From a bacterium (GTDB lineage Bacteria > Electryoneota > Electryoneia > Electryoneales > Electryoneaceae): a stretch of 64,000 bases of DNA. Below, piece after piece: positions 1-64,000 of this stretch; within the stretch, counting starts at the first letter, position 1; each line of letters starts with the position of its first letter. The stretch is from positions 1,152,001 through 1,216,000 of the forward strand of contig OY769902.1 of the NCBI GenBank assembly GCA_963669175.1, given 5' to 3'. The position numbers and the translations under genes were made by a program. The notes under the pieces are model-generated. The model was not told the origin of the DNA. It saw only the letters and a list, made by a program, of their open reading frames with translations, and did not search any database.

Positions 1-585
1 ATCAATGTTGCTCATGGTGGTCAGGGGGAGTATACAACGGGCGGCTTCAATGATATTGCCATTAATGACAACCCCGCCGTCATGCAGTGGGGTGCGTGGG
101 AAGAAAATGCTGACAATAAGCTCCGCGGTGGCTTCCGCCTGTACTTTCACTCCGGTTTCCAGGATTGCACGCAATCCCATATCACGCTGCAAAACAATGA
201 GCGCACCGTAGCGTTTTTGTGAGAGATCTGTTGCGGCCCGGCAGATTTCATCGATAATACGAGTGGTCTTCATACGAAAGATTCTGCGTACCAGGCGTCC
301 CTGACCCAACTGGATGAGCACACGGCGTAATTCGGGTTGGAACAGAATCACAAATGCGATAACCCACACCTGTGCGATACTGTCAACCAGCCAACTCATG
401 CCCTTCAGCCCCATCAGACCGACCAACACACTGATTCCAAGAATCAGGATCAGCCCGGCAAACATCTGCGACGCCCTGGTGCCGCGCATGATATCGTACA
501 TCTTGTAAAAGACAAAGGTAACCAGTACGATATCAATAATATCGATCAGGGTGAAACTGATGAAGCCGATGTGAAACAATTCCAT
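1..585 (-). CDS. cdaA: Diadenylate cyclase CdaA (DisA_N), 3' end outside the window
   Basis: Manual translation from ATG 585: MELFHIGFISFTLIDIIDIVLV...ILFQPELRRVL...GALIV...FFPRTPLHDGGVVI...ARCILPL. Three TM helices plus DAC motifs. Absent from the ORF track because there is no stop in the window. Confidence 0.92.
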   Translation of the reverse strand, partial: MELFHIGFISFTLIDIIDIVLVTFVFYKMYDIMRGTRASQMFAGLILILGISVLVGLMGLKGMSWLVDSIAQVWVIAFVILFQPELRRVLIQLGQGRLVRRIFRMKTTRIIDEICRAATDLSQKRYGALIVLQRDMGLRAILETGVKVQAEATAELIVSIFFPRTPLHDGGVVINGNIIEAARCILPLTTMSNID

Positions 586-808
586 GAGACCACCTGGATA
601 TGCAAACACTGGGGCCGATTCAGGATGGGTGCACAATGCAGGAGGTACAGGCGAGCCTCCCGTACTCCACCTGCCCAGTATTAATAAATACGTAACTTTT
701 CGCCGTATTCCAAACGAACCGCTGTGCTCATGGGGCAACGGGTTAATCATTATCAAACAAAAACGCACCCGAATTCGGGTGCGTCAGAATTTGCGAAGGT
801 TGTCTTTC

Positions 809-1261
809 CTAGCGATAATCAGTCCCTGTGGGAACAGGATGATGTCCATTATACGCTGAATACACGAAGGGCATTTCTTTCATGCCGACAGCAGCACCCT
901 CGGGGTTTTCCTGTCTTTCATGCCTGCCCTGCATTTCATGATCACATTCCGGGCACCAGGTATACCGTCGTTGACGATTCCCGCAAGCCCTGCCATGCTG
1001 GCATACGTAATAGATACCGGCTGTGTGCAGTAAACGCCCTTCCGGCGTTAAATCGCTGATACCGTAGCCTCCATCAAGATATCTGATACCTACGGTCTTT
1101 TCATGCTCGACCAGGAGCTCGTCACCTAAACGCATTTTCTTTCCTTTCGCACCGTTACACTGTGTCATAGGGATCCTCGTTGGTTCACCACGTGCTGTTA
1201 TAAAATCGGGATACTCGCACACAAAAAACAATAGCCATTTTGTTAAAATCTCTGTATACAA
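809..1261 (-). CDS. Hypothetical protein (may be spurious or a remnant)
   Basis: 150-aa ORF, no recognised motif apart from a CPEC. Confidence 0.25.
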   Translation of the reverse strand: MYTEILTKWLLFFVCEYPDFITARGEPTRIPMTQCNGAKGKKMRLGDELLVEHEKTVGIRYLDGGYGISDLTPEGRLLHTAGIYYVCQHGRACGNRQRRYTWCPECDHEMQGRHERQENPEGAAVGMKEMPFVYSAYNGHHPVPTGTDYR

Positions 1262-1450
1262 TATGACTACATCACTATCTAACTTGAACTAATGTACTCA
1301 GTTCCAAGCAAAATAAAGGTGATACCGAACACATAAAAATTACCATTTTTTTCTGTTCCAGCCTGTCATCAGTATTATAAACCCGCCTATAGAATTATCG
1401 TCAGTTTCGGGGATTATCATAACCTGTCATGTAATTCTGTCCACCTGGCT

Positions 1451-2809
1451 TCATTTTCCAGGCTTGCTATTCGCCAGCAATACATTCGCTTCCGGCATCC
1501 ACCAGGAGGTAAGCACACCAAGTAGCGCCAGCCCTCCCAATATAATCAGCAGTATCTGCACCCCGTATACCTGGGCAATCACTCCCAAGACTCCTCCAGC
1601 GAGAGTGAGGAGACCGGAGAAAGTATTGGAGAACGCGACATAGGTCGGGCGGTCCTGGTCGGGCGCAGCATCCACCACATACGTCTTACGTCCCAGCCGG
1701 ACGCCAGCGGTTGCCAGCCCTGAAAGGAAGAAGACCGGAGTATAATACCAGGGAGAAGCGTTGTCGCCGAGGACCATGCCGATTACCAGCGCAACGCCAA
1801 CCGTAACGGCCGAAATCCAACACCCGGCCATAAGCACTTTCCTGCTGGAAGTGTCGGCAAATTTTCCCCAGATACTGCTGGAAACCGTTGCAGATATGCC
1901 AGTCACGAGGACAAACAACCCCAGGTTGCCGATGTTACCGCCAAACAGGGAGCGTGCATGGAGGGCATAAAACGGTAACGCCAGCTCCACAGCCAGCAAG
2001 GCAAAGCCACGAGCCGTCAGGAATTTCCCGAAACCCGGGGTCTGCCTGATCAGTTCGAAACCACGCCCGGCTTCTTTGATCGCGTTACGTCCACCCTCTT
2101 TTGCGCCGGGTACTTCGGAGATCATCCCGAAAAACACGGCAGCCACCGCCCATAACACGACAGCTATCCCGATCAGCCAGAGATAGACATGGATATCCTC
2201 ATTGCCCTGAAGTGTAAGTTTCAGCCATAATCCCACACCCAGGGTGAGGATGCCGCCAATCGTAGCGCGAACACCGAGCAGACGTCCGCGCCGTTTCTTC
2301 GGTATCGTTTTGCCGACCACATCGCTGAAAGCTACCGACCCCATACCGCTGGCCATGGCGAAAAGGGTAAGCAACACCAGAACAGCCCAACCTGCTGCTG
2401 ATCCAGGCAGAAGTAAAGCAGCAGCGATCATTCCCGCCAGCATGACGGCTTGAATGATCCCGGCAGCAGTCCAGAACCATTTTCGCCTGGGAAAGCCACG
2501 TATGGTTCCGGCGACAGCCAATTGAGGGATCAGCGAACCGGCTTCTTTTGCCGGAGTGAGCCAACCGGCAATCATGGTAGGAGCGCCAAGAGCAGCGAGG
2601 AACCATGGCAATACCAGGCCGGGGCTTGCCAGTTGCTCCGCCAGTTTGGTGCAGGCGCCGTTGATTGCGTTCAGGAAAAAATTGCGGGGGACATCCGTGC
2701 AGGCCTGCTCCGGGATCGCCTCACAGGCACGGTGCTCCTCTTCGGTGGTGATGAACTTGTAGGTTGTCTCGATGAAACTCTTACTCTTCATGCTCCTTGT
2801 TTCCCTCAT
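1451..2809 (-). CDS. MFS transporter (permease)
   Basis: About 12 hydrophobic segments, WGKFADTSSRK loop motif. Confidence 0.85.
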   Translation of the reverse strand: MRETRSMKSKSFIETTYKFITTEEEHRACEAIPEQACTDVPRNFFLNAINGACTKLAEQLASPGLVLPWFLAALGAPTMIAGWLTPAKEAGSLIPQLAVAGTIRGFPRRKWFWTAAGIIQAVMLAGMIAAALLLPGSAAGWAVLVLLTLFAMASGMGSVAFSDVVGKTIPKKRRGRLLGVRATIGGILTLGVGLWLKLTLQGNEDIHVYLWLIGIAVVLWAVAAVFFGMISEVPGAKEGGRNAIKEAGRGFELIRQTPGFGKFLTARGFALLAVELALPFYALHARSLFGGNIGNLGLFVLVTGISATVSSSIWGKFADTSSRKVLMAGCWISAVTVGVALVIGMVLGDNASPWYYTPVFFLSGLATAGVRLGRKTYVVDAAPDQDRPTYVAFSNTFSGLLTLAGGVLGVIAQVYGVQILLIILGGLALLGVLTSWWMPEANVLLANSKPGK

Positions 2810-2885
2810 CTGACGCGATCACTTCATTACTTGCGTATCGGGCCACCTGACCTGTCAAACTAAATAGAATTGGGTGTTGCTGATA

Positions 2886-3120
2886 GAAAATCGGGACTGC
2901 TACACTTTTCTGCAAGCGATATTACCTGAACACAAGGTTAATGATGGATGAACACTGGCCTTCAAAATAGTAACAAGAGACAGAAAAGGTAGCTGTCCCA
3001 GGATTTTCGGCGGATCTCGAACAACAAGCTTGCGAAAAATCTGGTACAGTTACCTTTTCTTCCATATTGTCAAGAGTATCCTGTATTGGAAAACAAGAAA
3101 AGGTAACAGTCCCATTTTTC
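2886..3120. repeat. Cluster of four ~25-bp REP-like units in alternating orientation
   Basis: GAAAAGGTA(G/A)C(T/A)GTCCC-type units at 2886-2910, 2983-3008, 3034-3059 and 3097-3120; related GAAAAGGGGACAGACCC at about 4993. Confidence 0.7.
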
Positions 3121-3153
3121 GCCGATTTTGTCACATCATTCACGCTGAAACAG

Positions 3154-4899
3154 TTACACCTTACTCCCATTCATCTTCACCATTTCTCCATTGTACAGGT
3201 AACGCTTAATCTTACGTGTAGAGGTTTTCTGGAATTCCTCTTCCACGATCCGGAAATGACGGATGTGCTTGTAATCGGACAATTCGTTTTGTGCTTCCTT
3301 GATCGCGTTTTTGATCAGGTCGCTGACATCTTCAGCCGTCGCTTTTTTCCCCTCTTTTTCGAAATGGAGGTCCACCTGTTCATAGTCAGGGAAGATCAAC
3401 GCGCCCACCTCATCGCCGTAGCCGGAAGAACGCGGTATGCCCAGAACAAGGCTCTCCGCAATGAAGTCGCTACGGTTCACCAGGTATTCAATTTCTTCCG
3501 GGAATACGTTTTTGCCACCGCCGGTCACCAGCAGGTTCTTCTTCCGGCCGGTGATCTGCAGGTAGCCATCGTCAAAGATGATGCCCAGGTCGCCGGTATG
3601 GAACCAGCCTTCCTTGTCGAGCACTTCTTCCGTGGCTTCCTTGTTCTCGTAATAGCCGGTGAATACGCTCGGTCCCTTTACCACCAGTTCACCGATTCCG
3701 TTCTCGTCTGGCTTGTCGATTTTTGCCTGTATGGTCGGGAAAGGCAGGCCGACACACTCATGACGGATATTCTTTGGCGGGGTCAGGTGTGTAATCGGGC
3801 TGGTTTCGGTAAGGCCGAACCCTTGCAACAAGTGAATCCCCAGGCGATTAAAGAACCGTGAGGTCGCCGGGTCCAGGGGGCCGCCACCGCTGACAAAGTA
3901 AACTACCGAACCAAGCCCGGCTTTATCACGCATGCTGCGGAACAGCTTGCGTCCCAATTTCTTCTCCGATGTCTCACCTTTTGCGGCCATGGCGTAAAGA
4001 AGGCTGAACAGAAAACGTGTGACCTTGCCGGCTTTTTTGATCTTACGGAGAATACCGGCGTGCATTTTTTCATACAGCAACGGTACGCCCAGCATGATAG
4101 TGACATTGGTCTTCTTGATATCTTCGAGTAGCTCGTTGGATTTCAGGCTTCGGGCATAGGTGATAGCCGCTCCGGCATACAGGGGGAACAGGAATCCTGC
4201 GGTGCCCTCGAAGCTGTGATGCACAGGCAGAACCGAAAGGAAGTTGTCGCCCGGCCCCAACGGCAGCGCACGATACGAGTCAGCCAGGTTGGTTCCCAGG
4301 TTGCGCTGGGTCAGGATCACACCCTTGGCATGGCCCGTAGTGCCGGAGGTGTACAGTAACGCAGCGATTTCATCCAGTTCACGTTTTGGCAGGGGATGAT
4401 CCAGTCCGTCTCCCTCATCCAGAACACGCGACCAGGGGATGGCGTCCATATAGATCGGTTCGTTGAAGCTGACGCAGCTCTCAAGCGTTGGACAGGTTTC
4501 CGATTCGGCGAGCTGTTCCAGGAAACGGGCGTGGGCGAAAAGCAGCTTCGTTTTCGAGTCGGTCAGGATGTGACGCACCCCGGAAATCGGCAGCAGTTTG
4601 TCCACGGGGACGGCAATCGCGCCGGAAGCTTGTATAGCAAGGTAGGCGATTGCCCATTCCGGGCTGTTGTCTCCTACTACCGCAACCTTGTCGCCTTTGA
4701 CAATGCCATGCTCGATCAGCCAGCGTGCCACACGTTGCACCCTGCGCCAGAGCTGGATGTAGGTTATTTCCGTGTGTTCTGTCCCGACAGGCGCACGCAG
4801 GGCTACGTTCTTGCCATACCATTCCGCACACTTCTGCGCCAGTTCGCTAAGTGGGAAAACTCCCTTGTGATCCCGATAAACCGGATAGGTCGCCGCCAT
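3154..4899 (-). CDS. Long-chain fatty acid-CoA ligase (AMP-binding)
   Basis: YTSGTTGHAKG, GFGLTETSP, GWFHTGDLG and GRKKNL motifs. Confidence 0.92.
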   Translation of the reverse strand: MAATYPVYRDHKGVFPLSELAQKCAEWYGKNVALRAPVGTEHTEITYIQLWRRVQRVARWLIEHGIVKGDKVAVVGDNSPEWAIAYLAIQASGAIAVPVDKLLPISGVRHILTDSKTKLLFAHARFLEQLAESETCPTLESCVSFNEPIYMDAIPWSRVLDEGDGLDHPLPKRELDEIAALLYTSGTTGHAKGVILTQRNLGTNLADSYRALPLGPGDNFLSVLPVHHSFEGTAGFLFPLYAGAAITYARSLKSNELLEDIKKTNVTIMLGVPLLYEKMHAGILRKIKKAGKVTRFLFSLLYAMAAKGETSEKKLGRKLFRSMRDKAGLGSVVYFVSGGGPLDPATSRFFNRLGIHLLQGFGLTETSPITHLTPPKNIRHECVGLPFPTIQAKIDKPDENGIGELVVKGPSVFTGYYENKEATEEVLDKEGWFHTGDLGIIFDDGYLQITGRKKNLLVTGGGKNVFPEEIEYLVNRSDFIAESLVLGIPRSSGYGDEVGALIFPDYEQVDLHFEKEGKKATAEDVSDLIKNAIKEAQNELSDYKHIRHFRIVEEEFQKTSTRKIKRYLYNGEMVKMNGSKV

Positions 4900-5407
4900 C
4901 GTTTCTCCCCTGGATTGTTACGAAAAAGGAGTCTACGAACAAAAAACCCGAAAAAACAAGATTGAAAGGGTTTGTCAGTCAGGTTAAACAAAGAAAAGGG
5001 ACAGACCCAAGCAAGGATCGGTCCCGACAACCTCGAAACCCAACTGGCAAGTATTCGGGCCATACCACCAAGGATTCAAAACGGAGCCCCCATGTTCCGA
5101 TGCACTTAAAGAGATGCAGGCAAATTCTGGTCACATGGGAGTATTAATACCATGCCTGAAGTGGGAACATGCTCACTTGCGGATCGAGTCACCCAGGTCT
5201 CTCTCCCATCCCGACTTGCTCAATGGCCGCATCACAGGATGAGGACTCACAAGTGTTGTCAGCAGTACGAGAGAATCATATTACAACACGGGCAAATCGG
5301 GCCATGCACTTCACTGCAGAACTGCCGGAAACGTACAGGACCACCCCTGATTTTATATTTGCCCCCGAAACTTCTAGGCGGCGGTCTATTGCAATTGAAA
5401 CCAAGTG

Positions 5408-6088
5408 CTAATTCTTTACCTCTTCCCCCATACTCCAGACTGTATTCATCACCTCTTCCGCGACATGGTAGTAGGCTTCTTTGCGTGGCGGATCATCCTT
5501 CAGCAGGTCGGCCAGTTTGATCGGTTTGCCGAAATAGAGGCGGAGCGGGTGTTTCCGCAGGAAGACCTGGAGAATACGTTTCCAGCCGAACTCAAAATGA
5601 TAGGTGTTGACCAGCCGCATGGGCAGCAGGTCCGCTTCACCCCAGATGGCCAGCATCCCCACACCGGGTTTGATCTCACGGTCATTCGGATCGGGACGGC
5701 GTGTGCCTTGCGGGAAGATCAGCACGGCTTCATCGTTTTTCAATTGGTCAGTAAGCTTACGTATGGCTTCTTTGTCGCTACCGGTGCGTCGGATGGGAAC
5801 ACAACGGTGATAGAGTGTCCATTTCTTTAGTATTCCCTTGAACAATTGAATCTTTGCCGCATAAAACATTTCACGGGGAAAGGCAGAGCCTGCGATGGGC
5901 GGATCAATATTCGATTCATGGTTGCACACTACCAGCAGGCGTCCGGTGCGGGGGACGTTTTCCTTGCCGTACATCTTCAGTCCGAAAAAGACGCGGAAGA
6001 AAGTGATAACCGCCCAGCTCTCCAATGCGATCGGCCAGCGTTTTTTACCCCAGGTAAGGTGCTGTTTGGTGTCTGTGTTCTCTGTCAT
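5408..6088 (-). CDS. plsC: 1-acyl-sn-glycerol-3-phosphate acyltransferase
   Basis: NHESNID and FPQGTR acyltransferase motifs; adjacent to cmk. Confidence 0.88.
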   Translation of the reverse strand: MTENTDTKQHLTWGKKRWPIALESWAVITFFRVFFGLKMYGKENVPRTGRLLVVCNHESNIDPPIAGSAFPREMFYAAKIQLFKGILKKWTLYHRCVPIRRTGSDKEAIRKLTDQLKNDEAVLIFPQGTRRPDPNDREIKPGVGMLAIWGEADLLPMRLVNTYHFEFGWKRILQVFLRKHPLRLYFGKPIKLADLLKDDPPRKEAYYHVAEEVMNTVWSMGEEVKN

Positions 6089-6183
6089 GGTTCGCTAATG
6101 AGTTGTTTTTTCGTTTTTTTTTACGCATATCGAATATAATACTCACGGAATATGCTGATATTTCATCCTAATTACTTGCCTGG

Positions 6184-6203
6184 ATTCCCACCTGCGTGGG
6201 AAT
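6184..6203. repeat. ATTCCC-N8-GGGAAT palindrome (dRS3-like REP unit)
   Basis: attccc acctgcgt gggaat; related to the hairpins at 48700-48860. Confidence 0.5.
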
Positions 6204-6292
6204 GAATATCATCAAATTCTGTTAGAGCTTTCATCGTCAATAACAGGGACTGACCTGAAGTGGTCTGTCTCGTTGTTCGTAAAGATACAAGT

Positions 6293-6970
6293 TCAAATCC
6301 CAAACCGTACCCTCGCCAGTTCCAGTACTGCCTCCACCTGTCCGGGAATACTCATTCCGGTGGTGTCCAGGGGTACCGCGTCTTCGGCGATAACCAACGG
6401 GCTGTCAGCGCGTGTGGAGTCACGCTCGTCACGACGTTCCAGTTCCTCACGGACCTCACGGTGGTCAATCTCCATGCCCTTGGCGTGGTAGTCCGCAACA
6501 CGCCGCCGTACTCGTTCTTCCACGCTGGCGTTCAAGTAGACCTTCAACCCGGCATCAGGAAAAATGACGCTCCCGATGTCGCGTCCTTCCAGCACCGATG
6601 GTCCGGCAATGCCCAGTTCACGTTGAAGCTCAACCATACGCTTACGCACGAACGGATGCACACTCACCTGGCTGGCCGCTTCAGATACTTCCGGTGTACG
6701 GATCAGTTCGGTGACATCCTCTCCGTTCAATTTGACCGTAGTTGGCACACCCGGTTCCAGATCGATGGATACGTTTTGTGCCACGGGGCGGACATCTTCC
6801 TCGTTTTCCGGGCTTTTTCCCGCACGCAGAACTGCAAGCCCAAGGGTACGGTACATGGCGCCGGTGTCGATGTAACGCCAGCCCAAATGCTTGGCGACTT
6901 CCTTTGCCGTGGTCGATTTTCCCGATGCCGCAGGGCCATCTATCGCTATAACACTCAGATTTTCGCTCAC
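6293..6970 (-). CDS. cmk: Cytidylate kinase
   Basis: IAIDGPAASGKST, DTGAMYR, EGRDIG and RDERDSTR motifs; GTG start near 6970 after GAGGA. Confidence 0.95.
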   Translation of the reverse strand: MSENLSVIAIDGPAASGKSTTAKEVAKHLGWRYIDTGAMYRTLGLAVLRAGKSPENEEDVRPVAQNVSIDLEPGVPTTVKLNGEDVTELIRTPEVSEAASQVSVHPFVRKRMVELQRELGIAGPSVLEGRDIGSVIFPDAGLKVYLNASVEERVRRRVADYHAKGMEIDHREVREELERRDERDSTRADSPLVIAEDAVPLDTTGMSIPGQVEAVLELARVRFGI

Positions 6971-7157
6971 CACAATCCTCAGCTTTTCTGAAACGTCCGC
7001 AATATACAAGCGTATCAGTCCGTTTACCTCCCTCTTCACCTCAATTTTGGCGACTCTTACCGAAAGGTGACTATTCCCCGGGAGATGCATTTCTGGTCTT
7101 GCGTAAGGCTCTTCTTAGAACGCACTTTCGCCAGTTTTCTAATCGTTAGGGGTAACC

Positions 7158-7505
7158 ATGTTGAAAATCTGGCCGGTGCTGCTGCTGGCGTCATCCAACC
7201 TGTTCATGACCTATGCCTGGTACGGTCACTTGCGGGACTTGAAAGCGAAACCCCTGATCATGGTTATCCTGATCAGTTGGGGTATCGCGTTTTTCGAGTA
7301 TTGTCTTCAGGTTCCGGCTAACAGGATCGGTTTTCAGTCCTATTCACTGGGCCAGTTAAAGGTGATGCAGGAGATTATCACCATGATCGTCTTTGCCGGA
7401 TTTGCCTATTTCTACATGCACGAACGCTTGTCGCTTGATTTCCTTTGGGCAGGGTTATGCCTCGCCGGGGCGGCGTTCTTCATGTTCAGGCATATCAGCG
7501 TGTAA
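7158..7505 (+). CDS. Small DMT-family membrane protein (DUF486-like)
   Basis: SNLFMTYAWYGHL...SWGIAFFEY.LQVPANRIG...QLKVMQE signature. Confidence 0.85.
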   Translation: MLKIWPVLLLASSNLFMTYAWYGHLRDLKAKPLIMVILISWGIAFFEYCLQVPANRIGFQSYSLGQLKVMQEIITMIVFAGFAYFYMHERLSLDFLWAGLCLAGAAFFMFRHISV

Positions 7506-7626
7506 GAAGTCGTTTGGCCTTATTGTTTGTTGTCGGGATGTAGACCACAACTGTGGTTCACATATGGCTTTGCTGCATACTTCCTGCTTTTGCATGAGTG
7601 TCCCAGGGAGTAGATCCCGGACAACG

Positions 7627-8104
7627 CTAACCCGAAGATTTCACCACTGGCAATTTCAATCTGATACTTGATGGAACGGCCAGTACAAGAACCACGGCAG
7701 TGGTTCCCTGAATTAGCCCACCGTCCAGCGCCGTCTGTTTGGCGCTCACGGTGGGAATAGGATGTACGCTACTTGCCAACCACGGCAGCGGGTTGCCTGA
7801 ATATTTCCACTGTATACTTTTGATATTTATCAGGTTACTCCTTTCGGGGTAAATATATGGTGCGCATTATCTCCCCGGGTAGCCGCCAAACTGACGGCGG
7901 CTGCCCGGGGCTAATACAGGTTGCCCCTGCCGGGGCGGTTGCCGATTCTCAGCCTATTTTGCCAGCGAAACAGGGAATAGACACGCAAAGGGATACCGGA
8001 GCAAACTGTCCCCTGAAAAATGCTGTATGAATCAGTTGTAATGTGTTGATATGAAATGTGTTAAGATGATTATCCTTGTTTCGTTCATGAAATATTCGGG
8101 CTAA
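7627..8104. mobile_element. MITE family A, copy 1
   Basis: Imperfect 18-bp TIRs (ctaacccgaagatttcac / atgaaatattcgggctaa), internal hairpins, homologous to 19465-19702 and 33830-34223 (inverted). Confidence 0.7.
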
Positions 8105-8384
8105 ACAGCAGCGTTTCCGGGATGACGTAGTGGACAGTATTATTTACAATCATGCATTCATGGCTGCCTGGCCCGACTGCTTGCTGTCGGGATTCTGATA
8201 ATGCATTTGGCTCCGCCGGCTTGAAGCATGCCGAAGCTTGCGTAGGCGGCTGCCCGGCGGCGGTCTATTTTAATTCTATTCAAGAGGTTAGTTCTTCGGT
8301 TGTCCAATTCTTGTATGTGAAAATTCTTAGGCAATCCGCTGCCGGGGGTGATCTGTCATTTGTGAAATATCAGAACCAAAGTCA

Positions 8385-8418
8385 AAGGGCCAGACCGTGT
8401 GCAACGGTCTGGCCCTGT
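8385..8418 (-). terminator. Rho-independent terminator of the arylsulfotransferase gene
   Basis: gggccagaccgt-gtgca-acggtctggccc hairpin followed by T residues on the minus strand. Confidence 0.7.
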
Positions 8419-8439
8419 AATGATGACAAAAGGTTGATC

Positions 8440-10239
8440 TTACTTCATCAGGGTGACCTTCATTGTCTGAGTCTGGCCGCCGTTCATGGTCGCTTTCACA
8501 AAGTAGACACCACTGGCCAGGCTTGATCCATTAAACTGGAAGGTATGCCGTCCAGCATCGAACCGGCTGTTGGCGAGCTGGGCAACTTCACGTCCCATGA
8601 CATTGTAGACAGTCACAGTCAAGTCAGCGCGTTGCGGCAGCGTTAATGCGATTGCGGTGCTCGGGTTAAACGGATTGGGCCAGGCGCTTTCCAGTTCAAA
8701 TGCCTGGGGTATGTTTGCTACCGGGTTGTCCGATACATCGCTGACCGGTGTGACTTCGACTTCGTTGGACCAGCCGCCAATCTCGTTGCCGTTGGTATCG
8801 AGAGCCTTAATCCGGATATAGTACGTGGTTTCGAAAGTCAGACCGTTGATTTCATACACACCGGTATCCGTTGAACCATGCAAGTCCGTAGGTTCGGCGG
8901 ATTGTCCCATATACACATTGTAACCGAACACTTCTTCCTCGTGTCCGAACCAGTTGCAGGCGAGCGAGACCGTGTCTTCGTTCACCACATCAACCACGTA
9001 AGGAATAGCCGCCGTGCCGATCATGGTTGATTTCAGGTAACGGTAAGAATATGGTTTGGACCATTGGCTTGTCCCAAAGTCCGGATCGCTTTCGATTTCA
9101 ATCTGCCAGGCAACTTGCCCATCTGAGGTGACTTCAGTGGCGCCGATTTCGGCCGCATGGCCCCACCCGACCAGTGTATTGCCGTTGGCGAGACGACGTG
9201 TGCTGCCGACATGATAGCCATATACCGGAGGATCGGTGACATAGCTCCACACCAGCGTAGCGGTCATGTTCTCCTCGTCCAGCGCGTATTCCTTGGCGTA
9301 GCTGGTCGGGGTTTCGTAGTTGTTGCCGTTGTTGAAAATGGTGAAGTTGCCGTTCGGCAGAATCCGGAAATCATGCGGCATGGAGAAGGCTTCATCTTCC
9401 AGGTCATCAACAAAGGTGAACTGGTTGCTTTCGCAAAGTCCCATTTTCCACACGACATCGCCTGTTTCACGGTCGATTTTGATCACCTTGCTGAAGGATC
9501 GCATGGTCAGGTACAGATCGCCATTATCATCCACCTCGACACCATTGGCGTGGGTGTGTTCGAACCCGTCAGAATAGACATCCGCCGAATCCAGCTCAGA
9601 AAAGGGCAGGTCTTCCAGATGATCCAGGCTGCGCCAATCGTAAATGATATTCTGATCTGCATCGAGTTGGACGATCGCATGTCCGGTCACGACCGCGTCT
9701 TCGCAGGCGCCTTCACCGACGTACTGAGTCATATCCATCACGGAATCATAGCGGCATTCCACCCAGTAGTTCCCGTCATCATCCATGAACAACTCGTGCG
9801 TATCGATACGATAGTTGTAGGGGTTGTTTTCCGGATCGTCCTGCGGAATAATGAGTGTGTCTACGATGGTGTAAGTGAGATCAAACAGGGCGAATGAAAT
9901 GGCTGTTTGTGTGCCGCCAATGCCGACGGCGATTCTGTTGGCGGATTCCAATGGAACCAGGTGCATCCAGCTACTGCTGTTCAGCGGCGACCGTTGAAAC
10001 CAGACAATGTTACCTTCGTTATCAAAGATGGTCATGTAACACTTGCTTAACCCCCCTCTGGGTTGTCGAACGGCAAGCGTTGCATAAATATACCCATCTT
10101 CTGCCAATTCCGGACTTCCGGTAATGGTGAAATCGAAATAGTCATCCGGAATCACAACATCCAGAGCATTTGCATCATAGCTCCAGCCAGCCAGGAGAAG
10201 GGCAACACATGCCCAACCAATCACAAGTTTCTTACTCAT
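8440..10239 (-). CDS. Arylsulfotransferase (ASST)-like beta-propeller with FN3 and T9SS CTD
   Basis: DTHEL, HTHANGV, PHDFRILPNGN and RRLANGNTLVGWG motifs; signal peptide; PNPFN...GVYF...K C-terminus. Confidence 0.82.
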   Translation of the reverse strand: MSKKLVIGWACVALLLAGWSYDANALDVVIPDDYFDFTITGSPELAEDGYIYATLAVRQPRGGLSKCYMTIFDNEGNIVWFQRSPLNSSSWMHLVPLESANRIAVGIGGTQTAISFALFDLTYTIVDTLIIPQDDPENNPYNYRIDTHELFMDDDGNYWVECRYDSVMDMTQYVGEGACEDAVVTGHAIVQLDADQNIIYDWRSLDHLEDLPFSELDSADVYSDGFEHTHANGVEVDDNGDLYLTMRSFSKVIKIDRETGDVVWKMGLCESNQFTFVDDLEDEAFSMPHDFRILPNGNFTIFNNGNNYETPTSYAKEYALDEENMTATLVWSYVTDPPVYGYHVGSTRRLANGNTLVGWGHAAEIGATEVTSDGQVAWQIEIESDPDFGTSQWSKPYSYRYLKSTMIGTAAIPYVVDVVNEDTVSLACNWFGHEEEVFGYNVYMGQSAEPTDLHGSTDTGVYEINGLTFETTYYIRIKALDTNGNEIGGWSNEVEVTPVSDVSDNPVANIPQAFELESAWPNPFNPSTAIALTLPQRADLTVTVYNVMGREVAQLANSRFDAGRHTFQFNGSSLASGVYFVKATMNGGQTQTMKVTLMK

Positions 10240-10326
10240 CTTCGTTCCCAAGTAAAATGACAATCAAAAGTAAACCAGTCTCTATCAATGCATGCGTAGA
10301 GCAGAACTTGAACATGTTTCTCTGAA

Positions 10327-11757
10327 TTACTTTATCAAAGTGACCTTTCTTGTTAATGAATGCCTGCTATTCATCGTTGCTTGAATAAAGTATACTCCAC
10401 TGGCCAAATTGGCAGCATTGAACCGGAAAGTGTGCTGCCCGGATATGTACTCGCCGTGGGCAAGTTTCGCCACTTCGCGTCCCATGATATCGTAGATAAT
10501 TACCTGCAAATCTGCCTTTTGTGGCAGAGTGAGTGTAACTGAGGCGCCAGGGTTGAAGGGATTGGGATAGACACTGTTGATACAGAATGATTGGGGTTGA
10601 TCAGAACGAGTTTCCTCAACCGTATCATGCGTGGGATAAGTTGAAACCAATACTGGCGAAGCGGGAACGGCAACATCATAAATCAGGCATTCGTTAACTG
10701 TTGCGACAAGCAAGTATCCGTTGTATTGCGACAAGGCAACATCACGAGCCTGAGTTTCCATATCCTGGTGCCAGATCGGCCAGGGGATAGTATGATCCAG
10801 AAAATCGACAATGTAGAGTGCGTAGGTATTATCTTCCTGTTCCGGTTCCCAGGTAATCGGAATGATGGCATATTCATTGTCCCACTGGGCGACTGCATGG
10901 AAAGTCACCGTTGAACCATAGCCGCCTTCCTGCTGGAAAGTTCCGGCCATTGTAGGGGCCGATGGTGTAGAAAGATCCAAGATACCAAATTCACCGACCT
11001 CGCTTTGTGAGCGCAAGGTCAGCAAGTATGTCGCTTCAGGATCAGGAGGAAGCGACAGGTCATTTACCCAGCCGTTGTAGTGACCAATAGTCAAAGGGGA
11101 TGCGGAGTTCCACATATCCAGGATTGTAAGGCCATCCATCCGGCAACTCACATACAGGGAATACTCCCTGGCTTCCATACCTTTTATGATACCATCATGG
11201 GTGTAGGTGGCGATCTCGCTGAATGTATCCGGCCCCTGGAAATCAACGACCTGGATATTTGCACCTTCTGACAGGTACAAGCGTGAGGTTTCAGACGCTG
11301 GAGTCTCCTGGGCAAGCAGATCAACCGGGTAATCGCGATTTATATACGCGAGAATCAAATCTGATGGTTCTGAAATATCAATAACACATAACCCGGAATC
11401 ATCTTCTACCGTGATCAGGAAATCAGTACCATGCACTATCATCATGTCAGTGGGGCTTTTGGGAAGCCACAAGGTGTCCTGAAGAAGTGGAGTAGTCGGG
11501 TCAGTAACATCCAGCGCTACCAGCAGCCCCTTACCGGTCGTTAAAAATACACTTGATTCATGGACCAGCACATGCTCAAATTCGCCGTATTCCAGGCTGT
11601 CAAGTTCATCTCCAAAAAGATTGGCAGGTAAAAAAACAACGAAGAGTGGAAGAAGCAAGACAAAAGGAATGACGCCCTTGCATCGGCAGCAGTGCATGGT
11701 ATCCCCCCAACGGTCAACGTCCAGAATGTAGATCACGGTTCCCATGTCAAAAATCAT
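10327..11757 (-). CDS. LVIVD-repeat protein with T9SS CTD
   Basis: GLCVIDISEPS / GLTILDMWNSASP repeats; YPNPFN CTD. Confidence 0.78.
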   Translation of the reverse strand: MIFDMGTVIYILDVDRWGDTMHCCRCKGVIPFVLLLPLFVVFLPANLFGDELDSLEYGEFEHVLVHESSVFLTTGKGLLVALDVTDPTTPLLQDTLWLPKSPTDMMIVHGTDFLITVEDDSGLCVIDISEPSDLILAYINRDYPVDLLAQETPASETSRLYLSEGANIQVVDFQGPDTFSEIATYTHDGIIKGMEAREYSLYVSCRMDGLTILDMWNSASPLTIGHYNGWVNDLSLPPDPEATYLLTLRSQSEVGEFGILDLSTPSAPTMAGTFQQEGGYGSTVTFHAVAQWDNEYAIIPITWEPEQEDNTYALYIVDFLDHTIPWPIWHQDMETQARDVALSQYNGYLLVATVNECLIYDVAVPASPVLVSTYPTHDTVEETRSDQPQSFCINSVYPNPFNPGASVTLTLPQKADLQVIIYDIMGREVAKLAHGEYISGQHTFRFNAANLASGVYFIQATMNSRHSLTRKVTLIK

Positions 11758-11913
11758 CCTATCGCCAACTCAAGAAATGGCAATAAAACGGATTCGGACA
11801 AAAGAAAATACTTGTCCTGAGTGAAGAATGCTACTTGAAGTATGGAAAAAAGATGAAATTATCTGGATTCAGTTAGATTGGGCTCCATTTCCAAGGTTTT
11901 ATACGAAAAATGC

Positions 11914-12603
11914 CTACACAAACCTTTGTGACGGTCGTTTTCTCAGACTGAAGCTTGTCATCCAACCCGATACCAACGCCAGAATAACCACAGGCCAGGG
12001 AGTATTCAGCCAGTTCCAGAATTGATCTCCGATGGTGAAGATGCCAAACTTGTGAAACATGAGCAGGATCAGGGTGCCTGAATACGCAAAAGTAGGCCAG
12101 CGTGAATGAAGATATCCGACTTTGGGAATATACCACACGAAAAATGCAATGCCCCAAAGCCAATCGTATTGCGGCAGTCCCAGGGTCTGAAACAGGAACC
12201 AGCATCCGATCCAGTTTACAATAACCAGGGAATGCGCCAACAATGCGGACAACAGGAAAGAAAGGTTGATTCTGGATGATGATAACGGTAGCGCTGAAAG
12301 GATTCGTTTCGGATTCTTCGCAGTAGCCATTGTATTATTCCCGGCGCTGATCAAGTGCAGGATCAAAATAACACTGAATATCTTTTCCGGTTCTGTTTTT
12401 GATTCCACTTCACCGATCAAAGAAGCCGCCAGCAGGATAATTAATACCCCCAGGGACAGGGTCATCAACGGTACTGCCCAGGAACGTCTCAGTTCTGCAA
12501 GAATGATCCGATCCATGCTCGCCTCCATCGCAAGGTGAAAAATAGTGGGACACGGCCTGAGCCCGGTCCCGCACGTGAATTGTACGGGGGCCGTGCCCAC
12601 CAA
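11914..12603 (-). CDS. Membrane protein, putative ABC permease (true start probably ~12516, MDRII)
   Basis: Multiple TM segments, LPLS..R motif, last gene of the GntR-ABC operon. Confidence 0.65.
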   Translation of the reverse strand: MVGTAPVQFTCGTGLRPCPTIFHLAMEASMDRIILAELRRSWAVPLMTLSLGVLIILLAASLIGEVESKTEPEKIFSVILILHLISAGNNTMATAKNPKRILSALPLSSSRINLSFLLSALLAHSLVIVNWIGCWFLFQTLGLPQYDWLWGIAFFVWYIPKVGYLHSRWPTFAYSGTLILLMFHKFGIFTIGDQFWNWLNTPWPVVILALVSGWMTSFSLRKRPSQRFV

Positions 12604-12610
12604 CTCTTGT

Positions 12611-13231
12611 TTAGCCGCTGATCACGGAGTGCCGTGATGCAGAAAATCTCGCACCAGCATAGGTGACAATCAGAATGGCAAGGCTGAGAATCGCTATGAA
12701 TATCGTACTTGAAATAATATCCACAATTCGGCTCACGTACAGATCCAGTCTGTCCATCACCAGCAAAATCAGGGCGATACCGACAACAACCCCATAAATC
12801 TTGCTGATCCATTTGTGGAATAGTGCGGCGCTAATCATCAGAACACCAAACAGATATCCGGAGATTGCAAGCGTGATTCTTATTTCCGGATCATGTTGCA
12901 TCGCAATGGCATACGTGATCACAAGGGTGATCAGTGCGGGCCATGTTGCGATAATCCCGCTAAGGAAGTAGGTGAACCGCAACCGGGTGCGTGAAATTGG
13001 AAGCGTGTGGACCAGCCTGACACCCTTGTGGTGCTTGAAGTGTTGCAGCCAGAATGCGGCCGGAACCAGGCCAAGCGTTAATGTCATTCCCAGGAACGTG
13101 CCCGGAGAACCGGGATTGTCCTCCAGCCAGTACACCGAAAGCACAACCGCAGCAACCTGCGCACATAGCATCGCGCTTATCAGATGTGTTTTCACCTGGG
13201 CACGGAATTCACTCCACAACAGGCTGCCCAT
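12611..13231 (-). CDS. Membrane protein, putative ABC-2 permease
   Basis: Hydrophobic, TLPISR motif, overlaps the ATPase gene. Confidence 0.7.
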   Translation of the reverse strand: MGSLLWSEFRAQVKTHLISAMLCAQVAAVVLSVYWLEDNPGSPGTFLGMTLTLGLVPAAFWLQHFKHHKGVRLVHTLPISRTRLRFTYFLSGIIATWPALITLVITYAIAMQHDPEIRITLAISGYLFGVLMISAALFHKWISKIYGVVVGIALILLVMDRLDLYVSRIVDIISSTIFIAILSLAILIVTYAGARFSASRHSVISG

Positions 13232-14099
13232 GGCTCTTTCCTTTCAGAATGTTCACCGCGATCTCTTCCAGCGTCAATGGTGTGGCGGTAATCTGGTTGA
13301 AACCTGCCTCGTGCAACGATTGAAGTGTCTGGTCGCCATTGTGGGAGACAAGAACCCATTCGTGTGCATTCTTCTTTGCCGTGTACACACATTCCAAACC
13401 ATCCGGAAGTTTCTCTGTTCTGATGGCAAACTTCCGCCAGGTATCCAGCAAGTCATCCTTTGGTGTTTTGGCAATGATCTGTCCATTCACCAGGAAAACC
13501 AGTTCATCCGCGAGCTTGTGAAGGTCATCAAGGATGTGGGTAGAATAGAGGATAGTCATATCTTCTTTTTCCATCATCTCCCACAGAACCTCAAAAACTT
13601 CGGTGCGAACCATCGGGTCCAGCCCGGCAGTAGGTTCGTCAAAAAGCGCCAGTTTCGGTCGGTGAGCCAGCGCACCAATGAGAGCGAGCTTCAGTCGATT
13701 GCCCTTGGAAAGGTGTTTTACCTTCTTTTTCAGATCAAGGGTAAATCGTTGCGCTAATTCAGTAGTAAAACTGTCTGACCAGGACGGATAAAAACCCTTC
13801 ATAAATTTCAGGTAAGCGTTCCCGGTCATGAATTCATAGAAAACCGGATCATCCGAGACATACCCGATAGGCTCTTTCCACTTGCCATCATGGGGAGATG
13901 CAGGGATATCGGCTACATCAAATCCACCTGCATCCGGTGCAAGGTTACCTGCGATGCAGCGCAATGTAGTAGTCTTGCCGGAGCCGTTTGGCCCAACGAG
14001 ACCGTATACACGCCCGGGTTCTAGCGTCAATGATAGAGGTCCAAGGGTAAACTGTTTGAACCGGATCTTCAGTTTGTTCAAGGTCAACGCTGCATTCAT
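13209..14099 (-). CDS. ABC transporter ATP-binding protein (YtrB-like)
   Basis: GPNGSGKTT, LSKG, FDEPTAGLD and STH motifs. Confidence 0.92.
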   Translation of the reverse strand: MNAALTLNKLKIRFKQFTLGPLSLTLEPGRVYGLVGPNGSGKTTTLRCIAGNLAPDAGGFDVADIPASPHDGKWKEPIGYVSDDPVFYEFMTGNAYLKFMKGFYPSWSDSFTTELAQRFTLDLKKKVKHLSKGNRLKLALIGALAHRPKLALFDEPTAGLDPMVRTEVFEVLWEMMEKEDMTILYSTHILDDLHKLADELVFLVNGQIIAKTPKDDLLDTWRKFAIRTEKLPDGLECVYTAKKNAHEWVLVSHNGDQTLQSLHEAGFNQITATPLTLEEIAVNILKGKSHGQPVVE

Positions 14100-14302
14100 G
14101 AGGCACCCCCCTGTGAAAACAAGGCTTCCAACTGCTTTTCCATCTGGTTCTCACTCATCCCCATCGCCCTGGCTTCGTTTACCAGCCGACGAGCCGCCAT
14201 TTGAAAAATCCTGTCCGGTGGAAGCCCCAGGTCCAACGGCCCCAGTACAACTCGCAGATATCGGACATCCGTGTCCTTTTTACTCGTATCGCTAGTTGTC
14301 AT
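14096..14302 (-). CDS. Small protein resembling the YtrA C-terminal helix
   Basis: Overlaps both neighbours; LVNEARAMGMS resembles LMEALAMGLT in the adjacent GntR. Confidence 0.6.
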   Translation of the reverse strand: MTTSDTSKKDTDVRYLRVVLGPLDLGLPPDRIFQMAARRLVNEARAMGMSENQMEKQLEALFSQGGAS

Positions 14303-14681
14303 CTTGCTTCCTCCCGGCTAAAAGATCCTGGACGATTGCTTGGACTTGTCTCGGAGTGAGGCCCATGGCCAGCGCTTCCATCAAAGGGCGCTGCAGGGAA
14401 TCACGGACACGATCTTCGGCCAACTGGGAACGGTTTGCCTCGGAAATCGGCGCCACGAAATACCCTTTTCCCTGGCGGGCATAAATGAATCCCTCGCGTT
14501 CCAGATCTTCAAACGCACGCTGAACCGTAACCACACCCACACGCACCTCTTTTGCCAGTCCACGGATAGAGGGGAGCTGTTCATGCTCGGCAAGCTGGCC
14601 GCTGAGGATAGCCTCACGCACCTGCCGCACGAGCTGATCTCGTAATGGAATCGATGACATCTCTGAAAGATTGAACAACAT
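14292..14681 (-). CDS. GntR-family regulator, YtrA subfamily
   Basis: LPSIRGLA...TVQRAFEDLEREG..RQGKGYFV; short C-terminus; ATG 14681 with GGAGAGG RBS. Confidence 0.92.
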   Translation of the reverse strand: MLFNLSEMSSIPLRDQLVRQVREAILSGQLAEHEQLPSIRGLAKEVRVGVVTVQRAFEDLEREGFIYARQGKGYFVAPISEANRSQLAEDRVRDSLQRPLMEALAMGLTPRQVQAIVQDLLAGRKQDDN

Positions 14682-14691
14682 TTCCTCTCCA

Positions 14692-14716
14692 ACTGTACTC
14701 ACTTAAAGAGTACAGT
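14692..14716. promoter_or_regulatory. Putative YtrA-type operator
   Basis: ACTGTA-N13-TACAGT palindrome immediately upstream of the GntR RBS; same spacing as the B. subtilis YtrA box AGTGTA-N13-TACACT. Confidence 0.72.
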
Positions 14717-14840
14717 GAATACAGTTGAAAGTCAAGGGGTAGGGGAGTAATACCGAGAACGATGGTTCAAGAGGAGGTTGGTTTAGAAAAGGATAAGCAC
14801 TAGTACATCATTGAAAAGGAGGGCTATCATCTTAAAATTA

Positions 14841-15176
14841 TTGGCTGCTCACAAGAATTTGTGCATATTATCGACGAGCACGTTTCGTCAGGTCTTGACG
14901 TGATGCCTTTTTCTTGTTCTTCTCCGCAATTTCAGACACCTGTCCGTCTTCACAGCTGCTATTTCGCATGATAGATCGTCATAAGGCATCACATTGTGAC
15001 CTGACGATAGGGAGAGTGCTGATACCGGTGGCAGGTCACAACGCGACAATAACAGGACGAGAGGTGGTTTCAGTATCATATGCATTCAGCAATACATTGC
15101 GAAAGCCGAAAACGGAATGTCGCGTCAAGACCTGCCACAACTTTGCCCGGATGCACAAATTCTTGTGAGGAACCAA
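14841..15176. mobile_element. MITE family B, complete copy
   Basis: About 26-bp TIRs (ttggctgctcacaagaatttgtgcat / atgcacaaattcttgtgaggaaccaa); internal tgtgacctg...caggtcaca palindrome. Confidence 0.75.
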
Positions 15177-15190
15177 ATTATTTAAAATAA

Positions 15191-15216
15191 ACCCCGCCGG
15201 ACAAGCCGGACGGGGC
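15191..15216 (-). terminator. Terminator of the porV-like gene
   Basis: GC hairpin ccccgtccggcttgtccggcgggg followed by ttttatttt on the minus strand. Confidence 0.6.
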
Positions 15217-15252
15217 CAATAGTGTTGCGTAATGAAATCCAGCGTTACAAAA

Positions 15253-16185
15253 CTACCAGAGGAAACTCAGGCTCAGCCGCTGTGTGTTTCCCAGGTCGTA
15301 ATCGAAGGGGGAATAGCCATAATCGAATTTCCAGGCGCGCCAGTGCAGGCCGAACCCGAAGGACAGGTCTCGAGCTTCGTAGCCGGTGGCATACCCGCCA
15401 CGCAGGGCGACCATGTTTCCGATTTCCAGTTCAAGAGCGCCACGGACGGACAGATCCTGATCCAGCACCTGTACCGCATCCACCATGATCGTCGGCGCTA
15501 CCATGCCAAACGTGCCGACATGCCAGGCTGCCCCGGCAGAATAGGTAGTCGGCAGGTCATAAGCTTCACTGATCATGGCGTCCATGGATCCCATGTGACG
15601 CGCTGTGGCGGCCAGATCCAGGCGTCCCTCGAACAAACCGGCTTTCAGCAGGCCGGCATCGAACGCCCAACCGTGGGTATCGTAAATGTAGATAGCGTCA
15701 CTGAGGTAACGTGCGGTGACACCCATGCGGATGCCGTAGAACATTTCGCGTGAGGCGCTCAGGCCGATCGCGTAGCTGCGTGCATCAAAAGTGCCGATGG
15801 GAGAAGCGGAGGGGTTGTCACGCAGTTCCATGTTACTGGTGCCGACATGCAGGATCGAGCCGCCCAGACCCCACTTACCCGCTTGCATCTCGCCGGAAAC
15901 ATACTGCGATGAAGTGCCCTTGATCCAGTCGACATACATGACTTCCAGACCGGAGCCATCTTTACCGACCGCAGCCGGATTCCAATAGGTAGCGGTTGGG
16001 CCTTGTACAGTCGCGGTGACAGCTTCACCGAGCGCAGCCGCACGTCCCCCCGGGCCGATCTCCAGCCAGGAAGCGCCCACTTCACCCAATGCCATACCTG
16101 AAACCAGCAAACACCCGATAAGGGCTAGTAAGAAATACCGTGTCATCCTCATCCTCGAGAGAGTTTGGAGCCGAAAAGCAACCAT
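15253..16185 (-). CDS. PorV/PorQ-family outer-membrane barrel (T9SS-associated)
   Basis: LEIGPGGRAAALGEA...YWNPA N-terminus, LRGGY, FDYGY, terminal aromatic residue. Confidence 0.82.
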   Translation of the reverse strand: MVAFRLQTLSRMRMTRYFLLALIGCLLVSGMALGEVGASWLEIGPGGRAAALGEAVTATVQGPTATYWNPAAVGKDGSGLEVMYVDWIKGTSSQYVSGEMQAGKWGLGGSILHVGTSNMELRDNPSASPIGTFDARSYAIGLSASREMFYGIRMGVTARYLSDAIYIYDTHGWAFDAGLLKAGLFEGRLDLAATARHMGSMDAMISEAYDLPTTYSAGAAWHVGTFGMVAPTIMVDAVQVLDQDLSVRGALELEIGNMVALRGGYATGYEARDLSFGFGLHWRAWKFDYGYSPFDYDLGNTQRLSLSFLW

Positions 16186-16495
16186 GGGAGTTTTCCTCTG
16201 CGAAACGTGTTGCTACACCATACTACGCGCAAATGGCCAACTTTCTCCCATGTCCTGTTTTTCGACTCCTCTACACAACTAAAGTACGTTATCTGAGGCG
16301 ATGGTGCAATCGGAGTTAAGCAGCGTTCGCAACCATGAGTCGAGGCAGAACAGGATAGGTAGCCTGGTTGTCTTATAAACCTGTGTACCCCACTAATGAG
16401 CAGTCGGGCCAAAAGCACTATTGCTCGTCAGTGATATCATCCTGGATTACAGAAGCAACAAATCAGGCTGGAAAGAGATGCTCACGAGCGAAAAA

Positions 16496-16775
16496 TTGGG
16501 TTCCTCACAAGAATAGGCGCACTGAGGTAGCGTTGTGGCAGGTCTTGGCGCGATATGATTATGCTCTACTGTTGGCATGTGCTGGTCGATGAGATTGCTC
16601 TACACAATACAGATATCGCGTTGTGACCTGCCACGTGTTTCAGAGCCGACGTCAGGTCACAATGTGATGCACGTGACTTCTTCCAAACGGAAAAACGACG
16701 ATCATCGAAAGCCCTTCGGACTGCTTCAGAACAGGAAACCTGCATCACATCAAGACCTGACGCAACTTGACGAAA
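16496..16775. mobile_element. MITE family B, diverged inverted copy
   Basis: ttgggttcctcacaagaat end, gttgtgacctg...caggtcacaat core. Confidence 0.65.
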
Positions 16776-16785
16776 ATATAGAGAA

Positions 16786-17118
16786 TTGCAGGCCATGTTG
16801 TGGCAAATGCAAAACAGGGGGAAGAAGAACTCCGAGACTAGTGTATATGTTCCAACAGAATACAAACTTTGTGATCCCTATCCAAATCCATTCAACAGCA
16901 GTGTAAACATAACGGTAGAGCTTCCTACAAACAGCCATATAGAGATAAAACTGTTCAATGTTCTGGGTCGTTTGGTTCAGAATGTACATGTCGGGAAACT
17001 AAAAACAGGTGTTCATAATTTTCATGTGCATGGTGAAAATCTAGCTTCCGGTGTGTATTTTATTACCATGGAGGCGAAGAATTTTACAGCGACAAAGAAG
17101 CTCGTTCTGTTGAAGTGA
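16786..17118 (+). pseudogene. Orphan T9SS CTD fragment
   Basis: YPNPFN...LASGVYF...KLVLLK only; no signal peptide or passenger domain; directly follows the MITE. Confidence 0.6.
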
Positions 17119-17128
17119 GGTAATTGGG

Positions 17129-19438
17129 TTGTATAAGACTTCCTGGAAAAAGAGTTTACTTTTTCTGTTTCCTGTCTTGTTCGGGTTTATTGGCGCGCTG
17201 CATGCTGAGACCCGAATGAGGCAGGATAACGGGGTGGAATGGCTGGGTGACTTTTTAACCAGCCATGATGACTATTTCTCATTCGTAGAGTATCCCTACA
17301 TTTATGTCTGTGACAATTATGGTGTCCGATTGCATGAGATTGTGCAGGACGGCGCCACCACCATCGAATTTCGAGACATGCTTCCCGGTCACGCTTATAA
17401 CGAAGGTGAGCTGTTCTGGGTGAAGGATGGCATGGTGGTGTGGGGCAGTGAAGAGCTGAATATCGCGCACCGGGAGGACAACGAACTCATTGTTGACTAC
17501 CAGGCTTTCTGGAGTGACCGATTGTCCTGGGGCTGTGATATTTCAGACAATAACCTGCTGATTACGAACAATGGCATTCTTGATGTCTCCGATCCGACCG
17601 CGCCATACCTGTGGAGCAACAACATAACGGTTTCAACTTCGTCCATCATTGTGGGAGACAGGTTGTTCAAGTGCAGTTCTGTGTCAACACCGCCTCTGAT
17701 CGTATATGACATATCCGATCCGGACAACCCTGTAGAGGTGGATGGCGCTAATGGACATTTTGGCACCTTTGACCATCTTTACAGACCGCAGCACATCAAT
17801 AATACCCTTGCATTTTTTACCATGGACGGTATAGAGTTTGTATTTCTGGATGACTCACTGAATATCGACCATACCCAGTTCTGGGATTATTATGCCATTT
17901 ACGAACCCTATCCAACCTTCTATCCGGATGGATTTTGCGTATTGCATGACAGTTTGTATGTTTTATTTGTTTACGAGACAAATGCCAGCTTCAATCGTTA
18001 TCCTCGAGTATACCTCTTCGATCCCGATGAATCGGAAGGAGATGTGGATGTGATGACGGTCAATCTTCCCGGGACCTGGGGAAGAAATCACGAATATCTT
18101 GGGTACGGTCGAGGTTGCCACGCTGATGGAAGGTGGTTATTTATAAATCAACTAGGTATTGTGCGGTTATACAGTTTTTATGACATAACAGCTCCGTTCT
18201 ATGTGTATGATTCAACAGATCTGTATCCAGCTCCCGGTAGAACTTCAGCATTCAGACATGTTTGTTTGACTGACACTCTACTCGTGACGGAAACCGGTGA
18301 CAATGTGTTTTCTCTGATGCAGTTGAACACTGGAGGTGCTTTACAGAAGTTGGGCTTTTTTGAACCTTCAGGACGCGAAGGTACAATACATTATGGTGAT
18401 ATAAAGGATTCAACGATCGTATTCAGCGCCGATCGCGATGCTGGTAGATTATTTGTATTTGAGATACAAGCCGACAGCACGATAGAAGAGCAGTATACCT
18501 TTATGGATGGTGGAGATGAAAGAGGATGGATACTCTCGCTTGACAGGGTTTCGGATCAACTGCTTTGCGCGGTGAACTGTAATCATGATCTCAGGTTGTA
18601 CCGACTGGATGAAACAGAAGCTGTACCTGTATACGAAGATACAGTCGGTACCCCCCTGAACGCCGAATGGGTTGGCGATAGCCTGTTCTGTGTTATTGGC
18701 GATGGTAACTTGAGGATTGCCTGGTACAGGCTACAGGATGATACATCCCTGGTTCTGATTGACTCCGTTGGTTTTGGTGGCGCGATTCCAACGTACAGGC
18801 AACCTTTCATCAGTGGTGACCGTCTGGCTGTTGGACCGTTTCTCTTCTCGATTGAAAACAACGAACTTACCCTGCTGCACCGGTTTGAGTATGGCCCACG
18901 GAATGTGTGGCAAGAAGCAGTTGATCTGGACGGTGATCGACTATTAATCCACGTTTGGCGGGAAGTTGGCCACAGCCTTGCCATCCTTGATCTTTCCGAG
19001 GGCAGTTATACAGATTCAGTTGCGTTTGTTATGAATGGAACCCGCGCCGCTCAACTGGTTGGAGATACGCTCTGGGCCTGGAGCGATTATGCGCTGATGA
19101 AGTTCCTGGTTACAGGTGATTTTGTCGATGTTTTGGATGAACCTGTTCCTGAACCTGATAACATGACGTTTCAATTGCAGTCCGTTTACCCCAACCCGTT
19201 CAATTCGGATGCCCATGTTCTCTTCACATTGCCGCAAGCAGCAGATGCGAAGGTCACCGTCTTTAATATCCTCGGTCAGCATGTGGCAACCTTGCTGGAT
19301 CAACGGATGAATGCCGGTGAATATCATATCATCTGGAATGGCGCCACTGCGAGCGGAGTTGCCCCGTCAGGCGTATACTTTATCCGGGCAGAGTGTAACC
19401 GGCAAGTGCAGGTTCAGAAGGCTATGCTGATACGGTAG
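17129..19438 (+). CDS. Secreted beta-propeller/LVIVD-like protein with T9SS CTD
   Basis: Signal peptide, ILDVSDP / VYDISDP repeats, YPNPFN CTD. Confidence 0.8.
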   Translation: MYKTSWKKSLLFLFPVLFGFIGALHAETRMRQDNGVEWLGDFLTSHDDYFSFVEYPYIYVCDNYGVRLHEIVQDGATTIEFRDMLPGHAYNEGELFWVKDGMVVWGSEELNIAHREDNELIVDYQAFWSDRLSWGCDISDNNLLITNNGILDVSDPTAPYLWSNNITVSTSSIIVGDRLFKCSSVSTPPLIVYDISDPDNPVEVDGANGHFGTFDHLYRPQHINNTLAFFTMDGIEFVFLDDSLNIDHTQFWDYYAIYEPYPTFYPDGFCVLHDSLYVLFVYETNASFNRYPRVYLFDPDESEGDVDVMTVNLPGTWGRNHEYLGYGRGCHADGRWLFINQLGIVRLYSFYDITAPFYVYDSTDLYPAPGRTSAFRHVCLTDTLLVTETGDNVFSLMQLNTGGALQKLGFFEPSGREGTIHYGDIKDSTIVFSADRDAGRLFVFEIQADSTIEEQYTFMDGGDERGWILSLDRVSDQLLCAVNCNHDLRLYRLDETEAVPVYEDTVGTPLNAEWVGDSLFCVIGDGNLRIAWYRLQDDTSLVLIDSVGFGGAIPTYRQPFISGDRLAVGPFLFSIENNELTLLHRFEYGPRNVWQEAVDLDGDRLLIHVWREVGHSLAILDLSEGSYTDSVAFVMNGTRAAQLVGDTLWAWSDYALMKFLVTGDFVDVLDEPVPEPDNMTFQLQSVYPNPFNSDAHVLFTLPQAADAKVTVFNILGQHVATLLDQRMNAGEYHIIWNGATASGVAPSGVYFIRAECNRQVQVQKAMLIR

Positions 19439-19464
19439 TCCTTGTCCCGACACACGCAGTCTGG

Positions 19465-19702
19465 TCACCCGCATATTTACTCCGGAAGGAGTAACCTAAT
19501 AAATATCAAAAGTATACAGTGGCAATATTCAGGCAACCCGCTGCCGGGGTTGGCAAGTAGCGTACATTTTATTCCCACCGTGAGCGCCAAACAGACGGCG
19601 CTGGACGGTGGGCTGATACAGAGAACCACTGCCGTGGTTCTTGTACTGGCCATTCCATCAAATACCACATTTGAAATTGCATTGATGAAATATTCGGGCG
19701 AA
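19465..19702. mobile_element. MITE family A, short copy
   Basis: Reverse complement of 7627-7850; ends atgaaatattcgggcgaa. Confidence 0.65.
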
Positions 19703-19780
19703 AAATACGGGCAACATCTGATGATCGTGGTTCTGTGTTTTGGGTGAAGAGCAAGTCGGGTATGAGCTACAACTGCAGCA

Positions 19781-22720
19781 TCAATAATAGCTGCCGCTGA
19801 TGCTTCCGCTACCGCCCTGACCGCCACGCTGTTCGAACTTCACATCACGCAGCATGCTGGATTTCAGGCCGATGACGAGATAAAAACCGGGACGGAAGCC
19901 GAAGGGGCTCCATTGCAGGGTGCCCTGCCAGCAGTGCAGGTCGCGTGTGACCGCAATGGATCCCAGGGTGATGGAGCGATCCAGCAGGTCCATGCTGGTC
20001 GAATAGCTGAACGCCCAGTTCTGGGTCAGGTTCAGCGTCATATTTGCGGACAGCCGTAACGATTCCGAGGGGTACATCGGGTCTGTCATGCTCAGGTTGT
20101 ATCTCAGGCCACCACTGATTGTCCAGGGATCTTTCCCGCCAGCGGCTCGCCGGGCTCGATCCAACATAGGATCATCAAAACGGTCGGACTGGGAATCCAC
20201 CGGAGGTGGTCCTTCACCATTCTCGAAGTCCAGCGAATCCTGTTCCGCTTCTCTGTCTTGACGTGTCGGGGCGCTGCTCACGACAAAAGGACTGCCACCG
20301 GACATGGAATAGCCGACATTGGCCGACAGGTTAGTCAGACGCAGCAGGTTGATGCCTGCATTGGGACGATCCCAGTAAAACTTGTTGATCTGCCTTCGTC
20401 GTATGGTCCCGTTTTCTTCCCACTCCCCGATCTGATAGAAGCTGTGGGTGGCGCTCATGTCGAACGTGAGCCGTTTCAGCGGACCGGCCTGGGCCAGGTT
20501 CTCGATGACACGGAATGATGTGGAGAAATTACTCCATTTCATGCTGTCGGCAGCCATGTTCACGCTGGTGCTGAAATTCAGGTTGAACAGGTCTTTCTTG
20601 ACCTCTTCCTCTTCACCTTCCTTGTTCAGCACTCCGCGTTTCATCTGGAACAGGTTGTCCAGGCTGAAACGCAGGGCCATCTGGCGTCCGCGTGGGGTGC
20701 CGCTGTACGCGCTTCCGGCATACTTGTCATAGCTGGATTCGGTATCTGTGCTGTCATAGAGATAGGTGTAATAGTTCCATTCCGGGTCGCTATAGTCGGG
20801 ACGGAAGGTGAAATTGACCGATGGCGTTACAACGTGACGAATGGTTTTGACTGACCAGCGGTTGATATTGAAATAACCATACAGCTTGGTTGACGTGTTG
20901 AGCCCGGCAGATCCGATAGCACGCCCATACACGCCACGTTCCTGTATATTCTGCAGACTGCCGCCAATGGTCAGCGAGTAATCCCGTCGTTCGTTCAGCA
21001 AGTCTGCGTAGATGGTGGCGTTTGGGTTTACGGTAATGTATTTCATGACTTTCAAAGGCGAGTTTATACTGACTGTCTGTCGAATACCGCTGGTATATTC
21101 TTCGTGCAGGGTGCCGGTCGTAGGATCATTGTTGGTCATACCCTCACGAGTAACCTTCCGCAGGTTCTTCATGTTGGCGCTGTAATTCAGGGTGATATTT
21201 CGATACCAGGGATCTACTTCGTCTTCCTCGTCCATTTCGACTTCGATACGTTCTTCCGGACGCCGGTAAATAACATTGGGATCCTTGTCTTTTTTCTCGT
21301 CTTCACCGGGGAAGAGGGTAATCGTTGGCACACGAATACTGATCACCGGCAATTCCTGGCTATTCGCATCTGTCAGCAGGTTCTGCTTGTGACTCAGGTT
21401 GATGGTCGTGTTTACGCCATTGGTAAAACTCTTGGTGATCGTGGCGTCGGAATTCACATTTTTATTAACAATCTGGTTGGTGTTGTAGGAAGTGTTGTTG
21501 TAGTAGCCGCCGCTGGATACGTATTTACCGTTGATACGGATTTTCAATGTGGGATCGATATCCTGGTTGTGGGACCAGGCGACGTCAAAATCGCCACGCG
21601 AGCCTGACTGGTTGCTGTAGGAACCGTTAATGCGGCCATCCAGGACATAGCGTTTTTTGTAGTTGATATCATAACGGTGGAAGGTGCCGGCTTTTTCATA
21701 GAAGTCCATGATCATCTTGGCGTCCCAATACTCGGAACCGGCATAATAATAGCCGAAGCCGCGCAGGTTACGTCCCTTGGAACGATCGTCGCCATAGGTG
21801 GGGATCAGGATGCCGCTACGTCGTCCGGACTGAATAGAGAACACACCGAATGGCAGCGCGAAAACAGGCACATCGCCAAAACGCAGGACAATCGGCTCTG
21901 CGACCACTTTATCGCCACGGACCATTTTCATCTTGTTGCTGGTGAATCTGTAATGGGGTGGGTCTTCTTCACAACTGGTGAAATACCCGTCGTGAACGAA
22001 GAACACATCGTCCGTGATCTTCTGAAGCTCATCGCCCCCGTAATAGCCGACCTGATCCTTGGTTCTTCCTTTTACGACATAGCCCTGCTTGTTTTTCATG
22101 TTGAGCTTCATATTCGACCCGGTCATCACCTGGCCCTGGTCGGAGAAGGTCGGAAGCCCTTTGACAATAATTGTATCAATCTCGGTTTCTGTCGTATCGG
22201 TCCAAAGGGTGTCATACCCCTCTGAAGCCAGCATCATGTTGTTGTCCCAGTCCACGATGATCTCGTTCGCTTCCAGGGTGGACTGTTTGTACTTGACCTT
22301 GGCGCGTCCGGTCAGGATCGTAGTGCGTCGTGGAACATCGAACCGGATGTTTTCGGCTGAATAGGTAATGGTGGTATCGACCTGATCTTCGTCCTGGGGA
22401 CGCTCAGCAAGAGAATCAGCTTCAAGGGAATCTGTTAAGGTAGAGTCCATCGCCAGGGAATCCGCCAGGGTGGAGTCAACCGCCAGCGAGTCTGAAGTGT
22501 CGAGAGAATCTTCACGGGTTGAATCTGTCAGCGCAACATGCACTGAATCAAGGTGTCCGGCGTCTCCCAGGCTATCGGCAGTAGTGGTGTCCTCTGTTTT
22601 TCCCTGGGAGGTATGCGGTTTTTGCGTACCCTTGCCGAACCACCCGGCGCATCCGGCCAGGATTGCCGTAGCGAACAGCAACGCGAGGAAAATCGGAGCG
22701 TGAATGCGTCCACGGTTCAC
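19781..22720 (-). CDS. lptD: Putative LPS assembly protein LptD (Bacteroidota type), lipobox LAGC
   Basis: OstA-like N-domain, FTSC..PHY, RSGILIPTYG and RDLHCW motifs. Confidence 0.8.
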   Translation of the reverse strand: MNRGRIHAPIFLALLFATAILAGCAGWFGKGTQKPHTSQGKTEDTTTADSLGDAGHLDSVHVALTDSTREDSLDTSDSLAVDSTLADSLAMDSTLTDSLEADSLAERPQDEDQVDTTITYSAENIRFDVPRRTTILTGRAKVKYKQSTLEANEIIVDWDNNMMLASEGYDTLWTDTTETEIDTIIVKGLPTFSDQGQVMTGSNMKLNMKNKQGYVVKGRTKDQVGYYGGDELQKITDDVFFVHDGYFTSCEEDPPHYRFTSNKMKMVRGDKVVAEPIVLRFGDVPVFALPFGVFSIQSGRRSGILIPTYGDDRSKGRNLRGFGYYYAGSEYWDAKMIMDFYEKAGTFHRYDINYKKRYVLDGRINGSYSNQSGSRGDFDVAWSHNQDIDPTLKIRINGKYVSSGGYYNNTSYNTNQIVNKNVNSDATITKSFTNGVNTTINLSHKQNLLTDANSQELPVISIRVPTITLFPGEDEKKDKDPNVIYRRPEERIEVEMDEEDEVDPWYRNITLNYSANMKNLRKVTREGMTNNDPTTGTLHEEYTSGIRQTVSINSPLKVMKYITVNPNATIYADLLNERRDYSLTIGGSLQNIQERGVYGRAIGSAGLNTSTKLYGYFNINRWSVKTIRHVVTPSVNFTFRPDYSDPEWNYYTYLYDSTDTESSYDKYAGSAYSGTPRGRQMALRFSLDNLFQMKRGVLNKEGEEEEVKKDLFNLNFSTSVNMAADSMKWSNFSTSFRVIENLAQAGPLKRLTFDMSATHSFYQIGEWEENGTIRRRQINKFYWDRPNAGINLLRLTNLSANVGYSMSGGSPFVVSSAPTRQDREAEQDSLDFENGEGPPPVDSQSDRFDDPMLDRARRAAGGKDPWTISGGLRYNLSMTDPMYPSESLRLSANMTLNLTQNWAFSYSTSMDLLDRSITLGSIAVTRDLHCWQGTLQWSPFGFRPGFYLVIGLKSSMLRDVKFEQRGGQGGSGSISGSYY

Positions 22721-24117
22721 CGGCTTTCCTCCCCGTTGGAGGCGTCGGGTTTTGACCCTGCGCGGATCTGTTCACGGATTCGATCCAGTTCCTCAAGCCG
22801 ATGTTTGATTTTCGCTTCAGCCCCGAAGTTCTTCGGACGGTAGAATTTTCTTCCGGCCAGTTCTTCGGGCAGACACGGCATTGCGGAAGTGGCGTTGGCC
22901 TCGTTGTGGGCGTATACATACCCTTCGCCGTATCCCTGCGCCTTCATCAGCTTGGTCGGTGCGTTCCGTATCTGGAGCGGGATAGGCGGGAGGTTGCCTT
23001 TTCGGACCTCTTCCTGGGCTTCGTTGATCGCAACATAGGCCGCGTTGGATTTCTCACTGGCGGCGAGGTATGTGGTGACTTGCGATAAAACGATTCTACC
23101 CTCCGGCATCCCGATCTTGTGTACCGCATCAAAGCCGGCCTGGGCCAGCAGCAGGGCGTTGGGGTTGGCATTGCCGACATCTTCGCTGGCGAGGATAATC
23201 AGACGGCGTGCGATGAACAAGGGATCTTCACCAGCCTCGATCATGCGCGCCAGGTAGTACACCGCTGCATCCGGGTCACTGTTCCGAACGCTCTTGATGA
23301 AGGCGCTGATGGTGTCGTAATGCCGGTCGCCGCTCTTGTCATAACGTGATAAGGCTTGTGCAGCGACAGTTTCCAGCAGTTTGAGATCGACACGCTTTTT
23401 CTTCAGGTGCCTAGCACGCTCCAGCGAGCGTTCCAGCAGGTTCAAACATTCGCGCGCATCCCCGGAGGCCAGTGCAATCAGCGCTGTACGGGCTTTCTTG
23501 TCCAGAAGAATGCCGGCTTCACTGGTTTCCGGATCAGCCTGGTAGACATGGCCAATCAGGCTGCTCAATTCATCTTTGTTCAAGGGGTTGAAACGGTACA
23601 CCCTGCACCGTGACAATAAAGGTGCGATTACTTCAAATGACGGATTTTCGGTAGTAGCGCCGATAAGGGTAACAACACCCTCTTCGACTGCATGCAGTAG
23701 CGCGTCCTGCTGGGCTTTGTTGAAACGGTGGATTTCGTCGATGAACAGAACCGTTCTGCGTTCCTGTCTGCGCATGGTTGTCGCACGGTCAATCACCTGG
23801 CGAACATCTTTCACACCGCTGGTGACTGCGGAGAGCTGAAGGAAATCGGCATCAACATGGCCTGCCAGTAAACGTGCCAGGGTTGTCTTGCCGATCCCAG
23901 GGTCTCCCCAGAAAATCATGGAATGCAGTTTGCCGGAATCGAGCAGGGGACGAAGAGCGCCCTGTTTGCCAACAAGGTGCCGCTGCCCGAAGAAGGATGA
24001 CAACTCGGCAGGGCGCATGCGTTCAGCCAGGGGAAGACCGGCAGCATGTGCGTCTCTCCCTGGCGCAGCGGGTGTACCCGGGGCAAACAGGTTTTCGTTC
24101 TGAGTTGTCTCCAGCAT
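22717..24117 (-). CDS. rarA: Replication-associated recombination protein A
   Basis: PLAERMRP, GDPGIGKTT, FIDEIHRFNKAQQD, ATTENPSF and SAFIKSVR motifs. Confidence 0.95.
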   Translation of the reverse strand: MLETTQNENLFAPGTPAAPGRDAHAAGLPLAERMRPAELSSFFGQRHLVGKQGALRPLLDSGKLHSMIFWGDPGIGKTTLARLLAGHVDADFLQLSAVTSGVKDVRQVIDRATTMRRQERRTVLFIDEIHRFNKAQQDALLHAVEEGVVTLIGATTENPSFEVIAPLLSRCRVYRFNPLNKDELSSLIGHVYQADPETSEAGILLDKKARTALIALASGDARECLNLLERSLERARHLKKKRVDLKLLETVAAQALSRYDKSGDRHYDTISAFIKSVRNSDPDAAVYYLARMIEAGEDPLFIARRLIILASEDVGNANPNALLLAQAGFDAVHKIGMPEGRIVLSQVTTYLAASEKSNAAYVAINEAQEEVRKGNLPPIPLQIRNAPTKLMKAQGYGEGYVYAHNEANATSAMPCLPEELAGRKFYRPKNFGAEAKIKHRLEELDRIREQIRAGSKPDASNGEESR

Positions 24118-24632
24118 CCCTGTCGCGAAAATTTCTGGTCTTTTCCGGGTCTATGGCCCCGGCCTACCGCAAAACAAGATAAGGTAGGCCCGAAGGGACA
24201 AGAGGGGCAAGTTACATGGTTCCAGGCTATTGTTTACCCGGCGCTCAGTCAGGGATCACTATTCGAACAGGATGTGGATACTTAGCCTCTATTGACTTCG
24301 CAAGGTATGGAGCCAAAAACACTCGTCTCAAAGCGGGGGGAATACTGCTATTGCGCATGGCAGGCCTGTTTTCCTAGTTTGTTACCCCGGAGGGTGTCAC
24401 AACCATCTCATATCTCTAGTCAAGTCGATTTTTACACTTGGGCTTGAATAATTGTCTACAAATGGGTAAACTATACTATTGTCCAGGGAGAACAAGTTTC
24501 TCTGTGGAGTCTGGTGGGATTGCCGGTTTAATTAAAAATTGGCATATTACTTTCTTGTAGCGTTGTGCAGACAGACTGGTTTTTTCGTTTTGAAAGTCAG
24601 ATACAGCTAGCCATAGGTAAAAGGAGATCAAG

Positions 24633-26669
24633 ATGCAAAAGCGATCTGCGCTGAGCCTTCTTTTCATTGGGCTGCTTGTTGTTTCAAGCGCTCACGCCTT
24701 CCCGCGCACAAAAGTTCTGTATGAGAACTTCTCGGCGGACTGGTGACCATACTGCGGACCAGCGTCGCTGGTCCTCGACAACTTTTACAACGACGTGAAC
24801 TACGAAGCTGCTATTATCACGTACAGCACTTCAGGGAGCGATCCGTTCAGGGCGTACAATTCTGCCTATCACACCGCCCGTGCGACTTATTACGGGGCAA
24901 GCGGGATTCCGCATTGCTGGTGCGACGGAGTGCTGGATTTCCACCCTGGTTCTGCAAGCAACCTGACCAATGCGTACAACCAGCGCATAAACGATGATTG
25001 TCCGATTTCAATCGACATCTTCGCTGCTGCCGCCGGTGACGAGGTCAGTGTGACGGCAACGGTGAACAGCGGTGATGAAGCTGTAAATGGCAGCTATGTC
25101 TTGCATATGGCTCTTGTCTGCCTGGATTGGAGCCACTACAACTATAACGCCGGCCAGGAGTATGGCCATCATAGCCTTTTGGACATGTCGCCGAATGCCA
25201 GTGGGCAGACTTTCGCGATTGATGCGAATTCCACGGAAACCTTTACGGGTTCATTCGAGTGGCCGATCACGTTGCAGGGCTATGAGATTGAATTCGACAA
25301 TGTTGAAGTTATTGTCTGGGTACAGAACACGACCACGGATGATGTGATCCAGTGCCAGGCCAGCGAGCTGGCGACGGACTACATGTTTACGGCAGAAGCG
25401 GAAGTGCTTAATTCGCTGGCGCCTGTCGGCGTAGCTCAAAGCTTTGATATCGACATTGACAATGTTGGGTTACAGCAGGATACATACGATATCACAGTTT
25501 CCTCTGATCTTCCCGATACCTGGAGTTTCAGTTACACAACCCCGGATGGCGACCAGAGCGGCAACTCTACCCTTACAGTTGCTTCCATGGAAAGCTATAC
25601 CAGCACTCTTACCATCACACCGGATGATGTCGAAGGCGCTTCAGGAAGCATGGAAATTACTATCTCGTCACAGACAGTTCCGGCAATGAGCTATTCATTC
25701 CCGTTCTTCGTGATGAATACGCCGCGCGTGCTGGTGGTAAATGGTGACCCGGAAGGCAACTACGGTGATTTCTACGAAAGCGCCATTGAAAACGCTGCAA
25801 ACATCAATTTGGACGGAAATCTGAGCTGGGGTGTCTGGCCGGTATATGAGAATGAATTGACCGCATTCGATCTTGCTTTCGTTTCTTCAGAACTGATGAT
25901 CTGGTTTATTGGTGATGGTGGCAATATCCAGGACACACACGTTTCCGGACTGGTGTCCTATCTGAACCAGGGCCACAACCTGTGGATCAGTGGCAGCGCT
26001 TCACCACAGCGTATTGATGATACCGTATTGTTAAGTATGATGGGGGCCGATTACCAGGGCACCTATCCGTCAGGAGTATCGGTTTCCGGTGTTGATGGTG
26101 ACCCGGTTGGCGATGGCCTGACCCTTAACCTTGGCGGTGGCGACGGTGCAGATAACCTTGGTGTGCCAACATCCATGACCCTCGATGGCGGCACCCAGTG
26201 CATCATGTACTCGGCTATTCGTCGCGCAGGTGTCCGTAACGAAGGCGAAACAGGCTATCGCACACTTCTGCTTGGCTTCCCGTTTGAAGCCATTGCCGAT
26301 GAAGACAGCCGTAACACCTTCATGCTTCAAGCTTTGGGGTGGTTAGTTCCCGCGGGCTGGGGAGATGCGCCGGAGCTGGGGGGTCATTCTACCCCACAGG
26401 AGTTCAGCCTGAGTCAGAATCATCCGAACCCCTTCAACCCAACCACAGAGATCGCGTTTAACCTGCCCGCCCGTGCGGAGGTATCGGTAACCGTGTATGA
26501 TGTGATGGGACGTGAAGTGGTACGGTTGGCGAATGGAACGTACACCGCAGGCAGCCATCAGCTTACGTTTGACGGCAGCCACCTGGCCAGCGGCGTCTAT
26601 TTCTGCCGTATGACCGTGACCGGTGAACAGAGTTTCGAAGCCACGCGAAAGATGATGCTGATGAAGTAA
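24633..26669 (+). CDS. Secreted Omp28/thioredoxin-fold selenoprotein (UxxC, Sec38) with T9SS CTD, 678 aa
   Basis: AAGGAG RBS, ATG 24633, signal peptide MQKRSALSLL..AHA, VLYENFSADW-TGA(24744)-PYC in frame with ORF 24795-26669; the paralog has CSPC at the same place. Confidence 0.85.
24756..24774 (+). promoter_or_regulatory. Candidate bacterial SECIS hairpin
   Basis: GGACCAGC-GTC-GCTGGTCC; the loop starts with G after a 17-nt spacer from the TGA. Confidence 0.65.
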
Positions 26670-26768
26670 CCTGCTTGGTATCTTGAATCCGTTTGTGTAG
26701 TTTATTTATAGAACGGAGATTCTCTTCTGGTGGACCGATTCACATGGATCGGTCCACCAGGAAACAGT

Positions 26769-26798
26769 AAGCCCGATGGGAATCCGTCGGGTTTTTTC
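26769..26798 (+). terminator. Rho-independent terminator (intron target)
   Basis: aagcccgatgg-gaat-ccgtcgggtttttt. Confidence 0.8.
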
Positions 26799-26800
26799 TG

Positions 26801-27464
26801 GTGTGCCAGGCATGGTGTATCGCTAATGGGGTGCAAGTCCCCTGTGGGCCTTGATGACAGGAACCAGTAGCCCAAGGCAAGGGCGTCGTCGTGAGGCGGG
26901 GTCTGGAGGAAGCCGGAGGCGGATGTTGGACTCGACGAACAGGAATCGGATAGAAGGCCGTCTCAGCAGGGTAACGTGGCCATGGACACGGACGCCCGAT
27001 GTCATCCGGATGCTGTGACGGTAAATCCGGCGAGGGCCAACAGAAAGCGGTACATCTTACCCTGGGAGGCCTCACAGTCTGTCGGTATGATGCCGACTAC
27101 CGGTCCAGCGATGGAAGGGAAGGGCGGTGAGGAGTCAGCCGAGGCCATAGTAGTCACCCACCGGGTGATGAAGGGCCGAATCCTTTGATGCAAGGAGCAG
27201 TCTTGTATTCTCAGAAGTCATGGAGTTGCTGCAAAGAGGATGTTGATCTGGAAAAGACAACATCACGCCACGATACGTCTGGTAACCGCAGAACGAGAAC
27301 TGGGGTATTCGAGGAGTAACAAATGCTTCTGGCGTTGACCAAAGCACGAGCCTTGGCGGTTGTTTACCGCAACCGTTCCCACATCGAAGGAAACCGCCGT
27401 GGTACCGAGCAGGTATGCCCGGTGGTGTGAGAGAGGGGCATCGTGAGATGCCCCCCTACTCGAT
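26801..27464 (+). mobile_element. ORF-less group II intron, class IIC
   Basis: 5' GTGTG; domain V ACCGCCGTGGTACCGAGCAGGTATGCCCGGTGGT with CGC triad; domain VI hairpin ending CTACTCGAT; inserted just after a terminator; no RT ORF in 664 nt. Confidence 0.88.
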
Positions 27465-27568
27465 TCGTCAAGATAGCACGTTGAAAAAGCGAACATATTT
27501 ATCGAGAAAGAAGATAGAGTAGGAGAACCATTAACAGAACGATAATCATTGTGCGAGGGGGGAAAAAG

Positions 27569-29599
27569 ATGCAGAAAGTGAGGTTGCTGCTGACAGTGTG
27601 TGTGTTCCTTTCTGTTGTTTCAGCAGGGGGCAGTTTTGCTTATGACCGTGTAGTTCTGATTGAAGATTTCACAAATATAAATTGTTCACCTTGCTTTGAA
27701 GTTGCTTCAAGGCTGTATAATTTTATTGATAATAATATGGAAGATGTTGCTGTTGTAATAACGCATACATATTGGGAAGAAGATGATGATCCCTGGTTTT
27801 TGCATGCTATGGATGCCTCTATAACACGAATGGAATATTACGATGTGCCTGGGATACCATACTTGTTGATGGACGGACAACATATCGCTTATGCCCCGGG
27901 TATCATGCAAAACACCCTCCAGAGCCTGATGGAACAGGAAAGCCCGGTCGAGATCGAGTTGCTTCCGATTGTTATGGATGGAGATTCTGTTCATGTCCTG
28001 GTAACTGTGAACAGTGGTGATGAAGAGGTTGTAGGCAATTATTATTGTTTAAGGGTAGCACTGGTTGAATACTATTCACCCTATGAAGCGCCGAATGGAC
28101 AGGATGATTGGTACTATGGCTTGCATGCTTACCAACCGGATGCGGACGGAACAGCTTTTTCAATTGAAGCCAACTCCACAGAGGACTTCCAGTTCACATT
28201 TGAATGGTCAGATCGGTATGACGCAGAAAACCTCAGAGTGACAGCCTATATCCAGAATGACTACAACCGTGAGGTTATTCAGGCTGCAATGTCAACGCCT
28301 GTTCCTTATTATGCTTTCACGGCCGAAACCACGGAATACAGATCGATTTGTGATCCGAACAGCATGGTTGAGTTCGAAATTAATCTTGAGAATCTGGGGT
28401 ATATGGCCGATACATATGCTGTCGAACTCAATTCAGGAATGCCGGATTCATGGTCTATAACCTATTCTACCCCGGACGGCGAGCAGTCTGGGAACAGTAG
28501 CATTTCGCTTGATGCCGGTGAAGTATATCCTGTTCATGTGTCTATTGAAACAGACGAAGAAAGGGGCGCGTCCGGTTTGTTGACCCTGACATTCATTTCT
28601 TCAGCCGACCCTGAAGAAACCTGTGAGGTCAGTTATTATGTATTGAATACGCCACATGTGCTTGTAATCAATGGCGATTCCGACGATTCATATGAGGACT
28701 ATTTTTCCGGATCCCTTGGCTATGCATCGGAAGCTATACGGGACGAGCCCCTCAGTTACAGCGTCTGGCCCATTTGGCAGTATGACTTGGACGCGTTTGA
28801 TTTGGGTAGGCTTTCGGCAGAGGCTATTATCTGGTTTACGGGCGATCATGGCAGTTTTACCGATGCCCATTTGATGGGCCTTCGTTCTTACCTGATCAAC
28901 GGCGGGAATCTCTGGATTAGTGGCAGTGGCGCGCCACAAAGCATTGATGGGACAAACCTGCTGAATATGATGGGCGTAGAATCCCATGATAACTATCCGA
29001 GCGCTTCAGTTGCCTATGGAGTTGATGATGATCCGGTGGGGGATAACCTGTCATTTAATCTGTGCGGTGGCGATGGCGCGGACAATCTGGGTAATCCTGC
29101 AACATTGACTGCAAACAATGGTACTCCGTGTCTCATGTACTACGCCAACTGTTGCGCCGGTATGCGCAATGGGGGACAACTTGGTTATCGCACGTTACTA
29201 CTTGGATTTCCCTTCGAGGCCATCGCGGATAGCAACAGTCGGAACGAACTAATGTTGCAGGCATTGAGCTGGTTGGTTGAAAATGAGTCCAATATTTGTC
29301 CAGCTCAGCAGGAGAATGTATTACCCGGGGCATTCAGCTTATACCAGAATCATCCGAACCCCTTCAACCCGACCACAGAGATCGTGTTCACCCTTCCTGA
29401 CCGTGCGGAGGTATCGGTTACTGTGTTTGATGTGATGGGACGTGTAGTGGTCCATTTGGCGAACGGAACATGCACCGCCGGCAGTCATCAGCTTACGTTC
29501 GACGGTAGCCACCTGGCCAGCGGCGTCTATTTCTGCCGTATGACTGTGACCGGTGAACAGAGTTTCGAAGCCACGCGAAAGATGATGCTGATGAAGTAA
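27569..29599 (+). CDS. Omp28/thioredoxin-fold (CxxC) secreted protein with T9SS CTD, paralog of the selenoprotein
   Basis: VVLIEDFTNINCSPC; collinear with the 24633 protein; nearly identical CTD DNA. Confidence 0.85.
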   Translation: MQKVRLLLTVCVFLSVVSAGGSFAYDRVVLIEDFTNINCSPCFEVASRLYNFIDNNMEDVAVVITHTYWEEDDDPWFLHAMDASITRMEYYDVPGIPYLLMDGQHIAYAPGIMQNTLQSLMEQESPVEIELLPIVMDGDSVHVLVTVNSGDEEVVGNYYCLRVALVEYYSPYEAPNGQDDWYYGLHAYQPDADGTAFSIEANSTEDFQFTFEWSDRYDAENLRVTAYIQNDYNREVIQAAMSTPVPYYAFTAETTEYRSICDPNSMVEFEINLENLGYMADTYAVELNSGMPDSWSITYSTPDGEQSGNSSISLDAGEVYPVHVSIETDEERGASGLLTLTFISSADPEETCEVSYYVLNTPHVLVINGDSDDSYEDYFSGSLGYASEAIRDEPLSYSVWPIWQYDLDAFDLGRLSAEAIIWFTGDHGSFTDAHLMGLRSYLINGGNLWISGSGAPQSIDGTNLLNMMGVESHDNYPSASVAYGVDDDPVGDNLSFNLCGGDGADNLGNPATLTANNGTPCLMYYANCCAGMRNGGQLGYRTLLLGFPFEAIADSNSRNELMLQALSWLVENESNICPAQQENVLPGAFSLYQNHPNPFNPTTEIVFTLPDRAEVSVTVFDVMGRVVVHLANGTCTAGSHQLTFDGSHLASGVYFCRMTVTGEQSFEATRKMMLMK

Positions 29600-29624
29600 C
29601 GATATAGTTTCATGGGTTAATAGA

Positions 29625-29658
29625 GAACAGCCCGGCAGGTTTCCTGCCGGGCTGTTCA
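29625..29658. terminator. Hairpin between convergent genes
   Basis: gaacagcccggcagg-ttt-cctgccgggctgttc. Confidence 0.7.
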
Positions 29659-29677
29659 TCAGGCAACAATCAATAGC

Positions 29678-30943
29678 CTATTCCATCTTCTTGTTCTTCG
29701 CGAAATAGAGTTCTTCGTCAAATTCACCTTCACTCTTGCCAACCACGGTTGTCGCCATCAAGTCACCGGTGATATTGATCATGGTGCGGGTCATATCAAG
29801 GACACGATCAACGCCAAGAATAATCCCGATGCCTTCCAGCGGCAGACCGATTTCAGTCAGCACCATGGACAGCATGATCAGGCCGACACCGGGAACGCCT
29901 GCAGTGCCGATACTGGCCAGGGTAGCCATCAGCACCACGGTGAAGAAGTCGCCCACGGTCAGCGGAATTCCATACACACCGGCGATGAATACCGTGGCTA
30001 CACCCTGCATGATCGCAGTGCCGTCCATGTTAATCGTAGCGCCGAGAGGGAGCGTGAAGGAGAATACCGTATCCTTGACCCCGACACGTTTTTCGGCAAC
30101 ATCCATAGTCACTGGTAGAGTGGCGTTGGAGGAGCTGGTGGAAAAGGCCACCACCATCGCGGGGTAAATATTCTTGAAAAACTGTATCGGATTCAATCTG
30201 CCAAGAAGTGACAGGTATAATGGATAGATAACGAACCCTTGCAGGAACAGGGCGCCGACAATGGTAGCCATGTATTTCAGCAGGGGGATGAACACTTCGA
30301 AGCCTTGGCTGACAATCACTTCCGCCATCAGGCCAAACACACCGATAGGTGCGAAATACATGATGAAGACGACCATTTTCTGAATGACCTGGTCGGCAGC
30401 CTCCAGGAAAGAATACAGCGGTGCGGCTTTCTCTTTAAGTGAAGCAATAGCCAACCCGGCAAGCATGGCGACAAAAATGATTTGCAGCATGTTGCCTTCA
30501 ACCATGGCGGAAAACGGGTTGGTGGGTACAATATTGACCAGGAGATCAATTACGGAAGGTTTATCCGCGCCCTGGAAACCCTGATCAACCGGGATGGACA
30601 AACCGGAACCGGGACGAACGATCCAGGCAAGCGCAAAACCGATGGAAATCGCAATCGCCGTGGTGGTGACATATATCCCCATCGTCTTGCCACCAATGCG
30701 CCCCAGCTTTTTCAGGTCGCCAATGGCTGCGGTGCCCAAGGTCAGGGAAACCAGCACCAGCGGGACGACCAGGAGACGGATGCCATGCAGAAAGATGTTG
30801 CCGACAGGATCGTGAAAATATTTGACGATGAAATCGTTGACAGAATCAGGTAAAATCAGGTATTGCAGCAAACCAACTACGATACCGGCGCCCAACCCGA
30901 TCATGATCCACGCTGTAAGCCCCAGTTTCCGTCCGGAAGCCAT
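29678..30943 (-). CDS. Dicarboxylate/amino acid:cation symporter (DAACS)
   Basis: FSTSSSNATLP, LPLGATINMDG, ASIGTAGVPG and DRVLDM.RT motifs. Confidence 0.93.
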   Translation of the reverse strand: MASGRKLGLTAWIMIGLGAGIVVGLLQYLILPDSVNDFIVKYFHDPVGNIFLHGIRLLVVPLVLVSLTLGTAAIGDLKKLGRIGGKTMGIYVTTTAIAISIGFALAWIVRPGSGLSIPVDQGFQGADKPSVIDLLVNIVPTNPFSAMVEGNMLQIIFVAMLAGLAIASLKEKAAPLYSFLEAADQVIQKMVVFIMYFAPIGVFGLMAEVIVSQGFEVFIPLLKYMATIVGALFLQGFVIYPLYLSLLGRLNPIQFFKNIYPAMVVAFSTSSSNATLPVTMDVAEKRVGVKDTVFSFTLPLGATINMDGTAIMQGVATVFIAGVYGIPLTVGDFFTVVLMATLASIGTAGVPGVGLIMLSMVLTEIGLPLEGIGIILGVDRVLDMTRTMINITGDLMATTVVGKSEGEFDEELYFAKNKKME

Positions 30944-31056
30944 GTCTCCTCCATGTTGTACCGTCAGGAAGGTAGTGAATCTTGCTGCTTCTCCCAAGTG
31001 TTCACGGGCTGGAGGGGCAAGATGATTTGGAAAAGATGGTAGAGCGGGAGAAGCTG

Positions 31057-31608
31057 TTATTTTCCGGTGGGAGAATCGGGGTGGAGTGGAATGATGTTCT
31101 TGCCGGAAGCAGGTTCAACCCGCTTATTCACCGGGTAATGCGTCGCCTCGTGCATGTCATTGGTCTGTTGCTGAAAATCTTTCAGGCTCAGCATTTCACC
31201 ATAACGGTTCAGCAGGATGTGCACCGTATCAAAGACTGCGTAATTTGCCTGAATCACGCGGCCATTCATCGTGTCCATGCGTTTCAGCACAGACTCAACC
31301 CCCGCAGGACGGTCCAGGTTGTCACCATGATCACGGAAAAATCGGAATGCCAACTCTTTGTGGTCCTTCCGTGCCTGGTCAATCTGTTCCGACAACTGAA
31401 TATCCGAAAGACCACATTCCAGCAGTAAAGCATCAATTTCTTTTGAACCGGGAAGTTGATTTCGATCTGGTAAGGTCTCCCTGCGGCAAATGGCGTAAAG
31501 CATGTCCAGCAATACTTCAAGACCGTTTTCCATCTGGTGTAGATGGTTCATGGTCTCACCGTATTTACGAAACAACTGAGCTTGAGCCAGGTAAAGCTGT
31601 TTGTCCAT
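31057..31608 (-). CDS. Hypothetical protein
   Basis: Helical 183-aa ORF, no motif recognised. Confidence 0.55.
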   Translation of the reverse strand: MDKQLYLAQAQLFRKYGETMNHLHQMENGLEVLLDMLYAICRRETLPDRNQLPGSKEIDALLLECGLSDIQLSEQIDQARKDHKELAFRFFRDHGDNLDRPAGVESVLKRMDTMNGRVIQANYAVFDTVHILLNRYGEMLSLKDFQQQTNDMHEATHYPVNKRVEPASGKNIIPLHPDSPTGK

Positions 31609-31759
31609 GATTCTTCGATTGCTGTTGCTGTATACCAATATTCCAAGATAGGTCAATCCTTGTACGATGTAAAAGGATTGTTATCGCAACCATACAGTAG
31701 TTCCCGAGAGTTTTACTGATTCGAACAATAATCAGCCTGCTTCAGCAGGCTCTTCTTAG

Positions 31760-32186
31760 CACCCGGCTAAAGCCCTGTCTCTTACCCACATCTTCTGAAA
31801 GCTGTATCAGTAAAAGAGTTGTGGACATAGCATTTTTAGAATCCCGGCGGGATTCCCTATTTTAGCATAGTGTACAGGCCGTCTGTTTGGCCTGTACACT
31901 ATGTCAGGTATTCTAACGAATAATCAACCCTGGAAGGGTTGCATAATACGCGATTCATATTAGTACGTTCAATAAATACAGGAAATAACGCATTTTAAAT
32001 TCTATACAAACCAATTGGGTGTAAATTATACGTTATGCAACCCTTCCAGGGTTGAGATAAGGTTTGATCTTTTTCGTAGGGTAGACGCTAAACAGACAGC
32101 GTCAACCCTACGCTAAAATATACCACCCCCTCTGGGGTGGCAGAAACACGAAGATGTGAGCAAGAGACAGTGCTTTAGCCGGGGTG
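31760..32186. repeat. Mirror-symmetric nested inverted-repeat element
   Basis: Outer IR 31760-31783 / 32162-32186; inner IR caaccctggaagggttgcataa / ttatgcaacccttccagggttg; two AAACAGAC-loop hairpins in opposite orientation. Confidence 0.65.
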
Positions 32187-32376
32187 TCCGTGGTGATTAA
32201 AACTTGACGAGCGCCCTTCAGGGTGCTTTCCTGCATCGGGATATTTTTCTGGCAAGCCTGCTAAGCTTAGTATATCGCAGCTTTACAATTATATTGTGAT
32301 TCCCATTTTTTATCCGTCATCTATTCATTTGCTGGATCAGTGAAAGATTCACTGTATGGTTATGGAAAGGCGATAA

Positions 32377-32674
32377 CACGTTTCGTCAGGTCTTGATGTG
32401 ATGCCTTTTTCTTGTTCTTCTCCGCAATTTCAGAAATCTGTCCGACTCCACACCTGCTATTTCGCATGACAGATCGTCATCAGGCATCACGTTGTGACCT
32501 GACGACAGCGAGAATGCTGATACCGGTGGCAGGTCACAACGCGACAATAACAGGACGAGAGGAAATTTAAGATTCACCGTGCATTCAAGAAAACATTGCG
32601 AAAGCCGAAAACGAAATGTCGCGTCAAGACCTGCCACAACTTTGCCCAGATGCTCTAATTCTTGTGAGGAACCA
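32377..32674. mobile_element. MITE family B copy lacking the left TIR
   Basis: Closely matches 14879-15175. Confidence 0.72.
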
Positions 32675-32757
32675 TACATTTGAAGCATTCTTGGAAAAGG
32701 AAACAGTCCTCTTTCCCGTGTACTTCCTGTCTGGTCTCAAGAAAAGGGTATAGTCAC

Positions 32758-33720
32758 TTACATAACCGGTAACAGGCCTACAACATTCTTCAATACGGGC
32801 AACACCCCGGCGCTCCAGAACAGTTTTTCCCCGGTCACGAACCATACACCGGCGAAACCGATGATGATACCGATCAGGCGTGGCAGGGTGATGCGTTCCT
32901 TCAGCAGCAGCGCGGCAAAAATGAAGATGAAGACATTCGACATCTGGTTCAATGCGGATGCTGTTGAAGCCTGTGTGTATTTCATGCCGCCCAGCCAGAG
33001 AATGAGGGCCAGGTAGGTTCCCAGCAAGGTGCCGGGGACCATGAATTTCAGGTTGGCGGGTTTGGTGTAGGATAAAAGAATAGCTTTCCTGCGTTTATCG
33101 AAGAGGAGAATAATTCCGAGCACAAAGGCGGCGCCGACCAATCGCATTTCGATAGACCATAACAACGGGGAGCGTTCCAGCAATGGTTTGATCATTACAA
33201 CCCCGATACCCATCAGGGCTTGTGAAAACGCTCCCAGTCCGATACCGACCAGCAGTTGCTTGCGAGTAATGACACCGGTGTTCTTCTCCCAGCCGACCGC
33301 CAGCACTGCTGAAACGATGAAGATGACCCCGAAGACCTGGAGAGTGGTGAGGCTTTCCCCCAGCCAGGGAATGGAAATAACAATAATGAACGGGCTGTAC
33401 AGGCAGTCTACAATAGCCGAACGCGATGCGCCAAGCATGTTCAGGCTCTTGAAGAAAAGCGTATCCGCAATACCGATTCCCAGCGCACCACTGGCGAACA
33501 TGAGCAGGTACTCGGAAAAAGGCACATCACGTATGATTTCCATACCCAGCAGCATCATGGTAGGGGGAAAGAGGATCATGGCGAAGGAATTCTTAAACAG
33601 GTTCAGCGCCATTGGCCCAACTGTCTCCCCGCTCTTTTTGAACAGGATGACAGCAAATGCCCAGACGATAGCGCAAGCCAGGGCCAGGGATTCCCCAAGG
33701 TATGGAATTGGTGTTGACAT
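32758..33720 (-). CDS. DMT/EamA transporter
   Basis: Two EamA repeats, about 10 TMs, LLKERIT motif. Confidence 0.88.
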   Translation of the reverse strand: MSTPIPYLGESLALACAIVWAFAVILFKKSGETVGPMALNLFKNSFAMILFPPTMMLLGMEIIRDVPFSEYLLMFASGALGIGIADTLFFKSLNMLGASRSAIVDCLYSPFIIVISIPWLGESLTTLQVFGVIFIVSAVLAVGWEKNTGVITRKQLLVGIGLGAFSQALMGIGVVMIKPLLERSPLLWSIEMRLVGAAFVLGIILLFDKRRKAILLSYTKPANLKFMVPGTLLGTYLALILWLGGMKYTQASTASALNQMSNVFIFIFAALLLKERITLPRLIGIIIGFAGVWFVTGEKLFWSAGVLPVLKNVVGLLPVM

Positions 33721-33829
33721 GTTTTCACTTTTATGGTTAAAGGTCGATTGGATTCTAGGAGAATCATCCTGCTTGGCGCAATGGCAAATATGACAATTGA
33801 CTCCCTGACGCCAACTCCCTTTTTTGTAA

Positions 33830-34223
33830 TTAGCCCGAATATTTCATGAACGAAACAAGAATTATGATTTCAACACAGTCCATATCGGCACCATAAAACT
33901 GAATCATACAGCACTTTTCAGGGTACAGTTTACTGCTGCATCCCTTTGCGTATCTATTCCCTGTTGCGCTGGCAACCTGAGGCTGAGTTCCGGAAACCGC
34001 CCCGGCAGGAGTAAACTGAATATTATCATGGATATATAGTTTGGATTCTTAGGCAACCCGCTGCCGGGGTTGGCAGGTAGTGTACACCCTTTTCCCACCG
34101 TGAGCGCCAAACATACGGCGCTGGACGGTGGGCTAACACAGGGAACCACTTCCGTGGTTCTTATCCTGCCCGTTCCATCAAGCATGACATGTAAAAGTGC
34201 CAGTCGTGAAATACCCGGGTTAG
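33830..34223. mobile_element. MITE family A, copy 3
   Basis: TIRs ttagcccgaatatttcat / gtgaaatacccgggttag; inverted homolog of 7627-8104. Confidence 0.7.
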
Positions 34224-34343
34224 AATCACTTATTATCGCTGAACCTGTCCACCGAGTTTTCACATTCTGTTTTATCTGCATAAGTGCATACTCATTGGAT
34301 TATGCCTATATTGAGGCCATTGTTGGATAACCGAGGCCTGGAT

Positions 34344-34799
34344 GTGAAACGTGCCATCTACACCGATATTGAATTCGATGTTCCCCCGGAACGAGTCTGG
34401 CAAAAACTTGCAAACCTGGATCACTACTCTTCCTGGAATACCCTGTTTCAGATCGTCGGCGGTTCGATCAAGGAAAACGGATCTATCCAGATTCGTTTGA
34501 CTGCACCCGGTGTCTGGGCTTTGGTATTTGGTGGACGAATCACGAGATTCGAGCCTTACGGTGAGCTGCGCTGGCGGTTTTTCCTGGGGATTCCCGGATT
34601 ATTGGACGGAGTACACTCTTTCACGATTCAGCCGATAAATAATAATGGTAGCCTGTTGATCCAGAAAATGCGCTTTAAAGGCATGTTCGGTTCAGCGTTT
34701 GTGAAGAAATTCCACTACAACCTGGCTCGTGGCATGGAAAGCATGAACATGAGCTTGAAGGATCTGGCGGAGACAGAAGCGGAATCTTCTGAATCCTGA
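34344..34799 (+). CDS. SRPBCC/polyketide cyclase-like protein
   Basis: IEFDVPPERVWQKL..Y..WN, ELRW and DGVHSF motifs. Confidence 0.8.
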   Translation: MKRAIYTDIEFDVPPERVWQKLANLDHYSSWNTLFQIVGGSIKENGSIQIRLTAPGVWALVFGGRITRFEPYGELRWRFFLGIPGLLDGVHSFTIQPINNNGSLLIQKMRFKGMFGSAFVKKFHYNLARGMESMNMSLKDLAETEAESSES

Positions 34800-34815
34800 G
34801 GTAAAGAAAACGCCC

Positions 34816-36240
34816 ATGGAAGGTCCGAGCAACAATATCCACCAACGCCTGGTCAACCGCGTCCGTAAAGATGCGGAGAAGTGGATACGTGCGTTCGAAC
34901 GAAAGAAAATCGAAAGCGGCATTCCGCCTGAAATCGTCAGCGAACTCGAGGCCACGGCAACCAGGTTACAACAGGATATCGACCATTTCATTGATGCGGT
35001 TGCCGACCCCTATACCTTGACTTTGCCCCGCCTGGAAAAACTTCTCGAATTGTTGCCGCCTGATCGTGCGCTGGCTCGTTATGACCTGGAACGCCTCACA
35101 AAAACCTATGATGAAATCTGCATGGATGTTACGGACAAGGCGGCGGACCTGTTTGCCCAGGCTGAAGCCGCGATTGACCGTGAAGATTATGATATCGGCC
35201 TCAATGTCCTGCGCCATACCATGAAACTGGCGCCACGGTATTTCCCCGGTTTCCTGGTGCTGGGATATAGTACGCTCGTTACCCAGAACCCCAAGGAGGG
35301 ATTGCAGCATCTTGAGCGTTCGCTTGGGTTTCTGCCCCATGAACATGGCGAACACTTCCGCCAGTTTGTGATCGAATTGATCGCCAAGGCGCACGAGATG
35401 GATAACAATCACTCGAACGCGGTGAAGAGTTATCGACGGTTGCAGAGCCTGGGAATGAACCAGCCGGCAATTGATTATGCGATGGCACGAAACCTGGTAC
35501 TGAACGGCCAGAAGTTCGACGCACTTCATATTATCCAAAGTACATTCCCGCAAAAACCGGAATTCTTCTCCTTCGCCCTTGTTGATCCGGGGTTTGCCAA
35601 TGTGCAGGCCGAACTGATTGCTTTGCTGAACGAGACGCGTAGCGAATGGAGCTCATCAGTAGAAGAGGTGTTTAATAAGCTGCTGTCCATCAATGAAATT
35701 GTGGTTTTTTACGGACTGGATGAACGCTTCGACGATATCAAAAAGTACCACGACCGTGTGATCGAACTACAAAGCTCACTTGGAAAGACCAGTAACTCGG
35801 ACATGCAGGCGTTGATGTCCCATACCATCCCCGAGCTGGTCCCCGATTATCCGAATCTGGTCGAACATGAGCTGGATGAACTTGCCAGTATACGGCGTGA
35901 AGAGATCAGCCAGCATAACAAGCAACTGCTGGAACAGGCGGAAGGCAAACAGCGTCGTGCAACCATGATCAGTATTTATGTATGGGTTGCGCTTACCGTT
36001 CTGCTGTTCCTGATTTTACTGCTTTCGGATGTGCCTTTTATCGTTGCCCTGATGGTGGTGATTGGCACCATGCCGTTCGGTTTTGTGCCGGTAGCTGCGG
36101 TGGGACGGGGTATACGGAACCGTGTGGCCAGCGAGTACATCAGCGCCTCGCCTGTACGGCAGATCAAGGGCGATTTCAACGATGTACACTGGACCAAGTC
36201 CGACATCCTGGGCAGGATTTCCAAGGAAGGGTGGACCTAA
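34816..36240 (+). CDS. TPR-containing membrane-anchored protein
   Basis: TPR-like helices, two C-terminal TMs. Confidence 0.7.
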   Translation: MEGPSNNIHQRLVNRVRKDAEKWIRAFERKKIESGIPPEIVSELEATATRLQQDIDHFIDAVADPYTLTLPRLEKLLELLPPDRALARYDLERLTKTYDEICMDVTDKAADLFAQAEAAIDREDYDIGLNVLRHTMKLAPRYFPGFLVLGYSTLVTQNPKEGLQHLERSLGFLPHEHGEHFRQFVIELIAKAHEMDNNHSNAVKSYRRLQSLGMNQPAIDYAMARNLVLNGQKFDALHIIQSTFPQKPEFFSFALVDPGFANVQAELIALLNETRSEWSSSVEEVFNKLLSINEIVVFYGLDERFDDIKKYHDRVIELQSSLGKTSNSDMQALMSHTIPELVPDYPNLVEHELDELASIRREEISQHNKQLLEQAEGKQRRATMISIYVWVALTVLLFLILLLSDVPFIVALMVVIGTMPFGFVPVAAVGRGIRNRVASEYISASPVRQIKGDFNDVHWTKSDILGRISKEGWT

Positions 36241-36305
36241 GCATATACCTGCCTGTCCTGTGGTGACCTCGTCGGCAATATTCGGAACGTCAGGCTGGAG
36301 CTTTA

Positions 36306-36551
36306 ATGGCGTTTATCCTCTTTTACCTGCTTAGCGCGTATACTCTTGTCGTGTTTGCCGATTCCTGGGCGCATATGCTCGATCCATACCGTGAGTTTCC
36401 CATCTCACGGTTGCTGTATCGTCTTACCAGCGTGTTCCTTCGGCCCATCCGAAAGATCACCCCGAAAATCGGCCAGTTTGACGGTTCCCACTTTGTACTG
36501 ATTGCTATCCTGCTGGTGCTTACGACACTGACACGCTATATCCCGTTTTAG
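36306..36551 (+). CDS. YggT-family membrane protein
   Basis: SW..DPY..P..LYRLT..FLRPIRK..P.IG.FD motif. Confidence 0.75.
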   Translation: MAFILFYLLSAYTLVVFADSWAHMLDPYREFPISRLLYRLTSVFLRPIRKITPKIGQFDGSHFVLIAILLVLTTLTRYIPF

Positions 36552-36854
36552 TCATAGTAGTTCTGACTATTCCCTCTCTAACATAAACCCTGAACGGGTG
36601 GTCCGACTTACCGGGTGTGCGGTATGACATTCTCGTATTGCCGACAACGTCAGTCAATTATTGTCCTGTGATGCGCGTGATGAGCAAGTCGGGAACTGGG
36701 CTGCAACCATGTAACTCTTATCTAACTCCTTCGGAGTAAACAACCCAACCCTTGTCGCCACAATGTGATTGTCCAATCGAGTAATCGGACCATCCGTACA
36801 GGGCAAAATCGGGCCACCAAACCTGATTACCCTACCCACCTTCTTTACCTTTTT

Positions 36855-38747
36855 TTACTTCAACAGAGTAACAGTTTGTGTTTGTTGTACATGTCCTGCC
36901 TGCAAATGAATAAAATAAACCCCTGAAGGCAGTCCATTTGCATCCCACGCCAGTTCATGTCGTCCGGCTGTGGGGTGTCCCGTGTAAAGGGTTGAGACTC
37001 TGCGTCCATCCAGCGAGTAAACTTCAAGCGAGGCAAACCTGTCGCCCGGCGTATCGAAAGTTACGAGGGTGGAACTGTTAAAGGGATTCGGAAAGCAGGG
37101 ATGCAGCGACAAAGTTGCAGGAATCACGGTCGGATCTTCGTCAACTCGCTCCCATTCAAATGTCAGGCTGGTATCGGCCATCCGAACCGGGAGGTTTGGA
37201 GTGGCCGTGTAAATGGACTCAAAAGTCGCAGCTTCAGAAGATTCGTGATCAATTAGATGCGCAGCAAACGAGGGACTGATAGTTTGATACAACACTTCTA
37301 TTTCAACACGAGTCGCGGGAGGCAGATGGAAATGAACAATATCCAGTCCTGATCCCTGTTGACCATTGTCTGTGTTAAAATCCTCGTCTTCCAGCGCTTC
37401 TCCGACAACTTCCATCCATTCGTAGTCTTCATGAGTATCGACAAAACCGACAGGTGGAATACGGTTATCCTTGGCGAGCGATCCGGCACGTAAAAGTGTC
37501 CAGGTTCGTGCCTCATCCACATCCTGCATCACGGCTTCGTAGATCTGGACCTGGTCCTCTAAAGTAATGATATCATAGTGCGGTTCATATTCTTCGTCTT
37601 CATCGAGAATAACGCCGGTATCGTCCCATTCACCTGACTCAAATATGACATCCTCATCAGCATCGTAGGCTGTCAGGTGAACCCACATTCTGCGTAAGGG
37701 AATACCTGTTGGCAGTTTGTGCCCGGTCAGGTTGGACAGGGATACATCCAGGAAAAGGGAATCGTCAGTTTGCTGTGAGGAAGCTTGCATGTTCAGAGAA
37801 TTCTGCTGAAGTTGCGCAAGATTCTTGTCACGGGTGGACTCGAGTTGATCGACCGATGACGTTATCCCCAGTTCCTCCTGATTATCCATCAGACGTTCCA
37901 CCATGTACACATTGGCCCCGGCAAAGTCATGCTTGAAAAAGGGCTCACGAGTGACTTCGTGCCAGAAGGGCATCTGGGCGATATCCTGCGCTTCATCCGC
38001 GACAGGCATATGGCAGCTCTGGCATTCACGATTATCTGCTGGATAATCCGAGTTCAGCCATTCCAGGTAGGGTGTCTGTTCCGGGAATGTCCCCGCCACA
38101 TTGCCCTCATTATCCACATAAGGGGTGAACAGGGTGTGGCAAGTGGCGCAGAGTTCTGAACCGTTCACATGTTCGCCATATTGCGGTGTGAAGCCGGACA
38201 TGTTGAACATGGGCGCGGCAAGAGGTTCCGTATACGGACCAAATACGATTTTACCCTCTTCAATGACATAATGCCCGGTATAGCTGTCGTCGGTTCCCAG
38301 GTTGTCCGGTTGTATCTGGTGGCAGAGGGTGCAGGAAACACCGTCGAGCGCCAGGGGAGAATTCAGCATATCGTTGAACGGATACGCATCTGCGCCGTCA
38401 TGGATGGCCTGGGTGTGTCCCAATGGAGCATGACAGGTGGTACACTTGTCCTCAATAACCGCTTGGAGATGAGGAACATCTTCCACTTCGGCCGTCACTT
38501 TCGCTTGCCACAGGGGGTCTTTGGCGGAATGGGCCATCATGGCTGAACGCCAGGTTGTGACCGGTGAAATATCCTCGCCGTTTTCCATCATGATGGAACC
38601 ATCCGATTCGTGGCAGGTCTGGCATATACCGGAACCGGCGAAAAGACTGGTAGAGTCAGTTGGTAACGCGGGTTGTGATAAGACCTCTTGAGCGGCAAAC
38701 AGGAACAGTATACTGGTCAGGTGACAAAGCTTTACCCATCTTGACAT
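36855..38747 (-). CDS. Pentaheme c-type cytochrome with T9SS CTD
   Basis: CQTCH, CTTCH, CTLCH, CATCH and CQSCH; GHKLPTG motif; signal peptide; FPNPFN...GVYF..LLK. Confidence 0.85.
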   Translation of the reverse strand: MSRWVKLCHLTSILFLFAAQEVLSQPALPTDSTSLFAGSGICQTCHESDGSIMMENGEDISPVTTWRSAMMAHSAKDPLWQAKVTAEVEDVPHLQAVIEDKCTTCHAPLGHTQAIHDGADAYPFNDMLNSPLALDGVSCTLCHQIQPDNLGTDDSYTGHYVIEEGKIVFGPYTEPLAAPMFNMSGFTPQYGEHVNGSELCATCHTLFTPYVDNEGNVAGTFPEQTPYLEWLNSDYPADNRECQSCHMPVADEAQDIAQMPFWHEVTREPFFKHDFAGANVYMVERLMDNQEELGITSSVDQLESTRDKNLAQLQQNSLNMQASSQQTDDSLFLDVSLSNLTGHKLPTGIPLRRMWVHLTAYDADEDVIFESGEWDDTGVILDEDEEYEPHYDIITLEDQVQIYEAVMQDVDEARTWTLLRAGSLAKDNRIPPVGFVDTHEDYEWMEVVGEALEDEDFNTDNGQQGSGLDIVHFHLPPATRVEIEVLYQTISPSFAAHLIDHESSEAATFESIYTATPNLPVRMADTSLTFEWERVDEDPTVIPATLSLHPCFPNPFNSSTLVTFDTPGDRFASLEVYSLDGRRVSTLYTGHPTAGRHELAWDANGLPSGVYFIHLQAGHVQQTQTVTLLK

Positions 38748-39167
38748 ACTGTCCTCCTTTACACGGGATGAGTATTGTTTCATAACGTAGACAACAAACA
38801 ACGTGGATTTTTTCTGATTCTATCCGTAAATACCGTTAGGAGAGTTTATTTCTCGCAGAGGTTCTATGGGAAGGTTTCATATAGCAAAGATTGCGAACAA
38901 TATTGAACGTGTGTGTTGTACTCGCTTTACTCTCTATTAAACGATTATTTTATCATTTGTGCTCCGTGTCACCACTATATTATAAAGAAATGTTAGTTTA
39001 AATACGTTGCTGTGAAAATCGGGTGGCAAAAGCTTAGGACGATTTTTCATACCTGGTGCGGCTTTCACGTCCCTACCATTATCCGCTTTCATTACAAACC
39101 ATTAGCCAGCCTTATGGGTGACTCAGATATCAGCATGGTTTTTTGACCACGTTGAAGGGGGAACTGT

Positions 39168-42100
39168 ATGTGCGGAAAATGGACATGTTCCCTGGCTTGC
39201 CTTCTCTTTCTATTGGCAGGTTCAGCAGGATTCCTTGGGTGTGAAGATGCTGTAGAGGAGCTTCTTCCATCGCTGGAAATTGAGGCCCCGGGTAATGGGG
39301 ACCATTGGGAGGCGGGCTTGGACAGCAGCGGGGTTATCCGTTGGCAATACTCCGAGTTTGCAGGCAGCGTTCATATCGATCTGTACCGCAATGATGTATA
39401 CGTTCAGACCATTGCAGATTCCGTAAACATTTCCGATACCATCCTGATTTGGACACCTCCGTTCAACCTTGAAGCCGGGCAGGGGTACCAGGTATTCCTG
39501 GAAGCTTATACCAACGCTGAAGTATCTGATTTGAGCGATGCGTTTCATATGGATGCCCCCAGAAATCCGCCCGCTATTGAAGTGACTTCACCGCGTGGCG
39601 GCACCAAGTGGGAAGTCGGGTTGGAAGATGACGCGTTGATTGAGTGGGAGTATCAGCTTGTTGAGGGACTGATCCGGATTGATTTGTGTCGTAGCGATAC
39701 CGTTGTCACCATGATCGCGGATAGTGTTGCGCTGGAGGACAGCAGCTACACCTGGACTGTTCCCCAGGCTACCGACCCCGGCAGCCAGTACCAGGTTTGC
39801 ATTACCAGCCTGACCGATTCCACTGTTTTTGATTTCAGCACCAATTTCCAGATCCAGGAATATGACAGCACACAATCACTGGAGATCGTCAGTCCTTCCG
39901 GCGGCGACCGTTGGATGGTTGGCCTGGTCAATGGCGCAACCGTCGAGTGGGAAAACCACCATGTAGATGGTACTGTTACCCTTGAGCTGCACAACGGCAA
40001 TGATTTTGTCGCCCTGATTGGGGATGAAATCGAAGCATCGGCCCTGATGTTCAGTTGGACCGTTCCGGAAGAGGTTGAGCCTGGAAACGGTTATCGGATC
40101 TATATCGAGTCCAACGACAACCCGGATATCAATCATACAGGTCACAACTTCCAGATTGAACCGTATGATGACACGCCCATGCTGGAAGTCACCAGCCCCG
40201 GGCAGGGCGATAGCTGGCAGGTTGGTGTTGAAGATGGCGCCCCGATCGAATGGGCCTATGCGAACGTAACCGGAACAATCAAGGTAGAACTGTACCTGCA
40301 TAACGATTTCGTGCAGACGATTCTTGATACTATCCCGGTGGATTCCGGCGGTTATAGCTGGACTGTTCCCGGCGATATCGAGCCGGGGCATGGGTATCGT
40401 GTGTACGTGGAAAGTCATGACAACCCGGATGTGAACAACCTTGGCAGCAACTTCGAGATTGAACCCTATGGAAGTACCAGTTCCATCGAAGTTACCGAAC
40501 CCGGTTCGGGAACACGCTGGCCCCAGGTGGAGCCTGATGCCGCTGTCATCGAATGGGTCTACGAAAACCTGAACGGAACTGTCAACATCGACCTGTATTT
40601 CGACGGTGAGTTTGTCCTGAATATCGCGGATGAGGTTGCGGTTGATGAGCTTACCTATGCCTGGACAGTGCCGTTGAGTGTCAGCCCGGATCGAGGCTAC
40701 CAAGTCTATATCGAGAGCAACGAGGATGAATACGTCTCCGATATGGGCCGTGAGTTCCGGATTGATCCGCCTGCGGATGAAATGAGCCTGGATGTCACTG
40801 AACCCGGTGGCGGAACACGCTGGATGATTGGAGAAGAGAATGGCGCGATCATTGAATGGGAATCGGAGAACCTTGAAGGCACACTTCGTCTGGACCTGTA
40901 CGACCGTGATGGTTTCGTCGCCGAAATCGCATCGGAAGTGGATGTGACTTCCGGTACTTATTTCTGGACTGTACCAGGTACAGTACCGCCGGACAACGGA
41001 TACACAGTATATGCCGAAAGCAACCTGTACGATTACGTCAACGATGAAAGCAACAGCTTCCGTATTGACCCACCGGAAGATCCCGCGACCCTGGAAATTG
41101 CCAGCCCGGGACAGGGCGATACCTGGATCATTGGCGAAGAAAACGGCGCAGTCATCGAGTGGACTTCTGAAAACCTGACCGGGACACTCAAGTTTGATCT
41201 TTACCGTGCGAACAGCTTTGTCGTGACGATTACCGATTGTGTGGCTGTGGAAGCGGGGAGCTTCACCTGGACCGTGCCGAACAGCGTGGATGATGCCAAC
41301 AATTACCATATCTATGCTGAAAGCAACGAGCTGGCCTACGTCAATTGTGAAAGCCGCAATTTCCGTATCGATCCCAACCCGAACCCGATGGAGATCGAGG
41401 TGACCACTCCCGGCCCGGGCGACCGCTGGACTGTCAACGAGCAGGACGGCGCGTTGATCGAGTGGGAATACTCGGGCTTTGAAGGCACGGTGACCATTGA
41501 CCTGTACCAGGATGATGTCTTCGTCATGAACATCGCTACCGCGGTGCAGGTTGCAGATCTGAGTTACACCTGGACTGTACCCACGGCAGCGGGCAGCGGG
41601 CAGCATTTTGCCGTGTACGTGGCAAGTGATACGGAACCGGATGTTCACGACTTCAGCCGTGAATTCCGTATCGATCCGGCCGACGAGGACTGGGAGATCG
41701 AAGTCACGGCTCCCGGCCAGGGCGACAGTTGGTTGGTTGGTGAAGAAGGGGCCATTACCTGGACCTACGCAAATGTAACCGGGACTATATCGATAGACCT
41801 GTATCTCCACAATGGGTATGTACGTGATATCGTGGATGGGGTAAATGTTGCCAACGGCAGTTATACCTGGACCATGCCATTGGAGGTAGAGCCCTCCAAC
41901 GGTTATCGCATTTACATCATATGTGATGACAACGCTGAAGTGGATGACCTTGGCAGCAACTTCACTGTGGTTGGGGATGATGAACCAGGCGAGCTGGAAG
42001 TTACCGGACCGGGTCAGGGCGATGAGTGGGTAGTTGGTGAGGATGGTCAGATTACCTGGACCGCGCTGAATGTGGACGGCACCATTCACCTCGAACTCTA

Positions 42101-43175
42101 CCTGCATAACAGCTACCAGATGGATATAGCCGATGGCATAGACGCGAATGCTGGCGCATACACCTGGATCATGCCGGAAGAGGTTGAACCCGGTAATGGC
42201 TATCGCATTTACATCGAATCCGATGACGATGCCGATGTGAATGATCTGGGCGATAACTTCACCGTGGTCGGTGGAAACGAACCAGGCGAGCTGGAGGTTA
42301 CCGGACCGGGTCAGGGCGATGAGTGGGTAGTTGGTGAGGATGGTCAGATTACCTGGACCGCATTGAATGTGGACGGCACCATTCACCTCGAACTCTACCT
42401 GCATAACAGCTATGAAATGGATATCGCCAGCGGTGTGAATGCCGATGCGGGATCGTATACCTGGATCATGCCGGAAGAGGTTGAACCCGGTAATGGCTAT
42501 CGCATTTACATCGAATCCGATGACGATGCCGATGTGAATGATCTGGGCGATAACTTCACCGTGGTCGGTGGATACGAACCGGGCGAGCTGGAGGTTACCG
42601 GACCGGGTCAGGGCGATGAGTGGGTAGTTGGTGAGGATGGTCAGATTACCTGGACCGCGCTGAATGTGGACGGCACCATTCACCTCGAACTCTACCTGCA
42701 TAACAGCTATGAAATGGATATCGCCAGCGGTGTGAATGCCGATGCGGGATCGTATACCTGGATCATGCCGGAAGAGGTTGAACCCGGCAACGGTTATCGT
42801 ATTTACATCGAATCCGATGACGATGCCGATGTGAATGACCTGGGTGATAACTTCACCGTGGTCGCGGGTGGTGGCGGTGGGCCGACCAGCATCGAGGTGA
42901 CCAGTCCTTCCAACAACGACCATTGGTCCATCGGCGGTACGTATACCATCGAATGGGAATCGGAAGACCCGGTCGGTACGGTGCGTATCGACCTGTACCA
43001 TATCAACACGTTCGAGATGAGCATCACCGATGATATTGACATGGTAAACGGGCAGTACCAGTGGACCATTCCCGAGAATGCCCCGACGGGGAATGGGTAT
43101 CGGATTTACATCGAAAGCAATGTTGATCCAGACGTCAACGACCAGAGCAGCAACTTCTGGATCGATGAAGAATAG
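39168..43175 (+). CDS. Surface lipoprotein with 13 tandem ~100-aa Ig-like (Kre9/GPI-anchored-family-like) repeats
   Basis: Lipobox FLGC; repeated P.GG..W..G....I.W...IDLY...YTWTVP...Y.IY...D.S..F. Confidence 0.8.
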   Translation: MCGKWTCSLACLLFLLAGSAGFLGCEDAVEELLPSLEIEAPGNGDHWEAGLDSSGVIRWQYSEFAGSVHIDLYRNDVYVQTIADSVNISDTILIWTPPFNLEAGQGYQVFLEAYTNAEVSDLSDAFHMDAPRNPPAIEVTSPRGGTKWEVGLEDDALIEWEYQLVEGLIRIDLCRSDTVVTMIADSVALEDSSYTWTVPQATDPGSQYQVCITSLTDSTVFDFSTNFQIQEYDSTQSLEIVSPSGGDRWMVGLVNGATVEWENHHVDGTVTLELHNGNDFVALIGDEIEASALMFSWTVPEEVEPGNGYRIYIESNDNPDINHTGHNFQIEPYDDTPMLEVTSPGQGDSWQVGVEDGAPIEWAYANVTGTIKVELYLHNDFVQTILDTIPVDSGGYSWTVPGDIEPGHGYRVYVESHDNPDVNNLGSNFEIEPYGSTSSIEVTEPGSGTRWPQVEPDAAVIEWVYENLNGTVNIDLYFDGEFVLNIADEVAVDELTYAWTVPLSVSPDRGYQVYIESNEDEYVSDMGREFRIDPPADEMSLDVTEPGGGTRWMIGEENGAIIEWESENLEGTLRLDLYDRDGFVAEIASEVDVTSGTYFWTVPGTVPPDNGYTVYAESNLYDYVNDESNSFRIDPPEDPATLEIASPGQGDTWIIGEENGAVIEWTSENLTGTLKFDLYRANSFVVTITDCVAVEAGSFTWTVPNSVDDANNYHIYAESNELAYVNCESRNFRIDPNPNPMEIEVTTPGPGDRWTVNEQDGALIEWEYSGFEGTVTIDLYQDDVFVMNIATAVQVADLSYTWTVPTAAGSGQHFAVYVASDTEPDVHDFSREFRIDPADEDWEIEVTAPGQGDSWLVGEEGAITWTYANVTGTISIDLYLHNGYVRDIVDGVNVANGSYTWTMPLEVEPSNGYRIYIICDDNAEVDDLGSNFTVVGDDEPGELEVTGPGQGDEWVVGEDGQITWTALNVDGTIHLELYLHNSYQMDIADGIDANAGAYTWIMPEEVEPGNGYRIYIESDDDADVNDLGDNFTVVGGNEPGELEVTGPGQGDEWVVGEDGQITWTALNVDGTIHLELYLHNSYEMDIASGVNADAGSYTWIMPEEVEPGNGYRIYIESDDDADVNDLGDNFTVVGGYEPGELEVTGPGQGDEWVVGEDGQITWTALNVDGTIHLELYLHNSYEMDIASGVNADAGSYTWIMPEEVEPGNGYRIYIESDDDADVNDLGDNFTVVAGGGGGPTSIEVTSPSNNDHWSIGGTYTIEWESEDPVGTVRIDLYHINTFEMSITDDIDMVNGQYQWTIPENAPTGNGYRIYIESNVDPDVNDQSSNFWIDEE
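41982..42865 (+). repeat. Three near-identical 297-bp intragenic tandem repeats
   Basis: Units start at 41982, 42279 and 42576. Confidence 0.9.
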
Positions 43176-43215
43176 TTGAAGGGGGGAGTGGGCAAAGTTG
43201 AAAACTGCGGAGAGC

Positions 43216-43460
43216 CTGGGTGGCCCAATCCGCAAGTGACAAATTCTCGATCACAACTGAACCTGGAATACTCTAAAGAAATCGCAAAACAGGACGAATC
43301 TGTGAGCGCATCGGTACAAGTCTGGTCCTGGGAGCTTCAACAGGAAGATTCAACCTTTTCCCGATGCGCTAATTAATGTTGATTGAATAAGAGATGTCGT
43401 GAGAGTATTCTTGCTGACTCCAAAGCTGAAGTTGCATCACCTGCGGATCGGGCCACCCAG
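43216..43460. repeat. Inverted pair of 24-bp repeats (family C)
   Basis: ctgggtggcccaatccgcaagtga 43216-43239 / tcacctgcggatcgggccacccag 43437-43460; single copies at 2827-2849 and 5173-5196. Confidence 0.65.
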
Positions 43461-43550
43461 CTTTCTTTACGTTTTTTACCTTTTTTACTTTCTTTACCTC
43501 TATCACTTACTATTAGGAAATATTTCCGGTAGGTTTTCAGTTGATAGTGG

Positions 43551-44381
43551 TTACTTTTTCTTGTCCTTTTTCGTTGTATCTTTTTGTTTATCTTTAGGTT
43601 TAAGGTCAGGATGATACTGCATCACCAGTTTCTGATATTGGACCACTGTACTACGTCCGAGTCCGGTAGTACGCACAATTTCCATCAGATTAAGTTCTTT
43701 GACCATCAGGAACTTGATGTTTTTGTAAGATCGCAAGTAACGACCCACCGCTTCAAGGGTATGCGTGGTCAAGCGAGCGATATCCGGTTCCGGATAGCCC
43801 TGTTCGTACAGGTCAATGATTGCGGCCTTGTGTGTGGGACGGCTTCCCTGGTCCAACATGATTCCTTTCGTCGGCAGGATGTCATCATGCGTTTCGTGAT
43901 ACTGTTGGATGTACTTGCCAATGGTCGTCAGCGACCGGTTCAACAACACACTCAATTCCGCGCCGCTTAATAACCCGCCTTGTTCGTACGCGCTTTTCAC
44001 CAACCGCGCCAGCACTGCAATATCCCTGTCGCGCTGTTTGCCCGCACCGTCTTTTCCATAGTGGCGACGAATACGATCAACCACATCTTCTTCAGTGACA
44101 AGCGGAAGAATGACGGTCTTCACCTCATAGTCTTCTACCCGTGTCCCATAGCTGGGCTTGTGGCACTGTGCACCTGTCGTACGCCACACAATACTGCCAC
44201 CGCTGCGTTGCTCGATATCCGGATAGAACTCACGGTGCAGTTGCATGATGTCATCCGCCACCATGGCCAAGACCTTGTGGCTGCCAAGAATCTTGTACTG
44301 CTCTTCCAACAACCGGATGATCGCAGTGCGAAAGTTCCGCTTCGGCAGGGATTCATAACGGTTCCGTACCTCAGTTTTCAT
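43551..44381 (-). CDS. DUF1670-like protein B
   Basis: AYEQGGLLS..ELS.LL; PTKG..D.G..PTHK..II.LY..G; THT..AV.RY; ATG 44381 with GGAGG RBS. Confidence 0.8.
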   Translation of the reverse strand: MKTEVRNRYESLPKRNFRTAIIRLLEEQYKILGSHKVLAMVADDIMQLHREFYPDIEQRSGGSIVWRTTGAQCHKPSYGTRVEDYEVKTVILPLVTEEDVVDRIRRHYGKDGAGKQRDRDIAVLARLVKSAYEQGGLLSGAELSVLLNRSLTTIGKYIQQYHETHDDILPTKGIMLDQGSRPTHKAAIIDLYEQGYPEPDIARLTTHTLEAVGRYLRSYKNIKFLMVKELNLMEIVRTTGLGRSTVVQYQKLVMQYHPDLKPKDKQKDTTKKDKKK

Positions 44382-45204
44382 GGACGCCTCCGCCACCTTG
44401 TCCCGCTCTTTTTTTTGAGGGATACTGTGCTTGCAACTGCTCCAGAAGTTCGACATAGCTTGTCGGCCAGTGATCACCCTGTTTGTATTTTGCAAACAGA
44501 TCCAGGTACTCACCCGTCAACCGTTCGCTCTGTTGAAGCAGACGGCTCAGGTCGGTCAGCTCGGTAATGTCATGGCTAAGCAGAAGCAACAAGCGTCCAA
44601 ACGTACTCACATAGCGCTTGATCGCAAACGCGCTGTGACGTGTCAGACGGATGATCTCATCATAGGTCCGGCCACCCAGGTACAAATCAACGATCCGTGC
44701 CTTGTGCGATAACCCACGCCCAATGTCATGGTCGTAGCCACGCGTATGCACCGTATTCCCGTCAGCAAGCAGCAACGCAATATCCTTGCGGATGGTCCGA
44801 TCTGAAACGTGCAGCAGACGACTCAGATCCTCCTGTGTCAGCAACCCACCCTGCTGGTACGTCTCTTCGGTTAGCCGAAGAATCCGTTGCTGACGAAGCG
44901 ATGAAGCGCCCAGTTCGCGCAGAACATCCAAGTCCTCAACACCGTCATCCAGTGTCAGTTCGACACGAATCAGGTCTTGTTCGCGTAAGGGACGACCGTG
45001 ACGAGCTTTCTTGGACGCACATAAAAAACGAAGCTTGCCAAGCGTTGACGGCATCGTACCGAACAAACAACGCTTGGCAAGCTCCAATATCCCCGTACTC
45101 GCAGCCGGTGAAAGCTCAAACTCGCGACGAAGCGAGTTCACAAACACCTGCTCCGGCGTCTTCTCCATACACCGGTCATACAGGCTCGTTGAAGTATGTA
45201 ACAT
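44371..45204 (-). CDS. DUF1670-like protein A
   Basis: TYQQGGLLTQEDL; TRG..HDIGRGLSHK..IV.LY; TRHS..AI.RY; ATG 45204 with GGAGG RBS. Confidence 0.8.
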   Translation of the reverse strand: MLHTSTSLYDRCMEKTPEQVFVNSLRREFELSPAASTGILELAKRCLFGTMPSTLGKLRFLCASKKARHGRPLREQDLIRVELTLDDGVEDLDVLRELGASSLRQQRILRLTEETYQQGGLLTQEDLSRLLHVSDRTIRKDIALLLADGNTVHTRGYDHDIGRGLSHKARIVDLYLGGRTYDEIIRLTRHSAFAIKRYVSTFGRLLLLLSHDITELTDLSRLLQQSERLTGEYLDLFAKYKQGDHWPTSYVELLEQLQAQYPSKKRAGQGGGGVHEN

Positions 45205-45303
45205 CTTGTCCTCCAGCATGTTACGCGATCGCTTCCGATTGCCAACCCGAATACAAAGGTCGCAAACAAGAAGCAAATCGCCAAACCTACCGGAAGTATT
45301 TCC

Positions 45304-48300
45304 TTATTTCAGGAGTACCATTCTACGGGTCAAGCTGACATTTTCTCCTTCCAATCGTACAAAATATGTCCCCGAGGCGACCGGCATACCCTGATCGTTA
45401 CATCCCTGCCACATGACCTGTTGTTGCCCCGCCTGTACAACGCCATCCACCAGTGTAGCTACTTTCCGTCCCAGTACATCATAGACCGCAAGGCTGATCT
45501 CGCCGGTATGGGGCGCGGAAAAGCGAAGTGTCGTCGCCGGGTTAAACGGGTTGGGATACGCGGAATGCAGTTCCCAGGTTGCTGGAAGTGTGTTCTCTGC
45601 CAGGGACGCAACCCGTTCATAATTGTCATTGTAGCGCATGGCATAGACATTGGCTTGCGTGGGTTCTTCGCCATCACCGCCACGATAGTCCAGCCAAGTC
45701 GCAAGGACACCGCCCTGACCATCGGAAGTGACAGAGGGTTCCTTCTGACGGTAGATCGCATTTGTCAAAACCATCCCATGTTCTACATAATCGGCAAGAG
45801 CAAGGGTGCCGTCAGACAGAATATGGGTGTAATACATGTCCACGTCACCGGGCATATAACTGTAAAAGCAGAATGTGATATACATGCCATTGTCGTCATC
45901 TTCACAGAAGCGTGGCGTGTATACTCCGGAATAGATGGACGTGTCAACCGGTGTGGGAATAACCACGCCTTCATTCGGGAAGAATATTGGCAGTCCGCTA
46001 TCATCAAATTTCTGGAATCGCAGGTTGTTGTCCTCGTCCCTGCCTGTCAGCCAGATCCAGCCATCCGACGTTGATCCCAGGTCCAGGTCAGTCCAGCCAT
46101 AGCTCATCCAGCCGGTATACACGCCATAGGTATCCCACTGACAAATGCCATCCATGTTCACACGTTGCGCCATAAGATCGGCCGGCCCACTTTCCGACCA
46201 GGATTGCAGCCACATGACCACGACGCCATCGTTGACCGCAGCCATACGAGCGCCAGGCATTCTGAGGTCTTCATCATATACGTTTAACGGATTTGGCCAC
46301 AGCGGATTGCCTTCGGTATCCAGGGCAAGGAGATGAAATCCACGGTTTTCCCGTTCGATATCTTCCTGCATGAACAGGATAAAAGTTTCGCCATCGGGCA
46401 TCACCAGGATCTGTTGCAGTTCCATTCCGGCTTGTTCCCGCTCGAAAGAAAAGCCTTCCGTTCCGTTCCAGAGTCGCTGCCCTTCAGTGGTGATGCGTTG
46501 AGCCTGGATTGTTCCGGTATTGTTCATATTCGTGTTGTTGAACACGTATACCACGACGGCATCACCGTTCGGCATCGGAGCAACTTTAACTTGGTCTGCT
46601 TCAAAGGGTTGCTGCAACGGATCAATCAGGACAATATCATCGTTCCAGGCAGCATTGCCGTCTTCATACATGCGCTGAATGTGCAACCTGTTCACAATAT
46701 TCGGATAGGGCTGATTGTAGGTAAATACGGAATAGACACCTCCTATGTGGTCAGGCGCTATTCCCAGCAATTCACCATACCACCCCGATTCGGCTTCCAG
46801 GTCCGGCAGGGACTGAGTCGAAACATGGTTACCGTTGTCCTCCCACAGGTATTCTCCCGTTTCCATATCCAGCCGTTGCAGTAAAGGCCGGAAGAAGGCC
46901 GAAGACAGGTAACGGCTGTCGGTCCAGCCGATAAAAGCATTTTCACCAGACAAAACAATATCAGGCGCGTAGACATCCCCATCGATCCCGGTATGCAGGG
47001 AGTGCAAATCATTGTAAGCAGGTTCGCCAGTCGTGAGATCCAGGGACTGGAACCGAACTCCACAAGCTGCGGGATACTGGTCACGTAACACCAGTTTTAC
47101 GGTTCCATCAGCCACAACAGGCTGATAGGAATCAGTAGTCAGAATATTTCGTCCATTGCCATAATCGGTGTCATCGTTCAACCACATCTCTTCACCGTTG
47201 GCGTTGATACGCTCGAGAAGAATCCGGTCGTCCAGATCAGCATCCACGCGATCCGTATGGATACCCACGACTACGCCTCCGTCACCATCGTACGCCAGGT
47301 GGAAATTAGCCGGGTTGATGAAAATGTCATTGAATAGTGTGATCCCGTTTCTGTCGTTGCCCCAGCATAGTTCGGCAACGCCGTCAGCATCCCTGACTTT
47401 TTGCACGACATTGAGCAGTGTCGGGCCGACCTCATCATGGATACGTGCTAGGAAAAACTCATTTTCTCCGCCCGGGATAAGGTCAAATTCGAAATAATGC
47501 GGGTACATGGAATCAATGGTCTCAGAAACAGGCACACCGCCATATTCCCATACGTTGCTGCCATCCGTATCGATATGTTGAGCGCGTATCTCCAGGTCCG
47601 CCATGTCCTTCCAGACTATGAACATTCCCCCCAGACCATCCAGGGTCATGTAGAAATGATAAGCGTACAGGTTTTCCGGGAATGAATAGACAATGGTTCC
47701 GGGCCACAACTGAACCCCGGTTTCATTCCACTTATGCGCGAAGATGGTTCGAGACTGGAAATCCATAGAGACGCTTAAGATGGAGCCATCGTCATCCAAT
47801 GCGACCTTTGCATTGCCTAGTGCGTTTTCCAAGGCATAGCCACTTGCGCCCCAGGTGTAATTCCCCTGGTTGTCGATGTACTGCACGTATGTCTGACTTG
47901 CGGCTTCCCAGGCGAACATGGCGCCGTCATCATTGGTGCCGGTCATCTGCAGGTCCAATCCGGGCCATTGAGTGGTGTCCTGGGTTACGATCAAGCCGTT
48001 ATCTTCCCACATGGGTTCGCCGTTGCTATTCAAACGCTGAACCACAAAATCCCATCGTCCCTGCTTGTGGACATCCCGCCGGAAATCACGCCAGCCAATC
48101 AACCAGTCACCGTTAGCGCATGCCTGGACAACGGGGTCTTGCTGGGCGGCGTGGAGGGTGGTAACCGCGATGCCATCTGCGTCCCATTGCGCTTCATCGC
48201 TGCTGTTGTATAGCTGCACAAATACGTTCTGGGATCCACCGCTGGCATCCGACCATGCTACCAGCCAGTATCCATCACCGTCAGCCGCTACGCCATGATG

Positions 48301-48441
48301 ATTCCACATGACATGATCGCCCTGACGCACAGCCACTCCATTCTCAGGTTCCCAGATGTTGAAACGTGCAAAAGCGAGCGAAGTAAAGACCGCGGGCAGC
48401 AGTAGTGAAAAAAGGATGACAATATGTAACCGTGAACGCAT
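45304..48441 (-). CDS. Large secreted repeat (propeller-like) protein with T9SS/FlgD CTD, array member 1
   Basis: Signal peptide, DG.GG...W.D.R and Q..D..G...W repeats, YPNPFN CTD; final Lys-stop supplied by the element. Confidence 0.85.
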   Translation of the reverse strand: MRSRLHIVILFSLLLPAVFTSLAFARFNIWEPENGVAVRQGDHVMWNHHGVAADGDGYWLVAWSDASGGSQNVFVQLYNSSDEAQWDADGIAVTTLHAAQQDPVVQACANGDWLIGWRDFRRDVHKQGRWDFVVQRLNSNGEPMWEDNGLIVTQDTTQWPGLDLQMTGTNDDGAMFAWEAASQTYVQYIDNQGNYTWGASGYALENALGNAKVALDDDGSILSVSMDFQSRTIFAHKWNETGVQLWPGTIVYSFPENLYAYHFYMTLDGLGGMFIVWKDMADLEIRAQHIDTDGSNVWEYGGVPVSETIDSMYPHYFEFDLIPGGENEFFLARIHDEVGPTLLNVVQKVRDADGVAELCWGNDRNGITLFNDIFINPANFHLAYDGDGGVVVGIHTDRVDADLDDRILLERINANGEEMWLNDDTDYGNGRNILTTDSYQPVVADGTVKLVLRDQYPAACGVRFQSLDLTTGEPAYNDLHSLHTGIDGDVYAPDIVLSGENAFIGWTDSRYLSSAFFRPLLQRLDMETGEYLWEDNGNHVSTQSLPDLEAESGWYGELLGIAPDHIGGVYSVFTYNQPYPNIVNRLHIQRMYEDGNAAWNDDIVLIDPLQQPFEADQVKVAPMPNGDAVVVYVFNNTNMNNTGTIQAQRITTEGQRLWNGTEGFSFEREQAGMELQQILVMPDGETFILFMQEDIERENRGFHLLALDTEGNPLWPNPLNVYDEDLRMPGARMAAVNDGVVVMWLQSWSESGPADLMAQRVNMDGICQWDTYGVYTGWMSYGWTDLDLGSTSDGWIWLTGRDEDNNLRFQKFDDSGLPIFFPNEGVVIPTPVDTSIYSGVYTPRFCEDDDNGMYITFCFYSYMPGDVDMYYTHILSDGTLALADYVEHGMVLTNAIYRQKEPSVTSDGQGGVLATWLDYRGGDGEEPTQANVYAMRYNDNYERVASLAENTLPATWELHSAYPNPFNPATTLRFSAPHTGEISLAVYDVLGRKVATLVDGVVQAGQQQVMWQGCNDQGMPVASGTYFVRLEGENVSLTRRMVLLK

Positions 48442-48636
48442 CTTCCGTGCCTCCTGTCTGGGTAACCAAGATACTGTTGTTTTGTTCGCTAGTGGACCAT
48501 ATCAGGTGCAATGGTCCACTAGTATTGCCTCGTTCTGTCATCCCCATGCAACAGGTTGTAATGCAGCGGGCTGTTGCGCAATAAGTTTAAAGGCAACAGG
48601 TTGTAACAGAATAGGCAATACGCTTATCCCAACGTT

Positions 48637-48718
48637 GCAGACTGTATCAGAATAGAAAATATTCTCATCCCAGCGAAGCAGACTGTATCAGAATAGAAAA
48701 TATTCTCATCCCAGCGAA
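48637..48718 (+). repeat. Perfect 41-bp tandem duplication
   Basis: gcagactgtatcagaatagaaaatattctcatcccagcgaa twice. Confidence 0.85.
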
Positions 48719-48872
48719 GGCTGGGATCCAGGCAAGTATCTACAAAATAACAATTTGGACACTTGAACGGCTCTCAATATACCGCGTTTCTTGACAACAC
48801 TTAACCTCTTGTAATATCGCAACATGACTGGATCCCAGCCTTCGCTGGGATGAGAGCATCAGTGATTCTGAG
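48686..48872. repeat. Inverted pair of ATCCCAGC-GAAG-GCTGGGAT hairpins (REP/MITE-like)
   Basis: ctcatcccagcgaaggctgggatccag / ctggatcccagccttcgctgggatgag. Confidence 0.7.
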
Positions 48873-49192
48873 ACACCTTGATAGATTGGGATTCAGACAT
48901 ATAACTATCACCTGTTTCGTCAGGTCTTGCGCACATGATTTTCGTGCGTGTGACCTGACGCGATCAGCAAGTCAATTTCAAGCTGACGCAAGTCCGTGTG
49001 TCGTGTAAAGAACACAAAAACAATTTTTTACAACAGAATATCCGGCTCTTGACAAACAAACGCACGCGCTGCTCTCGGCTGGTACCGGAAACAGCGCGTG
49101 TCGGGTGTTGACTATGTACAGCAGTCGATTGGCAGCCTGTCTTCCACGCGTTTCCCCCCTTTGGGAAGCAGACCAACGCAACAACTGTCAAA

Positions 49193-52100
49193 TCACTTCA
49201 ATAATACAATTTTTTCTGTCAGATGTACACTGTTCCCGCTCAGTTTTACGAAGTAGGTTCCGGACGCTACCGGCATGCCTTTATCGCTGTGTCCCTGCCA
49301 GATCACCTGCTGCCGTCCCGCCTGAACCACACCATCGACAAGCGTCGCAACTTTACGTCCCAGCACATCATAGACTGCCAGGGTCACTTCGGACGTGCGT
49401 GGCGCGGTGAAACTCAGCGTGGTTGACGGGTTGAACGGGTTCGGATAGGCGCCATGCAGTTCCCAGGAAACCGGGTGCAGGTTTTCCGCGTTCCCATCCA
49501 CATGGAAAGGATCATTTGTGATTCGCATGGCGTAAATGTCATCCACCGGATCGTCTACCGGTTGTCCACGGAAGTCTGTCCAGGATGCCAGCACACCTCC
49601 CTCACCGTCCGATGTGACTGCCAGTTCACATTGCGTGAAGTGCATTTCGCTAAGGTAAGCGTCGCCCTGCTCGAAAATCTCCCCGGTAAAATTGCCGTGG
49701 GCGTCCATATGGCTGTATCCCAGATCCGGATCTGAACAGACGTGGTGATTGTGAACCGTGTACAAGATGTAAATTCCATTTTGACCATCGGTTACTATCT
49801 TGGAGTCGCTAAAGCTGATAACGCTTTCTTGTGTCTGCCCGGGAAGAACGATACCGCCTTCCGGTTCAAGTGAGGGTTCTCCTTCACTATCGAAAAGTTG
49901 ACAGAAAATGACATTCCTGTTGTATTCTTCCGGATAATCATACCAGGTCAGCCAGAAAGAATCGTCATCATTCAGCACGACTTCCGCCTCTTCCAGCCAG
50001 ACTTTGGCTTCCCTGATATCCATGATGATTCTGCCGGAGATTTCCCATTGTGCTTCTCCATCCATGCTGACAGATTGTCCCAGCAATTGCGTGTTGTCGT
50101 TGAGATGTGTCCAAAGCACCAGGATATCATTACTTCGCGGGATTACATGGGAAGCGATACACGTACGCATGTTGCCATTCACTATCTGCGATTCCCAAGC
50201 AGGTACACCGTTTGAATCAAGCAGTGTCATGTACACATCTTCCCCCAACGTATACATGATGACAAGCTCGCCATTTTCCAGAACAGTCATGCTGCGCAGG
50301 ATGCAATTCTGTCCGGAAGCGGTAACGCCCGCATCTCCCCAGAGCAAATTTCCGGAATCGTCCACACAATTGCAGGTGATTGCGCCGGAGTATGACTCCC
50401 ACACCATGTAGTAATGGCCGTTGGGACCGGTTTGGAAAAGCTGGTATGGGTTTGATGTTCCATCAGGAAGCGCGTACTCGTCTGGAGTGATTAAAATCGA
50501 GTTTTCCCAAACCCGTTCAAGGTTGGCGTTATAACGGTCAAGGTTCAGGGTCCGCCCCATTCCATTCACCATGGAAGACAACAGGACCATTCCCCCTTCA
50601 TTATCCGGAACGGGATAAACTCGATCCAGATCGACCGCCCCTCTGGCCGGGTCACCCGGCTCCAGTAAAACGCCATTCTGTTCAAGGAGCGGTTCCCCAG
50701 TATCAAAATCCAGCCGTTGTGCATACAGGTCATGATAATCTCGATAGTCATGCCACAGGATAAATACATTGTTATTTGAGCAGACGATTTTAGATTCTTT
50801 TCCGTCGCCAATCATTCCGGTAACCAGGGGAAACGGCTCTTCAAACAACTCATTGCCGTTTTCAGCATCGAATGCACTGAATTGAACACAAGCGAAATTA
50901 TTTCCTTCTGTGTAGATATCTGGCCAGAAAACCCGAACCTGGTCATCTTGGATGAAAGAAGCAAACGACAACCAACAGGGTAAGCCGTCGATTTCAATCT
51001 TACCGGGAACACCATCATTCCAGGCGTAATCACCATTTTCATCAAAACGCATCACGAAGATTTCAGAACCCCTGCCTTTTCCGGCAGCATCGGAAGTGGT
51101 CAGGATAAACCCGCCTTCATCGTCATGACTCAGCCTGATACAACGATAGGTCAGGGTTTCATCAGGGAAAAGGACAGTGCCCTGTACCTCTTCCGGATCC
51201 GGATTTTCGTTGCTGACAGCATCGAAAAAACGCATGCGCAGTTCACGAATCGTAGAATCGCCCATGACACTCCAGGCAAGGATACAAGTGCCGTCATGGT
51301 GGTGCATGATCCGGTACATGTCGTCGTTGTATATGTAATTGCAATGGCCGGTCAGGTTCACCGGTTCATCCCACAACAGAGCCCCATCAACGGAAACATA
51401 TTGACCGTAAATGCATCTGCGATCGTAGTCCAGCCAGGTAACAAAGACGTTTTCCTGGTGATCGGTTATTATTCTGATATCGTTGGAGTATTCATCCAAA
51501 TCTATAGGCGCTCCCTCATTCCAGACGGGATTTCCTGATGAATCAAAATGTTGCAGGGAAACAGCAGTCCCGAAAGCAACGGTAAATGATCCGTCTTCCA
51601 ACACGGCAGGGTGAATAAACCTGCAACTATCCTGTAATACGATTCCACCTTCTTCCCAGAGAGGATTGCCGTTGCTGTCCAGCTTTTGCACAAGCCCAGT
51701 ATGGTCATCTTTCCAGAACACCAGGGTTGTATGATCCGGGAGAGGATTCAAGGAACACAGTACAGATTCCACTTCCGGTTCCTGACTCAGCAAAACCCCA
51801 TTATCGGTCCATTGCAACTGACCATTCGATGAAATCTTCTGGATGGCAAAATCAGCTCTACTATCATGGGGATAGCCGCGATAATCCTCCCATGCGACCA
51901 GCCAGTTGCCATCACCGGCGTATACGACGAGCGGTTGCTGCTGGGGTGTGGGTAGGTTGGTAATCTGCAAGCCACCCGCTTCCCACTGCTCCTGGTTGTT
52001 CGAGTCGTATAATTGAACATAGATGTTCTGAGCGCCGCTTTTTCCATCCGACCATGCCGCGCACCAGTATTCCTCGCCGTCATTGGCAACACCATCGCCT

Positions 52101-52243
52101 ATCCATGTGAAATGGTTGGCTTGACGGACCATCACACCTTCTTCCGGTTCCCAGTATTGTTGCTGAGCATGTGCGGAAAGGAAAGGGAGGAGAAGAGCAC
52201 AACAGACACAAAAGCCGGCAGTTCGCCTGACCAGATCACTCAT
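49193..52243 (-). CDS. Array member 2, T9SS/FlgD CTD protein
   Basis: AAGGAG RBS, MSDLVRR signal peptide, same architecture as member 1. Confidence 0.85.
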   Translation of the reverse strand: MSDLVRRTAGFCVCCALLLPFLSAHAQQQYWEPEEGVMVRQANHFTWIGDGVANDGEEYWCAAWSDGKSGAQNIYVQLYDSNNQEQWEAGGLQITNLPTPQQQPLVVYAGDGNWLVAWEDYRGYPHDSRADFAIQKISSNGQLQWTDNGVLLSQEPEVESVLCSLNPLPDHTTLVFWKDDHTGLVQKLDSNGNPLWEEGGIVLQDSCRFIHPAVLEDGSFTVAFGTAVSLQHFDSSGNPVWNEGAPIDLDEYSNDIRIITDHQENVFVTWLDYDRRCIYGQYVSVDGALLWDEPVNLTGHCNYIYNDDMYRIMHHHDGTCILAWSVMGDSTIRELRMRFFDAVSNENPDPEEVQGTVLFPDETLTYRCIRLSHDDEGGFILTTSDAAGKGRGSEIFVMRFDENGDYAWNDGVPGKIEIDGLPCWLSFASFIQDDQVRVFWPDIYTEGNNFACVQFSAFDAENGNELFEEPFPLVTGMIGDGKESKIVCSNNNVFILWHDYRDYHDLYAQRLDFDTGEPLLEQNGVLLEPGDPARGAVDLDRVYPVPDNEGGMVLLSSMVNGMGRTLNLDRYNANLERVWENSILITPDEYALPDGTSNPYQLFQTGPNGHYYMVWESYSGAITCNCVDDSGNLLWGDAGVTASGQNCILRSMTVLENGELVIMYTLGEDVYMTLLDSNGVPAWESQIVNGNMRTCIASHVIPRSNDILVLWTHLNDNTQLLGQSVSMDGEAQWEISGRIIMDIREAKVWLEEAEVVLNDDDSFWLTWYDYPEEYNRNVIFCQLFDSEGEPSLEPEGGIVLPGQTQESVISFSDSKIVTDGQNGIYILYTVHNHHVCSDPDLGYSHMDAHGNFTGEIFEQGDAYLSEMHFTQCELAVTSDGEGGVLASWTDFRGQPVDDPVDDIYAMRITNDPFHVDGNAENLHPVSWELHGAYPNPFNPSTTLSFTAPRTSEVTLAVYDVLGRKVATLVDGVVQAGRQQVIWQGHSDKGMPVASGTYFVKLSGNSVHLTEKIVLLK

Positions 52244-52410
52244 GTCCGACTCCTTCGGTTGAAAATCATTAAAGTGACTGATGAAAACAATCAATACGTT
52301 GTGAATCGCCCGACCTTCCCCGCCATAACAGGAGGGAAGGTCGGGTAACAATTGTCTGACATCTATTTACTATTAGGAAATATTTCCGGTAGGTTTTCAG
52401 TTGATAGTGG

Positions 52411-53241
52411 TTACTTTTTCTTGTCCTTTTTCGTTGTATCTTTTTGTTTATCTTTAGGTTTAAGGTCAGGATGATACTGCATCACCAGTTTCTGATATTG
52501 GACCACTGTACTACGTCCGAGTCCGGTAGTACGCACAATTTCCATCAGATTAAGTTCTTTGACCATCAGGAACTTGATGTTTTTGTAAGATCGCAAGTAA
52601 CGACCCACCGCTTCAAGGGTATGCGTGGTCAAGCGAGCGATATCCGGTTCCGGATAGCCCTGTTCGTACAGGTCAATGATTGCGGCCTTGTGTGTGGGAC
52701 GGCTCCCCTGGTCCAACATGATTCCTTTCGTCGGCAGGATGTCATCATGCGTTTCGTGATACTGTTGGATGTACTTGCCAATGGTCGTCAGCGACCGGTT
52801 CAACAACACACTCAATTCCGCGCCGCTTAATAACCCGCCTTGTTCGTACGCGCTTTTCACCAACCGCGCCAGCACTGCAATATCCCTGTCGCGCTGTTTG
52901 CACGCACCGTCTTTTCCATAGTGGCGACGAATACGATCAACCACATCTTCTTCTGTGACAAGCGGAAGAATGACGGTCTTCACCTCATAGTCTTCTACCC
53001 GTGTCCCATAGCTGGGCTTGTGGCACTGTGCACCTGTCGTACGCCACACAATACTGCCACCGCTGCGTTGCTCGATATCCGGATAGAACTCACGGTGCAG
53101 TTGCATGATGTCATCCGCCACCATGGCCAAGACCTTGTGGCTGCCAAGAATCTTGTACTGCTCTTCCAACAACCGGATGATCGCAGTGCGAAAGTTCCGC
53201 TTCGGCAGGGATTCATAACGGTTCCGTACCTCAGTTTTCAT
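52411..53241 (-). CDS. DUF1670-like protein B
   Basis: Same as 43551-44381 except GAGK>GACK. Confidence 0.8.
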   Translation of the reverse strand: MKTEVRNRYESLPKRNFRTAIIRLLEEQYKILGSHKVLAMVADDIMQLHREFYPDIEQRSGGSIVWRTTGAQCHKPSYGTRVEDYEVKTVILPLVTEEDVVDRIRRHYGKDGACKQRDRDIAVLARLVKSAYEQGGLLSGAELSVLLNRSLTTIGKYIQQYHETHDDILPTKGIMLDQGSRPTHKAAIIDLYEQGYPEPDIARLTTHTLEAVGRYLRSYKNIKFLMVKELNLMEIVRTTGLGRSTVVQYQKLVMQYHPDLKPKDKQKDTTKKDKKK

Positions 53242-54064
53242 GGACGCCTCCGCCACCTTGTCCCGCTCTTTTTTTTGAGGGATACTGTGCTTGCAACTGC
53301 TCCAGAAGTTCGACATAGCTTGTCGGCCAGTGATCACCCTGTTTGTATTTTGCAAACAGATCCAGGTACTCACCCGTCAACCGTTCGCTCTGTTGAAGCA
53401 GACGGCTCAGGTCGGTCAGCTCGGTAATGTCATGGCTAAGCAGAAGCAACAAGCGTCCAAACGTACTCACATAGCGCTTGATCGCAAACGCGCTGTGACG
53501 TGTCAGACGGATGATCTCATCATAGGTCCGGCCACCCAGGTACAAATCAACGATCCGTGCCTTGTGCGATAACCCACGCCCAATGTCATGGTCGTAGCCA
53601 CGCGTATGCACCGTATTCCCGTCAGCAAGCAGCAACGCAATATCCTTGCGGATGGTCCGATCTGAAACGTGCAGCAGACGACTCAGATCCTCCTGTGTCA
53701 GCAACCCACCCTGCTGGTACGTCTCTTCGGTTAGCCGAAGAATCCGTTGCTGACGAAGCGATGAAGCGCCCAGTTCGCGCAGAACATCCAAGTCCTCAAC
53801 ACCGTCATCCAGTGTCAGTTCGACACGAATCAGGTCTTGTTCGCGTAAGGGACGACCGTGACGAGCTTTCTTGGACGCACATAAAAAACGAAGCTTGCCA
53901 AGCGTTGACGGCATCGTACCGAACAAACAACGCTTGGCAAGCTCCAATATCCCCGTACTCGCAGCCGGTGAAAGCTCAAACTCGCGACGAAGCGAGTTCA
54001 CAAACACCTGCTCCGGCGTCTTCTCCATACACCGGTCATACAGGCTCGTTGAAGTATGTAACAT
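53231..54064 (-). CDS. DUF1670-like protein A
   Basis: Identical translation to copy 1. Confidence 0.8.
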   Translation of the reverse strand: MLHTSTSLYDRCMEKTPEQVFVNSLRREFELSPAASTGILELAKRCLFGTMPSTLGKLRFLCASKKARHGRPLREQDLIRVELTLDDGVEDLDVLRELGASSLRQQRILRLTEETYQQGGLLTQEDLSRLLHVSDRTIRKDIALLLADGNTVHTRGYDHDIGRGLSHKARIVDLYLGGRTYDEIIRLTRHSAFAIKRYVSTFGRLLLLLSHDITELTDLSRLLQQSERLTGEYLDLFAKYKQGDHWPTSYVELLEQLQAQYPSKKRAGQGGGGVHEN

Positions 54065-54163
54065 CTTGTCCTCCAGCATGTTACGCGATCGCTTCCGATT
54101 GCCAACCCGAATACAAAGGTCGCAAACAAGAAGCAAATCGCCAAACCTACCGGAAGTATTTCC

Positions 54164-57100
54164 TTATTTCAACAATACCATCTTGCTGGTCAGGTTGACA
54201 CCATCGCTTTCAAGGCGTACAAAATAAGTTCCCGACGCTACCGGCATCCCCTGGTCGCTGTGCCCCTGCCAGATCACCTGCTGCCGTCCCGCCTGAACCA
54301 CACCATCGACAAGCGTCGCAACCTTACGTCCCAGTACATCATAGACCGACAGGGTCACTTCGGACGTGCGTGGCGCGGTGAAACTCAATGTGGTTGACGG
54401 GTTGAACGGGTTGGGATAGGCGCCATGCAGTTCCCAGGAAACCGGGTGCAGGTTTTCACGGGGTTCGTTGGCGCCGTATGGGTATTCATAGATGCGCATG
54501 GCATAAACATCATCCCCCTCATCTTCGATATTCATGCCACGGTAGTCGGTCCAGGAAACCAGCGCGCCTCCTTCGCCATCCGGAATCGCAAAAAGCTCTT
54601 CCTGTACGAACATCGCATCGGTCAGGATCAGGCCGCCCTCCTCGTAGTACGGGTCGAAAAGATCACCGTCCGCATTGATATGCGAGAAGCCAAGATTGCT
54701 GTAATCACAATCTGAAAGAATCTGGTAAAACACAAAGAAACCGTTGTTCCCATCCGGCACAGTATAAAGTGTATTGTATTCCTTGACAACATCGTTGTAC
54801 GCTGTTGGCAGTAAAATCCCATGCTCCACATCGTACAGCGGTTCTCCCTGGGCGTTGAATTTCTGATAACGCGGGCTTCTGTATCGTTCCTCATCCTGTC
54901 GGTCCAGCCAGGCAATCCAGAAAGTGTTATCCTCATTGATCACAACGGTTTCATCAATAAAAACGGGTAAAGCATTCATACAGGAAATGATTTCACGGCC
55001 ATTGGTGTCCCAGAGAATAGAGCCGTCGGCAGCATCAACCAACTGGCCGTAAAGGCACATGCGGTCTTCCGTGAGCCACAATACAAGAATATCGTCACCC
55101 AGTTGACGAACGACAGGCGCATAGGATCGTGGCATCATCCCGTCAGTTACCTGCGCACGTGGAGTTTCCCAGATCGCTTCGCCTTCCTCGTCCAGGAGGG
55201 TCAGGTAAACCAGATCCCTGTTCTGGAAAAGAACACCATAATTGTTGTTGTCCAGCAGCACAGCGCCCTTCAGAACGTAACTTTCCGCGGTCAGACTGCT
55301 TCCATCCTCGCCCCACAGCAGCTCACCAGTCTGGCTGATACGGTTGCAGGCGACAACACCGTTCCCACGACGCACCCAGGAGACATAGTAACAGCCATTT
55401 GAGCCGCGAAGGAACTGATATTTGTTTTGGGTTTTTGAACGGAAGAACGTCTGCTCGCTGGTTGTCAGGCAGGTAGGGGAGTCCCAGACCGGTTCCAGCT
55501 CGCTGTCGTAGGTCTGGATAAATACTTCATAGGGGTCGCCATAACCTCCATCTCGACGCAGGGTAAGCAGTGCGAAGCCACCATCCTCCGTGCCAAGCGC
55601 CTGGAAATTATTCATTCCCCAGGCCACTCCTTCATAGGAAATAGCCAACGGTACGCCATGATCCTCAAACAGGGTTTCGCCAGTCTGGATGTCAAGTTTC
55701 TGGAAATACACATCAGACGAGTCTCGAAAATCTACCCACCCGATCAGGACATCATCCTGGGATTTTAGAACCTGGGAGAGCCTTCCGTTGTTCATAATAC
55801 CGCTAACCAGGGGATAGGGCTGTTCAAAAACCGATTCCCCGGAAGCCAACTCGAGCTGTTGGAATTGAACACCAATCCCATCACCGGAAGAATACACTCC
55901 CGGCCAGAAAAGGCGCACATAGTCGTCAAGTTCGAAAAGATCAAAAGCGTATGGGCAGGGAAGACCATCAATTTCAAACTGTACCGGGCTGCCATCGTTC
56001 CAGAGGCTGACGCCCTGATCACTGAAACGCATGGCCAGGATTGCGCTACCTGAATACTTGCCGTAGGAATTCGAAGTGGCGAGTATGAAACCATCTTCGC
56101 CATCCGGGAAAAGCCTCACACAGTAAAACACCATGTTTTCGTCGGGGAAAACTCTGAACTGGCAGATATCATCCTGCTCTTCCTGGTCTGAAGAGTAATC
56201 AAACAGTCTCATCTGGAGGTTATAGCCATCATCGTTTGCCTGTGGCCATGCCAGGGCGCAGACCCCGTCATGGAGATGGCATAACCGGAAGAAATCATCA
56301 TTGGAAATGTAGTTGCACGGTGCAGAGAGCTGGACACATTCTTCCCACAACGGTTCACCTTCAGCACTGATATATTGCCCGAAAATACCATCGCGCTCTT
56401 CACAGAGCCAGACCAGGCAATACCCGTTCTGGTCATCCTTTACCAGCTCCATATCCGTTGAATTCATCTCCTCTTCAGGGCAAAGCGCGATGGGTTGGCC
56501 GTCGTTCCATTGTGCTTCACCATTCCCATCATACAATTGGATCTCAACAGGTGTGCCCGTTGCGATCATAAAAGTACCATCATCATTCACGATAGCATTG
56601 ATGGCTTCTCTGTATTCTGTCACAGCTAACGGCTCATCCCAACACGGATTGCCGTCATGGTCAAACTTTTCGATATAGTTTCCCGTAACAGACTCCCAGA
56701 CAACGAGAGTAGCTTGATCCGGCATCGGTAGAAACGTATTTAAAAACGTCCAGGACACACCATCCGGGTTCAGCAAAACTCCGTTTTCCTGCCACAAAGC
56801 TTCGCCTTCTGATGACAATCGTTGAAGCGCGAAATTGATCAATGATGCATTCCCATTATTCCGGTACTCCTCCCATGCCACCAGCCATTCACCATCACCG
56901 GCATAACGGATCATGGGTTGTTGCTGTGGGGTGGGCAAATCGGTGAGTTGTATACCGCCTTCCGTCCACTGCTGCTCGTTGGCGGAGTTGTATAGCTGGA
57001 CATACACATTTTGAGCGCCCTCTTTTCCGTCCGACCAGGCAGCCAGCCAGGAGCCGGAATCGTCTGTGGCAGCTCCGCCGCCTGTCCAGGTAAAATGGTT

Positions 57101-57226
57101 GCCCTGACGGACCATAACACCATCTTCGGGCGCCCAGGCTTTGAACTGGGCATTGGCCGCAAAACAAACCAGGAGCAATGTCAACACAACGAGGGAGCAA
57201 ACTGTACGCTTTTTCAAGTAAACCAT
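54164..57226 (-). CDS. Array member 3, T9SS/FlgD CTD protein
   Basis: Same architecture; final Lys-stop supplied by the element. Confidence 0.85.
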   Translation of the reverse strand: MVYLKKRTVCSLVVLTLLLVCFAANAQFKAWAPEDGVMVRQGNHFTWTGGGAATDDSGSWLAAWSDGKEGAQNVYVQLYNSANEQQWTEGGIQLTDLPTPQQQPMIRYAGDGEWLVAWEEYRNNGNASLINFALQRLSSEGEALWQENGVLLNPDGVSWTFLNTFLPMPDQATLVVWESVTGNYIEKFDHDGNPCWDEPLAVTEYREAINAIVNDDGTFMIATGTPVEIQLYDGNGEAQWNDGQPIALCPEEEMNSTDMELVKDDQNGYCLVWLCEERDGIFGQYISAEGEPLWEECVQLSAPCNYISNDDFFRLCHLHDGVCALAWPQANDDGYNLQMRLFDYSSDQEEQDDICQFRVFPDENMVFYCVRLFPDGEDGFILATSNSYGKYSGSAILAMRFSDQGVSLWNDGSPVQFEIDGLPCPYAFDLFELDDYVRLFWPGVYSSGDGIGVQFQQLELASGESVFEQPYPLVSGIMNNGRLSQVLKSQDDVLIGWVDFRDSSDVYFQKLDIQTGETLFEDHGVPLAISYEGVAWGMNNFQALGTEDGGFALLTLRRDGGYGDPYEVFIQTYDSELEPVWDSPTCLTTSEQTFFRSKTQNKYQFLRGSNGCYYVSWVRRGNGVVACNRISQTGELLWGEDGSSLTAESYVLKGAVLLDNNNYGVLFQNRDLVYLTLLDEEGEAIWETPRAQVTDGMMPRSYAPVVRQLGDDILVLWLTEDRMCLYGQLVDAADGSILWDTNGREIISCMNALPVFIDETVVINEDNTFWIAWLDRQDEERYRSPRYQKFNAQGEPLYDVEHGILLPTAYNDVVKEYNTLYTVPDGNNGFFVFYQILSDCDYSNLGFSHINADGDLFDPYYEEGGLILTDAMFVQEELFAIPDGEGGALVSWTDYRGMNIEDEGDDVYAMRIYEYPYGANEPRENLHPVSWELHGAYPNPFNPSTTLSFTAPRTSEVTLSVYDVLGRKVATLVDGVVQAGRQQVIWQGHSDQGMPVASGTYFVRLESDGVNLTSKMVLLK

Positions 57227-57352
57227 AACCGACTCCTTCCCTGTCTGAACAAAGACAGAGTGGCTTGATGAATAAAAGACAATCGTGTCTTCTTATCCAG
57301 AATTTCTTCTAAATGTAAGAAACTCAGGGGTGTTGTCAATTGTAACGGGTAG

Positions 57353-60300
57353 TTATTTCAGCAATACCATCTTGCTGGTCAGGTTGACACCATCGCCTTC
57401 CAGACGCACAAAATAAGTTCCCGACGCTACCGGCATGCCCTGATCGCTGTGCCCCTGCCAGATTACCTGCTGCCGTCCCGCCTGCACCATACCATCCACC
57501 AAGGTGGCTACTTTCCGGCCCAAGACGTCGTAAACCGAAAGCGTTACTTCGCTGCTGTGTGGGGTGGTGAAACTCAGCGTGGTTGAGGGATTGAACGGGT
57601 TGGGATAGGCGTTGTGCAGTTCCCAGGAAACCGGGTGCAGGTTTTCACGCTTGTCGTGAACGCCAAAGGGATTGTCATTGACACGCATGACGTAAATATC
57701 ATCGACAGGATCATCTACCGGTTGTCCACGGTAGTCTGTCCATGAGGCCAAAACGCCGCCAAATCCATCTGGAATAATGGAAATATCTTCCTGTCCGAAT
57801 TGGGCATCGACCAGATAAGCGGTACCGTTCTCAAATTCACTCTGCGTGAAGTTTCCATCGGCGTCGATATGGGTATAGCCAATGTCATCCCCGTAGTCAT
57901 TGTTCACTTCGTAGAATATGTACATACCATCCTGGTCATCTGTTACGGCACGGTATTCCCTGAAAGAGTTAATCTCAGCTTCGTTTTGCCCCGGCAAAAT
58001 AATACTGTTTTCCTGGTTAAGAAGTGGTTGTCCTTCACTGGAGAATAACTGGCATTGAACGGCATAGGCATTGTCCAGCTCCAAACGATCACGCCATGTA
58101 AGCCAGAAGGAATCATCACTGTTAAGCACCAGATTTTTGCACGCAGAGTAAGCAGAACTTGACTCTTTATCAATCAATACTCTGCCGTCCTCTTCCCATT
58201 GTACCTCACCGTTGAGGTTGACGGATTGGCCCATGAGTTGGGTATTGTCAGCGGCATTAACCCAGGTCAGGAGAATGTCGTCATTTCGGGGGTAGATTGC
58301 CGGTCCCCTGAAGTAGGCCACATCAAAGTCGAAGATTTCAACATTCCAGACAATCTCACCCTCACTGTTAAGACGCGCCAGGTATGAATCGTTCTGGTAG
58401 TTATACCATACAACAAAATTGCCATCGTCCAGGATTGCAGTTGCCGCAGGCTCGCTGTGCTGTCCTGCCAATGCGACACCTGTATCACCCCAGAGAAGGT
58501 TTCCGGATGCATCCACACAGTTACATACAACATGGTTGAGCAGCTCTTCCCATGCTATAAAGCAGTTCCCGTCCTGATCGTATCTGACCATGCTTTTCTG
58601 GAAATCTGTTTCGTCGTAATAAGAGAACATTCCACGTTCTGTAAATTTCACACTTTGGTCCCAAACGGGGTCAAGGTTGGCGCTAAAGCGGTCCAGGCTG
58701 AAAGTCCAATTGTAGTTGTTATCAACAGACGAATGAAGCATCGTAAGTCCGCCTTCATTGTTCGGTATGAAGATTGTCCGCTCATAACTTTGAAATTGAT
58801 CCACATAACACCGGCAAGGAAGCCGCTTCCCATCTTGTTGAAACGCTTGTTCACCATTTTCAGCATCAAGTTTCTGCACATAAATGTCCAGCGAATCACG
58901 ACAGTCTTTCCAGAGGACAAAAATATTGTCCCCGGAACGAATGATCCGTGATTCCCTGCCGTTTCCGAGCATACCGGTAGCAAGTGGAAAAGGTTCTTCG
59001 AAGACAGCGTTACCGTTATGCAGTTCATACTGCAGGAACTGAACGGCGGCCTCATCACCAACCCCGGGATCATGGTCCGGCCAGAAAACACGGACTGTAT
59101 TCTCCTGGATAAATGTCGAAAAGGTCAGTGTACAGGGTAGTCCATCCATGGGGATTCGAAGTGGCTCACCATCATTCCAGAGATAGTCACCGTTCTCGTC
59201 GAAGCGCATTGCATGTATTTCAGACCCCGTTCCCTTTCCATGAGCATCAGAACTGGTGATAATGAAACCGTCCTCATTGTCCGGACAAAGTTTTACGCCG
59301 CAATACTCGAGAGATTCTTCCGGGAACAGGACGGTTCCCTGAAGTTCGCCAGGATTGCCGTTTTCAGTCGATGAGTCGAAAAGACGCATTCGCAAGCTAT
59401 AGTTGCCGTCTTGGTCGGTAGCTCCCCAGGCCAGAACACAGTTGTCATCATTGAGATGCATGGCACTGTAATTACCTTCATCAAAGACACGATGGAATAA
59501 CCCGGTCAGGTTGACCGGTTCATCCCAAAGAGGTGTCCCTTCTGCGGAGACATGTTGAGCACTAATGGACTGGCAGTGACTATTGACCCACGTAAGGAAA
59601 TAGTTCCCTTGGTCATCCATGATCAACCGGACATCGGAAGATGTACTATCCAGGGATACGGGTTCGCCCTCATTCCAAACCGGATTACCGGAAGCATCAT
59701 AATGTTGCATTGAGACCAGTCCATCGAAGGCAACCGTAAAGGAGCCGTCATCAAATACGACCACGTCAATATGATGCCAATTATCCTCAAGTAGACGGCC
59801 GCCTTCTTCCCAGACCGGGTTTCCATTGCTGTCGAATTTCTGAACCAGGTCCCCCTGATGGGAGCGCCAGAAAACCAGGGTTGACTGGTCTGGAAGGGAA
59901 TAAAACTTCTCCAGTGAAGTCCATTCTCCGGCTTCCTCTATAAGGACACCGTTGCTTGTCCACAGAATCGTACCATCCGATGAGATTTTTTGGATCGCTA
60001 TGCCTTGTTCGCCACCGGAGGGAATGCCACGATAATCTTCCCAGGCAACCAGCCAATTTCCGTAGCCGGCATAGGCTACGAGCGGTTGCTGCTGGGGGAC
60101 AGAGAGGTCAGTGATCTGAAGACCACCGGTTGCCCATTGTTCATGGTTGTTGGAATCGTACAATTGCACAATGATGTTTTGAGCGCCGCTTTTCCCGTCT
60201 GACCATGCGGCGCACCAGTATTCTTCGCCATCACAAGCGACACCGTCACCGGTCCAGGTGAAATGATTCGCCTGACGGACCATAACACCATCTTCCGGTT

Positions 60301-60394
60301 CCCAGAGGTTGTACTGGGCATGTGCTGGATGGATAACAAGACAGAGAAAGCCAATAGAAAGGATGCAGGCAATGCGTCGAAGAAGGTTTCCCAT
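57353..60394 (-). CDS. Array member 4, T9SS/FlgD CTD protein
   Basis: AAGGAG RBS, MGNLLRR signal peptide, CTD. Confidence 0.85.
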   Translation of the reverse strand: MGNLLRRIACILSIGFLCLVIHPAHAQYNLWEPEDGVMVRQANHFTWTGDGVACDGEEYWCAAWSDGKSGAQNIIVQLYDSNNHEQWATGGLQITDLSVPQQQPLVAYAGYGNWLVAWEDYRGIPSGGEQGIAIQKISSDGTILWTSNGVLIEEAGEWTSLEKFYSLPDQSTLVFWRSHQGDLVQKFDSNGNPVWEEGGRLLEDNWHHIDVVVFDDGSFTVAFDGLVSMQHYDASGNPVWNEGEPVSLDSTSSDVRLIMDDQGNYFLTWVNSHCQSISAQHVSAEGTPLWDEPVNLTGLFHRVFDEGNYSAMHLNDDNCVLAWGATDQDGNYSLRMRLFDSSTENGNPGELQGTVLFPEESLEYCGVKLCPDNEDGFIITSSDAHGKGTGSEIHAMRFDENGDYLWNDGEPLRIPMDGLPCTLTFSTFIQENTVRVFWPDHDPGVGDEAAVQFLQYELHNGNAVFEEPFPLATGMLGNGRESRIIRSGDNIFVLWKDCRDSLDIYVQKLDAENGEQAFQQDGKRLPCRCYVDQFQSYERTIFIPNNEGGLTMLHSSVDNNYNWTFSLDRFSANLDPVWDQSVKFTERGMFSYYDETDFQKSMVRYDQDGNCFIAWEELLNHVVCNCVDASGNLLWGDTGVALAGQHSEPAATAILDDGNFVVWYNYQNDSYLARLNSEGEIVWNVEIFDFDVAYFRGPAIYPRNDDILLTWVNAADNTQLMGQSVNLNGEVQWEEDGRVLIDKESSSAYSACKNLVLNSDDSFWLTWRDRLELDNAYAVQCQLFSSEGQPLLNQENSIILPGQNEAEINSFREYRAVTDDQDGMYIFYEVNNDYGDDIGYTHIDADGNFTQSEFENGTAYLVDAQFGQEDISIIPDGFGGVLASWTDYRGQPVDDPVDDIYVMRVNDNPFGVHDKRENLHPVSWELHNAYPNPFNPSTTLSFTTPHSSEVTLSVYDVLGRKVATLVDGMVQAGRQQVIWQGHSDQGMPVASGTYFVRLEGDGVNLTSKMVLLK

Positions 60395-60507
60395 GTCCGA
60401 CTCCTTTGTATACATTTTGTCGTGCTCCAGACAATCACTATCGCTTCGTAACATACAGGCTTGCCCCGTGCTTTGGCGAGGCAAGCCTGAAAAAGTCAAA
60501 CTAACAT

Positions 60508-63500
60508 CTATTTCAGCATGATCATCTTTCTGGTCAGGTTGACTCCATCGCCTTCAAGACGCACAAAATAAGTTCCCGACGCTACCGGCATCCCCTGATC
60601 GCTGTGCCCCTGCCAGATCACCTGCTGCCGTCCCGCCTGAACCACACCATCCATCAGTGTTGCCACTTTTCGTCCCAGAACATCATAGATCGCCAGGGTC
60701 ACTTCGGACGTGCGTGGTGCGGTGAAACTCAGCGTGGTTGAGGGATTGAACGGGTTGGGATAGGCGTTGTGCAGCTCCCAACTCAGGGGCTGTTCAATGG
60801 TTTTATCCGTCATACCGCTGAACTGGTAGTCGCAGACACGCATGGCGTAGACATCATCGCCTTCCTGTATACCGCCGGAGCCACGGTAGTCGGTCCAGGC
60901 GGTCAGCACGCCGCCTTCGCCATCAGGGACGGTTGCCAGGTCGGTCTGCCAGAATATGGCATCGGTAAGGCATGCACCATAGCCGATGTAATCCTCTGTT
61001 GCGAATGAACCGTCGGCCAGCAGATGTACATACCCCAGGTCGGAAGGGGAATTCTGGTAGTTTTCCGTCCAGAACAGGTACATACCTCCAGCTTCATCGG
61101 ATACTCCCTGAAAATCATACCGATAATAGTCTTCGGGAGTCTCGAGTTCGAGAAGTTGTCCCTCATACGGTTCAAGCAAGGCTGCGCCTTCAAAGGTGAA
61201 TTGCTGATAATAGATCTCGTTTTCAGTATCCAACTGCCAGCAAAGCCAGAATTCACCATCCCATTTATCCACCAGGACAAGCTCATTGATACCATAGTCA
61301 ACGGCGATTTCAACAGGGTTCTCCCAGGCTGGAGTACCATCATACTGGTAGGCAACAGCTCGGATCACATCGCTATCGGTGCATTCATGCCATGCACAGA
61401 TGATGCGATCTTCCCTTTGTGACAAACTTATATCGTAATAATGATAACTGGCTTCACTGTTCAAGGCGACTGGTTCATCCCAGAGGGCTTCACCATTTGT
61501 ATTAAAGAGTTGCAGGTTAAACGATCTGGTAACGCCTTGATGCAAAATGAAAGCAATGGCAATCGTCTCGTTGTCGAGCATCAGAATATCCCCGACAAGC
61601 ACATCAGCGTCGTCATACGCTATCATTGTCACTGGTACTCCATCATTAAGCAGCAGGTCGCCATCCTGGTTGAACTGTTGAGCAACAAGTTCCAGGTACC
61701 AGTCAAAACTTGATGCTTTCGAGAAGATATTCAGAACGGTCCCATCCTCAAGCAGGAAGGGGTTCGATTGACGGTATTCATTTGCTTCTTCAAAACTGGC
61801 ATCAGCAATTGTTACAGCGTCTTCTCCCCATACCATGTTCCCTGATTCATCGATGCGTCTTACAACAAGGTCACCGCAGTAATATTCATCCATAAGGGAA
61901 TAGAAAACATAGGCTCCCCCGTTCCCATCCGGACATATTTCTGTCTTGGTGTCATAGATGTCAACGTCTGCATAAACGTCGCCGGGCTCGGATACATTGA
62001 TGCCATTGGCTTCCCACATCGATTCCCCGCTAGCAAAATCCAGGCGTTGCATACAGACGCGCAGTCCGTTATCGCTATAGCGCCAGTCCACCCAACTGAC
62101 ATAGGCAGATTCACCGGACCTGACGATGCAATTGCCATAGGTGTGGTGATCAATGCCAGAGATAACGGTAACCGGTTCATCGCGTTCAATATTCCCGTTG
62201 GCAGGATCGAGAGAATTAAAGAATATCCCTCCGGCGTTCGGGCGCATATCTCTCCAGAAGATGTACGGGGTTCCGTTGACCAGTACCGGTTCTTGTGAAT
62301 TTGCGCACGGTGGATCGTCGGTTTCGAACATGATCGGATTGGAACCTTCCCATGCATAGCCCCCATCCTCATCGAGGTTGAAAATGGCTATGCTATAAGG
62401 ATTGTCTTGCGACCAGTCCTGAATGATAGTTGTGAAAAGAATTCCGGCATTGCTGTTCAACGTAACGTGTGGAAGGCCGAAGAAGTCGCCTGACTCCAAT
62501 TCAAAGGTAATACCACATTCATCCTCGCCCCATTGCGCGACAGGTAGCCCTTCTTCGATCGTATATCGTTGGCAACCTGTGTAGTTGTTGGTGTAATGCC
62601 AGGCTTTGTAGACTACAAACAGATCGCCATCAGGGGATACAATACAACAGGGATCAAAGCTTATCGGTACATCGGCTATAAGAACAGCGCCTTCATCCCC
62701 CCAGAGGACGTTGCCCTCACTGTCAATATGTTGACCAACAAAGGAATCGTCTGAATCTAATTCCAGGGTGATATATACACCGCTGTTTTCATCCGAAACC
62801 ACAGAAGTTATAGGGTCATAATTGATAGCATCCTCAGCGAGTAGGACAGGTTCTCCTTCGTTCCAAAGGGCGTTGCCTTCCGGGGAAAACGACTGGTAAT
62901 AGATGCGTGCATCAGCTTTTTGCCAGGCAATCACCAGGTTGTCGTCTGTTGTAATGTCCGCGCTGAACGAATAAGCGGTGTCCATAACAACTTCGTTGTT
63001 TTCCCAGGCAAACTCGCCGGCAGGAGTAATACGGTCGGCTCGAAGTTCACGATACCCGTTGTGCTGCGATAGAATGATCACATCACCATCTTCACATGTC
63101 AGCACGATTTCATTGAAATAGTCGTACCCGTTTTCTGTAACCAGGATGTCTTCATTCCAAAGTGTTGAGCCAATCGCATCGAGGCGTTGAATGGCAAACT
63201 GGTATCTCCCCCATTTATTTTCGTCGTTCCGATGATCCTGCCAGGCGATTAACCATTGATCATCACCGACATAAAAAACAGAGGGGTTTTGCTGGGCGAA
63301 TTCTCCGCTGGAAACGACAACCGGTTCGTCCCCCCACAGGGTGTTGCCGTCTTCGTCGTATTTCTGGGCGTAGATGTTTTGAGCGCCTGTGTGTGCATCA
63401 GACCAGGTAACCACAAAGTTACCGTCGTCATCCGTTGCAACTCCTGACATCATCCAGAAAATATGATGTCCCTGTCGTACCATAACCCCGTCTTCCGGTT

Positions 63501-63594
63501 CCCAAAGGTTGTACTGGGCGTTCGCTGACAGAGTAAGCAGGAGGAGTAACAGGAATAATGTAGAGTAGAAAAATCGTTTCGTCGGACCATTCAT
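60508..63594 (-). CDS. Array member 5, T9SS/FlgD CTD protein
   Basis: AAGGAG RBS, MNGPTKR signal peptide, CTD. Confidence 0.85.
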   Translation of the reverse strand: MNGPTKRFFYSTLFLLLLLLTLSANAQYNLWEPEDGVMVRQGHHIFWMMSGVATDDDGNFVVTWSDAHTGAQNIYAQKYDEDGNTLWGDEPVVVSSGEFAQQNPSVFYVGDDQWLIAWQDHRNDENKWGRYQFAIQRLDAIGSTLWNEDILVTENGYDYFNEIVLTCEDGDVIILSQHNGYRELRADRITPAGEFAWENNEVVMDTAYSFSADITTDDNLVIAWQKADARIYYQSFSPEGNALWNEGEPVLLAEDAINYDPITSVVSDENSGVYITLELDSDDSFVGQHIDSEGNVLWGDEGAVLIADVPISFDPCCIVSPDGDLFVVYKAWHYTNNYTGCQRYTIEEGLPVAQWGEDECGITFELESGDFFGLPHVTLNSNAGILFTTIIQDWSQDNPYSIAIFNLDEDGGYAWEGSNPIMFETDDPPCANSQEPVLVNGTPYIFWRDMRPNAGGIFFNSLDPANGNIERDEPVTVISGIDHHTYGNCIVRSGESAYVSWVDWRYSDNGLRVCMQRLDFASGESMWEANGINVSEPGDVYADVDIYDTKTEICPDGNGGAYVFYSLMDEYYCGDLVVRRIDESGNMVWGEDAVTIADASFEEANEYRQSNPFLLEDGTVLNIFSKASSFDWYLELVAQQFNQDGDLLLNDGVPVTMIAYDDADVLVGDILMLDNETIAIAFILHQGVTRSFNLQLFNTNGEALWDEPVALNSEASYHYYDISLSQREDRIICAWHECTDSDVIRAVAYQYDGTPAWENPVEIAVDYGINELVLVDKWDGEFWLCWQLDTENEIYYQQFTFEGAALLEPYEGQLLELETPEDYYRYDFQGVSDEAGGMYLFWTENYQNSPSDLGYVHLLADGSFATEDYIGYGACLTDAIFWQTDLATVPDGEGGVLTAWTDYRGSGGIQEGDDVYAMRVCDYQFSGMTDKTIEQPLSWELHNAYPNPFNPSTTLSFTAPRTSEVTLAIYDVLGRKVATLMDGVVQAGRQQVIWQGHSDQGMPVASGTYFVRLEGDGVNLTRKMIMLK

Positions 63595-63717
63595 AACAGA
63601 CTCCTTCCGTATACAAACCGGTTCTCTTCGTTGCAGATTATGATGTTTTTTTATTGGGATATGTCGGTATGCCCTGCAAAAGCAGGGCATACCAGTGAAT
63701 GTTATCTTGCGAAAAAG

Positions 63718-64000
63718 TTACTTCAGCAACACCATCTTTCTGGTCAGGTTGACACCGTCACCTTCCAGACGCACAAAATAAGTTCCGGACGCTACCGGCA
63801 TACCTTGATCACTGTGTCCCTGCCAGATCACCTGCTGCCGTCCCGCCTGCACCACACCGTCCATAAGTGTCGCCACTTTACGGCCCAACACATCATAGAC
63901 CGCGAGGGTCACTTCGGACGTGCGTGGCGCGGTGAAACTCAGCGTGGTTGAAGGATTGAACGGGTTCGGATACGCTCCGTGCAATTCCCAGGAAACAGGC
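63718..64000 (-). CDS. Array member 6 (CTD only; gene continues beyond the window)
   Basis: PVSWELHGAYPNPFN...KMVLLK, nearly identical to the other CTDs. Confidence 0.8.
   Translation of the reverse strand, partial: PVSWELHGAYPNPFNPSTTLSFTAPRTSEVTLAVYDVLGRKVATLMDGVVQAGRQQVIWQGHSDQGMPVASGTYFVRLEGDGVNLTRKMVLLK

Follow-up and report, generated by a model that had tools for sequence, protein, structure and literature searches.

Introduction

Among the described bacterial selenoproteins, the closest system is GOS_C, a thioredoxin-like family with a UxxC motif and a SECIS element that was reported in 2008 with 74 sequences (PMC2398784); in the table of a 2026 review, the model NF045500 ("Omp28-related selenoprotein") is equated with the hypothetical protein GOS_C (PMC13188914). 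The bacterial SECIS (bSECIS) model given there allows a loop of 3-9 nt with a G in the first two loop positions and a stem of 4-16 bp, located 16-37 nt from the UGA, with a minimum free energy of -7.5 kcal/mol or lower (PMC13188914). Type IX secretion (T9SS) is not mentioned in this review.

On the side of protein export, the closest system is HBP35 of Porphyromonas gingivalis, which possesses a thioredoxin activity requiring both of its cysteines, binds hemin and is required for growth under hemin depletion (PMC2907840). HBP35 is attached to the surface through its C-terminal domain (CTD), and an N-terminally truncated form of 27 kDa still binds hemin (PMC2907840, PMC4674972). In the T9SS of Bacteroidota, the cargo crosses the inner membrane unfolded via Sec, and a motor has been proposed to power the transport (PMC10202324). 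No paper joining selenocysteine with type IX secretion, nor one joining Omp28 with selenoprotein, was found in the literature searched, outside of which most subscription journals fall.

In this work, a gene located at 24633-26669 (+) of a 64,000-nucleotide stretch of bacterial DNA (the window) was analysed. The sequence data taken as a whole argue strongly for a genuine selenoprotein gene, encoding a putative thioredoxin/Omp28 oxidoreductase that is very likely exported and is probably sorted to the surface.

Results and Discussion

Reading frame and domain architecture

The ATG at 24633 lies 6 nt downstream of the Shine-Dalgarno-like site AAGGAG (24621-24626, +) and opens a frame of 678 codons that, once TGA is translated as U, contains a single TGA and ends at the TAA stop 26667-26669. 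According to the translation, the paralogs and the homologs, this TGA (24744-24746, +) would encode selenocysteine (Sec) 38 within the motif W-U-P-Y-C, with Cys41 as the resolving cysteine. Residues 1-22 (24633-24698, +) resemble a signal peptide, with a basic start, a hydrophobic core and an A-H-A end; the pattern and the cleavage site were assigned by eye, with the addition of a hydrophobicity screen. The ribosome-binding site, the start codon, the hydrophobic leader and the in-frame W-TGA-P-Y-C are all present in the sequence as reported in the preliminary description, and an in-frame hydrophobic core is found upstream in 38/38 TGA homologs with U-x-x-C. The list of ORFs obtained with table 11 contains only a 624-aa ORF starting from GTG 24795, upstream of which no Shine-Dalgarno-like sequence was found. 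The close homologs returned from public collections measure 617-633 aa, and these lengths are consistent with the same truncation.

The structure of the protein was modelled with AlphaFold2 on a 48-sequence alignment (mean pLDDT 90.8, pTM 0.59); given this pTM value, the packing of the domains is less certain than the single domains. Residues ~23-247 (24699-25373, +) correspond to a thioredoxin-fold plus Omp28 domain, assigned on the basis of PF11551 (Omp28 family, 34.9 bits, at the curated cut-off), NF045500, the match to the HBP35 structure and the invariant columns. The best structural match of this domain is HBP35 (5Y1A), with a Foldseek E value of 6.8e-13 and a VIA-align Z of 24.1 (rmsd 2.4 over 218 residues). 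Pro93, embedded in G-I-P, is invariant and presumably plays the cis-Pro role of the thioredoxin fold. The domain is followed by an all-beta, Ig-like spacer (~residues 250-362; 25380-25718, +), delineated by the AlphaFold2 secondary structure, and then by an alpha/beta domain similar to class I glutamine amidotransferases (GATase) and ThuA (~residues 365-573; 25725-26351, +), whose VIA matches reach Z 17.1 to 3SOZ, 17.0 to 7VL0 and 16.6 to a GH42 enzyme. The invariant columns of the GATase-like domain include neither Cys nor His, and the domain is probably non-catalytic. When modelled from the single sequence this domain gave an unusable pLDDT of 30, and the matches of the middle region in an ESM Atlas search were all below 0.9.

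After a linker with pLDDT below 50, the protein ends in a T9SS type A C-terminal sorting domain, followed by the TAA stop (26394-26669, +), which exceeds the cut-offs of both PF18962 (37.2 vs 27 bits) and TIGR04183 (34.3 vs 23 bits). The pairing of a UxxC thioredoxin/Omp28 fold with a T9SS sorting domain, initially proposed from the letters alone, is in this way recovered by family models and by the HBP35 match. All the complete TGA homologs (30/30) finish in a sorting-domain-like tail in a regex test.

Export route

The source genome encodes a full-length SprA, detected in 40/41 genomes of the phylum, and a PorU gene directly followed by an adjacent PorV gene. It also harbors at least nine PorV-family matches over the cut-off and at least 308 tail-bearing (sorting-domain) ORFs. 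Of these ORFs, 143 have a TGA in frame ahead, in 13 cases with a G-loop hairpin whose stem measures 5 bp or more; among the 13, only the three Omp28 paralogs also show, by eye, a leader-like extension. A gene of the PorV/PorQ family (15253-16185, -; 122.8 bits vs a cut-off of 90, match G000:C1:1167262-1168077) is located 8 kb upstream of the Sec gene.

The motor gives a different picture: GldM was not found in 41/41 genomes, nor were GldN and GldL in 21/21, in searches run without a positive-control match, so that divergent forms are possible, and GldK returned only partial matches (76 vs a cut-off of 350 bits). It is possible that the T9SS of the source genome and of its 40 relatives works without a motor. 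No paper on T9SS parts in Calditrichota/Zixibacteria was found in the literature searched, from which most subscription journals are absent; the T9SS papers listed there were of a general kind or dealt mainly with Bacteroidota.

These data bear on the place where the protein resides. Export beyond the inner membrane is very likely. Directed by its leader, the chain would pass the inner membrane unfolded via the Sec translocon and fold in the periplasm. The type A sorting domain would then target it to the translocon formed by SprA/PorV and to the sortase PorU; by analogy with HBP35, this sortase might cut off the tail and either attach the protein to the surface or release it there. The selenoprotein might instead stay in the periplasm as a folding catalyst similar to DsbA/DsbC, because a partial T9SS does not carry it over the outer membrane. 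Such a location would fit the missing GldL/M/N matches and the GldK score below cut-off, together with the description of the motor as driving T9SS transport (PMC10202324), and a periplasmic thioredoxin would be near its recycling partners. However, SprA, PorU, PorV, the PorV-family matches and the many tail-bearing ORFs are difficult to account for unless proteins are exported across the outer membrane, and the closest structure, HBP35, belongs to a surface-attached protein. Periplasmic retention appears rather unlikely on these grounds, and display at the surface by a T9SS-type route, suggested by analogy, is the somewhat more probable outcome. The earlier proposal of export to the cell surface stands as far as SprA, PorU, PorV and the sorting domain are concerned; the motor genes were not found, and the location itself is deduced. 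The accompanying remark that such a location is unusual for a bacterial Sec protein was overstated, since secreted and outer-membrane bacterial selenoproteins are already on record, as is the Sec-Omp28 domain (PMC2398784, PMC13188914).

Putative function

The thioredoxin/Omp28 domain is predicted to act as a thiol-disulfide oxidoreductase using the U-x-x-C pair. Its likeliest job would be to isomerise or reduce the disulfides of the sorting-domain proteins, or to act on other extracellular substrates, while the Ig-like and GATase-like domains most likely represent a stalk or a binding module. Disulfide isomerase/reductase activity is, on balance, slightly favoured as the main role. No electron donor that could serve a redox enzyme at the surface was recognised. 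Isomerisation consumes no electrons overall, so that an isomerase would fit the lack of an identified extracellular reductant.

A main role in the capture and reduction of heme or metals at the surface, as in HBP35, rather than in disulfide shuffling, would agree with the shared fold (Z 24.1), with hemin binding by HBP35 and with its requirement under hemin depletion (PMC2907840). The identity with HBP35 in the structural alignment is 16% only, no heme or iron-uptake gene was recognised by eye among the neighbouring ORFs, and, as the truncated 27-kDa HBP35 still binds hemin, the redox pair need not take part in binding. Taken together, a heme-related main role appears improbable.

Alternation between selenocysteine and cysteine

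The source genome contains five full-length paralogs, with TGA in the Sec column of three of them and TGT in the other two. One of the latter (27569-29599, +), adjacent to the Sec gene, has the same architecture and 47% identity to it; in the aligned columns it shows C-S-P-C, the first Cys being encoded by TGT 27683-27685, as the preliminary description had noticed. The residues between the redox pair differ among the paralogs.

The domain is present in 38/41 genomes of the phylum, for a total of 97 matches, 39 of which carry one TGA and none a TAA or TAG; the TGA copies are spread over 19/41 genomes. Leaving out three matches, of which two are interrupted by the end of a contig and one is weak, the remaining 94 comprise 38 sequences with U-x-x-C, 49 with C-x-x-C, one with U-x-x-S and six lacking the pair, so that the search for homologs with TGA/Cys-codon alternation, which had been suggested as a check, gave a positive answer. 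The U-x-x-S case (L067, G009:C17) reads C-U-G-G-S, with Sec retained and the resolving Cys gone. Since six homologs (L070, L075, L087, L116, L119 and L120) have no redox pair, part of the family is non-redox or redox-dead. The related-locus search run with a single domain led to one locus, the gene in genome G001.

In an unrooted quick tree of 87 domains, with SH-aLRT support only, 10 Sec/Cys changes were counted, six of them forced by well-supported branches; in the same unrooted tree the Sec gene and its Cys neighbour do not group as sisters. The Cys paralogs may represent a selenium-independent version of the same activity. An undecoded UGA would leave a peptide of 37 residues, with the Cys paralogs possibly acting as a back-up, and the output of the gene should therefore follow the selenium supply.

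The SECIS hairpin

A bacterial SECIS candidate with an 8-bp stem (24756-24763 / 24767-24774, +) and the 3-nt loop GTC begins its loop 17 nt after the TGA. The hairpin agrees with the published bSECIS model in loop length (3 nt), in stem length (8 bp), in the G at the first loop position and in its spacing of 17 nt, and its energy, between -15.3 and -17.0 kcal/mol, lies well beyond the model limit of -7.5. Over 57 nt the region reaches -17.0 kcal/mol (z -2.75), a value equalled by 2/200 shuffles, and the encoded amino acids do not account for the structure (synonymous-codon shuffle, z -4.6, p 0.003). Of the 221,272 TGA triplets in the genome, only 0.12% are followed by a hairpin having a 3-nt loop that begins with G and a stem of 8 bp or more.

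In 19 same-family TGA genes, compensatory changes occur at 8/8 stem pairs, which 0/500 shuffles reach, and 87% of the cells pair in the stem compared with 25-48% in slid registers, bearing in mind that these controls lean favourable because the structure was taken from the Sec gene itself and the kin are related. The perfect 8-bp hairpin with a G-first loop at a SECIS-compatible distance, pointed out at the outset, accordingly both fits the published model and covaries. Other families of TGA homologs have longer, bulged hairpins. The mean downstream folding energy is -12.0 kcal/mol in TGA genes vs -6.8 in Cys genes (kin not being independent), and synonymous shuffles are beaten at p<=0.05 by 22/38 TGA genes vs 4/49 Cys genes.

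A hairpin of nine pairs with the loop TTG (27693-27713, +; p 0.02) is found near the SECIS position of the Cys paralog. Although conceivable as a relic, it is not claimed as a "fossil SECIS", as the proportion of Cys genes passing at this level is about that expected by chance and its loop starts with T.

Selenocysteine machinery and decoding of the TGA

The source genome (5.45 Mb in one contig, 95.9% complete) encodes the machinery for which a check had been proposed: selA (539 bits), selB (348), selD (356) and tRNA-Sec (64.7) are each above the curated cut-off, and selD itself carries one TGA. Among its relatives, selA is over the cut-off in 18/19 TGA-bearing genomes, and the 19th has a tRNA-Sec and, where a contig ends, part of a selA gene; the two genomes in which neither selA nor tRNA-Sec was found contain Cys copies only, three in total. 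This linkage is a weak test, because 38/41 genomes have selA. In one relative (G021), a Sec-type Omp28 gene (G021:C1:2412459-2413142, -) is located about 1.6 kb downstream of the tRNA-Sec (2414712-2414803, -), on the same strand.

A strict genome scan for hairpins that follow a TGA and have a 3-nt loop beginning with G kept 24 candidates, including SelD and all three TGA-bearing Omp28 paralogs, so that the same hairpin form is shared with SelD and with other selenoprotein-like genes. The candidates also include genes that, named by their motifs, are presumably SelW/Rdx-like, thioredoxin-like and of the ExtKL cytochrome type; the remaining ones look like noise. A looser genome-wide TGA scan consisted mostly of wrong-frame noise. 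Other likely selenoproteins lie at G000:C1 4678447 (+), 3339420 (+), 1657354 (-), 4640638 (+) and 35207 (-); these five are SelD and, presumably, a SelW/Rdx-like protein, a thioredoxin-like protein with U-T-P-C, a probable ExtKL-type cytochrome and a peroxiredoxin-like protein. The peroxiredoxin-like candidate does not have the short hairpin.

The available data make it close to certain that the early TGA of the gene is read as selenocysteine. The gene content of the genome and the conservation suggest that Sec-tRNA would be brought to codon 38 by SelB attached to the in-frame SECIS. TGA is recoded to Cys or Trp in some bacteria, and a non-canonical tRNA or a SelB-dependent Cys system might do so here, in accordance with the Sec column alternating with Cys codons. 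ARAGORN, though, detected one tRNA with the anticodon TCA, typed SeC (the anticodon of another listed tRNA is undetermined), which passes the Rfam tRNA-Sec cut-off, and SelA and SelD are intact, making insertion of Cys or Trp highly improbable. Nor is TGA globally recoded, as had already been argued from its use as an ordinary stop elsewhere: genome-wide it ends many long segments (561/1,610 open segments of at least 400 aa, spurious frames counted in), and the code is therefore not globally recoded.

The idea that the TGA is a real stop (a nonsense mutation, a pseudogene or a sequencing error), leaving the 624-aa ORF or no product, could appeal to that ordinary usage and to public collections, where only the 624-aa version is present, but it is refuted by conservation, since a same-genus genome has the same TGA and hairpin at 67% protein identity, TGA copies recur across the phylum, the hairpin covaries, GTG 24795 lacks a Shine-Dalgarno-like site and second-sample contigs crossing the codon match at every position (X4, 24652-24821, depth 5.1). 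Reads and relatives were the sources in which a sequencing error or a recent nonsense mutation was to be looked for; the same-genus relative and the second sample both keep the TGA. The contig of another read run (X3) stops at the TGA of the Sec gene, and runs X1 and X2 are one sample, which may be the source of the assembly.

Surroundings of the locus

The Sec gene is closed by an intrinsic-terminator-like hairpin (26769-26798, +). Just ahead of it lies a long, near-perfect palindrome (26727-26761), and the read data indicate similar elements elsewhere. Right after the terminator, an ORF-less group II intron of ~664 nt (26801-27464, +; Rfam RF02001 130 bits, RF01998 67 bits; ends placed by eye) separates the Sec gene from the Cys paralog. 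Its position after a terminator is a trait that we take to be class IIC-like. The intron is single-copy (blastn, source genome), and a search of the source genome for a reverse transcriptase (PF00078) gave none. The outcome of a promoter scan (8, with 6.5 expected) does not depart from chance.

The 3' ends of the tandem paralogs (26415-26669 vs 29345-29599) are identical at 233/255 positions and at 123/130 over the last 130 nt, whereas their N-terminal domains have only 34% amino-acid identity (GC 0.535 vs 0.427). Near-identical tails joined to divergent N-terminal domains therefore suggest a recent gene conversion or tail swap.

Implications

Gene callers omit the leader and the catalytic U-x-x-C, so that the 624-aa entry looks like a leaderless, redox-dead hypothetical protein. 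The correction adds three selenoproteins to the source genome, and 39 TGA-bearing genes over 19/41 genomes searched. If the surface location is true, Sec chemistry extends to T9SS cargo, and it also becomes a question by what means cargo leaves cells lacking a detectable form of the known motor; if the motor-less surface reading holds, selenoproteins would act outside the outer membrane. A broader picture can be put forward only tentatively, namely that the whole uncultured phylum might display Sec redox enzymes on the outer surface via a stripped-down T9SS (SprA, PorV and PorU, with no recognisable GldKLMN), with neighbouring Sec/Cys paralogs as a selenium switch; the surface selenoproteins would then help to fold a secretome of more than 300 proteins. 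As the Sec domain type has been predicted since 2008, the surprise for specialists should be limited.

Comparison with known systems

The Omp28 family is joined through the PF11551 match and through a fold match to the Omp28 domain 2R2C (Z 13.4). Unlike the Omp28 lipoproteins, the Sec protein has no match to NF033782 (the Cys neighbour scores 36.2 vs a cut-off of 150) and its leader carries no lipobox Cys, so anchoring would go by the CTD route.

HBP35 (PG0616, PDB 5Y1A) has the same succession of signal peptide, thioredoxin/Omp28 domain and T9SS CTD. It differs in having two Cys and no Sec, in its length of 344 aa, without the ~330-residue Ig plus GATase-like insert of the Sec protein, and in an identity of only 13-16%; moreover, its host P. 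gingivalis has the full T9SS motor.

Like GOS_C/NF045500, the Sec protein has a leader ahead of a thioredoxin-like domain in which the U-x-x-C occupies the corresponding position, and its gene has a bSECIS downstream. The NF045500 model matches residues 25-246 (E 2.7e-12), but unlike its members the protein reaches 46.8 bits vs a cut-off of 200 and covers 231/377 model positions; all five paralogs score 31.7-48.9 bits. Several reads in the GOS_C supplement show, by eye, the same motif pattern as the consensus of the present Sec/Cys family. Those reads are fragments or have short, acidic, repeat-like tails, and a search of the supplement file for three motifs typical of sorting domains gave no match (PMC2398784); the Sec protein, by contrast, carries Ig-like, GATase-like and type A sorting domains. 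By analogy, the Sec protein is expected to work like GOS_C and HBP35, yet on account of its score it is not filed as an NF045500 member. Judging from these likenesses, the Sec domain is of the GOS_C/Omp28-related type, and the gene is best described as a longer, secretion-tagged form of the type predicted in 2008.

Follow-up and report, generated by a model that had tools for sequence, protein, structure and literature searches.

Paired DUF1670 genes are the only coding content of a probable new insertion-sequence family found at the last codon of type IX secretion cargo genes

To our knowledge, the transposases and site-specific recombinases described so far use one of a few chemistries, namely DDE, DEDD, HUH, serine, tyrosine and Cas1. 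Tyrosine recombinases are defined by the residues R...K...HxxR...H/W...Y in that order, and paralogous pairs are known among them; some elements borrow the host enzymes XerC/D. IS630 and Tc1-mariner elements have inverted ends, a 2-bp duplication and a bipartite HTH DNA-binding region. Tn7 uses five proteins to insert at one site per genome, attTn7, a "safe harbour" immediately behind a conserved gene that is left active. In IS10 and IS50, fold-back inhibition relies on pairing, in incoming transcripts, between an end sequence and the first gene's ribosome-binding site, and in topoisomerase V the active site lies in an HTH. For IS607, a published study reports GG both in the target and at the element termini, read as a 2-bp exchange, and describes the element as lacking terminal inverted repeats and as showing little preference among targets (PMC6188088). 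The nucleophilic Tyr of type IIA topoisomerases is placed in a winged-helix domain in another study (PMC7614492).

The window analysed here (the whole stretch of 64,000 nucleotides) contained two copies of an element carrying two DUF1670 genes, orfA and orfB, whose products are called A and B (Table 1). Genome-wide, the 16 matches to PF07900 resolved into 8 A/B pairs. Seven near-identical units of 1803 nt showed differences at 0-5 positions and 6 variable sites in total, and the eighth copy was diverged. Copy 1 was flanked by an identical dinucleotide at 43507-43508 and 45308-45309 (TT on the + strand, AA in the orientation of the element). A contig from a public run was exactly 1803 nt long, corresponded to 43507..45309 and terminated precisely at both element boundaries. 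A and B together accounted for 1654 of the 1799 bp, and no other genes were present. Non-coding DNA came to 103 nt beside orfA and 42 nt beside orfB. An earlier statement of less than 100 bp at either end was thus nearly right, holding for the orfB side and missing slightly for the orfA side. In the smallest relatives, ~1.69-1.70 kb lay between the inverted repeats, with A and B alone inside. The inverted arms (43512-43536 and 45283-45307) were 25 nt long and 92% complementary, and each end carried a palindromic core, GGAA-N4-TTCC, adjoining GGTAGG. The window contained 4 occurrences of this end core, with 0.01 expected; in the whole genome the core was confined to the 16 ends of the 8 units, plus 6 matches with one mismatch. 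The unit thus has the attributes of an insertion sequence, being short, with terminal inverted repeats, near-identical copies, a short flanking duplication and mobility genes only, the latter role being ascribed to orfA and orfB. Its copies suggest that the element is mobile, and most likely it represents a widespread new insertion-sequence family.

Table 1. Positions of the element copies, their genes, ends and target genes in the window.
Feature	Coordinates	Strand	Description
DUF1670 element copy 1	43509..45307	-	1799 bp; boundaries from alignment of 7 genomic copies
DUF1670 element copy 2	52369..54167	-	3 base differences from copy 1
orfA	44371..45204	-	277 aa, start MLHTS, GGAGG 5 nt upstream; A-type DUF1670
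orfB	43551..44381	-	276 aa, start MKTEV, GGAGG upstream; B-type DUF1670; start overlaps orfA stop
End-1 (orfA side)	45283..45307	-	reading inward: A-TAA-GGAAATACTTCC-GGTAGG
End-2 (orfB side)	43509..43536	-	CCTACC-GGAAATATTTCC-TAATAGT; 12-nt core is a perfect palindrome
Leader hairpin (predicted)	45210..45296	-	End-1 core pairs with the Shine-Dalgarno of orfA; dG -41.4 kcal/mol, z -4.2
Target gene of copy 1	45304..48441	-	1045 aa, T9SS type-A sorting domain; TIGR04183 38.9 bits (cut-off 23)
Target gene of copy 2	stop 54164-54166	-	T9SS sorting domain; TIGR04183 40.8 bits

Every copy in the genome splits the final Lys/Arg codon of a T9SS type-A sorting-domain gene between its second and third bases and points the same way as that gene. 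End-1 completes this codon by donating its third base and brings a TAA stop for the target gene; in copy 1, element DNA made up the stop (45304-45306) as well as the third base of the final Lys codon. The Lys codon and the original stop (TGA in two cases, TAG in five) were rebuilt in 7/7 near-identical copies, and the diverged eighth copy showed the same pattern. In other genomes, the End-1 junction motif was found at 27/28 loci, 24 of which lay behind an ORF with a hydrophobic tail and K/R; two more were cut by the contig start and one (L038) had no such ORF. TIGR04183 scored above its cut-off in all 10 ORF tails tested. Judged from these junctions, insertion spares the target gene, the codon being restored and a stop supplied. 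A literature search of main texts on insertion sequences at the stop codon or C-terminal domain of type IX secretion genes returned nothing related. No empty site was present in the public-run contigs, and a search for an orthologous one in 4 related genomes yielded only sorting-domain stretches of ~70% identity.

The flanking dinucleotide was the same at both ends in 32/33 junction pairs (29 AA, 2 AG and 1 CG; the exception was L040). The next 4 nt were element-type ATAA at End-1 in 33/33 junction pairs, and target-type at End-2 in 20/20 events in which target and element differ. This pattern would fit a 2-nt exchange or duplication and not the 6-8-bp overlap of tyrosine recombinases, because with a mismatched overlap each junction would be expected to carry one parental version or the other, and the exchange was one-sided in every informative event. 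Since close relatives were located at AA, AG and CG sites, duplication of a target dinucleotide is a better fit than crossover at a fixed one. When the two ends were joined on paper, 21-nt arms enclosed TAATAGT plus ATAA (11 nt), or 13 nt when one flanking AA was included, in agreement with the inverted arms and AT-rich spacer described before. Neither a circle junction nor an excision product was seen in the reads or contigs of the public runs. A joint 43488->45290 (22-letter side) in the public-run contigs was disregarded because it probably stems from a repeat. The palindromic cores varied by subfamily (GGAAATATTTCC, GGCCATATGACC, GGTCAGGTGACC, TGCCATTTGGCA and GCGAATTCGC) and changed together with the A/B proteins across subfamilies of 25-30% protein identity; the protein motif stayed invariant. 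The outermost ends (ACTATTAGG.. and ..CCTTAT) recurred across subfamilies with differing cores.

Both ORFs announced in the preliminary description were confirmed as DUF1670 genes: PF07900 (curated cut-off 25 bits) matched orfA with 155.1 bits (E 2.3e-45) and orfB with 165.6 bits (E 1.4e-48), and the motif strings LSHKAR, PTHKAA, IIRLTRHSAFAIKRY and IARLTTHTLEAVGRY were present in the translations. The two are paralogues with 33% identity over 132 aa (E 2e-13). Among 83 diverse B-type proteins, H184 and Y215 were conserved in 83/83, H207 in 82/83 and K185 in 80/83; in 55 A-type proteins, R104, R110, D126, T137, D141, R155, D160, G162, H167, H190, Y198, F202 and S226 were invariant. The conserved order (B numbering) was R126...R/K172...D177-x-G...[ST]183-H184-K185...H207...R214-Y215. 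Conservation of H and Y across DUF1670 was thereby borne out in the aligned sets. In three-module proteins the motif was lost in module 1 and kept in modules 2 and 3; by this loss, and by its constancy where the palindromic cores differ, the motif may be functional rather than needed for folding. No paper mentioning DUF1670 or PF07900 was found in the main texts searched.

The order A then B was conserved in 24/28 and 62/80 related loci and recurred in A-B fusion proteins; these fusions and the three-module proteins contained DUF1670 and HTH families only. The predicted A/B complex scored 0.35 (median of 3 runs; best control 0.11), a weak pass of a mark reached by 58/80 solved complexes and 2/110 mismatched pairs, in a range (0.60 or less) that held 7/80 solved complexes and both mismatches that passed. 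At least 48% of contacts agreed between runs, and the partner pLDDT was at least 65. Taken together, the kept gene order, the fusions and the weak pass of the complex indicate that A and B probably act together.

AlphaFold models of orfA (pLDDT 81.6) and orfB (pLDDT 89.7) both consisted of a small helix/beta-hairpin domain followed by three HTH units. The conserved motif lay within one three-helix HTH of ~45 residues, and the beta content of each model was one two-strand hairpin remote from the motif. When a designed HTH repeat from the PDB was aligned to the motif stretch, H207 and Y215 coincided with residues that normally build the hydrophobic core of an HTH; they could thus be invariant for structural reasons or because of DNA binding. 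Pfam matches of A and B at E<=1 were limited to DUF1670, HTH families, TPR_9, DnaJ and KORA; neither PF00589 (tyrosine recombinase) nor PF00239 (resolvase domain) was among them, and no DDE families occurred among the Pfam or NCBIfam matches. HTH_7 (resolvase HTH) gave a weak match to a DNA-binding domain (17 bits, cut-off 23.8), HTH_23, HTH_28 and HTH_29 gave sub-threshold matches in A and B, and an IS21 transposase profile reached 12.8 bits against a cut-off of 160. Sequence and profile searches of the PDB with A and B returned no recombinase, and no catalytic domain of the known transposase or recombinase classes was recognised by sequence in either protein.

Foldseek against pdb gave 0 matches at E<=1e-3 for both models, and the wide VIA-align search gave none at Z>=8, with the small N-terminal domains barely covered. 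The best Z values, in a range common for the method, were 6.8 for B (rmsd 4.6, 64 aligned) and 6.5 for A (rmsd 1.6, 56 aligned). Among the matches listed, solved structures were HTH and winged-HTH domains only, and the fold matches included no tyrosine, serine, DDE or HUH enzyme except one weak Foldseek row for the Tn1549 integrase (rank 30, E 0.72, TMq 0.18). The winged-helix domain of Topo VI-A matched the first HTH of B (Z 6.0, rmsd 2.0, 62 aligned) and of A (Z 5.8, rmsd 2.7, 62 aligned), an ordinary HTH likeness that does not cover the motif-bearing second HTH. In the protein atlas, whole orfB matched HTH_23-type clusters only (0.77-0.81), and residues 1-112 had no usable match. PHROGs and PADLOC returned weak regulator and WYL-HTH matches for A and no match for B. 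Rfam gave two matches on the element, of 24.5 and 20.8 bits where the gathering scores are 60, and a scan for promoters and terminators performed no better than on shuffled sequences.

The element shares features with several described systems. It resembles IS607 in its small size, in an identical flanking dinucleotide that is also present in the target and in an HTH as the DNA-binding part; an identical 2-bp core, as expected of exchange by serine recombinases or serine transposases, was seen in 32/33 junction pairs. However, TnpA of IS607 has a resolvase catalytic domain, which Pfam did not detect in A/B, and the DUF1670 element has 25-nt inverted ends, needs two proteins and has a highly specific target. 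The likeness to IS630 and Tc1-mariner lies in the inverted ends, 2-bp duplication and HTH region; by contrast, no DDE/RNase H-like domain was recognised in A/B, each model has two beta-strands, and the dinucleotide is AA, AG or CG and not TA. Insertion just past a gene end that leaves the gene active recalls Tn7, but two small proteins and at least 150 possible targets set the DUF1670 element apart. A catalytic Tyr inside a winged-helix/HTH domain would have a precedent in topoisomerases; those enzymes require a Toprim metal domain, of which A/B gave no sign.

A role of A and B in recombination of the element is plausible and a fair inference, since a mobile element with several copies and exact boundaries encodes nothing else. 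On balance we favour an autonomous, site-specific insertion sequence of a so far undescribed family, with the paralogous multi-HTH proteins A and B as its recombination machinery. Tentatively, DUF1670 may also be a new class of transposase or recombinase, in which an A/B hetero-oligomer would carry an active site formed inside an HTH unit from a His-His-Asp/Lys/Tyr patch and perform a 2-nt staggered exchange with the final sense codon of T9SS cargo genes as its target. The hetero-oligomer would bind the palindromic cores, pair both ends and exchange or join strands over the 2-nt stagger. Residues of the D-x-G...[ST]-H-K...H...R-Y patch, invariant across the family and located within the second HTH and ahead of it, would form the active site, with water/3'-OH, Ser/Thr or Tyr as candidate nucleophiles.

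Models built of tandem HTHs with only small extra domains, structure matches that are all DNA-binding domains, and His and Tyr at standard HTH positions would also suit proteins that merely bind the ends and target, with cutting and joining by a host recombinase, a topoisomerase or a nuclease plus repair, much as in the elements that borrow XerC/D. The outermost ends, shared despite differing cores, would then be a possible site of a conserved host factor. We consider this rather unlikely: the family spans many lineages, so the host partner would need to be universal, the ends bear no likeness visible by eye to a known host recombinase site, and the motif, present in either paralogue and missing solely from extra modules, fits an active role. 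It is less likely still, and in our view improbable, that the element is non-autonomous, with A/B as passenger regulators and an unlinked transposase acting in trans. No catalytic fold was recognised in A/B, and PF07900 was present in just 2/41 related genomes, so co-occurrence of a partner gene is uncheckable there. However, A/B and the layout of the ends remain associated across the divergent subfamilies, the unit is the sole content of public-run and metagenome contigs of ~1.8-2.5 kb, and a search with the end-core pattern found no short derivatives without A/B genes in the genome.

The preliminary description proposed that A and B form a heteromeric, highly diverged tyrosine recombinase, with Y215/Y198 as nucleophile and an attP-like circle junction. 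Its recombination role and joint action remain plausible, but membership in the tyrosine recombinases is not supported, and we regard this reading as very improbable. The invariant H and Y, R214 ahead of Y215 in 67/83 B-type proteins, the weak Tn1549 integrase row, site-specific insertion by paralogous subunits (as in XerC/D, integrases and RIT elements) and the ends joined on paper, whose inverted arms flank an AT-rich spacer, are points of likeness. However, sequence signature, residue order and overlap length all differ: the HxxR-type box is absent, its place being taken by [ST]-H-K, and the H-to-Y spacing, held to be the same, is 8 here and 9-10 in XerD, lambda Int and Cre. The motif sits inside one three-helix HTH far from the two-strand hairpin, its H207 and Y215 align with core positions of the designed repeat, and the exchange maps to 2 nt. 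A fold of only tandem HTHs with no clustered R/H/Y site, or a variable Tyr, had been named as evidence against the proposal, and the outcome is mixed: the models do show tandem HTHs, while the Tyr was invariant in 83 B-type and 55 A-type proteins. Among the matches listed, the structure searches suggested for Cre, XerD or Int likeness gave HTH-type domains apart from that single row. An enzyme of a type not yet described, and not a disguised tyrosine recombinase, probably mobilises the element. A fixed, immobile regulatory module of T9SS cargo genes, as the position directly behind such a gene in the same orientation might suggest, is scarcely credible, given near-identical units with inverted ends behind unrelated cargo genes, the occupation of only 8 of at least 150 sorting-domain genes in the genome, the absence of the family from 39/41 relatives and the presence of divergent DUF1670 subfamilies in other contexts.

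The predicted leader hairpin may regulate the autonomous element. Its 9-pair stem was conserved in 19 leaders, and covariation support was thin (1/9 pairs) because the pairs are almost invariant. By hiding the ribosome-binding site of orfA, the hairpin would keep read-through transcripts of the target gene from making A/B. This parallels fold-back inhibition in IS10 and IS50, except that the pairing in the DUF1670 element is only predicted.

Relatives at E<=1e-3 numbered 1628 for orfB and 469 for orfA, mostly on contigs of 1-2.5 kb; there were 749 clusters at 50% identity. MAGs with the family were labelled Ignavibacteria, Bacteroidota, KSB1, Marinimicrobia, Caldithrix, Lentisphaeria and Fibrobacteres, and many unlabelled metagenome lineages carried it as well. 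A scan of genome contigs with a single protein as query gave no match, nor did tblastn against plasmids. A compact, abundant and evidently active element thus encodes none of the classes known to us recognisably; if A and B do carry the chemistry, they would constitute a further enzyme class made of two proteins of ~275 residues. Its targeting would be unusually fine for a protein-guided system, falling within one codon with both codon and stop repaired, which gives it interest as a scar-free, gene-sparing insertion tool. Under the new-class reading the host gene would survive every insertion, because the last sense codon of a T9SS cargo gene is targeted. The family may serve as a marker of mobile DNA that exploits T9SS cargo genes, and it would provide a first functional context for DUF1670, a Pfam domain of unknown function.

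The source genome contained 16 DUF1670 matches, making up eight A/B pairs. Seven 1803-nt units differed from one another at only 0-5 positions (six variable sites in total, by BLAST and end alignment), and the eighth copy was diverged, with approximately 71-73% nucleotide identity. The two genes, orfA and orfB, overlapped on the minus strand and together occupied 43551-45204; they were paralogues (33% identity across 132 aa) and, besides DUF1670, matched only HTH families in Pfam, mostly under the cut-off. The unit ended in 25-nt imperfect inverted repeats, each with a GGAA-N4-TTCC palindrome adjoining GGTAGG, and this end core was confined genome-wide to the 16 element ends and six one-mismatch matches. 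These sequence features indicate that the DUF1670 unit is a mobile element. One public-run contig was exactly the 1803-nt unit; neither a circle junction nor an excision product was found in the public-run contigs, nor an orthologous empty site in the related genomes searched, and we infer movement from the copies.

DUF1670 units, their genes and the leader hairpin (window positions)
Feature	Position	Strand	Description
DUF1670 unit copy 1	43507-45309		One of two copies in the window
DUF1670 unit copy 2	52367-54169		3 bases different from copy 1; behind another T9SS sorting-domain gene
orfA	44371-45204	minus	277 aa; Pfam DUF1670 E 2.3e-45; GGAGG before start
orfB	43551-44381	minus	276 aa; Pfam DUF1670 E 1.4e-48; GGAGG before start
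Leader hairpin	45210-45296	minus	103-nt leader; predicted fold dG -41.4, z -4.2

Two runs of a single sample yielded contigs with a joint (43488/45290) that skipped 1801 nt; it lay 19 nt off the element boundaries, had just 22 letters on one of its sides and is probably a repeat artefact. Beside copy 1, a repeat of approximately 245 bp (43216-43460) was bounded by 24-nt inverted repeats (43216-43239 and 43437-43460), had a dozen or more diverged genomic copies in BLAST and may be a MITE-like element; four copies of a 9-bp tandem repeat followed at 43461-43506. Beyond copy 1, a 1335-aa protein (39168-43175) carried many tandem modules of approximately 95 residues, and large secreted proteins with abundant repeats and a T9SS tail were densely packed in the window. 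Paralogous, unoccupied gene ends were present at approximately 57353 and 63718.

At E ≤ 1e-3, orfB had 1628 relatives and orfA 469, the majority on contigs of 1-2.5 kb; a full scan gave 749 clusters at 50% identity. The MAGs with the closest relatives were labelled Ignavibacteria, Bacteroidota, KSB1, Marinimicrobia, Caldithrix, Lentisphaeria and Fibrobacteres, and 2 of the 41 genomes around the source genome carried the family. For a divergent subfamily with 25-30% identity to orfB, metagenomes gave 232 relatives, and 80 loci were retained; the A-then-B pair was present in 62 of these and in 24 of 28 closer loci, and most loci without it were cut by contig ends. Divergent subfamilies also had inverted ends with a palindromic core, the sequence of which varied among them, while the outermost end bases (ACTATTAGG..., ...CCTTAT + TT) recurred in several. 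In one (L052-L065 and related metagenome loci), the A-B gene pair was inverted relative to the two end types; its flanks looked like its own end sequence, not a T9SS gene end. Long forms comprised A-B fusions (~530-546 aa), three-module proteins (~930-950 aa) and a group of ~420-437 aa in which the extra N-terminal part repeated the B-type N-domain (hhalign probability 97.8); all ten long forms searched in Pfam (10/10) had DUF1670 and HTH families only.

On the left flank (the orfA side), 7/7 copies had the 3' end of a gene encoding a protein that ended in LLK or similar. The left end read A-TAA-GGAA..., and the right end read ...TTCC-TAATAGT, then AA, then G-TGA, A-TAG or G-TAG. When the element and one AA were removed, a Lys codon and the original stop were rebuilt in all seven copies, and likewise in the eighth. 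The left junction motif was found in 27 of 28 loci from other genomes; 24 of these followed an ORF with such a tail, two were cut by the contig start and one (L038) was without it. All ten tails tested matched TIGR04183, the T9SS type-A sorting domain, at 29.7-50.2 bits (cut-off 23), a domain type with at least 150 members in the source genome (150 scored of 340 candidates). Of the 33 junction pairs compared, which do not include the eighth copy, L022 or L042, 32 had an identical flanking dinucleotide on both sides (29 AA, 2 AG, 1 CG), the exception being L040 with CG versus AG. The four bases past the dinucleotide were always ATAA on the left, and on the right they were the target's own in 20/20 events where the element and target versions differed. 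The insertion point therefore follows base 2 of the final sense codon, and the element gives base 3 and a TAA stop, so that the target's K or R is preserved. The junctions indicate that the exchange or duplication covers 2 nt.

The preliminary description had proposed A and B as a heteromeric, divergent tyrosine recombinase. The motif strings it quoted were all present in the translations, and the His and Tyr residues were indeed conserved across the family; membership failed on sequence signature, residue order, domain context and overlap length. AlphaFold models from diverse alignments were confident (pLDDT 89.7 for B and 81.6 for A) and shared one layout: two or three helices come first, then a beta-hairpin, one helix and a long helix, and after these a winged HTH, a linker and a further two three-helix HTH units. 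Among the matches listed in structure searches, the folds were HTH-type (best Z 6.8 for B and 6.5 for A) apart from one weak integrase row, and the proposed catalytic motif lay within the second HTH. The conserved patch comprised P-x-[KR]-G...D-x-G...[ST]-H-K, where this HTH begins, and H-[ST]...R-Y, within the turn and the third helix of the same HTH. Among 83 B-type proteins, H184 and Y215 were conserved in 83, H207 in 82, G179 and Y249 in 81, R126 and K185 in 80 and D177 in 78; A-type proteins retained the matching R155, D160, G162, H167, H190 and Y198. A designed HTH repeat (8vd6) aligned with the motif stretch, H207 and Y215 falling at usual hydrophobic core positions. In four three-module proteins (P0147, P0149, P0157 and P0158), module 1 had lost the [ST]H...H...Y motif, module 2 had it minus the Lys and module 3 had it complete; module 1 shows that the fold does not need the motif. 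HTH geometry predicts that H184, where helix 1 begins, and H207, in the turn, are neighbours close to the DNA backbone. The A-B complex prediction gave a weak pass.

Since the element encoded only A and B, and an Rfam search of it found no credible RNA, these two proteins are natural candidates for its recombination machinery. Its inverted repeats and 2-nt flanking repeat resemble transposase or serine-recombinase-type exchange. For IS607, by comparison, the description in PMC6188088 gives GG at the termini and at the target, read as a 2-bp exchange; close relatives of the DUF1670 element were at AA, AG and CG sites, favouring duplication of the target's dinucleotide. In the main rival explanation, A and B are DNA-binding only and bring in a host enzyme. 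The boldest reading compatible with the evidence is that A and B have a new active site embedded in the HTH; we keep it because the type IIA topoisomerase WHD, as described in PMC7614492, has a Tyr nucleophile within an HTH-type domain.

The element was always downstream of its target gene and in the same orientation. In 19 leaders from the source and other genomes, the end core was predicted to pair with the orfA Shine-Dalgarno sequence, which at this position would block translation from read-through transcripts. IS10 and IS50 have a comparable block, and the predicted DUF1670 pairing would act alike; the leader hairpin looks like protection against target-gene read-through. The junction sequences also indicate that insertion recreates a target, which may account for the adjacent or nested elements seen at four loci. 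In L023 the right end ran straight into the left end of a DUF1670 element of a different subfamily, in L025 and L039 a solo left-end-like remnant directly followed the right end, and in L026 a second, divergent A/B pair did so. Judging from these sequences, arrays of DUF1670 elements can build up via recreated targets.

Follow-up and report, generated by a model that had tools for sequence, protein, structure and literature searches.

The window, i.e. the whole stretch of 64,000 nucleotides that was analysed, contains two copies of a two-gene element, each at the 3' end of a gene for a protein with a T9SS C-terminal sorting domain (CTD), together with CTD paralogues that are unoccupied (Table 1). 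The CTD genes of the window score between 26.3 and 30.4 bits with PF18962 versus a cut-off of 27, whereby host gene 1, which with 26.3 bits lies just below the cut-off, is also matched by a custom CTD profile. Throughout the genome, the custom profile identifies 328 ORFs with a terminal CTD (domain at most 3 aa from the end), the last residue of which is lysine in 254 and arginine in 61, and a PF18962 check of the CTD ORFs of the genome placed all scored matches (150/150) above the cut-off. The T9SS machinery is represented by SprA (TIGR04189), recognized with 799 bits versus a cut-off of 200.

Table 1. Features of the two occupied CTD genes, the element copies and the unoccupied paralogue ends, in window coordinates
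Feature	Position	Strand	Description	Basis
Host gene 1	45304..48441	-	1045 aa, T9SS CTD; stop now inside the element	PF18962, residues 962-1042
Element copy 1	43509..45307	-	1799 nt	Stretch common to the copies, junction ends compared
Left target duplication, copy 1	45308..45309	-	2 bp, AA on the minus strand; bases 1-2 of the last Lys codon of the host	
Right duplication and displaced end, host gene 1	43503..43508	-	Duplication (43507-43508), displaced third base and original TGA stop	
Left terminal inverted repeat, copy 1	45283..45307	-	92% complementary pair with the right repeat	
Right terminal inverted repeat, copy 1	43512..43536	-		
Leader, copy 1	45210..45297	-		Fold-back energy and consensus fold
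ORF1, copy 1	44371..45204	-	277 aa, DUF1670	PF07900, E 2.3e-45
ORF2, copy 1	43551..44381	-	276 aa, DUF1670; 11-nt overlap with the end of ORF1	PF07900, E 1.4e-48
Unoccupied paralogue end	49193..49201	-	TTG AAG TGA	
Host gene 2	54164..57226	-	1020 aa, T9SS CTD	PF18962, 29.9 bits
Element copy 2	52369..54167	-	1799 nt	Stretch common to the copies, junction ends compared
Left target duplication, copy 2	54168..54169	-	2 bp	
Right duplication and displaced end, host gene 2	52363..52368	-	Duplication (52367-52368), displaced third base and original TAG stop	
ORF1, copy 2	53231..54064	-	Offset +8860 from copy 1	
ORF2, copy 2	52411..53241	-		
Unoccupied paralogue end	57353..57361	-	CTG AAA TAA	
Unoccupied paralogue end	60508..60516	-	CTG AAA TAG, then ATGT	
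Unoccupied paralogue end	63718..63726	-	CTG AAG TAA	

The element is framed by 25-nt imperfect terminal inverted repeats around a GGAA-N4-TTCC-GGT core, terminal arms which are kept in 57 other non-redundant elements, and in copy 1 three extra element bases (43509-43511) lie outside the right repeat. The duplicated target dinucleotide reads tt on the plus strand and AA on the minus strand in both window copies. The first four bases of the left repeat of copy 1, A-TAA, complete the lysine codon and bring a new stop codon at 45304-45306; both host ORFs of the window now terminate with an element-derived AAA TAA, with the original third base and stop 1.8 kb downstream, which is the rebuilding of the Lys-stop end that the original prediction had described. 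The empty sites it had reconstructed can equally be read from the bases, as joining tcactt (43503-43508) to caggag (45310 onward) yields CTG AAG TGA on the minus strand and joining ctattt (52363-52368) to caacaa (54170 onward) yields TTG AAA TAG. The unoccupied ends at 49193 and 60508 have the sequences given for them, including the ATGT at 60508 which also follows the displaced stop of copy 2. The element starts with A-TAA (A-TAG in one of its sublineages), which synonymously fills up the interrupted codon and adds a stop, so that the host protein is unaltered. The description of the insertion as phenotypically silent holds for the protein sequence only, the native 3' flank now lying 1.8 kb away.

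A Logan contig of 1803 nt is identical in extent to 43507-45309, i.e. copy 1 plus the flanking dinucleotides. In the Logan contigs of four runs, no bridging of an empty site, circle junction or excision product was detected, and the same-genus genome G001, searched for an empty allele of the copy 2 site, is without a match to its flank. A contig joint from 43488 to 45290 skips 1801 nt, has only 22 letters on its shorter side at a likeness of at least 90 and differs from the predicted empty site.

Recurrence at CTD gene ends and choice of the target

The genome contains eight full copies of the element, seven at 99.3-100% identity and one at about 70%, plus a 155-nt fragment. All eight full copies interrupt the last sense codon of a T9SS CTD gene and have the same orientation, with a junction of the form hydrophobic codon, AA/ATAAGG...element.../AA, R-stop; the seven near-identical copies are located downstream of ORFs with typical CTD tails, the diverged copy downstream of one among the 328 CTD ORFs. 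As CTD ends make up 254 of the 13,974 AAR-stop sites of the genome (1.8%), the same junction in eight of eight copies is far beyond chance. The fragment (G000:C1:2071188) is the exception and lies downstream of a non-CTD ORF. Other sequences that bear the repeats of the element were not found in the genome.

That the element genes always stand downstream of CTD genes and in their orientation would also be expected of an immobile two-gene partner which spreads by duplicating together with the CTD genes. This explanation is hardly conceivable in view of copies that are 99.3-100% identical, whereas the CTD regions of their hosts are 72-87% alike and the hosts are unrelated outside the CTD, and in view of the terminal inverted repeats with the 2-bp duplication, the unoccupied paralogues in the same array and a patchy occurrence in 3 of the 79 genomes of the phylum. 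From this pattern of copies we infer that the element is mobile, and the near identity of the copies indicates that they are recent.

A further set of 78 complete copies comprises 26 from other genomes (28 loci) and 52 from metagenomes (80 loci). A CTD was present upstream in 22/22 elements from other genomes with at least 30 aa of the upstream ORF and in 36/38 assessable metagenomic elements, i.e. in 58 of the 60 with sufficient upstream sequence, and at 72 of the 75 readable sites the restored codon leads into a stop. Insertion specific for site and orientation at the Lys-stop end of CTD genes, as originally predicted, is hence observed beyond the window in 8/8 own and 58/60 assessable foreign copies. 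A second complete genome (G079) carries seven full copies, six at about 100% and one at 92% identity, all at CTD ends. Exceptions are L144, whose upstream ORF is non-CTD though ending in Lys-stop, L090, with a CTD likeness confined to the last ~13 residues, L109 and L153, in which the restored codon is without a following stop, and L032, which is not inserted at a stop and is the sole copy away from an ORF end among 86 full copies examined.

The insertion point lies after the second base of the last sense codon, which is Lys AAR and sometimes Arg AGR or CGN. A target logo over homologous elements, which had been proposed as a check, displays the predicted pattern in 70 unique sites, with 22.8 bits between positions -24 and +5: T in the middle of each codon of the last hydrophobic strand, preceding A-rich Lys/Arg codons and an AAR-TRR end. 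When a matrix built from 23 foreign targets was scanned on this genome, 86 of the 88 sites with at least 20 bits were CTD ends. This linear matrix gives low scores (-5.2 and 3.9 bits) to two of the genome's seven occupied sites, so that a simple matrix falls short of a full explanation of specificity. Of the 460 genomic sites with the loose motif NTN-NTN-NTN-AAR-stop, 181 are CTD ends, which means that the enrichment is partly due to the short motif.

This enrichment of a loose motif at CTD ends, along with the existence of a few off-target copies, is what could be put forward for untargeted insertion, in which the element lands at random and selection lets only the harmless copies at CTD ends survive. 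Such an origin is highly improbable given the same nucleotide position and orientation in 8/8 own and 58/60 assessable foreign copies, given near-identical copies, and given that just one of the 86 full copies, L032, is away from an ORF end although equally harmless sites exist. Probably, the element is an IS-like mobile element of a family not assigned to any known IS family which targets the ends of CTD genes with codon precision. Its target could be recognised directly through the degenerate DNA motif which the last CTD strand, the lysine and the stop codon impose, and rarer off-target insertions would then be removed by purifying selection.

The original prediction had assigned about 2 bp, AA, to both junctions. 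The sharing is observed, AG and CG occur too in foreign copies, and the 2 bp are a target duplication. Matching dinucleotides on both sides were found in 25/26 copies from other genomes, with AG/AG in L027 and L036, and in 52/52 metagenomic copies (50 AA, 2 CG), thus in 77 of the 78 foreign copies with AA, AG or CG; L033, with CG at the left and AG at the right, has just 5 nt of flank at the start of its contig. Because targets that end with arginine have AG or CG there, the shared 2 bp represent a genuine duplication of bases 1-2 of the last codon.

The same 2 bp can alternatively be regarded as the shared core of a conservative, site-specific recombination of the serine-recombinase type with a crossover of 2 bp. 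A circular form would carry the dinucleotide once and recombine with a target of identical dinucleotide, and the asymmetry of the core would set the orientation. This reading, which appears unlikely, draws on exactly 2 bp being identical on both sides in 77/78 foreign and 8/8 own copies, on the likeness between the left element end A-TAA-GG and the right-hand target half R-TRR, which is usual for core-type sites, on dinucleotides that follow sublineages (CG in L110 and L111; a second-base G on both sides in L036, AG/AG, and L033, CG/AG) and on weak matches to HTH_7, the resolvase HTH. Against it stand the terminal inverted repeats typical of transposons and the absence of a resolvase catalytic domain among Pfam matches at E <= 0.1 and in fold searches, which list gamma-delta resolvase via its HTH only and barely cover the N-terminal 110 residues. 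Moreover, four dinucleotides are found among related elements (AA, AG, CG, and CA at one right end), which a staggered cut with repair fits more easily than a crossover.

The DUF1670 proteins

Both ORFs of the element encode DUF1670 proteins, with 155 bits for ORF1 and 166 bits for ORF2 versus the PF07900 cut-off of 25; the start codon of ORF1 in copy 1 was picked from an alignment with 14 homologues, and a protein search with ORF2 recovered an identical protein of 276 aa (P0003). The two genes are translationally coupled, a layout kept in 26 elements, with overlaps of 4 to 14 nt and a +1 or -1 relation. A programmed frameshift that joins ORF1 and ORF2 at the A8 run near the ORF1 end was considered and dismissed, as the relative frame is not conserved in the 26 elements. 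The two ORFs are paralogous to each other (hhalign probability 98%), and fused forms with two or three DUF1670 modules exist. In a set of 74 members (23-47% identity), no variation is seen at H184 and Y215, and conservation reaches at least 90% for R126, D177, K185, H207 and Y249 (all in ORF2 numbering). In public data, the family amounts to 931 clusters at 50% identity (E <= 0.001); the archaeal control genome, Methanosarcina acetivorans, matches the family as well.

A complex of ORF1 and ORF2, predicted with custom alignments, scored 0.33 versus 0.00 for the best of three controls. Of 80 solved complexes, 58 pass the mark applied to this score, as do 2 of 110 mismatched pairs, with passes of 0.60 or lower made up of only 7 of the 80 solved complexes and both passing mismatches; at least 58% of the contacts recur between runs, and the partner pLDDT is at least 64. 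The prediction weakly suggests that the two proteins may associate.

Searches for a known transposase or recombinase catalytic domain in Pfam and NCBIfam gave DUF1670 and HTH matches only, the best NCBIfam transposase model reaching 12.8 bits over the HTH part of an IS21 model with a cut-off of 160. DDE_3 had no Pfam match at E <= 0.1 in ORF1 and ORF2, nor any in longer relatives (E <= 0.01 or 0.001), a DEDD transposase gave no Pfam or NCBIfam match in either ORF, and for the Phage_integrase domain there was no sequence match and no fold match listed with models of pLDDT ~69. Profile searches of the PDB with the DUF1670 proteins returned nothing relevant, Foldseek with the ORF models (pLDDT 68.9 and 69.5, mostly residues 94-275) nothing at E <= 0.001, and the N-terminal 115 residues of ORF2 had no usable match in the Protein Atlas; with VIA-align, the best Z was 6.5 and only HTH domains were hit, the N-terminal 110 residues being barely covered. 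The DUF1670 protein P0104 is named a GIY-YIG nuclease in one source, an assignment that was rejected, as Pfam finds only DUF1670 and HTH there.

Both proteins look like HTH/winged-helix arrays devoid of a recognised catalytic fold, which is what can be said for a non-autonomous element whose DUF1670 proteins only bind DNA, in recognition or regulation, and which is cut and joined by a recombinase or nuclease encoded elsewhere. On the other hand, the compact two-gene unit recurs patchily across several T9SS-bearing phyla, in MAGs labelled Ignavibacteriaceae, Bacteroidetes/Bacteroidota, candidate division KSB1, Neomarinimicrobiota, Caldithrix and Lentisphaeria, with a degraded remnant in a Fibrobacteres MAG; its homologues are mostly situated on contigs of 1-5 kb; the genome holds no other element with these repeats; and the invariant H184 and Y215 together with five residues at 90% or more would exceed the usual needs of DNA binding. 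Non-autonomy is considered rather improbable. A search of plasmids by tblastn gave no match to the element proteins.

The DUF1670 proteins themselves may rather catalyse the movement of the element. In the proposed mechanism, the two multi-HTH proteins, probably as a hetero-oligomer, would bind the element ends and the target, and the pair would perform or recruit breakage and joining with a 2-bp stagger. A tentative extension, held with somewhat less than even confidence, is that DUF1670 represents a new class of transposase/recombinase, consisting of HTH arrays without a DDE, DEDD, HUH, serine or tyrosine recombinase fold and with paired or fused modules which read a DNA periodicity imposed by the protein. 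If DUF1670 is a new enzyme class, D177, H184, K185, H207, Y215 and Y249 (ORF2 numbering) would be the candidate active site.

Fold-back of the leader

The left non-coding part of the element comprises about 100 nt. Within it, bases 11-22 of the left repeat (45286-45297) can pair with the Shine-Dalgarno region of ORF1 (~45210-45220), with a fold-back energy of z = -4.65 for the window copy. A consensus fold of 58 leaders includes compensatory changes: 95.2% of cells are paired versus 89.2 +/- 0.8 in shuffled data, and two-sided changes amount to 33 cells versus 14.6 +/- 2.4 (0/500 shuffled sets reach the observed value in either case), slid controls being paired to 36-64%. At the level of aligned leaders, the pairing between left repeat and Shine-Dalgarno region is conserved and covarying. 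Rfam gave chance-level matches to the element only, with E values of 0.15 and 0.33 and bit scores well short of the gathering cut-offs, and a promoter and terminator scan of the element yielded counts no higher than those of shuffled sequence. By analogy with IS10, the fold-back would block translation of ORF1 from transcripts that read through from the host gene.

Implications and comparison with known systems

DUF1670, a Pfam family of unknown function, gains a likely role in mobility, and the genes of these elements should not be taken as regulators in annotation. More generally, a conserved protein sorting signal can serve as a multicopy landing pad at the DNA level with hundreds of sites per genome, and the form of the element, which leaves the host protein unaltered, is a cleaner safe-harbour solution than that of most known IS. 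Short-read assemblies break at T9SS cargo genes through these elements. Provided that insertion needs no more than the two small proteins, these would be a candidate for a new kind of compact, orientation-specific integration enzyme, and if the new-class reading is true, for a codon-precise, orientation-specific integration system with a 2-bp footprint. In titles and abstracts, no literature was found on the DUF1670/PF07900 family or on targeting of T9SS CTD ends, and no matching description of stop-codon restoration by insertion sequences.

Among insertion sequences, excerpts of two reports describe the IS1202 family as targeting dif/pdif and IS110/IS1111 as guided by a seekRNA (PMC10132070; PMC11187229). 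As far as these excerpts go, such elements share with the present one a fixed orientation and position at a recurring site, several of them using multicopy sites, but encode DDE or DEDD transposases, and IS110/IS1111 possess a long non-coding region for the guide RNA. The left non-coding part of the present element, in contrast, pairs with its own ORF1 ribosome-binding site and is without an Rfam match. The 2-bp duplication, the terminal inverted repeats and weak matches to HTH_23, HTH_28 and HTH_29 are reminiscent of IS630/Tc1-mariner, from which the element differs by the lack of DDE_3, by a duplication of AA, AG or CG instead of TA and by a target context of about 30 bp.

In IS10, fold-back inhibition arises when transcripts from outside pair the element end with the translation start of the transposase. 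The present element would likewise pair its end with the region of translation start, as judged here from covariation and energy, but the outside transcript would in every copy come from the host gene that is targeted. Integrases of phages and islands at the 3' ends of tRNA or tmRNA genes restore the displaced part of the gene, and the element, too, brings a replacement for what it displaces; in contrast to those systems, the replacement is limited to four bases (A-TAA), the target codes for protein and no tyrosine integrase domain was found among the Pfam matches.

The safe-harbour logic is that of Tn7, which with TnsD at attTn7 (glmS) uses a conserved 3' coding end as its landmark, keeps to a single orientation and does no harm to the host protein. 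The insertion point of Tn7 lies beyond the stop codon of a single-copy essential gene, its duplication measures 5 bp and TnsABC plus TnsD are needed, whereas the element described here, with two DUF1670 genes in 1.8 kb, enters the last sense codon itself within a gene family of hundreds of members and is flanked by a duplication of 2 bp.

Junctions in the window and the rebuilt end of the host gene

The two copies in the window belong to an IS-like element that inserts site-specifically and falls into no filed family. The imprint left in DNA by a protein sorting signal, the T9SS C-terminal sorting domain (CTD), serves it as a safe harbour present in many copies, where it restores the codon and the stop that its insertion splits. 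The original prediction of a safe harbour at the 3′ end of CTD genes is confirmed in its observation and supported in its interpretation. No description of the element family or of its targeting was found in the literature listings and abstracts searched.

Both copies have one continuous stretch of 1799 nt in common, with the genes on the minus strand, and end in imperfect inverted repeats of 25 nt (92% complementary), the right arm carrying three extra bases outside. ORF1 (277 aa) starts about 104 nt into the element, and ORF2 (276 aa), with GGAGG upstream of its ATG, shares its first 11 nt with the end of ORF1. The junction bases are exactly as described beforehand: on the minus strand, with the slash marking the element border, the left junctions read CTG AA/ATAAGG and TTG AA/ATAAGG and the right junctions ...CCTAATAGT/AA G TGA and ...CCTAATAGT/AA A TAG. 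Because the left junctions let the element supply the last A and TAA, both host ORFs now terminate in AAA TAA, the rebuilt Lys-stop that had been claimed, and the original third base and stop of the host are displaced 1.8 kb downstream.

The element occupies two of the six CTD genes of the window array, which match FlgD_ig and Por_Secre_tail, one with a weak GH43 match; PF18962 scores of the window CTD genes range from 26.3 to 30.4 bits against a cut-off of 27, with the host of copy 1 just below. The four unoccupied paralogues end in TTG AAG TGA, CTG AAA TAA, CTG AAA TAG and CTG AAG TAA, including the two empty ends named in advance, and CTG AAA TAG is followed by ATGT, the same as beyond copy 2. 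The stretch skipped in Logan contigs, one each in two sequencing runs (X1, X2) of one sample, is exactly as long as the element plus one copy of the duplication, but the join is 20 nt off the predicted empty site and its shorter side has 22 letters.

Coordinates of the element, its hosts, remnants and further features
Feature	Location	Strand	Remark
Element copy 1	window 43509-45307	minus	
Element copy 2	window 52369-54167	minus	
Host ORF of copy 1	window 45304..48441	minus	
Host ORF of copy 2	window 54164..57226	minus	
Tandem array, six paralogous CTD genes	window 45304-63999	minus	five complete, ~1020-1060 aa
41-nt unit, three tandem repeats	window 48597-48719		in spacer between two paralogues
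Inverted copy of 41-nt unit	window 48822-48892		same spacer (48597-48892)
ORF of 1335 aa	window 39168-43175	plus	~100-aa units; 297-303-nt repeats, up to 82% alike
Long ORF shadowing the 1335-aa ORF	window 39876..43235	opposite	probably not a gene
Join in Logan contigs	window 43488 to 45290		1801 nt skipped
Solo left-end remnant	G000:C1:800634	plus	18 nt exact
Solo left-end remnant	G000:C1:2946988	plus	
Solo left-end remnant, second complete genome (G079)	L162:1501-1552		
Solo right end	L161:1501-1531		24 nt
Off-target left-end fragment (L009)	G000:C1:2071034-2071190		155 nt, ~78% identity
Fused ORF1 + ORF2 in one element (L018)	L018:3194-4801		one 535-aa frame
13-nt motif	L019 (near 1913)	minus	
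13-nt motif	L022:4961, L085:3383, L090:2139, L091:1926, L092:1813		
13-nt motif	L108:2193, L112:2232, L115:3454, L122:1778, L125:1511		

Target use in the own genome and elsewhere

Seven copies in the window's own genome (G000; 5.45 Mb, one contig) are 99.3-100% identical, an eighth has diverged to about 70%, and a 155-nt fragment is also present. All eight full copies are alike, a hydrophobic codon and AA preceding the element and AA, G or A and then TGA or TAG following it; the codons before the insertion are CTG, TTA, CTG, GTC, TTG, TTA and CTA for the near-identical copies and GTG for the diverged one. All seven near-identical copies have hosts with classic CTD tails (...YPNPFN...SG.YF...K.(I/V/L)(L)(L)K) and the diverged copy is located directly behind a profile-detected CTD ORF; the same codon position of CTD genes, proposed from two copies, is used by eight of eight. 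The genome encodes the T9SS translocon SprA, and all 150 scored PF18962 matches are above the cut-off. Of 13,066 ORFs counted stop to stop with a minimum of 100 aa, a purpose-built profile picks out 335 as CTD ORFs; the CTD extends to the C-terminus in 328 of these 335 (254 Lys-ending, 61 Arg-ending). Because 254 of the 13,974 AAR-stop sites (1.8%) are CTD ends, the location of 8/8 copies there is far beyond chance for this core alone. The enrichment is partly due to the short motif, as 181 of 460 sites (39%) of the tighter NTN-NTN-NTN-AAR-stop are at CTD ends.

Relatives are numerous: an ORF2 search of 90% clusters gave 1040 matches at E <= 0.001 among 2657 candidates, the 120 matches listed being 64-100% identical to ORF2 and mostly on contigs of about 1-5 kb, and a profile search of 50%-identity clusters gave 931 at E <= 0.001, 489 at E <= 1e-10 and 62 at E <= 1e-30. 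The family is patchy in the window's own phylum, with PF07900 in 3 of 79 genomes, G000 included (2 when only the 51 genomes of 90% completeness or more are counted), and ORF2 in 2 of 41 relatives; many of these genomes are fragmented MAGs, whose assemblies often lack repeats. From the genome collection 28 loci were retrieved, with MAG titles of Ignavibacteriaceae, Bacteroidetes/Bacteroidota, candidate division KSB1, Neomarinimicrobiota, Melioribacteraceae, Caldithrix, Lentisphaeria and Fibrobacteres; 26 have both element ends, L016 being a right end alone and L037 a degraded remnant. Of 104 metagenome relatives 80 were kept (both ends 52, left only 5, right only 17, neither 6).

Where at least 30 aa of upstream ORF are present, the CTD profile matched in 22/22 genome and 36/38 metagenome loci, including all seven full copies on the complete chromosome of G079. 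Targeting of CTD ends, as predicted, extends to these loci. The two metagenome misses are L090, where an unrelated ORF is followed by only ~13 CTD-like residues at its end, and L144, whose upstream ORF is non-CTD, yet ends in Lys-stop; in the genome collection L032 is a clear exception, with AA on both sides, at a non-stop site in a locus without CTD. Upstream of L011 16 aa are visible and CTD-like, and L012 and L033 have almost no flank. The restored codon is followed by a stop at 72 of 75 readable sites, the others being L032, L153 and L109, with three further codons in the latter; at all 72 it encodes Lys or Arg, so that the third-position A is synonymous.

Insertion point, target motif and remnants

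The roughly 2 bp common to both junctions proved to be a real duplication. Flanking dinucleotides are the same on both sides in 77 of 78 foreign copies (73 AA, 2 AG, 2 CG), the sole mismatch, L033 (CG versus AG), lying so close to the start of its contig that 5 nt of flank remain, and giving Arg by either reading. The AG copies read GTA AG/element/AG A TAA (L027) and TTG AG/element/AG G TAG (L036), and CG flanks the element at CGA and CGT Arg codons in L110 and L111, where it begins A-TAG; unpaired right ends carry AG in three cases and CA in one. The AG/AG and CG/CG flanks and the 77/78 agreement therefore place the insertion between bases 2 and 3 of the last sense codon, the element's first base taking the place of base 3.

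The target logo proposed beforehand, built from 70 unique rebuilt targets, holds 22.8 bits over positions -24 to +5, with T at second codon positions of the last hydrophobic strand (-11, -8, -5 and -2), A at -15 and -14, and AA at 0 and +1 followed by R, T, A and R at +2 to +5. Scanned over G000, a matrix from foreign targets only (23 of them) finds 88 sites at 20 bits or more, 86 of them CTD ends, and 187 at 16 bits or more (153 CTD ends). Because this matrix finds chiefly CTD ends, direct reading of a degenerate ~25-30 bp DNA motif could explain most of the specificity. Two of seven occupied G000 sites score low (-5.2 and 3.9 bits); either the recognised features are non-additive, or a shorter core is read and selection completes the specificity.

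Solo left-end pieces of 18-32 nt are found directly after CTD Lys codons in both complete genomes, and the solo right end lies past a truncated CTD and is still trailed by the old stop and a terminator. Left-end-like remnants immediately past the right junction in L018 and L031 suggest that a newer copy entered the Lys-stop regenerated by an older one. The diverged fragment L009, behind a non-CTD ORF (...AMNK-stop), records an old insertion away from the usual target, and this one too is at a Lys-stop.

A 13-nt motif, TAG-T(A/G)TCA(T/A)A(T/C)GA, is continuous with the stop of some CTD genes after the last Lys/Arg codon (ten occupied targets and one empty CTD gene), with sequences diverging past it; in G000 it occurs once, not behind a CTD gene. 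A second element using the same site may have its end, or have left a footprint, there; a conserved 3′ signal is the other possible reading.

DUF1670 proteins and leader fold-back

Both proteins match Pfam DUF1670 (E 2.3e-45 for ORF1, 1.4e-48 for ORF2), their remaining Pfam matches being weak HTH families alone, and are paralogues (hhalign probability 98%, 29% identity); NCBIfam transposase models gave no match (best 12.8 bits, cut-off 160). AlphaFold models (pLDDT 68.9 and 69.5) consist of two helices, a long beta-hairpin and three HTH or winged-helix units, for which Foldseek found nothing in the PDB at E <= 0.001, and PDB sequence searches and Atlas gave nothing useful. The best VIA-align hits are HTH domains (Z 6.5), barely covering the N-terminal part, and the topoisomerase VI-A winged-helix domain aligns with residues 113-174 (Z 6.0). 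Longer relatives are two- or three-module fusions (three modules in P0153, P0155, P0162 and P0167, 930-952 aa) or carry ~200 N-terminal residues of no assigned domain, and a known catalytic domain was found in none. H184 and Y215 are invariant in 74 diverse members that share 23-47% identity with ORF2; G62, L92, R126, A131, L138, P170, G173, D177, G179, K185, H207 and Y249 are at least 90% conserved, and several of these residues fall in a loop that is conserved and modelled with low confidence. The insertion chemistry is putatively performed by these proteins, because theirs are the only genes in a unit that across many phyla behaves autonomously, the terminal repeats are shared by no other element in G000, and the proteins carry conserved polar residues. 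Complex prediction (0.33 versus 0.00 for the best control) weakly hints that ORF1 and ORF2 may associate.

In every copy the element lies just behind the host gene and co-directional with it, with nothing but the remainder of the left repeat between the new stop and the leader. In the predicted leader fold of the window copy the left repeat pairs with the ORF1 Shine-Dalgarno region (-47 kcal/mol, z = -4.65), and RNAalifold predicts the same 11 pairs from 58 non-redundant leaders, with compensatory changes at two positions (A-U 32 versus U-A 17; U-A 27 versus A-U 14). Paired cells amount to 95.2% (shuffles 89.2 +/- 0.8; slid partners 36-64%) and cells changed on both sides to 33 (control 14.6 +/- 2.4), reached by 0/500 in either case, counts that related sequences may inflate. 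Co-evolving protein-binding repeats are an alternative source of this signal, but the wobble pairs, one invariant U-G and many G-U, point to RNA. With an RNA fold-back, any transcript entering from the host gene would include the left repeat, which would mask the ORF1 ribosome-binding site, and read-through transcripts may be kept from ORF1 translation, by analogy with IS10, in which fold-back masks the translation start region of incoming transcripts.
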